DNA of 53,313 nucleotides, filler included, from Dirinaria sp. TL-2023a (Eukaryota), in the NCBI GenBank assembly GCA_051941275.1. It is 4 parts of 4 records of this genome, joined end to end, with 100 filler letters (N's around TTAATTAATTAA, not from the genome) between each part and the next. Parts side by side here need not be neighbours in the genome. Positions count along the whole stretch, not along the records: positions 13,371 to 26,625 come from JAVEBF010000699.1; 3 more parts are not named here. One strand, 5' to 3'. Shown in pieces: positions 1 to 53,313 of the stretch. Both the position numbers and the translations under genes were made by a program. The notes under the pieces were generated by a model. That model saw nothing but the letters and a program-made list of their open reading frames with translations, was not told the origin of the DNA and ran no database searches. The first letter of the stretch is position 1. Each line of letters begins with the position of its first letter.

Positions 1-799
1 ACCCCACCTCCCCGCTCCTCTGCTACGGCGCGAAAAATAAAATAATCCCTTTTCTCTTTCAAACGGAAAAGAAAATGCACATCATCGTTTCAGGCCTCCA
101 AAAACCCTTTTTTTCTTTTTCTCCACCAAAAAAAAAAAAAAAAAAAAGAAAGATTCTCTCATCTTCAACGTTTCCCCTCTACGAACTCGCTACTTAATAT
201 CCTATGCGAAGCGAAGCGAAGAAACGTTGTTCTGTCATAGATGATTATCGAGTACTTAACTATAACCGTCGATGAAAGATACGTGCGTGTAGGGGATAAA
301 TGTGTATGAGAGATATGTGTTGAATAGATTGATAGATAGAGAAATATGAGAGAGTGAGAGAGCGTGTGTGTGTACATCGATTCTAAGTCGATGAAATTGA
401 TCGAGTGATGGAGAGAGGTGGTGTGATGCTATTGAATATTTAATTAAAAGTGTGTTGGGAAAGTTTATTTGAAATGGTTTCTTATGTTGCAGCGGCTTTT
501 GAGATTTCTTAATTGTTGGATTTGTTTGGATTTGGATTTTGGGGCGCGAACAAAAAATAGAATATCGATCTTTTCACAGCTTCAGTGGACTTCTTTGCAT
601 CTGAAGACAAATTTTTGCGAAAGATTTCATTTTATTTTCGGTCTGCAACATATTCATTGGACTCGTTTCATCTAACAATCTTGTGTCATTACATAGAAAA
701 CATCGGATTGTTGTGCATTTTGCTCTGAAAAATTTTTTTCTTCTTTTTTTTCCCTCAAATTCCCATCCTCTGCCCCCGTCGTCTGTTGTTTCTCTTTTT
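1..799. other. AT-rich low-complexity contig end, compositionally unlike the flanking fungal DNA (possible chimeric or foreign tail)
   Basis: C-rich first ~20 bp, A20 run at 128-147, GA/GT microsatellite-like tracts and T runs, no credible ORF. It abuts the PKS stop codon at a T run. Confidence 0.5.
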
Positions 800-3700
800 T
801 CATTCTGACTCGGGTTTTACTACGACACATCTACTCTTCCGAGCCACCTTACCCGCCAGACTCGTGATCGACGAACTCTGAGTGACGTCAAAGATAGACG
901 CCTCTGCCTGTGCCGCGCTGGAAACCCAGTTCCTCAGCTCGACCGCAACGAGCGAGTCGACTCCAAGCTGGGACAGCGGGGCCGAAGCCTCGATAGAGTC
1001 CTCCGCGACAGCGAACATGTCCGCTAATTTCTTGATGATGGCGGCGGCCACAAGGGCGACGGCCTCGCTCCAGCTCGGCACCTGTTGCAAGCGAGCCTTC
1101 AAATCGATGGAGCTCGTCTTTGATCGTGCTGCATTCTCGATGAGGCTGTCGTGTCCCGCCGCCGCCGCCGCCTTGAGCGTCGAGAACATCGCGTTGTCCC
1201 GGAAGCTTGCTAAGTCCCAATTCGTCCCCGAGGCACGCGAGACACCGGTGATGACCTGGGAAGCATCGACGTCTTCCCTGTAAGGCGTGACAATGCCACG
1301 CTCGATCAGACGGAGCACTTCCTCCTCTTCCAATTCCGTGACGCCGGCGCGTTTGAGCAGCTCGACCACACCTGGCGTTTCGGAAACGTAGCCGACCGAC
1401 TTAACAGGGCCCAAGTCAAGGGATAGACCGGGTAACCCGTGCGCTGTCCGGTGCCGCGCAAGAGCGTCCTGGAAAGTGTTTCCCGCGGCGTAATTGCACT
1501 GGGCGGAGTTCCCGATGATCCCGCAGACTGAGGACAACATGATGAAGAAGTCCAGACTCAATGAGAGGGATTGTTGATGGAGGTTCCAAGTCCCGAGGAC
1601 CTTGGGGCGGACGGCAGCGTTGTAGTCGTCAAATACCATATTTTCGAAGATTGCATTCTGTAGAACAATAAGGGTCAGGACTCAAAGTGAAGCCATGGCT
1701 AGGTATCGTCGGACTTTACCTGAATTACCATGGCAGATTGGATGATGCCTTTGATAGGGGGCATCTCCGAAGCGCATTCGTTCATTAAGCTCGCAACATC
1801 TGATTCGCAGCAGATATCGCAGTCCTTTGCAATGCCTTTGCAGCCCTTTGCAGCTAGAGATCTTAAGAGGTCAACATTACGAGGCAATTCCGCGGTCCGA
1901 GACGCGAGTATAATATTCCTCGCACCGCGTTCCACAAGGCGATGAGCAATTGATCGACCAATCCCTCCTACACCACCAACGATGAGGTAAGATGCATCAC
2001 TCGACAGACGTGCAGTTCTATGGCTTGTGACCTAACGCAGTCAGTATTATCGTAAGAGGCCATGCGGATCTACTCTACCTTGATTAGATCTCCCTCTCTC
2101 GGAGCAACAACGATCTTGCCAAGATGCTTCCCGGCTTGCATTGAGCGAAGGGCTTTCTCGAGATCGGATATAGAGTATACAGTGATTGGGGCGACGGGTT
2201 GTATAGATCCTTCATTTATCATGCCAAGGATGTTCTTGAGTGCTCGAGCGACCACTTTACCTTTGAACTGCTGTATCTGCAGCAAGTCCACTGCGAAGAA
2301 AGAGATATTTCGTGTGAAAGGGGACATGTCGAGAAGATTGCCGGCTTCTAAGTCCCGTTTCCCGATCTCCACAAACCTGCCAAACCGGGCGACCGATTTC
2401 CAGGTAGCTTGGAGTAGAGGACCGGCCAGCGAGTTCAAAACAACATCGACGCCGTTGCCCTCTGTCATCGCCATCAAATCGGTCCTGAAGGACGTATTTC
2501 TACTGGAGAAGATGTGATCATAAGGAATTCCATAATTGGTATGGATTAGCTCTCTCTTCTCCTTGGAACCGACAGTGACGAAAACCTCAGCACCCAAATT
2601 TTGAGCGAGCATTATTGCCGCTTGGCCAACTCCTCCTGCCGCTGAATGGATCAGGACTTTCTCACCCTTCTCTAAGCAAGCCAGGTCGAAGAGTGAGTGG
2701 TACGCCGTGAGGAATGCCACAGGGATTGATGCTCCAATTTCGTATGTAATGCTGTCGGGCAACGAGATGACACTTGTCCAATGAACGCGGACATGAGTCG
2801 CCCAATGTCCTACCATGGCACAACAGACTCGTGCGCCAACCGCAAGTCTCTCTGGAACACTGGCGCTCAATCGCGTAATGGTTCCACTACATTCGCAACC
2901 CATGATCTCAGTGTCCAGCTGACCCATCGCCACCATGACATCGCGAAAATTGAGACCGAAGGCTTTTGGTTCAATCTCAACCCAACCATCAGGTAGTGGC
3001 AGATCAGCCTGTGGATCATCGTGCCAATAGAGGCTATCCATCATTCCAGGTATTTTAATATCCATACGTAGCGCCCGACCTGGCTGATGAAATGGCTCAA
3101 GTGCAGCTCCAAAAGCCAACGCTTCCGTGGTCATGTACTGCGTTTCGAACGGAGCCTCATACAATCTCGGAACCTGGATCGTCTCGCCGGATATTCTAAA
3201 CTCTGAATCCATACAGCTTCTGTCTTGCGGATAGTCGAAAGCGGTGGCGTATATCTTCAGCATCGCATTGACTGCGTTGGTTGTCCAAGGGTCGTCGTCG
3301 GTATTATCTAAAGAGATGTAGCGTTTTGTGGTATCCTCAGCTCTCAGTGTTCGGAGGAAACCAGTGCTCAAAGCAGCCTTCGGGATTTGGCAATGATCAC
3401 TTGCTTGAGAAGTAATCCAGAGGACACCTCGAGAGCCGAGAAGACACGTTTTAAGCGAATTGAATTGGGATGAAGTTGGTCGAACGAGAATAGACTGTTT
3501 GGGATCATCAAGGAAGATGAAGATTTTGGCGTGCACATCAACGGACTCCAATGGTTTCACGTCCGGCGTCAAGCCTACGACACTTCGAAAAGAATTCTTT
3601 AATCCATCGAGCCATGCTGCTGGAGGCGCCAAATGGTTACTGTAACCGATCGCCACAGATAGCGGAATGTCCGGTACGTTTCGAGGCTTCGCAGTAGACA

Positions 3701-6700
3701 TCATGACGCTCATTACATAGTTGGGGTCCTCACAATCCTGTACCGCTAAGTCCAAGCCACTGAAGCCTGTGCTTTGCAGGATCTCCTTCCACATATTGAC
3801 AGTCAACGAAGGGCTGTTTTTGCGCTCCTGCTCCTCGCCTGAAATATGTTAGCGGAGCCGTCAAGGCCATTTGCTGAACATACCTTTCCACCATCCGGGC
3901 AGAGTGCCAAAAACCAGCTGAATGTCCAGGACATCATTTGTTGTCTCGACGAGGATCAACTTCCCACCAGGCTTAAGCAGCTTTCTAACATGCGTCATGC
4001 TAGCTTTCATGGAGTGGGTGGCATGCAAGACTTGGCAGGCAATGATTAGGTCATAAGAATTCTCTTTGAAACCCTGTGCGCAAGGTTCGTGCTCGATATC
4101 AAGTGTCTTGTAAGATATCCGGTCACCCCAGGCCGCGAACCTTTCACGAGCCTGCTCGAAGAAACCAGCCGAGACGTCGGTAAAGTCATAGTGGAAAAAT
4201 TGCGGACTAGCACCAGAATCCCCTCCTAAGCTATCCAGAACACACTTTGTACATCCTCCTGTGCCTCCTCCAATCTCTAGGATGCTGGCTCGGGGCTTTT
4301 TATGCTTGAAGAGCTGTATCAATTGTATTACCTGGGCATAGCATCGATCTAGCCGCAGAGGTGCTTTGTAATAGTCGTAGAGAAGTTGCCCTTCAAGCAT
4401 AAGCTCCAAAGGCGCAACTTGCTGTCTCAAAATTTGAACAAGCTGTTTTCCAACCCGTACGACCAACTGACCGTCGACAGTACCACTGACCTCTTCCACG
4501 AGCGATGCGAGCTCGTGTTTGCTTGGCCGCCTCCACGTCGAATGCTTCAGTATATGCTCTTCCTGAAGTCTCATCCATTCGTAATAGCTTTTGTGATACC
4601 AGGATAAGTTTCCCACGTCAGTTGCTGTAAGAGATTCAAGGGTGTCGGAAATGAAGCAAAGAACTACACGCCTTAGATTTTCTTCAACGGCCCTAGATGA
4701 GGAATCGACAGGGAGTTTGAGTATGTCATGTAAGTTTCCTGGGTTCATTAAGTCCAGGTCGTGATTCCAACTCATCGTCAAGCATTCATTGGTCTTGTCA
4801 GCGTTTCTTGTTGAGCCTGTCATCCCCAGTGCTTGGCAAAAGAGGCCATCGATCTTCAATTTCGGCATAGCCTGAGTTCTGTCATCACAGAAAGCGATGA
4901 TGGAACCTTCGAAGCCTTGGAGGTTATGGCGACTGAGTTTCGCGTATGACTTTATGACATGGCCTGGATCATGGGAGATTTGGCTGGATACAAAGAGGAA
5001 TTTAATGTATCTGGGCATCGTTGCACTTTGTTCGCAGGAGCCTATTCCAGGCAAACTCGCATACACGCCTTGGAGGACTGAGTCCAGAGTTGTAGGATGA
5101 ATAACGTGACCGCACTCATGTTGTCCAGGCATGAGGGTGGCGGTATCCGCGATTGAGAATGTTGCAACGCAGCGGTTGGGCCCCGCAGCCAGTGTATTCA
5201 GGTTTCTGAATGCTGGACCGTGTATAATTCCCTGAGCCTGGAAGGCTTTGAATAGTTTGCTGGGGCTGATGAACATTGGGTAAGCTGCAGCTTCGAGCTC
5301 GAAATCGCTCGGTACGAATAACGGAGATTCGCTAGTGAGCTCATTGCAGGTAGTCTTATCGTCCTCCGTTGTTTTTAGTACACGAATCAGACCCTTGCAA
5401 TGCTTCACCCAAACACCCTTTTCAACAGTGGACCCGATCAGAAACTCGTTCCAGTCTCTTTCGAGCATCTTATCGCTGCACGGTCGGAGTGAGAGTTGCA
5501 CTTCCACACCCTGCGATGTATCTGGAATAATAAGAGCATTGCTGATGTCAACGTCGTGAATTTCGTAACCCAGTATCTGGATCCCATCTGCCTCGGTGAT
5601 TTGACGTATTGCTTCAATAGCCATTACCATCAGCCCTGCTCCAGGGTAGACAATGCCGCCCTGAACCACATGGTCATAGATCCATGGCACGTCCGAGGGC
5701 CGAATAATATTTCTCCATGTTGGAGTAAAGCTGCTTGTGCCTGCCATCAAAGACCCCAGTAGCTCATGCTGAGGGTGCTTTTTGAAACGATGAGATCGAT
5801 TCAGCTGAGACTCAAACCAGTAGCTTGTTTGATGGTTCCACGGGTAAGTTGGTAGATCATGAAGTACTTTGGGGCGAAGAGGAGTAGGCAAGTTGACAGC
5901 GCTGAGTTCAACAGGGTAGCCCTGACCGAGCAATGAGCAGACTAAATCTAGCATGGTGTCTACAGCGTCCTTGGCTCTTGACAAACACGATCCATAAGCA
6001 ATGTTTCTGCCCTTCAAGTCAGGCTGTGATAGTGTCTGACGAATCGGTCCTGCCAAAGCACTATGAGGACCGATTTCGATGATCATATCAATCTCTTGTC
6101 CTTTAGCGACTGTTTCAGTTAGCTGAGGAAGGCAGATTGCACGAAGAGCATCGTGAAATTCCACAATCCCAAGCATATTGTTTACCCAATGTCTTGGTGT
6201 CAACTGTGAACCGTTTGGCATTCGTTTTCCAGTCACAGGGCTAGCGTAAACGACACTGCCGATTTGACCTTCATATTTCGTGGTTTTGCGTAGCGCGGCT
6301 AGGTACTCTCCCTCGAGGGCATTCATGTGGTGTGAATGGTAAGCCACAGAGATTTTGAGCTTGCGGGCGAATATTTTCTGGCCGGCAAGATTCTGCTCAA
6401 GCTCCTCAATCGCTTTGATATCTCCAGAGACAGTTACGCTAGACGGGCTATTAACAGCAGCTATTCCAACTTTGCCCAGTGTGAGCTGCGAGATAGCCTG
6501 TTGAGAGTCTTCTCTGCCGAGGCCAATAGCGATCATACCACCACGAGCTTCTTCAGCTCTTGCTTCTTGCAACCGTTTGAGGTAAGGTCCTCTTGCAAAC
6601 ACAATTGCCATGGCGTCGTGGCAATCTATCGCTTTTGCGGCAAAAGCAGCAGCGACCTCTCCGCTTGAATGACTTGTGATGGCTGTCGGCCTGATGCCCC

Positions 6701-9085
6701 AGGAGGCTAAGAGCCGTACTATGCTAATCTGGACGGCAGTGCAGAGAGGTAGACTTATGGCGGTGTCATTCACACGAGAAGATTTCTCGTCTTTTGTGAG
6801 TTCCTCTGTTCTCATCAGAAACATCAACAAACATAATATGCTCATACTGATTACCTATTAGAGACCATGAAGCACCGAGCTCCTTTAGATGTTGATCGCA
6901 CTCATGGAGGGAGTCTTGAAATACGGGGTAAGCTTTTATTAGCTCTCTTCCCATGCCATACCACTGAGCACCCTGTCCAGTAAAGACAAAACCAAGCCGC
7001 GGGCGCTCAGAAGCTCTGGCCGGCTTTAGATTATGGTCCTCGAGCTGCTTCTTCAAGTCCCTTGTTGATCGCGCTGCAATAGTAAGCGACCATGGAAATC
7101 GGGATCGGCGTTCACTAAGGGTGTATGCTAAGCTGTCTAGCAAGCCATTTTCATCATTGCTTTTTGATAAGGCCAGATACTTTCCCAATTTTGCTGCCAT
7201 AGAGCGAGCTGAACCATCATCTTTCGCGCTTAGAAGAAATAGTCGTTTTCTCCCGCCAATGCCAATGCTTGATCCCTGAGTGTCGGAGGCGCTGTCAGAC
7301 GCGCTCTCATACGCACTGTCAACTACGGCCTCCATTTTTCCACCAATGGTGGTGCTGTTCAAGTCTTTCAATGTAAGTAAGTCGACGATTTCACCATTCA
7401 TGGCACTCGCATTTCTATCAGCGAGGCTTAATACTTCGATTTGTCTGCTTGCTGAACTCTTCCAAGATTCTAAACTTTCCATGATAACATGCGCGTTGGC
7501 GCCGCCGTAGCCAAAGTTGCTGATGGATGCTCGTCTAAAAGTATTGGCGGGCCACTGCTCTAAGCGTTGGGGAACCTGCCGCAGGTCAGTCTTCCACGGC
7601 CTTCAAAAAGTTTGAGGAATAGTCACTTTTAGTTTCAATTTCTCGAGATCAATATCAGGGTTTGGCTTGTCGTAGTTGATACTCGAGGGGATCAGATCAT
7701 TCTCGAGTGCCATGGCTACCTTGAGTATAGAGGCGAGTCCACTGACAGATTCCATATGACCCACGTTGGTCTTCACCGAGCCAATGAAAAGCGGTTTGTC
7801 AACAGGACGACCTTCACTAAAGACGTTGCCAATTGCCGCGGCTTCGACCGGATCTCCTGTGGCTGTGCCCGTGCCGTGAGCTTCCACGTACATTGTATCG
7901 GCAGGTGAAAGTCCCACGCTTCTGTAGCAAGCTCTTATTAGATCTTCCTGAGCGCCTTGGCTAGGCGATGTGATAGTCTGCGTCCAGCCGTCCTGATTGA
8001 GTGCAGTTCTCCTGATCACAGCTCGTACTGGGTCGCCATCCTCTAGAGCCTGCTGTAAGGGCTTGAGAATGATGGTCGAAACACCCTCACCGCGCCCATA
8101 GCCAGCTGCTCGGCTGTCGAAGGAGTACGATCGACCATCCGGACTAAGGATACTGTAGGAACGATTAGAACAATATAGAAAGAACGATGCAGCATCCTAC
8201 CCTAAATTTGAAAAAAGTATGTGGATGTCAGGATTGATGATGAGATTGGCTCCGCCAATGATTGAAATGTCAGACTCGCGGGTGCGAAGGCTCTGGCATG
8301 CTTGATGCAGCGCTGTTAACCCCGTGGAACATCCAGTGTCAATAGTCATGCTGGGACCTCGGAGGTCGAAGAAGTGTGAAATTCGATTGGACATCATGGT
8401 GCCACCGTTACCTGTCATAACATAGTGAGGAAAAGCCTGGGGATCTCTTATGATATTGTCCATGTAGTCCCGAAAAAGGCCAGCTGCAAAGACCGATGTC
8501 TTCGTCCCCGCAACTTTTTCCAAGGGAATACCAGCTGCAACAGTCAGGATATGATAGAATAGACAAGCATTTCCAATCGTTAACGCACCGTTCTCAAGAG
8601 CCTCAAAGACAGACTCGAGCAAAATGCGCAATTGCGGATCCATTGTCTACAAGGATGTGAGAGCAAATATAGAGTGTCACGACAGTGTCTTACAGATGCC
8701 ATTTCCACAGTCATGTTGAAGAAGCCAGCGTCGAATTGGCCCAAGTCCTGCTCCAAAAAGTGTCCGCCTTTGACATGTGTCTTGATGGCTTGTCAGCAGA
8801 TGGCAATTGAGCGCACAGCACAACTATACTCACCGTCGTACTCTTTTCACTGGTAGGATGGTAGAATGCATCCTTGTTGAACCTGCTTTCAGGGATCTCT
8901 GACCAAGCGGAGCGTCCGTTGGAGAGCAGATCCCAGAACATCTCTGGACTACTAGCATCCCCCGGAAACCTACAACTCATTCCAACAATAGCAATCGGCA
9001 TTTCTGCAGCCGGCGAAACATCCAACAGACCCTCTGATCCGGCCATTTGATTATAGAATGGTGAGACCCTGGCATCGTCGTGCAT
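800..9085 (-). CDS. Highly reducing iterative type I polyketide synthase (KS-AT-DH-cMT-ER-KR-ACP), LovF/MlcB-like, ~2609 aa, 10 exons
   Basis: Exons 9085-8834, 8780-8694, 8646-8589, 8534-8201, 8152-7627, 7575-6855, 6805-3884, 3838-2079, 2031-1720, 1657-800; all GT-AG and phase-consistent (7830 nt). Motifs: [65 protein letters not shown]; c[47 protein letters not shown]. The start could be the downstream Met (MAGSEG). Confidence 0.96.
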
Positions 9086-10123
9086 TGCATGAGGTTGTGG
9101 GCTATTAGATGGTGTTGTTGTAGGTGCTGAATAGTTTGGAGGAATTGAAAGCCTCGAACACTGTAAATGGGTAAGATAGATGATAAAACCATCGCGAAAG
9201 GCTGTGGGACAGCCATATCAACAGCTTCGAAGTCCAGCCAGACGTTCAAGAAGTGTAACGTTTGGCCCAAACCGACGGCACAAACGCGACAGGGTACAGA
9301 CGTACTGAAAGCCCAAACACAGCTTAAGAACTGCCTTTGATTACATGAACTATATACCACCTGGTACAGCAACGAAACACGCCAGAAGATATTCGCGCTA
9401 GACGATGGTCTTCAAGCACTTTAGCCTGTGAGACTCTCAGACTACATGACAAGCCATCAGAAGGTTTTAACTTGAGACTAGATCGGCAGCGCCTCTGCAA
9501 TTAAAGAGACCCTGGCGGACCAAGTGATTACTGAAGCTGCGCTTTAGAAGGGCTGCGGGTCCTCCGTATGCATGAAGGATTATCAGACCTTCCATGTCCG
9601 GGCCAAGAATAGCATACGTAGTGGCCAATTGATGGCTTGGAACGTGCATAGAATCTCGATGGAAATTCGTGAAGAGTGGTATGTATGCGCGATCGATTTG
9701 CACGAGCGATATTAGGAAGGTGACTTCTTGGCTAAGGCGTTTTCTCCAAGCGGATGATTAATCTTATATGTAGGTGCAGGATTTTAGTTCACAACCTAGT
9801 CATCGCCATCATGCGTTTCTCATCAAGATTTTGCCTGGTTTTTATCGCTGGACGAGTTTGCTTATCAACCACGTCTTCTGTGGCAAGCGTCAGTCTTGCC
9901 GTCCTTGTCTCTCTTTACGCGCGTAGTCTGAGTGTATGGGCGTGGTAGACATAGCATCTGCAGTGATGTAGAAAGGCTAAGGTATGGGTGTGCATGGTGC
10001 CGCGTGGTGGAGCTTTTAGCGTTCTGAAAATCTTTGCGATATCTCATGATCACTTCTGCAATGCCGTCAATAATACAGTAAAACCATTTCAATAAGTATA
10101 TGTATGCAAGTTGCGAGGTTATC

Positions 10124-10154
10124 AGCGAGAGTTGAATGAGCGAGAGTTGAATGA
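10124..10154. repeat. Short tandem duplication (AGCGAGAGTTGAATG x2)
   Basis: Direct 15-bp repeat read from the sequence in the P450-PKS intergenic region. A similar 14-bp duplication (CTGCAAGGTGGCTT x2) lies at 10805-10832. Confidence 0.7.
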
Positions 10155-10369
10155 CTTCATGTGAAGCAACATTGATGAAGTTCGGTTTACGGGTTAGTAG
10201 CTGTTAACAGAGCGAGTATGGTGGGTTTGGATCTTTTAACCGTATTTACCTTCAGTGAAGCGAGCACTCCGTACGTGAGAAGCTTCAGAGTCGCATATAC
10301 TTGGTATGAAAAATTCTACGATATTCATATTGTCAACATGTCACGACGTCTTGGGAAACACTAACCGCA

Positions 10370-10457
10370 TCCGTCACGGACTGCTCGGTTCGACTCCGTC
10401 CGGCCGAGGGCTGACGGAATAGGGGCAGATCCCAAGTCTTCATTCCTTCGACGGAAA
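10370..10457. promoter_or_regulatory. Cluster of TCCGTC/GACGGA inverted half-sites upstream of the PKS; candidate Zn(II)2Cys6 binding sites
   Basis: TCCGT-C-ACGGA at 10370-10380, TCCGTC-N12-GACGGA at 10395-10418, and GACGGA at 10450-10455. CGG triplets are the usual Zn cluster recognition element; function is inferred only. Confidence 0.3.
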
Positions 10458-10835
10458 GTTTAGTTGACGAAGACCTTCCAGAATATTGATCTTGGAGTCA
10501 GGGAGCGCTGCGGATCTTCATCGCGCAAGAAATTCATTCGTTTCTCACAAGAGCGAAGAAGGCCAATGAGATCCAGAAATCAAGGACTCATGCATGAACA
10601 ACGCACGCCTTACGTGCGTTGAAAATCGATCACGCTGTACCACGATAACATTTCCCCACCATTGTGCTTGCCATTTGATTTCGCTAGATTGACGCGGCAC
10701 CGGTTTCTGCTTTAGGAATGGGCTGTGCTAGTGAGTGTAATATTCTCTGTTCAATATCTCTAGTGCTGGCTACGTGATAATGGATACTGAGTATCATACA
10801 CGCTCTGCAAGGTGGCTTCTGCAAGGTGGCTTCAA

Positions 10836-12502
10836 CTACCACCCATCTAGGGCCTCAATGCGAACCGTCAAGTCCTCCTGCGGCTTAGCTAGCACATCGA
10901 AAATCATTGGCAAAGGGTTTTCGTGATCAACCGGCTTGATGTTGAAGCAGCCAATTAGCCCCACCAAGATGGTCTCTAGCTCTTTCCTCGCGAACAGCAT
11001 CCCAATGCAGTTCCGCGGTCCCTGCCCGAAGCTCAGGGTGCTGTGCTTCGCTTTCTTACCTTGTTCCTCAATTTCAAGCCAACGTTCTGGTCGGAACTCA
11101 GCCGCGTCAGGACCCCAGGCTTTTTCGCATCTCTGCAGGGACCAAAGACTCATAGCGAGGACTGATCTTGCGGGAATGACCTGCCCACCAAGATTTGTCT
11201 CCACCACTGTCTCGCGCTGGAGCACGGGTACGAGCGGAATCACTCGCAGAGTTTCGTTGAGGCAGGCATTGAGGTAAGGCAACATTTCGAGCTGGCAGGC
11301 ATTGCTCATGTCGTTCGTAGCTGGATTCGGAAGAGAGGTACGTATCTCCGCTCTAAGACGTTGCTGGGAATCCGGATGTTCTGCGAGAAAATAGATTGCC
11401 CATCCCAGAGCGACTGCAGTGGTAGCGTGGCCCGCACCGAGGAAAGTCAACATCTGGTCGGTGAGCTCCTCCTCGGTGAAAGCATTTGCTCTCATCGCAA
11501 CACTAAGGATATCAATTTTCTCGCTGTCCGAGGCGGTATATTCTGCTTTCTTCCTTTCGATGATCGTCCGACATTCGTCACGCATGGCTCTGATAGCACC
11601 TTTGATCTCTCGGACTCGTCTTACGGGAAGGTTGTACAATAGCCAAGTCGGCAGGACTAGCTCCAGTATTTGGGATGACCCTTGACCCATTCTGTAGAAA
11701 ACTCGTAGGTAATCTTGGAATATCGCGGTATCCGGCTTTTGGAGAGTTCTGAAGTCATTTCCAAATGCGGCCACTCCAATGACATCGAATGTGGTCCGGC
11801 ACGCCAAATCACTGACGTTGACTATCGGCGAATGCTCTGGGATTCTGCCGGGCTTTCCAATGTCAGCGGTAATGTCCATCCAGAGCTTTCCAACAAGTAT
11901 GGCTGTTTTGGCCCAGAACAAGGGTGAGAGGCTGTTGATATGACGGTAGGCAAAGGCAGGCATTAAATGCTTCCGCTGAAACTGGAATCCGGACGGCATT
12001 GTTAGTCAGTGTCCTCCTCGCAAAAAGGGGATTAGGTGAGACCTGCCTTCGCGTCTTCTCCTTCTGCCATTACCAGGCCATTTCCCAGAATTGGGCCGAG
12101 TTTCCGTTTTCTCTCCGTTGTCTTTTGCAGTGTGTAGGCCTTCTCGTTCAAGATTTCACTGATGAGCTCTGGACTCGTAACGAGGATACGTCGTTTCCCT
12201 AAGATCCCGGTGTATTGGATGAGCCCTTGGTTGGGCGTATCTTTTATGTACTGGTGTAACTCCGGTGCAGTGGGCTCTGAGAACAGTCTGGACAAGAACC
12301 GACCTTGCGCAGCAGTCTAGGTAGATGTACGCTCAGTCTTGAAACCAACTCTCCGAGAGCTTCTGATCCTTACCTTAGCCCATGGCACGTCTCGAAGGAC
12401 ATTGGATTTTTGGGGACGTATCGCCGCATTCCACACAAACCACACCAGGAGAAGAGAAGCACTGGTGCTTATTATAGCCAGGAGAAAATTCTCAGAGTAC
12501 AT
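10836..12502 (-). CDS. Cytochrome P450 monooxygenase, ~514 aa, 3 exons; probable PKS tailoring enzyme
   Basis: Exons 12502-12374, 12316-12047, 11981-10836. N-terminal TM anchor (FLLAIISTSASLLLVWFVW), I-helix AGHATT, ETLR, PERW, heme motif FGQGPRNCIG. Intron 2 needs a GC donor. Confidence 0.92.
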
Positions 12503-13270
12503 GATGGACTCTGGAGGACAGACCGGTAATCTGTCAAATCTATGGTCTCTCTCTCTCTCTCGAGACAAGATTCCAAGTTGAATGAATCTCAGGTGTTAAG
12601 GTAAGAACCTCATTTCGGAAGGAAGGTGAGGGAAGGTGGGGGATACAGAAATCCATCTTTGCACCTGCCTTCACAGAGCGCACACAAACAAGTGGGGAGA
12701 GAGTTTCTTTGTACAACGCTGGAAAGTCATTCAGATCTTGACAGAGTGTAATGTATCACATGCTTTCACATATCACCCGATCTGCTCTCTCTACCTGTGA
12801 TCACTATACCTACTTACACATTAGGTACTTTGTAGAACCCGAAGACAGGAGGAGTGGATCGTGTAACGCCTCTGCTGGCATGTGAATGAAAAAGAACGAT
12901 CCAATTCCAAAGGAAACACCTTCTGTATCTCTATCTTACGCAATGGCGTGCTATACTTAAGGTAGGTATCTCAAGCTTCACCCTTCGCCCAAGGACCAGA
13001 TACAATACTCATCTCATCGCATGGAGTGCCCATCTATCACTTTGGTTTTGCATGAATGCTCTCACATCGTATCATCTCAGAAAATCTCTCCGCTAACCTT
13101 TATTGTCGGATACAGCATAATAATCACCCACCGACTGGTGGGGCCCTCCTTTTGGTGCAAAATGAAAGATAGTTGCTGTCTGACCTTTATCCTTCATCCC
13201 AAATCAGTAAAGAGTGACAGCACTCGAGCATCCCACAGCAATCCCCCAACCCACATCTAAAAATCCCAAC

Positions 13271-13370
13271 NNNNNNNNNNNNNNNNNNNNNNNNNNNNNN
13301 NNNNNNNNNNNNNNTTAATTAATTAANNNNNNNNNNNNNNNNNNNNNNNNNNNNNNNNNNNNNNNNNNNN
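13271..13370. other. Artificial contig spacer (44 N + TTAATTAATTAA + 44 N)
   Basis: Six-frame stop linker flanked by Ns; identical to the spacers at 26626-26725 and 39970-40069. Confidence 0.98.
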
Positions 13371-14345
13371 AAAAAAAAAAAACATTGACGATGTCATTCT
13401 CTAACATTGCAGAGTAGTTTGAAAACTGTGATCGGCTTAGACATAGATTCTATCTGATCAGGTCTACTCGGCGTCTGCGCCCTACACTCATCCATACCTA
13501 CTTAGTAAGAAGGGTGGTGGGCAAGCAAGGCAAGGGTTATGTGATAGCAAAATAGGGTGGCGTGGCGGCAGTCTGTTCCTATCAAAAATATTGCAAACCG
13601 CAGTATTGCCAGGGCCAACTTGGCTGGGGGAAAGCGTCCAGACGCTGATGCCAAGGCCATCACGGCCATCGATGCCACTCCTGGTATTGTTCTCCATCTA
13701 TCAATATCTCTCTCAAAATTTTTTTTCTAACACCTTGAACCTGCTTTAACAATTTGTCTATTTGACGATGGCACGTTCGTGGTGGTGAAATCAGATCATC
13801 GTCGTCTGGTGAAATCATCGTTGCTTGAAAACTCGCACTCTGTCAAAGCAAGAGAGATCGATAGACTTGAGCTCGAGACATCAAAGAGGTCGGATGCATT
13901 ATCACGCGAGAATGAGTAGTAGTTAGTGGGGAAGAGTGGTGTGCCAGTAGAGTAGGGTGGTGTGGCGGCAGTGGGAGCCTTCCATTAACATGATTCACTC
14001 AGCGATGTCAGTTCGAGACTGCAACGATGAGTTTTTTTCTGCTGAGAGTGAAAGGTAGCTACATTCTCTTTCCCTCGTCAGCCTACCTTGGGATGTAATC
14101 CACGTAATGTCCAGTTTTATCACATTTATGCTCCAACAAGATAGACAGATCGTCTCTTATATATCGTCGCAGACTTGCTCCATTACTAATCGATCCGCTC
14201 AGCATTTGTGGGTCATTGGAGGCTTAGCTGTCGTTCCCATCCTCTGAGTCATATAATGCGCGCATCCCACCTCAACAAAAATTTTCGATCACCAAATTAT
14301 CCTTTTCTCGATGAACTCAATATCCGAGCCGTTTTTAAATCACGC

Positions 14346-14471
14346 TTACACTAAGGTATATAAAGCTCACTTTCGTCAACATTCTCGATCACTAACTAAT
14401 ATTGTCACCTTCTATTACACTATATGAAGCTCACTTCTATCAACATTCTCGATCACTAATATTGTCACCTT
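14346..14471. repeat. Imperfect ~60-65 bp tandem duplication upstream of the GGCT-domain gene
   Basis: AAGCTCACTT..TCAACATTCTCGATCACTAA..TATTGTCACCTT occurs twice (about 14363-14411 and 14427-14471), each preceded by a TATAT(A/G)A stretch. Confidence 0.8.
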
Positions 14472-14549
14472 TTAAACACAACTCAGCATCTACCTCGCGA
14501 AACGAAGTTACATTTACACAACTATTTCCCCATACGCTAAGCTACTGTT

Positions 14550-15555
14550 ATGATGGATCCTTTTGAAGAACTAGAGAGGATGGCAGTGAAAGCCAATGAT
14601 GAGAGCGCATCTTCAGACGATGAACCCTCTCTTGAGCAAGTCGCCAACTGGCAGCGCATCTTTCATTATTCTCGAACACAAGCGATATCAAAATTTAAGG
14701 AGCACAGAGCCAACATCGCCAGACCGAGCATTCCCGACGAGCTTTGGGATTCGATGCAGACAAGACTCAAGGGCTATGATCGTGAAGCATACGAGCATGA
14801 GTTGCTGCTTGACCACCAGTCTTCGTTCAGATCTGCTTCCCCTATGGCAGACGAGAGATCTTCTGGTAATGCATTGTTTCTGTTCAAGCTCGGCAAGGCT
14901 CATCTGAACGAGCCTCTGAGTACTATCAGTGAGGTTCAGCATGCCGCCCAAATGCCATCAATCCCGAAGAGCTTTACAGGTGTTGACGAGGACGATGACG
15001 AAGCGACCTTCTGTCAATTAGACGCTACTGCCAAGAAGCATATCAGCTCATACCTAGTCAAGATGGAATCTCGCTTTCAGCCTACATTTGTTGCTTATTC
15101 ACAAGCTAAAAAGGATCTGAGCGAGTACTCTGCGTATCCAATGCTCGGTGCAGATACCACGCTCCCTCAACACCGGCTGCAGAGTGGAAGCGACTTCGTC
15201 CTCCCTAAACAAGGGCAATACCCCGTCACATACTTTTTTTTACGGTACGCTCGCAGATCCTGAAATCCTCACTCGCATTCTAAATCTTCGCCATTCACCC
15301 ACATTTCAGTCGGCCACGATCACGGGAGGCGTGATAAAGACTTGGGGTCAAAAGTTCAAAGCGCTAGTAGATGGCCCAAGCGCAGCCAAAGTGCATGGGT
15401 GGGCTTATCGTGTGGACACTGAGGAGCAGGAGTTGGCCCTGCGAATATATGAGACAGCAAAGTATGAAGTGATCCGATGCGTCATTGCACTTGAGGATGT
15501 CACTGAGGAGCCAGGATGTACCTTCCGTTTCATCGATGCCGCCACTCTTACCTAA
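14550..15555 (+). CDS. AIG2-like/gamma-glutamylcyclotransferase-domain protein with a long N-terminal extension (~334 aa if one frameshift is corrected)
   Basis: ORF 14550-15263 ends QYPVTYFF and ORF 15148-15555 continues FFYGTLADPEIL...ALVDG...VHGWAY...LRIYETAKY, the GGCT/AIG2 signature (FxYGTL; LxxYE catalytic Glu). An 8-T run at 15234-15241 has one T too many to read YFFYGTL. Confidence 0.8.
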
Positions 15556-16320
15556 CTTTGTTTCTCAGCAAGAAAAATAAGAAGAATGCACCTAGGGCTT
15601 CTAAGTATACAGTATACAGCTTCCCTTTTCACCTGTACACGAAAACATGGATGCCTGCTTCAACATGGCGGTCGGCAGGATCGCATTCCATGCGTTGAGC
15701 GGTCACTGCATCACCACCTGCTCGAGTCTACCTCCAAGTAGTTCAAAGCAAGCATTAGCAGCAATGCTTGTAACATATGGCTGCGTGAACCCAACAAGAT
15801 TGGACCGAAAGCCTCGATGGATCTCGGGTCACGCTTGAAAACCAGCTGTTTTGTGAGCTTGTCTGTCCAGCCGGGGATGAGTCAGCACGGTGATAGCTAT
15901 AGACTCTTATGAGACTCAGGACGACGTTAGGCTGCGATGGGAGTCGACACCTCAAGGAATACCAGGAATATCATTGGCTCATAGTCTAGATCAGGGCTCA
16001 TTGTCAAGCCTTGATTATTCTAAAGTATATACCACTCGGGTGGTACGCCCGTTCCAAATTTTAATGTTCATCATAAGCCAAGTTCGGTACGTTACTGCCT
16101 GCATTGCGAGTGGAGTGCTCCTTCCTTAGCAGTGTACTCGCTGCAGATTCGAGAAAGGAAGTGGCGTTTGTGTGATTTCCATTTTCTTGCCCCCTTTCCG
16201 TGTCTTCTTGACTCTCTCCTCTCTTCCTCCTTTCCCTGCCATTTCGGGTCTAAGTACACACACATCGCACACACTGCACACATAGAAACAGTTTCACGCA
16301 CATACACAAACACGTCCAAG

Positions 16321-17554
16321 ATGCCCTCCCTACCTCCACCTTCCCCTGTGGAGCCCTCTTCCGTGTCAAGGCCTCGTGCATACACAAGCACCCTCCCGCG
16401 TTTGCCGTCCCCCGACAGCGGCTTCTTCTCTACTTCTCGTCCCCGCAACTATCTCCCCTTCAATTTTGGTGTCGAATTTGAAATGATTGTGCGACTAAAG
16501 GCTAATGATGTAGAATCTTTAGGCCCCGACATCTCAGTGTCACAGCTTCGCAATCATCACATCAAATTCTGTCACGACATAGCACAGCATCTCTCTAGAA
16601 ACGGCATGCTTTGCAGCTTTTTCGACTTTGGAGACGGCGACAAGCCAGACTACTCGAGGTGGAATGCAGTCATAGACACTTCGCTGTCGAAACATCACAT
16701 GCGAGATGGATTTTGTGAGCCAGACAGCAGCTACTCTAGAATCTAGTGTTGCTTGGACTAACAAAACTATCCCAGTTCCCGTTGACCTTGTATCACCCCT
16801 GATTTGTGCTGACGACAATTGTTCCCAGACGGTCGGCAAATTCTGGTCTGTCCTCTTGAGCCATTATGAGCTACGCCGGGACACCACCTGCGGCCTTCAC
16901 ATTCACATCTCATCTGCGACGCAAAATTGGACCCTGGACCAGCTCCGGTCGATGGCCAAGGCTATAGTATTCTGGGAACCTGCTACTGCCAGGTGTGCAC
17001 CGCTCTCAAGGCAGGATCGCTTTCAGGATTTCTGCCAGAGCAACATCAAAGCCGAAGTGCCAGTGGCTAGCTGTTGGACCCGTGGTCCGTTACGGGGTCT
17101 CCTCCAAGCCTTCGACTTCATCGACAATGCCGATAGCGACGCCATTGTGGACTATGTGTGCCCGGATAAGTACCGTGCCTGGAATCTTCGGCCATGCGGT
17201 ACAGGTGGCCATGGGAGTATCGAGTTCCGCAGACCTCCCGGCATCGTGACAGCGAAAAAGGCAAAGCACTGGATTGCATTTACCATGGCTTTCATGGAAA
17301 TGGCCTTACAATTTAATCCCTCTAGATTAGCTGAACATATACGGCGGGTCGAAGACCTGAGTAGCATGTATCACCCTGACTTTGAACGTCAGCTTCTGGA
17401 CTCTGCCCGTGCCATAAATTTATATCACCATTTAGACCCAAGGCTCCAGCAATATGATGAGCCAAGATCTCTGTATATGTGTTCCATGCATCCTCAGAGG
17501 CTTGCCATCCTTCGATCACTAGATAGTGAGTATTGTCATAGTCTCAGTACTTGA
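16321..17554 (+). CDS. Putative amidoligase (Amidoligase_2, PF12224-like; COOH-NH2 ligase superfamily), ~390 aa, 2 exons
   Basis: Exons 16321-16714 and 16776-17554 (GTGAGC...CTAAC...CAG intron). Motifs in family order: FGVEFE, DTSL, PVDLVSP, CGLHIHIS, KYRAWN, SIEFR. Confidence 0.82.
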
Positions 17555-19775
17555 TAGGCCTTTCCTTTTTTTCTTCTTCTGTTTGGTCTCTCGAGTATTT
17601 GCGTCTCACCTTATGCTTTAAAAGAATAAGAAAAAAGCCAAAAAATTTTTAAAATAGGTAGCACTTTTTCCTTGGCGTCGACAAAGCTTGGGGGAGCTTT
17701 GCTCGCGACGCAAGTGATGATTTGCGCAAAACAGTGGAGGCAAAAAAGGGAACTTCAGGTATCCAGGTCTAGATTCGGTGCAGTTCTCGGCGTTTTGGGC
17801 TTTTGTTGGGGTTTTCTATTTATATTTAGGAACACTTCGGCGCTATTGGCTTCCGGAATATACATGTCGTTTTGATCGCTATATTAGAGTCCCTGGACTA
17901 TTAGAATGGGTTATGATGCAGCCAGGAAGATTTAATTTGGGCAAGTCGATCCCTCTTACTCGAGTTCGCTTCTGCGTCGCTTACTTCTTTCGATAGTGTC
18001 CCTCTTACTTATTGGATAAGTCAAGAAACACATCTCAAATCCGTGAGTGTTGATCTGGAACCCGAGACTGCTTTAAGAGAGCTAATCTGTGTCTTCAATC
18101 TCTAGCCTACCGTAAGCCTCGTTGGTCAAAAGCCGAGATACTCAACTTCCCGGCATCATTCTGTCTCGGTGGCATTCGGAGTCTGAAACTCCAGCTTACT
18201 CTTAGCGCCAAAGGGGGAAAACATTGGACTTGCCAGTGCAAACTTTGTGTTCTGCTACATAGTTGATCCTGTGCCACAGTATCTGATATGCTTCAAACGC
18301 AGGTGGCTGAATCTCTTGCAACGGAGAGACTCTTTTCTGCTGACCTCGACGATGTTTACAAGACTGGGGTATAGTGACAGGCTCTGAATATAACATATGC
18401 GGCCAATTCAGGAGTTGAAATCTGGCTAGGATAGTCCCTCATAATCCCCTATCACTTCTAGAGCGCTGACATGTGGCAAGGCCTACATAGACTCATACAC
18501 ACTCCTGGCAGGAACTTCAACAGAAAGCGCTCAATTCCAAGATACGAATCAAGTTGATGTCAATGTACGACAAAGTGACTTATTATGAGACTGTGGTTTT
18601 GATTCGCGCTTGCATTCGACGGGGCATTTTTTCGCTATTGATGGGTCAGAACCATCAAGGCATGCAGTGGCGAATGATCGATATGTCGATTCATGCTACG
18701 ATTACAGCTCAATTGATTCAACATACCTTGACACTCGGAATTCTCAAGACATCCTTCTTTTTAGCTCATTTATGTTGCTTGCCGGTTAAGGGAAGGCATC
18801 TGGTCTGGCCTACGTCTCTGTCGTCATGGTACTCGCTCATTTTCGCCAAAGCAGGGATCCTCTTTCATCTTCCTTCCATAAATATCGATGGGATTGAAGA
18901 AAGAAGAAAGCTCTTCGTGCACAGACTGTAAAGATCGGATTGGCAATAACTGTTTGCATAACGCGAGAGAAGTTCTGGAAGTTCTGATGAGCGATTGTCA
19001 TCCTCGGTAAAAGAGTTGTCCCAGCGCTGATACAAATATCCAAATATAGGTACAATTGACGGGATCCATTTCTGACATTCAACGATTTGCCGATTTGACT
19101 GTGACACATTCATGTGGATCAGTCCGCCGTCACTTGGTCAAATTGTTTTTGCTTAAAATTGGTCATCCCGTCAGGGTGGAGAAATGGGACTATTTGGTCC
19201 TGAGATAGCAAGCAAGGTCTTGAAGGCATTGGTAGGCGATGAGAATGATGTCACGGCAGAGCGGAAATGGCGTGATAGCAGTGGGACCCTTTTTGTTAGC
19301 GACGCACTTTTTGTTGATCTGTTATTTCGATTCTTCCAGAAGATCTTTTGACGGCTTGATCGATAGCAACTAAGCCAAAAGTGATAAATTTCATACATGA
19401 AGCCACCCCATCAGGAAGCTCCTGAAAGCCGTGTAATCAGGAACTCCTGAAATTGCATTGTCATATTGCATTGCAAGTGCAACGGCTTTGACATGATTTT
19501 AGAAACGCCATTATTCATGTACTTTGAGTAATTGCACCATACAGCTTGGAGAGCAAGACTCTGAGACTTCGAGCGGTCAGCAGTCATGCAGGAGCAGCGC
19601 TGCGGTGCTTCCAATGTTTTGCAGAAAAGCTTGACAGCGTAGGTTGTCTGAGTTCAAGATAGGTAAGTACTTTACCTATGTACATACTGTACTTGACAGG
19701 ATTCCATTCGATAGTCTTAGCTCGTTTTCAGATCTCGGGTTTCAAGGAAATACCATTGGCTGTCAGCAGTCGCCA

Positions 19776-19815
19776 TACGCGCCGTCCTCTTACGCGCGGT
19801 AATAACCCTAACCCT
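19776..19815. promoter_or_regulatory. Two ACGCG (MCB-like) cores plus a TAACCCTAACCCT telobox-like motif upstream of the Rum1-like gene
   Basis: TACGCGC at 19776-19782 and 19791-19797; TAACCCTAACCCT at 19803-19815; about 330 bp upstream of the ATG. Function is inferred. Confidence 0.3.
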
Positions 19816-20137
19816 GAAGCTTCCAGCCACCGTGCCTCCCAGCCCTGCAGATTGTTACGACACATCCGTATCAACATTCCTCCCACCAACAGCTAGAGCT
19901 CATGCCTCAGTGCTTTCTTTGCTTTATAATATCTTGCTACTAAGAATTTCATACCCTATCTTGCAGTGTTGAGATACCCACCTTAGTGAACATCGTGCTA
20001 AAGCACTAAAGCCTAGCCTCCCCTCCTAGTGCCAATGGCTCTGCAGGGCTCATAAATCTCTCAAAAAGCCACAATACTTCAAACCGGTAGATCCAGCGCA
20101 ATTGACAATACCATCAACAGCCTGGCCTCGTTGAGTA

Positions 20138-21630
20138 ATGGCTACAACCCCACCTCTACAACTGACAGTCCACACACCACCAACCCCTCTCCACGGTGCG
20201 AAATACGATTCTTATCATCGGTATCAGACTCGAAGGACTACGCGCCGATCTAGTCAACGCGCTGCTCAGACCCCTCCTGCGCAGTCTCCAGAACCACCGG
20301 CTCAAAGCCAACCGTCCTCCAAATCCCGCAAGGTCTCTGCGACTCGTTCTGCAGCCTATACATATTCGCCTCCATCATCAACACAAACATCTCCGCAGAA
20401 GAAGCTGTTCAACACCACCAAGTCACATAAGCGAGCTGGACCTGATGCGATGGTAGGCAAAGCATTCGACCTCAAATTGAATGAGGGCAACGGAACTATG
20501 CAGCAACCAGGCGTGGACATAGGTGCCAACATGCTTCCCACGCCAGCAAAGACTCCTAAGAAGAAGCAGGTGCAACCTTCAGCGGCCGTTAGCCGCGTCC
20601 TGTTTCCCGTGCGACCGGATACTGTTGATGAAGCTATGCCCACGCCACGAAAAGCAAACAGGAATCGGAGACATGCGGGGTTCACACTGGATAGCTCAAT
20701 GGACGATGAGACGAATTCCGAAGGCGGTATTAAGATCTATACAGATACCAAGGAAAAGGTGCCGGAGCTGGATCAAAGTGAAGATAACCCGTTCATCGAT
20801 CATCCGGTCAAGCATGATCCACCGAAAGCACCCCGCAAGGCAAAAAGCAGCAGCGGCCGAAAAGCAAAAACTCAAACGGCAGACAAAGACGAGATTCACG
20901 AAGCTTTCAATCACGAAGAAGGAATGGTCTACGTCTTGTAGGTTTACTTTATCTCAATCCTGGTCTTCACGATAACTAACATCCTGCTCAAAGCCGCGGC
21001 CGCAAAATCTACAAACGCTTCCCCTCCGACTCCTCCCCTCCATCCCACCAGATCACCAGTAACCGCCCCGATCTCGACGACCACGAACCTTCATCTCCAC
21101 ACTTCACCCGCTCGTCCATCAAACCGCGCCTCCTCTTCCCCACCGCCCAGCAACAGCGCGAGCGGCAGTTGGCAGACGAAGAAGCCACAACGGACATCGA
21201 ACCCACCAATGACGACTGCGAGATGAGCGACTCGACCATCGACGAGACTGCCGCCGCGCAGCCCAACAACAAAGACCCCAATACAAATCCAGTGGAAACG
21301 ACCATCACGGGCGCTTCGCCGGCGGCGGCGGCGGCAACGGGCCACCACGCGACGAGGAGCGCAACGAAGAAAACCGAAATGGATCGATCATCCTCCTCCT
21401 TGCAAGTGGACAACGAAGCCGGGCTTCCTGTGAAGAGGGGCAGGAAGAGCCCATTCGACGGTTGGGCAAGGCGCAAGGCCGGATCTTCCTCCCGCAACCA
21501 CGCCGCTCTTCTTCAGAAGGGGACCAAGCGTGCTGGCGAGTCGATGGAGAAAGGCGACGATTCGGACGGCGGAGTGCCTGTTGCGGGTAGCAGCAGTAGC
21601 GGGAATAAAAAGGTCAAGGGTGGGGCTTGA
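20138..21630 (+). CDS. Rum1-like CDK inhibitor candidate, ~478 aa, 2 exons
   Basis: Exons 20138-20937 and 20994-21630. Splicing gives EEGMVYVFRGRKIYKRF. The ordered motifs LPTPAKTPKK, DNPF, GMVYVFRGRK, IKPRLLFP match my recollection of S. pombe Rum1 (PTPAKTPKK, NPF, GLYYVFRGKR, KPKLLF). Disordered and rich in S/T-P sites. Confidence 0.72.
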
Positions 21631-22157
21631 ATGGGCCCCTTTTTTTTCCCTTCCTTCACTCTCCAAAAAAGAGCAGGGATGTTTCCAGGCCAGAAAACTA
21701 CCTTATGTTTTGTTTTGTTAATGCTAGCGATGATGGGGGCCATTGGGTGGATGGGTGGATGGGTTGTGGGCGAGTGGTGGATAATTATCATTCCCCCAAG
21801 CGTGCTTGTGCTTTATTGCTATACCTAGGTAAGGTACCTAAGGTACCTGGATTGCAAAGCAAGAAAAATGGCAAATTGGCATCTGGATAAATCCTTCCTG
21901 GGGTTATCGAAATCAAAGCAGTGATCAAAAACAGAATGAATTGATAAAACCTGTCCCACCCCTCTTTCTCCCTTCTGTATCTAACTCGTTCATTGTGATC
22001 CCTAGAGAGCATGTCCCCCTAAGGTAACTTACTGTTAATTAGGTGAGGTACAGAAGCAACTTACCATAACCTCACGCTCCTATCGTACCAAAAAGTCCAC
22101 ACAAACAAAGCTCCCCGCCTCCCCCCTAAAAAGTTTCGTACCCAAAGCCCGAAATCC

Positions 22158-23765
22158 TCATAATTTAAAATCCGCATTGCCCCTCTCGGCCCAACCACGA
22201 ATCACCCTTTCATCATCCTCACCCTCATCCTGATCTTGATCCTGATCTGGCATCATCATCTCAGCGACCGTCTCCGCCAATTCCAATTTCTTGGTCCGGG
22301 AGCGCTCGGTGCACAGCTCGTACACCGTGGCGAGGTTGAAGGTCAGCGCGTGGAAGGAACGCCGCTCCGCGATCAGTTGCTCTAGGAGGTGGGTTGTCTG
22401 TGTGATGATATATTTGTCAAAAAAAACCCTCCCTTTTTGGCTTTTAAATGTAAAGAAGTTAAAGCGGGAGGGGCTTACCTCATCGACTTTCCCCAAGTAC
22501 AGCAAACACACGGCTTCGTTCTGGAGACTCAGGACCCTATATTTGCCGTCGTCCTTCAAAGCGCGCCATTCAAGCACCGCATCCTCGTACCGCCCGTGCG
22601 CCATACTGAGTAATGGTTTCAGAACCTTTTCTGCTCCTTCCCCTTCGCTTGCCGGGATGGCATCCGTATACTTTTCGGCGGCAGGTATATCTCCTAGCTT
22701 TAGACACAGCAATGCTAACCTCGCGTCCAGAACCCCGTCGGCTTCCTCGTCTCCTGTTTTCAAAGTCTCAAAGTGTCTCTTCGCAGCACCGAGATCGCCC
22801 ATCTCGATCATCGCATTCCCGACCCTGACCCCGAGGTCTCGCAGCCTGGATTTCCAGAGCCGCTTCTCGTCATCGGTGGCGGCTTTGGAGAACTCGGTCC
22901 TCGCGTCGCGTGCAAGATCGTAGTAGCCCACTACCCCTCTTCGTGCGTCATTGAATGCGATGCCTTGCAACCGCACGACCAGGACTCTGAGTTCCCAGGG
23001 GAGGATGCAGGAGTCTGTGCTAGCGTCGCGGTAGAAGGGGGAGTGGATGTCTTCCAGCGCTTTGGATTCTTGAGCCGCGAACGTGGTGAGGTTGAGAAGG
23101 GTCAGGGAGGCGAGGCGGGTGTAGAGCAGGGCGAAGATTTCCGAGGGGGGAAGAGATGAGCCATTGCATAACTGGGCCGCGGAAGATGTGGCGGCGGAAC
23201 GGAAGTGGTTCCGAGATACGAGGGTGGGGAGGGGTGTTGACGGAGACTGAGGCGGATGGGGAGCGCGGAAAGGCTGAGGGATCTCCTGAATTGGGTCAGT
23301 GGGTGATTGAAGAGATAAATTGTGATAGCATGAAGTGATCTTACGAATTGAGTGAGAGGGTGATAAATATCGGGGCGCAATAGAAAGCTAAAATCCTTGG
23401 AGCCTTGGGGAGTGGGTGGGAGTCCAGGAGGCTCTGGTGTGCCCGGCGCTACTTTAGGAGGGCTGAATGCTGTTTCTGGAACCGGGATTGCAGCTGCTTC
23501 TTTAACGACAGTACTAGGAGTAGATGGCTCTGGTGCTGAGAGCGGACTGGTATGTTAGCACAGTGCGATTGCAGAGATGGGGCTTCCGTACTCATCCAAG
23601 TCTAAAGGACCTTTCGTCGACCGCCTTGCTAAAGGAGCTCGTTTCAAATCAGCTCACCTGAGGCATTCCGTCTCGACATGAAGTGGACTAACTTCGACTG
23701 TACGATGCATTCTTGCCATGCTTCTTTGGCGCTGGCCCTATGATGCTGCTCTCAGGAGGGTCCAT
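22158..23765 (-). CDS. TRAPPC12-like TPR protein (trafficking protein particle complex subunit 12 family), 5 exons
   Basis: Exons 23765-23693, 23628-23592, 23546-23345, 23285-22479, 22397-22158. Motifs RRSTKGPLD, LPWELRVL, NEAVCLLYLG, FNLATVYELC. The 5' exon structure is less certain. Confidence 0.72.
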
Positions 23766-24051
23766 CTTCGATCCGCAGTGGCCTTCCTGCTTCAGCACCT
23801 AATGCTGAGCCTAACAGGACCGGTCACTAAGTCCAACTTTGGGCGTGGAATGATATGAATTGGCTAATCAAGCACGACCTCAGCAAGCTGGGGACGTAAA
23901 CTGCAGTAGCGCCGAGAAAACCGGCCCGGTTCCCTGCCGATCCGAGGCCCGAGGTACGAGTACATACAACGTTCCCGCAGAGCCCTTAGATACCGATACC
24001 CCCTCCTCTATTGATCGCAACCTCTCCATCGAGAGGTGACAGCGGACCATC

Positions 24052-25120
24052 ATGGACGCCTCCAACACCCATCCAGGTATTCTGCACCAATACGTACAGT
24101 CACCACCAGACCCTGGTTTATAGCAGGAACACGTACTAAAAACAAATATCCCAGTCGCACAAACTCGTCGCCTTCGAGCACCGTCCAAACCCCTCCCACC
24201 AAACCCCGCAAAACACGCTGCTCTTCATCGGCGGCCTCAGCGATGGCCTGCTCACCGTGCCATTCACGCCCTATCTGGCCAAAAACCTGCCACCCAGCTA
24301 CTCGCTGGTCGAGGTCCTGCTAACATCGTCCTACACGGGTTGGGGCGCGAGCGATCTCGGGCAGGACGTGAAGGAGATCGCGCAATGCGTCTCCTACTTC
24401 CGGAACCTGCGGTCAGGCGGGGGGAAGGGGAAAATCGCTCTCATGGGCCACTCGACCGGCAGCCAGGACGTGATGCACTACCTCGTTTCCCCCGCCGGCG
24501 GCGATGAGCAGCGGCCGAAGATCGACGGGGCGATCATGCAAGGCTGCGTCAGTGATCGCGAGGGCATGGTCATGTACATGGGCGCGGAGGTGCTGGATCG
24601 CAGCGTCAAGCTGGCGCAGCAGTACGTCAGGGCGGGGAAGGGGAAGGATATCTTGCCCGAGAGCGCGACCATGGGTTTCATCCCCGCTCCGGTGTCCGCG
24701 AAGCGGTTCTTGAGTCTGGCCAGCCCCCCGCCGGATTTTGCGGGCGAGGACGATTATTTTAGCAGCGACTTGGATGACGGGAGATTGGGCCAGACATTTG
24801 GGAAAATAGGCAAGGCGGGGACCCCGTTGTGCATACTGTATGGGGAGAAGGATCAGCATGTGCCGGAGTTTGTGGATAGAGCTGCGTTGGTAGAGAGGTG
24901 GATGGCTCATGTCCGCAGGGGTGGCGGCGTTGTAGACGAAGGATCTGGCGTGGTCCCGGGGGCAACACACACTTTGAAAGAATTTGGCCCACCGATGGAG
25001 GACTTGATTAGCAGAGCTCTGAAATTCTTGCACAAGCTTGAAGATAGAATTGCAATCACTGAACACTGCCCTTGGACAGGTGTACTCCTACCACTTCCAT
25101 CGAGTGGGAAACTAGACTAA
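24052..25120 (+). CDS. DUF1749 alpha/beta hydrolase (SidJ-like esterase family), ~335 aa, 2 exons
   Basis: Exons 24052-24093 and 24155-25120. Motifs GILHQY, LVAFE, LLFIGGLSDG, nucleophile elbow GHSTG, VSDRE, DDYFSSDL, GATH. Confidence 0.85.
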
Positions 25121-25256
25121 GAACCATTGTAAATGCTTCCATCGAGCCATGCAATGTCGAGCTCGGAATGCTCGCAAATTCCCTCTACTACATGCAGCAA
25201 TCGAACAGGGCAGCAATCGCAAAGCGTGCTACCTCGCAACAGAAGTGAATCGTCAA

Positions 25257-26625
25257 TCAGAAACCAGAGGAAGACATCATGTTCCCATGTTGGGGAAATC
25301 CCCTCCCCCCACCGAAGGCAGGCATTGCTCCGCCGGGAACGGGACTTCCAATGTCCCCGGGCCCGGGTCCTCCGCCAATGTTCATCGAAGTATTTCGTCC
25401 AGGCACGAATTTCACGTACGTGTGAGGCTCGTGATGCTCAATAACAAACGAGCCACCACCATTCTGCGTATTCCCCTCTGTATCGCAGATATCTAGCATC
25501 TCTCTCATAGAGATCTGTCCCTCATGATGAGGCTTCATGAGCTCGATCTGGTTTAGAACCGTGTCAATGTTGTGGAACCCATTTCGACTGTCCGTCTGCG
25601 GGTGTGCTGAGAGTTTACTGCACGCCTGAACAACAAGTAAGCGAATCGTAACAGCTCTGGAGCCGCTGGATCGAGCAGAGCCGCCAAGGATGCCGAAGGC
25701 GTTGTTATTGGGCCAGCCAGGTCCTAAATTAATCATCCTTAGTCAGTACTCTCTACATCTGAAGTCAGAAGGATTGTATTACGCACTCGAAACGTTCGGC
25801 CAATTGCCCGGACCTGACATTTGAGGACCATTTGACGGCATTTCGGACGAGTTCCAGGCGATGCCAATTCCGGTTCCAATTTGATAACGTCCGAAGTTAT
25901 CTGGTTTAGCGGCTGCTCCACAATTAGTGTTGAAGTTATAAGATAGCTGTCCAACTTACTGCCAATTGGATCCTGGAACGCTGGGATCCCGGAGAAACCA
26001 GACCCCCCAGATCGTGGAGCACCTGGCGCCATGCTTCCACGCCTTGAGTGGGTGGTATTGGAAGTCAGAGGTACATCCGTGTCCTCCAGCAGAGCACTGC
26101 TCCCAAGGTGGTTGCTGAGGTCGTCAACGTCTGTATGAACGGATTTTCGATAGCTCTCTCCTTGCGGTTGAGGAGCCGTGCTGGATGGCCGCTGAATAGG
26201 GGCTGGCCGTGCAATAGGCTGCGCCTGTGATGGGATCGAAGTCTCGAGGGAAGCAGAAGACTGTCTTGAATGTGAAGAATGTGACGCCATAGTGTCACGA
26301 TTCATGTTATACTGGCTGGAATTGTGAGCCGCAGACATAGCTCCTACGGGGGGCGCTGTTGACATGGGAGCAGCTGAAGATTCAACTGGACCGCCTCGGC
26401 CTTGCGGGAAGGTCCTTAGAGGTGTTGGACCCCCCAGCCCAGGAGGATAAGCTGTATGGTTTGGGCCCATATAAGGACGATAGCCGTTATATGGTGGCTG
26501 TTGGGAGAACATCGAAGACTCTGGGACTGGGCCTCGTTGTGCAACTTTGGGCATCATCGAGCCAAAGTTCGAGTGGAAACCATTCCCAGCTGCAGCAGGC
26601 ACATTCGAGAGTCCGGGGGGTTGGG
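25257..26625 (-). CDS. NST1: Stress response protein NST1, 3' portion only (5' end cut by the contig break)
   Basis: C-terminal motifs PIARPAPIQRPSS, LSNHLGSSALL, RAVTIRLLVVQAC, MLDICDTEGNTQNGGGSF. Introns at about 25959-25913 and 25785-25724. Confidence 0.78.
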
Positions 26626-26725
26626 NNNNNNNNNNNNNNNNNNNNNNNNNNNNNNNNNNNNNNNNNNNNTTAATTAATTAANNNNNNNNNNNNNNNNNNN
26701 NNNNNNNNNNNNNNNNNNNNNNNNN
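26626..26725. other. Artificial contig spacer (44 N + TTAATTAATTAA + 44 N)
   Basis: Same linker as at 13271-13370. Confidence 0.98.
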
Positions 26726-27053
26726 GTAATAGAGGTAGAACAGAATTGTAAACCAAATTTTTTCCTTTTTTTCCCTTTTTTCTTTCTTTCTTTCTTAATC
26801 AAGGTAAAGTCTTCATCACGCCTGATTATTTCATGATATGATTCGAGGTAGAGACACACTATAGTACAAAAATCTTCTAGAAAAACCGGTACGCCTTTGT
26901 GTGAGCAGGTACCTTGGCTGGGAGCAGATTCCTCTCCACCTGCAACGTATCATGATTGAACTTCAAGCAAAAAGATGGCGCCAGGAAAATGCTGTAGCAG
27001 CAGCAAGAACAACAGCAAAACGCCCACTCAGCTGCTCAACAATATGCATGATT

Positions 27054-29447
27054 TCATGTCATTCCATGTGTGCCGTGACTGTCATGATCTTCGAGCCGGA
27101 TCTCGTCTCCTTCTGCTTCTGCTTCACGTGTCGTTCCGCGAGGAGTGTTGCCACCGCTTCTATACTTCGCGTCGTCTTGTAGCGTCTCGTGTTCCCCAAC
27201 GCCGGCCAAAAGATCCATGTCCGCCAGTCCAGAATCCACGTGCGCGAACCCCGCTGGCGCTGGCCCGCCGCCAGCGCCATCGAGGTCGGCATAAGGGAAG
27301 TAGCCTCTCTGCACAATGTAGGGCGTGCCACCCACTTCAACCTCCCCCCATCGGTTTTCTCCAGTCGGCGATATTGGCACGATCTGTGGATCGCAGCTGT
27401 CGCTCTGTGTGGCAGAAGGCTGCCTGGATCGGCTCAAGGGAGAAAGGTGGGTGGCGTCCGCCGGCGGTCTTCTGCCCCTGCCGATGTCCATGAACGAGCC
27501 TGGTCGGTCAAATGGCATGTCATTCGAATATAGACCATTGGTTTGCGCGTAGTGACCCTGTGTGACGTCTTCGTTTTTGCTGCTGCTGGCGTCCGAATCA
27601 AAGTCGCCGACAACGAGTGCATTGTTTGGGTGCTTGCGATGATCAGACGTGGACGGAGCCCTTGGGAGTGTTCCGTTTTCAAAGGGGAAAAGTCGTAAGA
27701 GATCTTTCGCAGATAGACGCCGTTTGGGGTCATGATTGAGACACCGTGTCGCCACTTCACAGTAATACTGAGGGACAGGGTCCCTGGCCGGTTGTAAAGT
27801 CAGAGGCCGCGGCTGTCGTTCCGGCTCATCCTCCTCCGTAGCCAGTCCCCACAGTACCATCCCAAGCTGAAAGAGGTCTGACTTAACGCCGATATACATG
27901 GATATCCTTTGGCCTCTCTCGATCAATTTTGAGATCTCGGGGGGCTCCCAGCCTACCGGGCAGCCGCGTCGGTTGATGTCGATAATTTTGGCATCGTCCT
28001 CCTCGTCTATCACGATATTAGAGAGCGTAAAGTCGCCCTGTACAAAGCCTGCCTCATGGATCTCCGAAAGCCCTTGTATTATCTGTCGTGCCCACTTCTC
28101 TCTCCGTTCCCAAGGTAATTGCCCTCTGTTGTCGTACAAGATATCTACAAGTGCACCCTGTTCCGCGAAGCCGATCAGAAGCCCTTTCACCACCGAATGT
28201 CCCTCATCAACGACCAAGCCCTTGAACTGTATGACACTTTGGGAGCCGATCAGCTGATCCAAAGCGTTAATCTCGTAGAGAAATTCATCGACGCTGTCCG
28301 GCCCGGGTATCTCTTTCTTGATCCACACGTGCTCGTGCACACGAACCTTGTAAACAAAACCTGACATATGGGCCTCAAAATTGAGTTCGCTCTCCTTGAA
28401 GAACACACAGCCCAGGTTTTCCACCATACTCACGGGGGGATAGGGGATGATCTCGTTGACGTCTTCCGTGACATGCACGTGGAGTCGGTCATCTCTAGTT
28501 TCAAGCTTCAAGTTAGTCACGGTATCATAGAATTGTATATCGGGCAGTGACATGCGGATGGATTCGTATATCCGCGCACTTTTGTCTCGCTGAAACTGGA
28601 GAGCTTGCAAATCTTTCTCCAGAGAATGAGGCGGAGCATCCCGATAGTCGCATGATACTGTCACCCGCCTCCACCGGTGGGCTTCTTCTGCATAAGTGAG
28701 AAAGAATTTCTCACGCGGTGAGTGATCCCGGAAGTGCATGCTGAGGTTAAGTATCCATTTTTTGTCCAGCTCCTCCCTGATCTCGTCGTCCATCTCGTTG
28801 TCGCATGAACCTTCCGAGGGTGCCGGCTCGTCAGCATAGGAGTCGCTATCTGCGGGTGGCAGTGGAGGCGGTGGCGGAGGCGGCTGTGGAGGAGACAGCT
28901 GCTGGTGATTCTCTGTGCCATGTAGCGGTATATCCGGGCAAGTGCCACGCCTAGCGGAAGAGTGTCCATCGTCGAGATCCCGCACCTCGGGCGCGGAATG
29001 TTTGGGTAGGGGTACAGGAGGCGGAGAGGCGGGTCGGGCGCTGAGGGCTCTGCGTCGTTCGACTGACACGGCCCTACGCTCGGTGACGGAGGGTTGAACG
29101 GGTGTCAATCGATCCCTTCGCTCTGAATTCTGCCGGCGAAACGTCGCCGGTCGCGGAAGACCGGGGACGACTTTTCGGGAAAGCCGTCGACCCAATCCCG
29201 GCCTGGCAGTCGGTGGTTGCTGTTTGGGCTGTGGAATGGGGCAAGAGATTGGGTCATTGCGCCCCAGGAGTTTGCTGAAGCTAAAGCGGTGCCAGGCGAA
29301 TCTTTCGATCTTCTCGGATTCCAAGGAGAGCGGTGGGCTGGGCATGGCGGCCATTTGCAATTGCCATGTAAGATCCGGATCGGCAGTCGTGTCACACATG
29401 GACCAGGCAGTCATTGAGTAGAGAGATGGAAGTGGCAATGGGAGCAT
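27054..29447 (-). CDS. Fungal protein kinase-domain protein with atypical motifs, ~797 aa
   Basis: Long ORF. Kinase subdomains GFVYKV, WIKKE, EFLYE, GLSEIHEAGFVQGDFTLSNIVID, KIIDIN, WEPPE, KSDLFQLGMVLW, RRLSA. Pro-rich N-terminus; exact start uncertain. Confidence 0.85.
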   Translation of the reverse strand: MLPLPLPSLYSMTAWSMCDTTADPDLTWQLQMAAMPSPPLSLESEKIERFAWHRFSFSKLLGRNDPISCPIPQPKQQPPTARPGLGRRLSRKVVPGLPRPATFRRQNSERRDRLTPVQPSVTERRAVSVERRRALSARPASPPPVPLPKHSAPEVRDLDDGHSSARRGTCPDIPLHGTENHQQLSPPQPPPPPPPLPPADSDSYADEPAPSEGSCDNEMDDEIREELDKKWILNLSMHFRDHSPREKFFLTYAEEAHRWRRVTVSCDYRDAPPHSLEKDLQALQFQRDKSARIYESIRMSLPDIQFYDTVTNLKLETRDDRLHVHVTEDVNEIIPYPPVSMVENLGCVFFKESELNFEAHMSGFVYKVRVHEHVWIKKEIPGPDSVDEFLYEINALDQLIGSQSVIQFKGLVVDEGHSVVKGLLIGFAEQGALVDILYDNRGQLPWERREKWARQIIQGLSEIHEAGFVQGDFTLSNIVIDEEDDAKIIDINRRGCPVGWEPPEISKLIERGQRISMYIGVKSDLFQLGMVLWGLATEEDEPERQPRPLTLQPARDPVPQYYCEVATRCLNHDPKRRLSAKDLLRLFPFENGTLPRAPSTSDHRKHPNNALVVGDFDSDASSSKNEDVTQGHYAQTNGLYSNDMPFDRPGSFMDIGRGRRPPADATHLSPLSRSRQPSATQSDSCDPQIVPISPTGENRWGEVEVGGTPYIVQRGYFPYADLDGAGGGPAPAGFAHVDSGLADMDLLAGVGEHETLQDDAKYRSGGNTPRGTTREAEAEGDEIRLEDHDSHGTHGMT

Positions 29448-30441
29448 GCAAGTATCCCCGAGGTATGATGAAGTGTGTCCGAGGGGTCATTGAAAGAAGC
29501 GTGAATAGCATCGAGAAATAATAATGTGATAAGAACAATAGTCTTCTCTCCAAAACTTCCGATTAGCAGTTCCCAAAATATCCTTTACTCCAAGTTCCGG
29601 GGAAAAGGGAGACTCAGTATTTGACGCCTTAGGAAGTGATGAGCGATGACAGCGATGATAATTGCTTTTTTTTTCCCTTTCCTCTTCTCGTTTCCGGTTG
29701 CTGGGAATTCACTGGCGAGTGACAGCGGGCAAGTGAGGCTTTTGCGGTTTGGATCCTCTTCTCACGTATCCCAGGGTTGCGCCCAACGCTATGCGAGATG
29801 CAAGACTACCCGAGAGTCGACAGTTCAGGCAGTCGGAAGCATCTGAGTGGAACGGAACTATTCATACTAATCATACTAGTATTCATGCCTCATGCCTTGC
29901 GGTGGGCCATGCCCGGGTTTGGTAAACTCAGGAGGTACTTGGCGTGTACGAGTACTTGTCGAGTAGCGGGAGAGGTCTTCTAAGCTGAGGTTGAGATCTT
30001 AACAGGACATTTCCCCAAGTGCGCCTCGTCGAAGGAATCAAAAGTTCTGGAGCATCACTGCAGCGTTGATTGATTGGCTGGCCTTGCTCGCGCTTCTCCT
30101 CCTCCCGGCACGCCAGCCTCCCAGCTCGGCCAGATTGGCAGATAGACCAGATACACCAGATACACCAGATATACTTTACTGTACTTCCAAGTTCCAATAC
30201 CCTACCCCAGTGATACTAAATACCTACAAGGTATGTCACACTATCTACCTACGTGCCCCAAAGCGGATACCTGCAAGCAAAAAGCAATCATGCTTCGGCC
30301 ATTAATATTATTGAATACCGTCTGTTCTAAGATCTGGATGTACCTTTTCCGTACTTCCACCTTACATACCTTAGATACCTGCACTCCCTTCCCCTCCCCC
30401 CCTCTTCGGCTGTGAAACGGCAGAAGCACATTCTGACCTGT

Positions 30442-30472
30442 CGTCCCACTCGTCCCACTCGTCCCACTCGTC
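30442..30472. repeat. 9-bp tandem repeat (CGTCCCACT x3)
   Basis: Read directly. A similar 9-bp repeat (ACCAGATAC, ~3 copies) lies at about 30146-30172. Confidence 0.75.
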
Positions 30473-31495
30473 CGTCCGTCTCCAATTGCTTTCCCGTCAA
30501 GAGAGGATGATATCATTATACCACATCTTTCCGAAGGTGTGCTACTGCAGTAGTCCTGTGTCGGCACCTTCTCAATTGGCTCGATCGCTCCAAGCAAAGC
30601 GCCGGACTTTGGGCACAAACAGTAGTCGGCGAGGCTTCCAATTGCTGCTGCATGCGTTTTGTAACCATCGTTGCATTAGTCGCTTATTTTACAGGGCACC
30701 TTTCCACTTGGCTCCGATTCGCATGTACGTGGCACCGCTGGCACTGCCATCCGCTTGCCGCGCTCCCCGCCTCATTTGTGCGACGCTGTGGACAACGGAG
30801 GATGGCGTGGATACGATGCTCAGGTCCGTCGTAAGCTGAATGTTAGCACTCAGCACGAGGCACCAGTCAACCCGTGGGTTGAAAATCGCCCGCCAGTCTG
30901 AACTGCACGGCCCGCTGTTAGCCCGGCATAAGGCTCATAACCACGTTGACAGCGTGCCGGAAATGCATAGACCAAATACTCCGTGAAGGTTGTTGGTTGA
31001 AGCCTCTAACGCTTCAGAGTGAAAAGGCCTCCGTTCATGCGATGATGGTGGTGACGAGGACGACCACAACGGAGTACAGTCAGCTGACGAGCATGATTGA
31101 TCGACTATCACTAGACTCCTGTCATTCCTACCGAGCTGACATTGCGCCCATCTTACAATTCCTCGTGGCAACGTTGTTGCCAATGAGTACCGGTGCTGAA
31201 AGGTCTCAGGCTGCTACCTGATCCTGCATCTTGCACTACAGTAATAGGCATCTTGGCTCTCTCTACAGCTCTCCCATATACCTTTATGTCCATCCATATA
31301 CATCTCAAAAGCTCCTGAGCGGAGTTGTAACTGTGCCGCCCCTTCAACGAGGGCATTTGTGTAAACTCATCAACCCGTACCCAGTGCAAATGCTTGCGTG
31401 ATATCCAACGCCAACCCATGCCGCTCGTAGTGCTCACTCCAAGCAGCAATCGCTGAAAATTATACCTGCGATGCCCCAAACAGCTTGATTCTATA

Positions 31496-34400
31496 TCAGT
31501 CCTGGTCGCTCAATTCGGCATCCTCCTTATCTGACTTCGCTAGTTGCGCCTTCCATACGCTGTTCGCTTGGTCGTGATCGATGTCCGGAAACACCAGGTC
31601 AAAGACATCCGAGTACCAACTGACCGCGTGGCCTTCGATACCCTCCTTAATGTTCTGCGCAGGTCAATCAGCAGATGCGGGTTACGAATGAAGCAAGGTC
31701 CCTTACCTCGGGCAGCTCAAGCCAATCCGACATATTATCGGTGGGGAAGACGATGGCTTTGGCGCCGACACGCCTAGCCGCTACTGTCTTCTCGCGCAAG
31801 CCTCCAATGCGAAGAATCTTGCCGGTAACTGTCAACTCTCCCGTCATGGCAACGGTGGGATCTAGTGACCGATCCAAGGCCAGCGATAAGAGCGAAGTAG
31901 CCATCGTAATGCCGGCAGAAGGACCTGTGAATCGATCAGCCTTTAGCATGTTGGTGTAACAGATATGGCTGGGGATGAGCATACCGTCCTTCTGAACCGC
32001 GCCTTCAGGACAATGAAGATGTAGTCTGGCCTTGTCGAAGAAGTGGTTTTCAGGGAACATCTTCGCCATTAGAGATTTCGCAAACGAGTAGGCAATCAGC
32101 GTCGACTCTTTCATCACATTCTTCAAGTTCCCCGTTCTTTCGAGCCCAGGACGTGAAGAAGCAGTGAGAGCACTCTCGAGTATAGACTCAACATACAAAG
32201 CTGCGCCTCCCATGCTGGTCCAAGCGAGGCCCATTGCTACGCCTGGCGGAGTCGTCTCGTAAAGACGGTCCGAGGTGAATATAGGAGGGCCAACATAATC
32301 TTTGAGGTTGGCCTGACTGATCGAGACATGGACACTATCGGGCACACTGAGACTTTTCCTAGGTTCGGCGGTGGTCTCTTTTTCAATGGATTGCGGAGTC
32401 TCTTTCACATCGCTTTCATCTTTCTTGGACTCCTCGAAAGCAGCCTTGCCTTCGTCCGTCAAGGCTTTCTCCTCAGAAAAGACTTCCTCCCCCAAATCTT
32501 GAATGATATTCAATGCCGACTTACGGTAAACCTTCTCAATCTGCTTTTTCAAGCTCCGTACACCGCTTTCACGACAGTACGATTTGATGAGCTCCTCTAT
32601 GGCACCCTTGTCAAGCGACACATCAACGTCCTTGAGGCCGCTGAGCTCCTTAGCCGCTGGTGCCAGATACCTTTCCGCTATAGCCATCTTCTCGTCTGCA
32701 ACATACCCAGATAGTTCGATCATCTCCATTCTGTCAAGTAAAGGCCGGGGGATGGTGTCAGTCATATTTGCAGTACATACGAAGAGGACTTTGGACAAGT
32801 CTACCGGCACATCCATATAGTGGTCGAGAAAAGAATTGTTTTGCTCTGGGTCCAGCAGCTCGAGTAAGGCAGAAGAAGGGTCCCCTTGGTGACCTCTCCC
32901 TATCTTGTCAACCTCATCGATGAGGATAAGTGGGTTCTCAGTTTGGCATTTCTTGAGGGCTTGTATGATGCGCCCTGGAAGCGCACCCACATACGTTCGT
33001 CGGTGGCCCTTAATCTCAGCAACATCCGTCAAACCACCCACACTAAACCGATAGTATTGCCGGTTGAGTGCACGCGCGATTGACTTTCCAATGCTTGTCT
33101 TGCCCACGCCGGGTGGCCCCACGAAACAAAGTATCTTTCCTTCGACAGTGCCGCGAAGCTTGCCAACTGCGATAAACTCCAGTATGCGGTCCTTCACATC
33201 TTTCAAGCCATGATGGTCTTCATCCAAGACCGTCATCGCGTTCTTGATCCCAAAGTTTTCCGCGCTTTGCTGGCCCCAAGGTATTTGCGTCAGCCAGTCC
33301 AGGTAATTCCGTGTGACGTTAAATTCTGACGCGGCCGGTTCAAGATGAACCAGCTTATTGACTTCTTCATCGAAGACCTTCCTTACGGCCTCCGGCATTG
33401 CTAGCTTGTTGGCTTTCTCACGGAATTTTTCGACCATCTTGTCCTTACCGTCCGATTCAATGCCCAGCTCTCGACGGATACCTTTCATCTGCTCCATAAG
33501 CCAATATTCTCTTTGCCGCTTTTGAATCTTATTCTCGACATCTTTGGAAATTTTGTTCTGTAATTGCGCGTTCATGAGCTCCTTCTTCAAGACCATTAAT
33601 GCTTTAGATAGCCGCTCTTCTACGTTTATCGTCTCTAGCACCTCTTGTAATTCTCCGAGTTCGCCCGCCGATACGGCAGCGGCAAAATCAGCTAACTTTC
33701 CAGGTTCGTCTAGGATGTTGCCTGCTGATTGGCTCATTGAAAAGGTGGAGATTTGATCACGGAAGAGGGGGTTAAGTTGCGCAACATCTTTGAAGACGTT
33801 TACAAGCTCACTGGTAACCGCTTTGATGACTGGACTTTTCTTTTCATATTTTTCTTCTGCAAGATTCTCCACATTGACAAGACTGACAGCAAAGTTGCGT
33901 AGGAACGATGTTGGCTCGTAGGCTTGGACTTGCTGCGAGTGGTGAGACGCATTAGCCTCTTCAAAGCTTGCGACAAGGTCTCCAGCTTTTTCAGGTGTTG
34001 GGGACCCCTTCGCTGTCTGAACATCAGCCCTCGAAATGTCTGTGGCGGGCAGAGCTGGATCAGCGACCGGGCTGTCGCCTTGAACTTTGGGAGGTATAAG
34101 CTTGGACATGCGGATCCTTCTGTGAGGGTACAGAACGGCCGTAATGCTTTTCTCTTCACCATTCACGGGAAATGTACTAGTGATTTGGGCGAAAACTCCA
34201 ACATCGTATACATCGTCGATGTGTTCTATAACATCCTTGTCCAAGGCTTCGTCCTTGAACAGGAATGCGCCGACGTAGGGTTGACCGCGCCGCATCATCT
34301 CTTGAATTGCCGCCGCTACATTAGGGTCCCGTATAGTGATTGCTTTGTAGAACCCTGGAAATAGTGGACGCTTTGCCATGGGGATAGCCATGACTTGGGG

Positions 34401-34913
34401 ATATACTTCAGGCACCGACGGTTTCTGTATCGCCTTTTCCGGCGAGGCTTTTCGCCCGCTCTTTCTCCCTCCATCGTTACCACCAGATCCAGACTCACCG
34501 CCTGCAGCAGCGCCACTACCTCCGACATTGCCATTGCTGCTCGCCCCTACAGAGCTAGAGGGAGATCTCTCTGGTGATTCCTTTAGCTCTATCGCATCCG
34601 TTGGACTGGCCGGCTCGCGCGCCGAGTCTTCCTGTGCCTCACTTCGGGCTTCTGATTTCTTCTTGTGTGGTATTGGATCGGGGATATCGCTCGATGCATG
34701 ATCTTTTCGTCTGGCCGAGGAAGTACTGATGTATTGAGATCTGCTCGGCAGAAGGCAGTCGAGCTGGTACCGCTGCCTAGCGAAGTTAAGTGGAAGAGAG
34801 CTGTATGTAGCATGATGTGGTGCCCAGGATGGCGAAACCAAAGACTTCCTGGCGTGGAGTCTACGGAAATTGTGGAAGGCCGATCTCCATGTCGAGGTCT
34901 GAATGCAGACCAT
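31496..34913 (-). CDS. PIM1: Mitochondrial ATP-dependent Lon protease, ~1101 aa, 3 exons
   Basis: Exons 34913-31985, 31924-31707, 31654-31496. R/S-rich presequence, Lon N domain (RPLFPGFYK), Walker A GPPGVGKT, Walker B LILIDEVD, catalytic DGPSAG after splicing, IGGLREK. Confidence 0.96.
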
Positions 34914-35952
34914 GCTACAGGGAAGCGTTTTGAGACTAATGAGGAGTTAGACACAGCGACAAGGATACAGGTGAGACTCTTATCAAAGAGATACTTTATT
35001 CTCTACGGTGGCGACTCCAGCTTGAGATGAAGCATAGCGTTTCCTTCAGAATACTCCGACACATTTTCCATTCTTACTGTAACGATGATGCATGACGATC
35101 TCCCGGTCAAATCCTACTCCGGTACCTTGGCAGGCTTGGCGGCAGATAGGGTTAGGGTTATAATCAACCAGCCGGCGGGAGGCACAGGCACCTCAAGGCG
35201 TACCCAAGCGAGCCAAGGGCAGACTCTCCCACCAAGACATGAGGGTGAAGCGCAAAGTTTTTTCATTTGTTGCCAGGTCACAATGAACGACTGCATCAGT
35301 GTGAGACAGCTGGAAGACTCGAGTTCAAGGGCGAGCTGTTTCTGTATTAGAAAGGCCTCTTGATACTCCGACTAGGTACATGTACATCATTTGGCTACAG
35401 TAGGCAAGCAATCTCCATCAGTGCTCACAAGATTTCCGCATGATACTCGCACAATCACAGCGAATTCAGCATCGGTCCTATAGAGGTTAAAGTGGCAACA
35501 CCAGGTTTGGTGAGTCCGGGACCCCAACTTGAGTATCTCATCTTCCAATTCATCGATTGTGAGCCTGGACGGTTGACCCTCGATTCTCTCATACCGCCAA
35601 TAAACGGTTCTATTGCGTCCAAGTTACATTTTGACGGTCACAAGACCCGACCAAAAAAATTCATTCACGTTCATCCACTATCTGTATTTATTGCGTTCTC
35701 GTGTTCAGAGGCTTGGGCATGATGTATGGTATTAGTTGTGACAAATTTGGGATGGAGTTAGGTTTGGCTAAGTCGCTCCTGCTCTGCCTAAACTTCTTCC
35801 GCCCTTGTCTCATCTCAAGCAATTTCCATTCAATACTGCTGAATTCCATACGGAAAGACCGTGGGACCTTGATATTTTTGACATCTGTTCTTCTGCTGCG
35901 TAAACCATCCTAGCACCTTCGTTATCCTGTATCGCTTTACCACGTATTGGCA

Positions 35953-37503
35953 ATGAGTTCTCGCAGCAGTCCTAATTTCCCTAAATTGAGAAGCAAACCG
36001 ACACAGGAGATTGAATCTGGATTCTTTCGGAATTGGTCATTGCGTCCATCAGCACGCTTGAGTCGTTCTTCAGACACTGGGCAATCAAGTGATGTCTCCC
36101 CAGGAACGAGTCCAACACCATTGGCGGTATCTGTCGGTGGTGAGAAGGCGCAGCGGAAGGCCGTCCGACCAGAACATCACAGGTTAAGGTCTGAACCACT
36201 CTTGAAAAGTGTAATCAGTCAGGGTGCGGTACATGATGGTCCTCCACCTACTACGCCTGCAACCAGGGCAGTGGAGAAAAAGCCGTCGCTACTAGCCAAA
36301 GCGTCTACGGAATCATTGGCCTCCGATTCGCGCAAGTCACGATCTTCGCCGGGCTCTTCCACGTTCCGCCGCCTTGTGTACTTTTCAAGCCAATGTCTAA
36401 CGCAAAACACAAGGCCGGAGGCGAGTCCACCACTCAAAGCCAAGGACGACATTCGTTGGAAACATGAGATATCTGGGCGCTCGGTCGAAATTAGGATTGC
36501 GCGGCAGCCCCATGTAGAAGAATTGCCCCAAAAAGCGGAAGACACTGCACCTATGAGTCTTGGCCTGAATCAATCAGCTCAGGTATCCGTTCCTACATCG
36601 CCAGACATGCTTCTAAGCCCGCTTGTTGGACACTGTGATGCTCCACCAAAAAGCCTTGCCAAACCCGTTTCGAGAGAACCTTTAGCTGTCGTCAAACAAG
36701 CATCTACCAAATCTGCTCCCGCGACTCCTGAACCGAAAGCTGGAAAGTTCTTATTAAAGAGGCATCTCTTCGGTCGTAAGCAAGCCACGGAAAATCGACC
36801 ACGACCAGCATTTTCACAAGCACGAAGTATGACTGGGCATGTCTTGGAGCGCGCCGCAAGCATACTGAAGGACTTCGTAGAGAAGACGGCGTCTCCAATC
36901 AGCGGTGCCAGCTCGAGTAGTAGTAACACATCGATCGCTGCTAGCTATTCCCACAATCTACAACACCAACGGCCAACGCCGCTCTACAAAGGGTACAGCA
37001 ACGCAAGTTCTGTCGGCAATATGGCTGCTAGTAAGGCCCCAGTTGGAACACCTGCGAGTACAGACTCTCGATTGATGTACACTGGGTCGGATGACAAGCA
37101 ATATTTCAGGGTGGAAATTTCTGAACCAGGCGCGCCTACTTACCTACCTTCTGAGGCGCGTAGAATCGGGACTCCGCCGTTACCAGGCCAGAACAGTCGA
37201 GTGCGAGGATTTTTCTTCGACTATAATGTGCTTGATGATGGAACTCGTACACCAAGTCCGGAGAAGGTTGAGATTTTACCTCCTCAACCTCGAATCAAAC
37301 GAAAGAAAACTTTAGATCCTGATTGGTACGGGGCCAAACTGACAGCTGACGAAGAGCGAGACTTGATAGCAAATTTTGAGCTGAACGTACCCGATCATCT
37401 GCCTGGTAGTCCGCTCTGTCCGAAGCACCCTAAGCATAAGTCTGGAGGTAGAGGGATATGTGTCTATCATGGCAGGAACCGTGAGAGTCAGGCTGAAAAT
37501 TAG
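35953..37503 (+). CDS. Conserved fungal hypothetical protein; disordered, with a C-terminal Cys/His motif
   Basis: ~516-aa S/P-rich ORF ending FELNVPDHLPGSPLCPKHPKHKSGGRGICVYHGR. A short in-frame intron near 36363-36413 is possible (CTAAC...AAG). Confidence 0.7.
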   Translation: MSSRSSPNFPKLRSKPTQEIESGFFRNWSLRPSARLSRSSDTGQSSDVSPGTSPTPLAVSVGGEKAQRKAVRPEHHRLRSEPLLKSVISQGAVHDGPPPTTPATRAVEKKPSLLAKASTESLASDSRKSRSSPGSSTFRRLVYFSSQCLTQNTRPEASPPLKAKDDIRWKHEISGRSVEIRIARQPHVEELPQKAEDTAPMSLGLNQSAQVSVPTSPDMLLSPLVGHCDAPPKSLAKPVSREPLAVVKQASTKSAPATPEPKAGKFLLKRHLFGRKQATENRPRPAFSQARSMTGHVLERAASILKDFVEKTASPISGASSSSSNTSIAASYSHNLQHQRPTPLYKGYSNASSVGNMAASKAPVGTPASTDSRLMYTGSDDKQYFRVEISEPGAPTYLPSEARRIGTPPLPGQNSRVRGFFFDYNVLDDGTRTPSPEKVEILPPQPRIKRKKTLDPDWYGAKLTADEERDLIANFELNVPDHLPGSPLCPKHPKHKSGGRGICVYHGRNRESQAEN

Positions 37504-38139
37504 CAAAAGCGCAGATCATACCGTAGAGACACTGGCTTGAACGAAATATTTCAGATCGATCCTGACTCTTCTAAAGTCACGTGCATTCATCGTGAATCAA
37601 CCAAGGTAGGATCTTACTCAAAGTAAGAGGTGGCTTCTGGAGAAAGCGCAAAAGCGCAAAAAAATACCCGTACGAGTACAGCGAAGCTTAGGGTTAAAGA
37701 ATCTCGCTCATCTCTGCAACCCTAAATGAGCAATAAGGTACCTTACAGTACCTTACCTTAGATACAATAATGCTGCCAGGCCGTGGAGTTTTATGCCGGA
37801 TGTCCATTTCGTGCAAGTACAGTACAGTAGACAGACAAGATGCTGAATCGAGCTGCAAGGCTACCAGATACTCGTTCGGGATTTTCTGTGACCCAAAAAG
37901 TTGGAGCCTGCATTATGTACCTTATATATCATTGTTGCACTGTGTCAAGGTCCACTACTACCTACATAAGCTTACTAGGATATTCCGCATTCTAGGTTTC
38001 CTCACTGATAGCCTCTACCACGAAGAGTGTTTCAAGCTGCGAGCAGCTTGGCCTTTAGTAGTACCTGGTTTCTAACACCTAACTTAGTCTCTGATACTGT
38101 AACTTTCCGATTTCGATAACGCGATATCAGCCAGCCACA

Positions 38140-38801
38140 ATGTCTCACTCAACGTCAGTCGCCCCAATACAAATACTTATTCCTCCATCAATCAACCATC
38201 TAGCGGTTTCCCTTACCGATTACCTCCGTGCCCACCCGTCATATGGCAGTGTGGCTGTCGGAGCCTGCATCTTTACACCTTCTAACGACGAGGTGCCAAG
38301 GCCAGATTCGCCGCGTCTCTTACTAGTTCAACGTGCTGCAACCGAGCGTGGCTTCCCCAATCTCTGGGAAGTGCCTGGTGGCGGTGCAGAGGGCACAGAC
38401 CCCACCATCCTCCACTCGGTCGCGCGTGAAGTTTTCGAGGAGACGGGTCTGAAGCTCACCAGATTCGTGTGTGCTGTCGGAGACGGCTGTCAATTTATAA
38501 CAGGAGGAAGCTGCAAATGGAATAAATTGACGTTCGAAATCGAGGTTCAGCAAAACCATTCGACAGATGCGAGTCATGATGGTCTGAGCCTTTTTCTTTT
38601 TACGAACCCTCGTCGCGGTGCTAAGAGAATGCAGGACCCCTTCCCGTCACGCTAGACCCAACCGAACACCAGGCATACAAGTGGGTAACCGAAGAAGATC
38701 TCAGTCAGTGGGGGCCCGGCAAGATCGTCACCGAAGAACAGAGGCAGATCATGCTGCTGGCTTTCCAACAGCACAAGGAAAGAGCTGTGAGGAATACTTG
38801 A
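38140..38801 (+). CDS. Nudix hydrolase, ~202 aa, 2 exons
   Basis: Nudix box WEVPGGGAEGTDPTILHSVAREVFEETGL. Intron 38582-38634 restores the C-terminal VTLDPTEHQAYKWVTEED. Confidence 0.85.
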
Positions 38802-39969
38802 AATGCTGGCATTACCCGCTTGAGAGCGATCTTACCCGAGGACGGCTCTGTAAGGTACAATAAGTCATGCGAAGGCATGGGGACGTGTTATCGCGAGTCG
38901 TCATCAGCCCCATCGTCAAGCTGCAGATCGTTGAGAACGACCTTTCCCAGAGGGCCAGATTGCATTGAAGAGAAAAAAAAAAAAGCTTGTTTGCGTAAGC
39001 AGGTTCTAGACGAATGATGGAATGATGAGCCGCATGAGCCAAATCTATGCCTCGCACGCTACTCCCAATTGCATCTGTGCATATGAGATGTTGATATTAT
39101 CACTGTAGCGCAGTAACCCTCTGGATGGCTTCCACTTCTAGAATCCGACCGACGTTGCACCACTACCAAGGTAGCGGGCGAGTGATTGGGTCCATTCGAA
39201 ACGTTCGAGCCGTTGAACCGCTGTTTGGGGACGCTGTCGGTTAACCGTCAATCGGATAAAATGGACCAAGTATACCTTAGCATCTGACGCTCTTCCTGTA
39301 GCATTGAAGGCATTCCTGATAGCGACGCGAGCAGTCAGTCATCGATGCTGGCTCTTCAAAGCGCTTCCACCATCCTTTTTCCCCATACGCGTCGAGAAAG
39401 GTACAGGAAGAGGGGGGCAGGAGGATCAGGTATTGGGTTGGCTGTCCACAGTGCACAGTGCACAGTGCACAAGTGCACATACATCCCTCTCCAAGGTGGT
39501 CTATCTGCCAGTCGTCTGTACCGACGGGCAGATAGGGTGTGGTGTGGCCCGTGGGGATTGTCAGTGCCCGAAACCTGGGTTTCTCTAGCCTCATCCTGCA
39601 TTCGGCGGTACTGCTAAGGGTTTTGATGGTGCCCACCAACCGAGTCAGAGTGGGCAGTTGGCGAGCTGGGTCTCGATTATTACTCCCTGTATTAATATTT
39701 TCTCTCGAAGCCAAACCGGTGCCCAGACGAAGCCAGTGCTCGTTCGGGCTAAGATCGCTCCCCACTGATGCCCACTGATGCCCCACTGGAACCAACTTGG
39801 GGGGCCAGGTACCAACCGTCCTGTCCTAAGGTAAGTGATGTACTCGTACTACTACTGAGGGTACCTTAGGTAATCCTTCCCCATTACATAGCATAGTGCA
39901 TAAAGGACCTTAAAGTACGAGTACTTGGGTGGTCAGAGAACCGTCCACCCCCTCCCCCCCTCTCTCCCC

Positions 39970-40069
39970 NNNNNNNNNNNNNNNNNNNNNNNNNNNNNNN
40001 NNNNNNNNNNNNNTTAATTAATTAANNNNNNNNNNNNNNNNNNNNNNNNNNNNNNNNNNNNNNNNNNNN
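39970..40069. other. Artificial contig spacer (44 N + TTAATTAATTAA + 44 N)
   Basis: Same linker as the other two. Confidence 0.98.
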
Positions 40070-40477
40070 GTTAAAGATGTTGTGTTTTTGTCTGATCAAA
40101 TTTAAGGTGCTCGAACCGATGTTGTTCCGATCTCATATTTAAACCTGTCTGTATTTAGATTTCCTTTTCTTTTCTTCTTCATAGATAGTGTCCTCGTCTA
40201 TTTGTACCCATATGCCATTGAGTGCTGTGCAGGCCCTGACACATGATCGATCGAGTTCGCGTCGAAGTTCGTGCGAGAAAAAAAACATCAAAACGAGGAT
40301 GACGTTGCATTTAAAATATTCGACGTCGCGACGAAAATGAAATGATCGACGACGACGACAATCGATGCGTCTCGCGCGTCGTTATCGAACGATGCTCATC
40401 ATGATTTATGAAATCTCGCGAAAACACACGTGGGTCTCTCACGGCGTTCGAATTTTTTTTTTTTTTTTTTTTTTTTT
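40070..40477. other. Compositionally distinct contig start joined through a T25 run (possible chimeric or foreign sequence)
   Basis: AT-rich but TCGA/CGAC/CGCG-dense sequence ending in 25 T at 40453-40477, after which fungal-like sequence begins. Confidence 0.45.
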
Positions 40478-40659
40478 GACCAAGTCCCGACCACTCTCCT
40501 CGTCGTCCCCTCCTTAATCCTAACCCTCCATTGGGACTGGTACAAGAATGCACCTCCCAGTCTAATTTACTTCAGCCTCTCAAATCCAAGCACACCGTCA
40601 CTTTTCAGTGACGCTACGCTGCTGACAACGCGCTATTGAAAACTCCAAAGCTACGCGAT

Positions 40660-42489
40660 ATGATGTCCACTCTCGTACAAATATTGTTGTACAGTACTTC
40701 GATATGTATGGAAGTCCTGGACGGGTACAGGAGATCCCTTGTTTACCTTGGAGCGATTTTGATGAGCTTGATGCTATGGCGGCTTTGGAGATTCACACTT
40801 CTACCGTCCTTGAGACCAACAGAGCCAAAAGAGTTACCTTACTGGATCCCCTGTAGGTAGTAGCTGGAGTCAAGTGCAAATATCTTGCTAATGTGCTACC
40901 AAGTCCTCGGTATACCCATCGTTCTTCCCTCCTAGCGATTGACTGACATAATGTCAAATCAACAGGTCATGTACGAGCCTTTTTCAAGGATTCACAAGCG
41001 CTACTTACATATGGACGGTACGTGCGATCAACTTGATGCTGCATCGCGGGCTGATACATGAGACATAGCAAGTACTTCGGAGAAACGCGAGAACCCTTCT
41101 CAATCACTGTCGCAGGCCAGCAGCTTTACATCATTACAGCGCCTCGAGACATGGCATCCGTTTATAGGAATAGTTCCAGCCTGAGTTTCGATAGCTTTGT
41201 GCATGATCTCGATGCCGCCTTTGGAATGTCTACCGGGGGACTTGGAATACTTTTCGATACGTCCTCGGGGAAATGTCTTTCAAGGCAAACAGATAGTATA
41301 TACGGAGCGCAGTTACATCCTGAGCAGTTCTTGAAGGATCTGACAATGCGGTTCGTGAAGAGGATCCAAGAGAGACTCGCAGGGAATCAAGCTACTACTA
41401 CAGCAGAGAGAACTGTATCTCTTTTTGACTGGTGTACAGATGTCCTCGTCCCCGCGGCCTCGGAAGGCTTCTTTGGGCCTGCAATCCTTGAGCTCAATCC
41501 TAATTTCGTTGAAGACTTTCTCCGCTTCGACGAAAACAGCTGGATTCTCACATATCGATATCCTCGCTTCTTGGCTCACAAATTCTACCAGTCGCTAGAC
41601 AGGAACACGGTCGCTTTCATGCGCTATCTTAAGGTTCCAAATACAGAGCGCCGCAGCGCTTGCTACCATGTCCATACCACGGAGGCCAAATTACGACAAG
41701 CTGGTCTAGTGGACCGCGACATTGCCATCGTCCTACAAATGTTTCACTGGGTGTTAGTTATAACCATGTTTCCCACTTTCCATTACTTTTCCCGCCCCCG
41801 AGCTTACAGAAGGGCTCATGATTGCTGACCTCTTGCTCCAATATCATAGGACTAATGCCAACGCGTATAAAGTCCCTTTTTGGCTCCTTGCTTATCTCTT
41901 GCACTCACCAGTGACTCTGGACACTATTCGCACCGAAGTCGCTAGATGCATTGACAATCAGCACGTCGCGATCGATGCGTTACTGCAGTCTTTTCCGTTG
42001 CTCAACGCATCTTTCACCGAGACTCTTCGTCTCGTCACTGCTGCTTCCTCCGCCCGTACTGTTCTGTCCCCAACAGAGATCGGCGGTAAGGTTCTACAAG
42101 AGGGTAAGAAGCTCCTCCTTCCCTACCGCCAACTTCACTTTCAGGAGTCTACTTTTGGACCCTTGTCGGTGGACGAATTCCATCCTGAACGCTTTGTGGC
42201 CAAAGAAGATCTGGACAAAGGTATGAATTTCAAACCGTTCGGTGGCGGAGTCACGTATTGCTCTGGGCGATTTCTTGCGAGGCGAGAAGTGTTGGCTTTT
42301 GTGGCTTTGGTCATTCGCAAATACGATCTTGAGATTGTAAGAGAGGAAGGAGGGAAAGGAGGTGTACCACGACAAGATCAGCAGAAGCCCACGCTAGGAG
42401 TTCTAGAATCTGTCAAGGGGGATCATCTTTTTGTTCGCCTGAAGCAGAGAACAGACTTGAAGTTAGGTAGTCTCAAGAAATTCGTGTGA
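40660..42489 (+). CDS. Cytochrome P450 of the CYP7/CYP8-like fungal group, ~524 aa, 5 exons
   Basis: Exons 40660-40852, 40904-40909, 40966-41017, 41069-41752, 41850-42489. Motifs PKELPYWIPFLGH, REPFSIT, I-helix WVTNANAYKVPFW, ETLR, FHPERF, heme motif PFGGGVTYCSG. The start may be the Met at 40708. Confidence 0.9.
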
Positions 42490-43685
42490 TACAATCAACA
42501 CGCGAATTACTTATCATCTTCAACATTCATATACCTGACGTCGATGAATTTTGAGAGGTAAGCGGGTTTTATAAGTCTCTAATGCTGTGGAAAAATGTTT
42601 AATCGTGAGGTTCTTTTGTAGACACAATGATTGTTGACACTTCAGTGCTGAGCGTCTTCCAACAATAGCGATCAGACTTTCTATTTTCAAATTTCCTAAG
42701 CAGTTCCTACGTCCTTTGATCAATATACTTTTGAGTACTCTTTCCATGACACGGCTGATCTTCGCGATTGGCTTTGTCTCCTTGTAAGGTACTTTCTATT
42801 ACAGCAATTCGATTCCCAAGTTTAGTACTACCTGAACCCTTCTAGGAGAAGATCTATCAGACCCAACGCGCTACTACTGGACGAACTTTTGAAGTTCTCG
42901 AGCACGAATGCGCTTTCTTTTAGCATAGCAGGAAAGAGTAAAGCGACTTCCACGCTCATGTCAGCATTATTCTGCCATGTTCAATGTACATGTACTCACA
43001 GCGATTCGAAATCTTATTTCGACCCAAAGCGAGGGTGGAAAATGTATCGTACATGAATAATAACGTCTGACTCCGATGAGTGAAATACTTTAAAAAGCGA
43101 CAACGAAAAGACGTTTGAAGTCGACTTGACTCTATATCACGTGTATAGTTTCTCTGATACTAACCTCTCTCTCTGTGGAGTGGAAATGATAATCAAAACA
43201 CTACGACAATCAATTTGTGATGCTCTCTATGTGTAGTTGTCCTGCCAGCTTATGCTGTACCGTGATCGAGCTGCAACTTCCTTATTCTTTCACAAACTTT
43301 CTAAGCTTGTGGATCATTAGCAGGAAAATCCACTCACGATTTCAAGAGTCGTCAGCAACGACAGAGAATCGGCTCTTACTCTTGTCGATTTCTCAAGTCG
43401 ATCTTTCAGCCACTAGAAATCAACAGCGGATTTCAAATTATGTGAACACCTTGCACTTGACAGGCATTGAGGATATACCCCGACTTCTTATTAGATCAGA
43501 GTACTTCCGACCGATGGCTATAAGTCGAGATTAATTTTGATATATTGATTCGCAATCACTTCTCAAGAAATGGTTCTCATACAATGACATTTAAGATTAT
43601 TAATGCTTTTACTATTTTAGTCATGACTGTCAAAAAGTAACGCTATTAGTCACAGTCATTCGACTTGAATAGTGCAAGTCCGTCT

Positions 43686-46323
43686 TTACGAATCCGCCGC
43701 TGCGCCAAAATCTAGCTGGACGCCGAGATGTTGTTCGAGCATCTTTGTCTCAATAGCACCGGCGCCAGTCACGATCATAACCTCAACTACTTCAGCCGCA
43801 GTCATCAACAGCTGGCTGGATACTTCAACTCCACTCCGTCTAGGTAGGAGCACGCCGGCGATGCGCGAGATCGCTGTTGCCGCCATGAAGATGTAGCCGA
43901 CTACGAATGGCAATTGGTCTTCTCGTTCGAGGTAGCCCGGACCGTATGTTTTCAGCAGTCTTGGTTTACACGAGTCATTGACTGAGCGAAGAAGCCTCCA
44001 GCAAAATCGATGCAGACGGAGATAGTTAATGCTCATCTCTATCGTCTCGGCATGAAGAGCGTTCACAAGGTCGAGGAGGAAATCCGTGGTTTTGATCGAC
44101 GTGTTGTCACGTTCGGGTCTTTTAAAGAGCGCGCCGGACGACGAAGTCTTGGTTTTCTTAGCTTGACCTGCACCGTTGCCCTTGGTAGCTAATGTGGTCT
44201 CATGATCCCCCTCCTCGTCGCTTTCATCGACTTTGGACTCGATGACTCGCTCTATTTGCTCGCGGGTCCACGATACCGCCGGCTCGTTGTTGCAAAATCT
44301 CCCAGCAAAAAGCTTCCCAACAGCACAGAGCTCTTTCAGACTCCTAGGCGCCTTTGAGGATGCGATGTTTGCGTTAGGTCTGCGGTTGCTAGCGAAGAAT
44401 GTCGCGGAGTATCCAAGACTCAGCAAGAACCTCTTCAAATATTCTTCCAGACCTCTTGGCGCATCACCTACAAAAAAGTTTTCGTGTCCGTGCAATGATA
44501 TGACGAGCTCCATATCAGTCCAGCTTTTAGATAACAGCTTCTCTTTAAGCACAGCGTTGTAGAGCTGAGCTGCGTACATCACCGATCCCCAAGCGTTCAC
44601 GAACGTAATTCCGATTTCTTGAAAGCGCATTTTAAGTGCGAACATGAACAGACCACAGATCACCGGATACTGTCGAAGGAGCTGGAAAGGCTCACCAGCA
44701 GGAATCTCCGCTTGGCGTCGGACCTGCATTACAAAATTCTATGAGTATGAGATCGAAGGCTCGTACAATGCTAGAAATCACCTTTTTCCGCTTGTCCGCA
44801 ACGACATCCTGTCCGACCCACTCGGTCATGACCCGTAACATTTCTGTGAGCTGCAAATCATTAGACTTAGGCCAGTTAGCTATACGTAAGGTTTTATGAA
44901 ATTCCAAGTTCGCTTCAATGGAAGCCCTGATATTGTTGGCATTTCTTCTTAGCTGATCGTGGCCCTGACTGACAGCTCCTTTCAGTTCATGTTGAGCATC
45001 CAGAAAGCACTGAGCGGCGAAGACTAGCCACAGGGGTATGTCTTTGCCGGGCGCCATTTTGCGGATACCACGCATGAGCTCGTCTTCAGCCAATGGGTAC
45101 TTTGACGTTATCATCGACAGCAGTACCAAGTCTGAAAAAGCTTCGAACATAACGAGCCGGTCGTCTTGAACCTTTTCTCTCGGAGACTTTTGCGTCCAGT
45201 GGGTTCGCATGTCACGAAATCCACAATAGCCAGGCTTGTATTGAGGAACGGATCCGGATCGAATGACGTCCTGTAAGCTAGAAAGAACGCTGTATGTAGG
45301 CATCATTATATCCTCTAGCAATTCGTAGGCATCTAGATTGAAAAGATCATCAGGTTGCTGCTTATGTCCGAGATCGTGTCCGCGATGAAGACATTGGGCA
45401 AGGTAGAATATCTTGACTATGAATTGGTAATCAGTCTTGGCCGGAAAACGACTGGTCAGATCTTCTTCCAGTGTTCGCACAAAGTCAATAGCTGTATTGA
45501 CAGTTATCGCAACTGCAGCAAGGTCGATTCCTTCTTGATAGGCGGTCCACAATCCACAGAGGAATCTTCGAATGTCTCTCACGTCCTGAAGAAGACAACG
45601 AGAAGCCAAATACTCTTCTTCTAGTGTCTGTAAAGTCTCAACCTCGTATTGAGATTGTGGTTTCCCTGCGGTCTGGGCAGCGGGCTCCACGTCCGGAGCA
45701 TCTATGAACTCTTGGGACGGCTCATGAACATCGAGTTTGCTGAACATGTTGTCAATCACTGTCGAAGATTCGGTTTCGGCGCTGTCATGAGCTGGCTTTG
45801 TGAGTCGATCGTCCACTGTCTCAGTAGGACAACGGGGCTTGAGTATCTCCCAGATCCTCTCCAGCACGCCAAGAAAATATGCGTGGGGTTCGTCTGGGGC
45901 ATCGGATGCTTCAACCTGTGAGCCATGCTGCTTACGAAGCTCTATTGCCCGATCCAAGACCTTGACTAAACTCGCAGGAACTCTGATGTAGGGTTCCGAG
46001 GTACCCACGATGTAGGAGGCCAACTCGACGAAATCTTTGACCTTAATGATGTAGGTTGGGGTCTCCGGTGCGCTGGCATTTCTTTGCACAGTCTTCGATG
46101 ATGAAGCCGCTTCTGCTTTAGCGGCTTCCCGGGCTTCCTTTCGCGCTCTGCCTTTCAATCTTGTGGAGGCTTTGGTAGTTTTGGAGGAGCTGCTGGAGTC
46201 AACATGATCCAGGAGATCGGCGGAGTAGCCACATTTTTTCGCCTTGGTTGCGAGCCATGTGGCGATAGTATTGGTGTCTTCTTTGTACGCTTTGTATTTT
46301 GACTGCAGCACTGAAGGCAACAT
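43686..46323 (-). CDS. DUF6604-like fungal protein, ~859 aa, 2 exons
   Basis: Exons 46323-44782 and 44723-43686. N-terminal YKAYKEDTNTIATWL, RAIELRK, HAYFLGVLE and TVNTAID motifs typical of this family; C-terminal PVICGL, AQLYNA, WTDM. Confidence 0.75.
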
Positions 46324-47163
46324 GATAGAGAATCCAAGAATCTTTTGACCGAGGCCAAAAGTGGATCTTACGATTGATCCGGCCTTTAACTACTGGAGCA
46401 GTTTTTAAGAGATCTGGACAGGCGAGCTCCTTGATTTTGAAAACGCTCAACAGATAGAGCAGAGATCAACACTTTTCCATTCGCTCTTATTGCAAGTTTG
46501 TGTTGAGTGGGGATCCGTCTAGCGTCCGCATCATTCCGTCTTGGCATTAATATTCCATCAGGGAGAAGTAAGGGGCTCGACGCCAGAAGGTAAAACCATT
46601 ACCTTAGGCAAGTTCTAGCTAGTGGCTAGGGAGGTCCGTGCCACCAATGAATCAACTAAAAGTCGCCCGGCCGATCACCTAAACTTATCACCTGAACAAG
46701 CCAGAAAGCTAATTGAATAGTAGTAATATCTATACTCGCCAAGGCGTAAATGTGGTCACCGACATAACCTAGACCTATTGAACATGGCGTCTGATTTAGG
46801 TTGAATATATGACTGATTATTGAACCATGACGTTTCATTATTGACCAGTCCATCGTCATTTCATTATCAGTTGGCTTCTCAGTTAATCTAGTTCGTAATG
46901 TAGGTTCTCGTACCTGGATCGAGGAATATACTTAATCTAAGACGTATAATCTTTAAGTAATATGTAGAGTCGACCGCTAAGGACATCTCTTGGCCCAACA
47001 CAAGATTACCCAGTCGAGTTATTCGCAAGAAATCACCCTCAACTTGAATTCCTTTCATATATTCATTCACGGCGAGCACCAAGCGTTTGATGCGCGGTGA
47101 TTCCGGTAATGTTTTCATTCGAAAGTCGTCTCTTATTCGTGTTACGCTTATGGGATTTTTTTG

Positions 47164-48700
47164 TTATCTCTCCTTGAGGCGTACACTCATTCTCTGCTTT
47201 CTTAGATCTTCGCTGACGTTTCGCTTTTGGTACATCAGCTTCTTGGAAAGCGGCGGCAGCCTCAAAGAGTGGTGCCTCGGGACGGGCCTGGCTGGATTCT
47301 GGTAGGGAAAGCGCATAAACTTCTGCACTTGGGCCGCTGAGGATGGGTTCGATTGTTCAGACTCATTCTGAGCGCGCAGTCTGAACTCCGCAGCATCAGC
47401 AAACTTGGTCCTCATTCTATAAGCGAGGTCTCGGAGGTTTCTGAATGCCGTAACCCCAGCGCGGAAGTCCTTAGCTGAGTTATCAACCATCCCTCCCCCA
47501 ATCGGGCACATATGGTAATGCAGTGCGGTATTCGGTCCATCTGGCTGCGTGACAAAGTGCGCATACAGCTTGACCCCACCGCTTGCATATGTTGCGCTGA
47601 AAGTATAAGCTTTGCCGTCGAGCTCATTCCCCGCACCATTAGCTCGAGTGTGATATATGCCGCGGGCTTCGAATGCCCCATCATACAAAGCTTGTCGCAT
47701 AGCAATCTCCTAACTCCCTTTTGGGGCTTTTGCTTCCGAGAAGAAATTAGGTAGAAAGGGTGCATTATGAGCGGGTACAATTAATCTCTCAAGGCGCTGA
47801 CAAAGCAAAATGCTGTTCGAGCCGACACTGAGCCCGTCATAAAAGTCCGATTGTGGAGTAACAATCTCAACGTCAGTTACGAGCGGGGTCCAATTGACGC
47901 ACAACTTTTTAATGATGAAAGGATATGTTGAATTACCTAGAATGCAAGGGAAGACAGCACTCATTACCGTGTGCTCGTTCCGAGCGTTCTCATCGGCGTC
48001 CAAGAATCGGTCAAAGTCTTACTCAGTAAAATTGGAGCGATTTAGGGAGGGTCGTGGCTGCTCCAACAGACTAATTAACTCCTCATAATTTCTTGGCCTT
48101 GATGTGCGATGCGGAGGGTGAATGTTTCTTGCACTAAGAATGTTCAAAAAGTTATCGTCGTATGCGCTGGTCTTCCCAGTCTTCTTAGTTCTTTCCGTTT
48201 TTTCTTTAGTGGTTCCTTTCGTGGCTCGAGCTTCCTGCCCCGTTGTCCTTCGGTGGTGGAGGGGAAATAGCAGAGTTTTGAGCCAGAGCTTGTCATGAGG
48301 GTTCCATGGTAGAGGCAGGCTCTGGAAGTTGCCTAAGGCTAGGAAGATCGAGGTCACCAATCCGAGCGAAACGTTTGAGATTCGCTGAGATTTCTGTACG
48401 ACGTGATGACAAATTCAAGGATTGATTTTCTGCTGCAATGACTACTGCAGATGTAGCTGAATCTACTGCTAGTGCGTTCCTTCGATCCAGCTCTTGCAAG
48501 ACATGCTTGGTGGGTCCGATATGAGAGAGTGCGTCATAAATGCTCGGATCATTGCGAGTCGCAGACAGCCAAATGGGGGCTGGAGTAGGAGGGATTCTCT
48601 CAAGGGCATTTTCCAGATTTATATTCGCGCTGCGTTTACGTTTTCGAGGGTTCGAGACACTCTTGAACGTAGATTCCACGGAAGTATTGGCATGGATCAT
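47164..48700 (-). pseudogene. Disrupted member of a fungal expanded family with a PD-(D/E)xK-like core (DUF7924-like, tentative)
   Basis: Family motifs LQELDRR, RFARIGDLDLPSLR, SAYDDNF, SDFYDG, LPNFFSEAK, RQALYDGA, TAFRNLRDLA are spread over four ORFs. Stops at 48295-48293 (TGA), 48021-48019 (TAA) and 47712-47710 (TAG), plus a frameshift near 48290-48200. Confidence 0.72.
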
Positions 48701-49569
48701 TTGACAAGATTCGCGTCGAGCGAACGTTTCGCATTGCGATTCTCAGATCAAACGGATTGGTTGCAGCTTCTCAAGCTCTAGCCACTCGACTTCGGGAGGC
48801 TGCAGCGCAAGGAAGTGTCAAGACGTTGTGCTATCGCAAGACAGAAAACTATTCGACTAATGCAGATCGAAGCCAACGCATCAGATCCCTTAAGAGAAGA
48901 TTCATGCTTCATGAAAATTTTGAAGTGTTTCAAAATGAATCAATCGGTCTATCGAGGAGTCAAGAATTGATCGACGATTTTTCTTGGCGGGATTACGTCG
49001 GCGCTTAAATTTCTTGGCGCAGACATTTGGCCGAGATTTTACCTGTGGACCTATCAGGGTTGAGCGAAAGAACGAGAATCACAGGCTGCGCATTGTCAGA
49101 TATCGAGAAAACAACTGAATCACAAAAGAAGACACCAGATACATTAACAATCGTCTCCTCTCAGCGAAGTCGTCGACGTCTTCGCTATCGTCGTTGCTTT
49201 CCAGCCAACATCCATGGGCCTTGGACGGAAGGATCTGGGTCCTACCAGCCTTGCTCGGCTTCGTATGGCTGAAAATATAGCTTTACTGCTCCGCAGGAGA
49301 GGTGTGGTACCCCCACAGCTCTCCCTATGACGAGAATTTGGAGGCTATGGTCCAAGTAACGAGAGCCTCGTGTTCACAGCTTAATCTATGTTGGCTGTAT
49401 ATAGACCCTCTAATTATATCTTCTGCGGCGATTTGTATATTTATGGGACTGGCCTAGGCGTAGTGCTTAGTGCGACCAGGTTAATAATCGGTGCGAGCTC
49501 GATATGGTTCCGTCATTTCCAATATCCCAAAAGCGCATCAGAGCAAGCACGACTATTTCTCCTCCTACT

Positions 49570-50865
49570 CTAATAGTTGATCCATACCCTCAATCCATGG
49601 GCCATTGCACTACCTGAAAAAAAGAGAATCAGCCATGCTTATCTCGCTTCAACGACACTTAAACTCACCGACATTCTTGGCAGTTCCAAGTTTGCCTTGT
49701 CTCACGCACATCTCACTGACTGCAACGCCCGCTGCCCATAGATCGTACCACGACGCGCTGTCAACGAACCCAGTTCCGGCGCTGACATCGACGTTTATCC
49801 TACAGTGTTTAGGGGTGGGAATTGCTGATCACGTCATCTTAAGACATGATCATCTAAAATAGCGAGAATCCTTGCTTAAGGAGAGTAGAGGGGCAGGGGA
49901 TTGAACTTCTGATCCTTTCAGCCGTCGGGCTAACGCCATTATCTGGTCAAAAGTGTTTGCAGGGAAACTGCAGAGGAGCGTTGACAAGAAAAGGAACCTA
50001 CGATCGACAATACTCCAGGGAATCTTGACGTAATCCTCGGATATCTCTTCTCTACTGAAGAATTCGATGCCTCTAGACGCGGGCATAATCTGTACTGTTC
50101 GGAAGCAAGAGTCTCTGCTCGGCACGTAACGTGCTGCGGGATAACACTCAACACTTCGCATATAGCGCTTCACTATGACGAGCAAATTCCCTTCTGGTGC
50201 TATCCAGAGTACCTAGGTTAGCATTTGACACGGTCTGTAGGTACTTCAACTTTGAAACTCACTGAAGTTGCTGACTTGGCCACCAGAATGGTAGCTATGA
50301 GGCGATGGTGAGAGGCATGTATCGATGATCGCCCTTGCAAGCAGGGAAATCGTTAGCTCATTGGTGATGTCACCGGGCGACCCGGGATTGACGTCGATAT
50401 CGATGGCACATGATCCGTCGTCTAAATACTGTTGTCAACGATCATCCTCAAGCCTACACAGGTCTAGGCTATCGTAACGTCAAGCGGGCAGGAAGCGAAG
50501 GAAATTCTAGAAACTAGAAATCCTCTCGAGTGTTTCTCCAAGGTGTGTAAATGTGAGACGAATCGAAACTCACCACTCAGGTGACGAAAAGGTAGTGGAA
50601 TTCCGTGAATATGCTCAGATCGCTCGCGGAATGTCATTGGCAGAACTCCTCTCGATATCTTTGACCAGGCGTTAATGCAGCTGCCATCCGTGAAATCGAC
50701 ACCAAAGGCAGCGCTACATTCGAGCTTAGCTTCTCGCAGCCATGTGTACGAGGTCGAATCCAACGAGGCATTGGTAATGACGGTGTTGGTTGGTAGAGTA
50801 AGCGCTGACGCTTGGGATACGAGCAGCGAAAATAAACTTGACAGGACGAAAAACGAGAAATCCAT
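49570..50865 (-). CDS. Secreted cysteine-rich protein with two internal repeats (KP4/Ecp2-like fold candidate), at least 5 exons
   Basis: Signal peptide MDFSFFVLSSLFSLLVSQASA. Exons 50865-50574, 50421-50263, 50199-50002, about 49824-49668, 49613-49570. Spliced product contains LPFRHLSDDGSCAIDID...ARAIIDTC...GG and KIPW...CRINVD...DSASWYDLWAAGVAVSEMCVRQG. Splicing between 50001 and 49825 is uncertain. Confidence 0.7.
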
Positions 50866-53179
50866 AATTTCAACACATCAAAAACGCATCCTTCGGAAGA
50901 CTTGAGGCTGACGATAATCTTTCAAATCCACTGTCGGAAGAAAAATTTTAAGCGCGTCGGAACGAGATCCTCGCGACAGCCTCTTGCGCCGGCTCACTGT
51001 TGAAGTCTATTATAAGCCATACACCAGTCTAGACCCAAGTCAGATCACCAAGACTTAGGATTGCCTACTTGACAAGAGGAACATTTGAGCGAAGTATTTT
51101 TCGATCGGTATCGTCAGTACTGTGTGCAGTAGCGGTCTTTGTGGGGATTTTGCCTCCTTGCGCACTTGACAACACCGGTCACCGAAGGCGCGGAATGGAA
51201 AGGCTCGTTCTGTAACGTCAAAGAGATATCTTCATTCCAACGTGTGTTCGAATTCACCTCTTTGATTCGATTTCTGTATGTGCCATAGGCTTACCCCTTT
51301 CACCAAGTATGGCGGCGATAATGGCGCGATCACCGCCTTGTGTTTAGAGTAGACAGTTTCCGTAATCCTGCTGGGACTCATTTCCACACCTTTTGGCAGC
51401 GCGACAATTTCCATAGCAGTGTTGCCAGATCATGATCAGCCTCTCACTTGCATCAGCGGAAGTCGAATCTCGATAATGTAAGGGGCGGGGAGTGGTTTTA
51501 TCGCCCAGCTTGCTTAGTCAGCACCGAATTACTCTGATGAGTTCCTGTCCCTTCCGAGCTTTTCTCCTACAACCCTGCTTTACAAGATCCGGACTCCTTA
51601 ATATCATGGGAATGAATGATAGTTCATACTTCGTTCTCAGTCGTGCGTGCTCCTTTTGCGACTGAATGTCTTGAATTTCCCCCAGCAGACTGGCGCCAGG
51701 TGAGCATCTCATCCGTCCACTTTTCCAACCTTCCCAGAGGTCTTTACGCCATTCGCTTTCAGTCTCAGCATTGGGCATACGTGCATCAATTGACAAGTCG
51801 ATAATGAGATCATATTAGTAGCTGAGAGACAAGACAAGAAAAGCTCAGCCCGTTCGCATGATTTGTGCTATCGACTCATTTGAAGACAGACATTCTAGGA
51901 CACTAAAAATTCTCATCTTTTCGGCTATGGCAACCTACCGGGCTTAGGGATCCGCCAACAAACAAGCATCTCATAGTCATATTTTAAGACGATTATGACA
52001 AGGTATAGCATTGAAATACCAGTAGATCAGCTCACCAATTTTGTGCCATTATCAGATAGCCAAATCGTTCAATTTCCAGAGGTGAAACAGAAAGATGATC
52101 GAAAACTGGACGAGATCCATCAATGGCTCAATGCAACCATCGGCAGATCATGAAGAAGCATCTAGATTCGGAACGCCACAGAGCCCTCAGTCATGATAGA
52201 GATGTATTGAAAGCTTGTTTCAAAGCAACAGTTTTTACACCTATTACGAATCCTAGGGAAGGCCTAGCCTTGAGGGACCTGAGGCGTTCGATAATGTTCG
52301 AACGTTTCTCATGCGTCAATGGTGATATCAGAAGAGATAATAGCTTAGCGTTCGGTGCGATCGTGAAGAAATGTTCTTGGGCGGCGTTAATTTTGACTCG
52401 AGGTGCGAATTCGTCCCAAAGCTGTTATACGGTGGTTATTCTAGATATAGTTAGACCAATCATCATGTCTCGAATGTCCATTTCACTGGAGACCTCTGCA
52501 AAGTTGTTGAGATGCCCATCGCCACCCTTCTCTATTACATATTCAAAGACAGGCTGTGGACTCAGCTAGCAAGGCCGCCGTCAAGCAAAGTCTTTCACAG
52601 GTCATGAAACACCAGGTTCTAAAAGCAGTCAAGATATGCTGCAAGCACAGCAAGACCTGACGTGCTTGCAAGACTTATTAAATTTTATTGGGAAAATATC
52701 GGCTGAAGCTATAAAGTCCTTTGGGCCTCGCCAGCGCCAGAGGTGACTATACACCGAGCAAAGTTAGCCTAAGAAATGCTGCATCTAGTCCCCAAAAGTC
52801 TCTCTACCTCTGTGGCTTGTATCTGGAATGGGTGGTTGTGTGGAACAGAAACAGCTTCCGCAATGCGATATCAACGATGATACTGGGCAGACAATATGTA
52901 AACAATCCTAGAAACCAAAGAAGATATTGACGGCGGCTTATTGACTCCTTGCTCTAAACGTAGCTTAGGACACCACCAAACGTGTCATGTAGGTCTAGAA
53001 GATCTCTAACATAGATCGAGATAATGGCAATCCCTATACACATTTGGCAGCTGCACACCGGAGGTGACATCGTGAATGATGAATGTCATATGAATGCTCA
53101 TATGAGCGCAGCAACAGCCTCAAAATGCCCACATAGCACCAATGCATTGATAACCTTGATGGTCTTCACACAGACATCT

Positions 53180-53313
53180 GAACCCCCGCTCACCCCGAGC
53201 AAAACCCTCCTCGCCCACCCAACCTCCCCGTCCGTCTTTAACCCCCCTCTCAACTACCCAGTCCCTTACAAGAAAAACACGTCCCTTATAATTCCCAAAC
53301 CTCCCCCCCCAAC
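53180..53313. other. C-rich low-complexity contig tail, probably unreliable read-end sequence
   Basis: C-run-rich tail. Similar C/G-rich ends occur at 1-20, 13241-13270, 26613-26625 and 39945-39969. Confidence 0.5.

Follow-up and report, generated by a model that had tools for sequence, protein, structure and literature searches.

A recurrent pairing of amidoligase and AIG2/GGACT cyclotransferase genes in Pezizomycotina: a possible gamma-glutamyl amide make-and-break module with one copy in Dirinaria

Two neighboring genes of the lichen fungus Dirinaria sp. TL-2023a, one with the domain of a gamma-glutamyl cyclotransferase and the other with that of a carboxylate-amine ligase, raise the question of whether their products act in a common pathway or merely happen to be encoded side by side. 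The window analyzed here (the whole stretch of DNA, 53,313 nt) consists of four contigs joined by N spacers, and the pair lies on the contig at positions 13371-26625 (13,255 nt). An earlier note, made from the sequence alone, had described two adjacent, co-oriented genes about 765 bp apart on one contig; the coordinates and the N spacers agree, both genes being on the + strand of the same 13,255-nt contig and separated by an intergenic spacer of 765 nt (15556-16320). That note proposed a writer/eraser module that forms a gamma-glutamyl amide on a protein or metabolite and removes it as 5-oxoproline. With a probability of roughly 0.5, we read the pair as a two-enzyme module that makes and breaks a gamma-glutamyl amide, recurrent in Pezizomycotina and present as one copy in Dirinaria. 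Membership of the pair in a PKS/P450 cluster was rejected because the HR-PKS and P450 genes at 800-12005 sit on another contig, and a search for a secondary-metabolite cluster among the scanned neighbors of linked loci found no third family recurring beside the pair.

The downstream gene is, judging from its profile match and predicted structure, an intact Amidoligase_2 carboxylate-amine ligase with the glutamine synthetase (GS)/Glu-Cys ligase fold. Exon 1 (16321-16714, + strand) encodes a disordered Pro/Ser-rich N-terminus followed by the FGVEFE strand, the 61-nt intron (16715-16775) reads GTGAGC...GACTAAC...CCCAG, and exon 2 (16776-17554) carries PVDLVSP, CGLHIHIS and GSIEFRRPPG before the stop codon at 17552-17554. 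Spliced from ATG 16321, the gene yields letter for letter the 390-aa database protein P0001, for which PF12224 is also precomputed. In a Pfam profile search, positions 16778-17551 match Amidoligase_2 (PF12224) with E 2.4e-12 and 47.7 bits against a cut-off of 22, and the motifs FGVEFE, CGLHIHIS and IEFR are all present, so that the intron-containing COOH-NH2 ligase named in the earlier note is confirmed; an NCBIfam search gave no match. The predicted structure of P0001 (pLDDT 83, pTM 0.84) has 17 top VIA matches (Z 8.7-11.8), all of the GS, Glu-Cys ligase, YbdK-type or PafA/Dop class and among them gamma-glutamylmethylamide synthetase and 1-naphthylamine GS; the next match has Z 6.5. Foldseek places YbdK first (E 1.7e-5, probability 1.00), and a PDB search with the P0001 sequence matched no solved structure. 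The window ligase has Asp in PVDLVSP, at a column of alignment A4 in which the 17 further sequences present there have Glu (PVEIVSP). Its PF12224 relatives comprise 3093 representatives at E <= 1e-3; no fusion of amidoligase and cyclotransferase domains was seen among the best 150 of these, which are at most 507 aa long, and 11 representatives checked for domain content contain PF12224 only, save one that also has 2EXR.

The upstream gene matches GGACT/AIG2 (PF06094) at 15121-15552 with E 3.2e-8 and 34.6 bits against a cut-off of 22.8 in the same kind of search, and the GGCT/AIG2 domain claimed for it thus holds. The domain, FFYGTL...LRIYETAKYEVIRC, runs to the stop codon at 15553-15555 and has the N-terminal YGxL motif for substrate binding and the conserved acidic residue of the family in the +1 frame (FFYGTL and LRIYETAKYEV). 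The Glu of 'YET', which we take to be the catalytic residue, is invariant in alignments of 23 and of 39 orthologues; it and the YGxL motif align with AIG2-like 2g0q, where the Glu stands opposite that of VEGNEYERV. The fold was assessed on the orthologue P0087 rather than on the broken copy in the window: residues 223-336 of its predicted structure match Arabidopsis AIG2-like 2jqv with VIA Z 14.2 (rmsd 2.7, 111 aligned) and human GGCT 2i5t with Z 11.0, and Foldseek of the P0087 model returns the GGCT fold at E 1.4e-7.

A conserved N-terminal extension of about 220 aa sets the protein apart, on alignment evidence, as a fungal subfamily of AIG2/GGACT cyclotransferases, here called GGACT-N, which counts at least 375 clusters in a protein database search. 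In the window the extension shares 59-62% identity with its four closest relatives among orthologues of 326-347 aa with PF06094, and PF06094 is present in 23 of the 33 matches to it. The P0087 model divides the extension into a helical region, a small beta-alpha-beta-beta-alpha-beta domain and a conserved linker, in which orthologue alignments show one Lys that never varies and one Gln that hardly does. No Pfam family scores above its cut-off over the extension, and a Protein Atlas search with it returned only GGACT-annotated Ascomycota clusters (0.81). The subfamily so delimited, uncharacterised in its N-terminal region, is widespread among fungi. The suggestion that the extension confers target specificity stays a guess because its fold found no specific match, only generic ones (Z 4.8 for ferredoxin-like, about 4.5 for UBA-like helices, in P0087).

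The extension of about 230 aa that the earlier note ascribed to the GGCT protein does exist and is conserved, but in Dirinaria it lies in a different reading frame from the GGACT domain. The 5' part of the gene (14550-15241, + strand) is in the frame of ATG 14550, which passes through a run of eight T (T8, 15234-15241) and ends at a premature TGA (15261-15263) nine codons past the slip point. The cyclotransferase domain beyond the run (15242-15555, + strand) continues in the +1 frame, that of 15121, which lacks ATG and encodes no Met. The domain is untranslatable as assembled, since the T8 run separates its frame from that of the sole start codon, and gene 1 can in this state yield only a truncated N-terminal protein. 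The shift falls where 12 of 12 aligned orthologues (alignment A1) read an unbroken QYPVxYF[FV]YG[TSA]L, and T runs at the homologous site of the metagenome loci range from 2 to 6 and never reach 8; with one T fewer YFFYGTL comes into frame, and T7 would give a single ORF of about 335 aa like those of the orthologues. The database model of the gene, P0085 (239 aa), likewise lacks the GGACT domain. Rescue by an intron was rejected, as orthologues are collinear across the site with no missing residues, and the intron in P0085 gives an out-of-frame tail. The domain frame itself (YGTLADP...YETAKYEVIRC...FRFIDAATLT) is open throughout and retains the invariant residues of the family. The possibility raised in the earlier note that the GGCT gene is a dead pseudogene is borne out in part: the copy is frameshifted, the domain otherwise undamaged. 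We lean towards a very recent, real inactivation as the origin of T8, with an assembly error as the somewhat less probable source; slippage along the U8 run as a means of regulating how much GGACT-N is truncated and how much is full-length is much less likely. The Dirinaria locus is a poor choice for study because one partner is either broken or mis-assembled.

Whether the adjacency means anything cannot be judged from one window, and it is the recurrence of the pair across fungal lineages that lifts the pairing far above chance. The sample for linkage comprised 80 metagenome loci holding GGACT-N, with flanks totaling 802,295 nt. An amidoligase of the window's subfamily occurs at 14 of the 80, every time as the immediate neighbor and with nearest edges 108-1378 nt apart, and nowhere else in these flanks; relaxed tblastn (E <= 1) brought in L009 alone. 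Counted by lineage, 7 of 49 are linked overall; when each flank is required to reach 2, 3 or 5 kb, the counts are 5/25, 5/22 and 5/19. Amidoligase is the only neighbor family common to more than three of 29 representative metagenome lineages. It is thus a conserved immediate neighbor of an AIG2-family cyclotransferase, with linkage that is partial (5/25 evaluable lineages). Orientation varies: tandem in the window, L010 and L057, convergent in the L020 group and L009, and divergent in L012 and L069. In L010 and L020 the pair has HET-domain genes at a distance of 3 kb and in L012 a SLATT_fungal gene at 2.8 kb; other linked loci are surrounded by housekeeping genes. Among database proteins, the window's genes match consecutive locus tags (Q9191_004890/004891), the pair stands on consecutive tags in Trapelia coarctata (MMC30_005468/005469), and both genes share a single 2.93-Mb contig in Exophiala viscosa; five further pairs were placed together solely by equal contig size (34550, 27030, 2951, 3797 and 140391). 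The one match in a scan of prokaryote genomes was a 439-nt contig from an assembly of Pedobacter, probably contaminating fungal DNA.

Linkage is also labile, with at least nine linked/unlinked changes on a tree of 30 scored rows, and one or other gene is a remnant or broken in L013, L069 and the window. In 20 of 25 evaluable lineages there is no amidoligase within reach, so the claim of a non-chance pairing, for which unlinked orthologues were to count as refutation, is upheld by its recurrence in 7/49 lineages and qualified by these 20. In the closest DNA relative examined, L001/L002, no amidoligase lies within 10 kb, and the GGACT-N gene stands alone, with normal GC, in surroundings of 13-24% GC. 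A RIP-degraded amidoligase remnant there was considered and rejected: alignment in a purine/pyrimidine alphabet scored 45-53, against 43-66 for shuffles and 647 for a positive control. Several Teloschistaceae have an amidoligase but no GGACT-N among the matches listed (120 of 375), a weak observation.

The partial linkage gives some weight to the view that the two genes are not functionally coupled and that, both families being multi-copy, they are neighbors by chance or through inherited synteny: no more than about one in five evaluable lineages shows linkage, PF12224 relatives are abundant (the 3093 representatives above), and GGACT-N is widespread without an amidoligase neighbor. We nevertheless hold it unlikely. 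All 14 amidoligase matches are immediate neighbors, the flanks (about 0.8 Mb) contain no further one, all linked amidoligases belong to the window's own subfamily, and linked cases are scattered across the whole GGACT-N tree. The pair is moreover kept in three orientations and amid wholly different surrounding genes, which passive synteny does not predict.

This persistence in three orientations, among unrelated neighbors, in moulds and lichen fungi and in several Pezizomycotina classes (as read from the best database matches of linked lineages) suggests a single pathway for both enzymes. The chemistries of the two folds, as modeled, are complementary. By analogy with its superfamily, the ligase would activate a glutamate-type gamma-carboxylate and join it to an amine, most likely that of a small molecule or short peptide; GGACT-N would cleave a gamma-glutamyl amide, setting the amine free along with 5-oxoproline. 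The pair could serve the turnover of a gamma-glutamyl compound or a protect/deprotect step, with a substrate that is presumably a small molecule. A complex prediction of P0001 with P0087, run with alignments left out, scored 0.02, a value that counts neither for nor against an interaction. Of the writer/eraser module first proposed, the two domains, the recurrent pairing and the complementary chemistry stand, and a protein target finds no support here.

A role on proteins, in which the ligase would attach a gamma-glutamyl group to a protein side chain, GGACT-N would take it off again and the extension would recognize the target, is as improbable as the absence of coupling. To our knowledge, the GGACT enzymes described so far act on free gamma-glutamyl amines and not on intact proteins. 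The protein-acting PafA and Dop do share the ligase fold (Z 8.7 and 9.1), and the extension, with its helical part, small alpha/beta domain, invariant Lys and nearly invariant Gln, is conserved; against this, neither a small Pup-like ORF nor a third conserved gene occurs beside the pair, and the fold matches of the extension are generic (Z <= 4.8). The describers of the bacterial pairing also argued for the synthesis of peptides or metabolites and not for conjugation to proteins (PMC2588565).

Slightly less likely still is reversible gamma-glutamyl tagging of a protein side chain or a signaling amine, a eukaryotic counterpart of the prophage cassettes in which GGACT-N would erase the tag, steered by its conserved helical and ferredoxin-like N-terminal region. 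If so, the patchy, decay-prone distribution and the HET and SLATT neighbors would point to a part in responses to stress or non-self and not in bulk metabolism. Less likely again is a conflict or allorecognition module, a patchy, fast-decaying accessory system akin to those cassettes that might, for example, alter or disable some cell component in non-self encounters: the patchiness, the remnant partners, the HET and SLATT_fungal neighbors and the homology of the window ligase to prophage amidoligases, tabulated under phage defence in PMC11318856, speak for it, and the housekeeping genes around other linked loci and the lack of fusion of either protein to an NLR-type or toxin-like domain speak against it. 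The abundance of HET genes in fungi of this kind leaves their presence at 2/5 linked loci scanned with little weight.

The make-and-break module that we prefer has parallels among characterized enzymes. The window ligase shares its predicted fold with YbdK/GCS2, Glu-Cys ligase, GmaS and 1-naphthylamine GS (Z 9.3-11.8), and by this likeness may form gamma-glutamyl amides in an ATP-dependent manner. It differs from GS-fold ligases in sequence, with identities of only 8-13% over the top 17 fold matches, and is much smaller than GS, lacking (to judge from alignment ranges) the N-terminal beta-grasp domain. The butirosin partner ligase is an ATP-grasp enzyme and not of the GS fold. GGACT-N has the GGCT fold and motifs of human GGACT and the Arabidopsis AIG2-like proteins but, unlike these and unlike GliK and BtrG, bears the additional N-terminal region; unlike GliK and BtrG, it also lies outside any recognizable biosynthetic cluster. 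We liken it to GliK (gliotoxin) and BtrG (butirosin) by their described function, not by sequence: according to PMC10086836, both take gamma-glutamyl groups off pathway intermediates with release of 5-oxoproline.

The closest known systems are prokaryotic. The occurrence of amidoligases next to AIG2-family cyclotransferases in Firmicutes, given in the earlier note as a Pfam statement, goes back to Iyer, Burroughs and Aravind (2008; PMC2588565), and since then the pairing has stood as a prediction from comparative genomics. Among PHROGs, P0001 matches phrog_2443 'amidoligase' (E 7.7e-9) and phrog_7469 (E 3.8e-6), whereas GGACT-N has no match at E <= 0.01, phage cyclotransferase families included; in prophages of Clostridium, phrog_2443 and a gamma-glutamyl cyclotransferase lie two ORFs apart (PMC11318856). 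In the literature searched we found, in agreement with the earlier note, no description of the pair in fungi, where an earlier mention of fungal amidoligases is possible (Iyer et al. 2009), and no demonstrated function for Amidoligase_2 or its cyclotransferase partner. The recurrent fungal pairing therefore adds independent eukaryotic evidence that the two enzymes share a pathway, and Exophiala and Sordariales- or Xylariales-type fungi offer tractable organisms for a substrate search. Like the Firmicutes and prophage cassettes, the fungal pair joins, as judged by Pfam domain, the same two protein families as near neighbors and is without known biochemical function; unlike them, it consists of separate transcription units in varying orientation, with an intron in the ligase, a conserved extension of about 220 aa outside the PF06094 model in the cyclotransferase, and linkage confined to roughly one lineage in five. 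The fungal pair is best read as a variant of the arrangement that has been predicted for Firmicutes and prophages.

The gene pair lies on the second contig of the window (13371-26625; 13,255 nt), and the database proteins identical to its two genes are Q9191_004890 and Q9191_004891 [Dirinaria sp. TL-2023a], each entered as "MAG, hypothetical protein". The second gene encodes an amidoligase on the plus strand in two exons (16321, the ATG, to 16714, and 16776-17554) separated by a 61-nt intron (16715-16775; GTGAGC...GACTAAC...CAG), which bears out the earlier note's description of an intron-containing ligase: the spliced translation is identical at every residue to the database protein P0001 (390 aa). 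The PF12224 match falls in exon 2 and scores 47.7 bits (cut-off 22), and the motifs FGVEFE, CGLHIHIS and GSIEFRRPPG are retained. The predicted structure of P0001, with 26 aligned relatives as input (pLDDT 83, pTM 0.84), was compared with 48,161 PDB representatives; the top 17 matches (Z 8.7-11.8; next Z 6.5) are glutamine synthetases, Glu-Cys ligases and a YbdK-type ligase, along with gamma-glutamylmethylamide synthetase, 1-naphthylamine GS and PafA/Dop, and Foldseek concurs (YbdK, E 1.7e-5). Because the characterised enzymes among these 17 activate the gamma-carboxylate of glutamate, we infer that the gene 2 product would form gamma-glutamyl amides. At codon 16789-16791 the window has Asp (PVDLVSP) where all 17 other sequences aligned there in our amidoligase alignment, A4, have Glu (PVEIVSP strand motif); constraint may have relaxed here, the partner gene being broken in the window. 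Two database relatives in A4, P0028 and P0012, have an in-frame intron translated into the protein as a spurious insert of ~20 residues (columns ~220-245); amidoligase calls made by prokaryotic gene callers on fungal contigs should be treated with care. In a Pedobacter assembly, a 439-nt contig of low coverage (L081) bears a fragment 49% identical to the fungal amidoligase; it most likely stems from a fungal contaminant and not from a bacterial homologue.

The cyclotransferase half of the pair, GGACT-N, is broken or mis-assembled in the window. Its 5' ORF (~230 residues, from ATG 14550, plus strand) matches no Pfam family above cut-off, and the GGACT/AIG2 domain (15121-15552, plus strand) follows in the next frame without any Met; PF06094 scores 34.6 bits there (cut-off 22.8), so that both domain calls of the earlier note hold. 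The switch of frame falls at a T8 run (15234-15241, plus strand), and the first frame ends, as assembled, at a TGA (15261-15263, plus strand). The motif QYPVxYF[FV]YG[TSA]L runs uninterrupted over the slip site in 12 of 12 aligned orthologues, the homologous site in the metagenome loci where this motif was located has runs of 2-6 T and in none a T8, and with T7 gene 1 becomes a single ~335-aa ORF reading QYPVTYFFYGTLADP. The database model of the gene, P0085 (239 aa), lacks the GGACT domain and ends in a predicted intron followed by a short out-of-frame tail. An intron as frame rescue is excluded, since both sides of the T run have their full complement of residues. Past the slip the domain is intact, with an open frame up to the normal stop and the invariant residues of the family, which argues that the frameshift would be either a very recent lesion or an assembly error. 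The earlier note's caution that this gene might be dead is partly borne out, the copy being frameshifted as assembled; the ~230-aa extension noted earlier is present and shared by orthologues but lies in a different frame from the domain in the window.

Beyond the window the N-terminal extension recurs: 23 of 33 matches carry PF06094, most of them 313-358 aa long, and a profile search with GGACT-N returned 375 clusters at E <= 1e-10, the names of the 120 listed spanning Lecanoromycetes, Eurotiomycetes, Leotiomycetes, Sordariomycetes and Dothideomycetes. In the predicted structure of one orthologue, P0087 (pLDDT 76), helices (residues 3-91) and a small beta-alpha-beta-beta-alpha-beta domain (111-185) are followed by a low-confidence, highly conserved linker (189-217), in which a Lys is invariant and a Gln nearly so, and by the GGCT-fold domain (223-336). 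Structural matches to this last domain include an AIG2-like protein of Arabidopsis (Z 14.2) as well as human GGCT (Z 11.0); the N-terminal parts gave generic matches alone (Z <= 4.8) and no specific fold.

The four contigs that make up the 53,313-nt window are joined by spacers (13271-13370, 26626-26725 and 39970-40069; each 44 N, TTAATTAATTAA and 44 N), across which gene order is not readable. The first contig encodes a polyketide synthase of the highly reducing type (KS, AT, DH, C-methyltransferase, ER, KR, ACP; 800-9217, minus strand), followed by a cytochrome P450 (10836-12005, minus strand); being on a different contig, both are uninformative on the gene pair. The synthase is broken up into six ORFs by what may be introns or damage, with an in-frame stop at 7603-7605 among the breaks. 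Genes for a DUF1749 protein on the pair's own contig (24140-25120, plus strand) and, on other contigs, a Lon protease (31668-34946, minus strand) and a DUF6604 protein (44692-46389, minus strand) have no evident tie to the pair.

The GGACT-N alignment, run against JGI metagenome contigs, gave 112 confirmed stretches, of which the best 80 were retained with flanks of up to 10 kb and searched by tblastn with 84 amidoligase proteins. An amidoligase was detected at E <= 1e-5 in 13 loci, and L009, whose copy is cut at the contig end, brings the linked total to 14 of these 80. The adjacency check proposed in the earlier note is borne out in that the amidoligase is the immediate neighbour of GGACT-N in all 14 (nearest edge 108-1378 nt); none was found elsewhere in the 802,295 nt of flanks. 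The arrangement is tandem, as in the window, in L010/L014 and L057, convergent in L019/20/24/25/47 and L009, and divergent in L011/L012 and L068/L069, with an upstream fragment in L013. In named genomes, the proteins identical to the window's pair carry adjacent locus tags, as does a Trapelia coarctata pair, both Exophiala viscosa genes lie on one 2.93-Mb contig, and five further candidate pairs have contigs of equal size for both members. After clustering at 90% nucleotide identity, 7 of 49 lineages are linked (5/25, 5/22 and 5/19 of those with at least 2, 3 and 5 kb on both sides). In an all-against-all comparison of flank ORFs from 29 representative lineages and the window, the amidoligase is the sole neighbour family in more than three lineages; Pfam calls on the neighbours in five linked loci are unrelated (Dcp2, DnaJ, adaptin, SNF5, MFS transporters, HET, SLATT_fungal, GST). 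HET-domain genes lie 1-3 kb from GGACT-N in three lineages (L010:14029-15759 and L020:4337-7033, both minus strand; L062, 1.2 kb upstream), and L012 has a SLATT_fungal gene (4860-5726, minus strand) at 2.8 kb from its pair; HET genes are abundant, and this proximity may therefore be chance.

In four fifths of the lineages that could be evaluated the two genes are not linked, which counts against a tight association; the earlier note's caution over unlinked orthologues is to that extent justified. Linked rows are dispersed among all major clades of a 58-row GGACT-N tree, with at least nine changes of linkage state (13 linked and 17 unlinked rows scored; 28 of unknown state left out). L013 (8357-8623, plus strand; ~87 residues) and L069 (9032-9436, minus strand; 85-90 residues) have partial amidoligase matches adjoining an intact GGACT-N, likely decayed copies and a mirror image of the window. 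In L001 and L002 (1-21008), the closest DNA relative examined, whose protein is 82-84% identical to the orthologues P0086/P0087, GGACT-N is a lone GC-normal (0.51) island in ORF-poor DNA of 13-24% GC that looks RIP-degraded, and neither an amidoligase nor, even in a purine/pyrimidine alphabet, a remnant of one is detectable there. Several Teloschistaceae amidoligases tentatively lack a GGACT-N partner, none being found among the matches listed, and no GGACT fusion occurs among the best 150 of 3093 amidoligase representatives. The module is dispensable and frequently decaying.

That one specific neighbour is kept through three orientations and a full turnover of surroundings is as expected if linkage is selected for or the pair moves as a unit. 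Gamma-glutamyl amides are made by ATP-dependent synthesis in the ligase superfamily, and the cyclotransferase superfamily converts them to 5-oxoproline and an amine; the predicted chemistry of the two folds is complementary. Recurrent linkage and complementary folds together lead us to read the pair, at roughly even odds (about 0.5), as a two-enzyme module in which the ligase would join a gamma-glutamyl amide and GGACT-N would cleave the same bond type to 5-oxoproline and an amine. Its substrate is probably a small molecule or short peptide; a writer/eraser acting on a protein seems unlikely. Synteny with no functional coupling is similarly improbable, since passive synteny does not predict a neighbour kept across three orientations in new surroundings. 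A conflict-type role is very unlikely.

A literature search found no description of a fungal amidoligase/cyclotransferase pair, in keeping with the earlier note, a 2009 review that possibly treats fungal members being outside its scope. The amidoligase/AIG2 pairing is known as a prediction for Firmicutes and prophages (PMC2588565, PMC11318856), and the window's fungal ligase matches phrog_2443, the ligase family of the prophage cassettes. For the bacterial pairing, Iyer, Burroughs and Aravind proposed a small-molecule or short-peptide role (PMC2588565), with which our reading of the module's substrate agrees. GliK and BtrG, which are described in PMC10086836 as removing gamma-glutamyl groups during biosynthesis, offer a precedent for the gamma-glutamyl removal proposed for GGACT-N.
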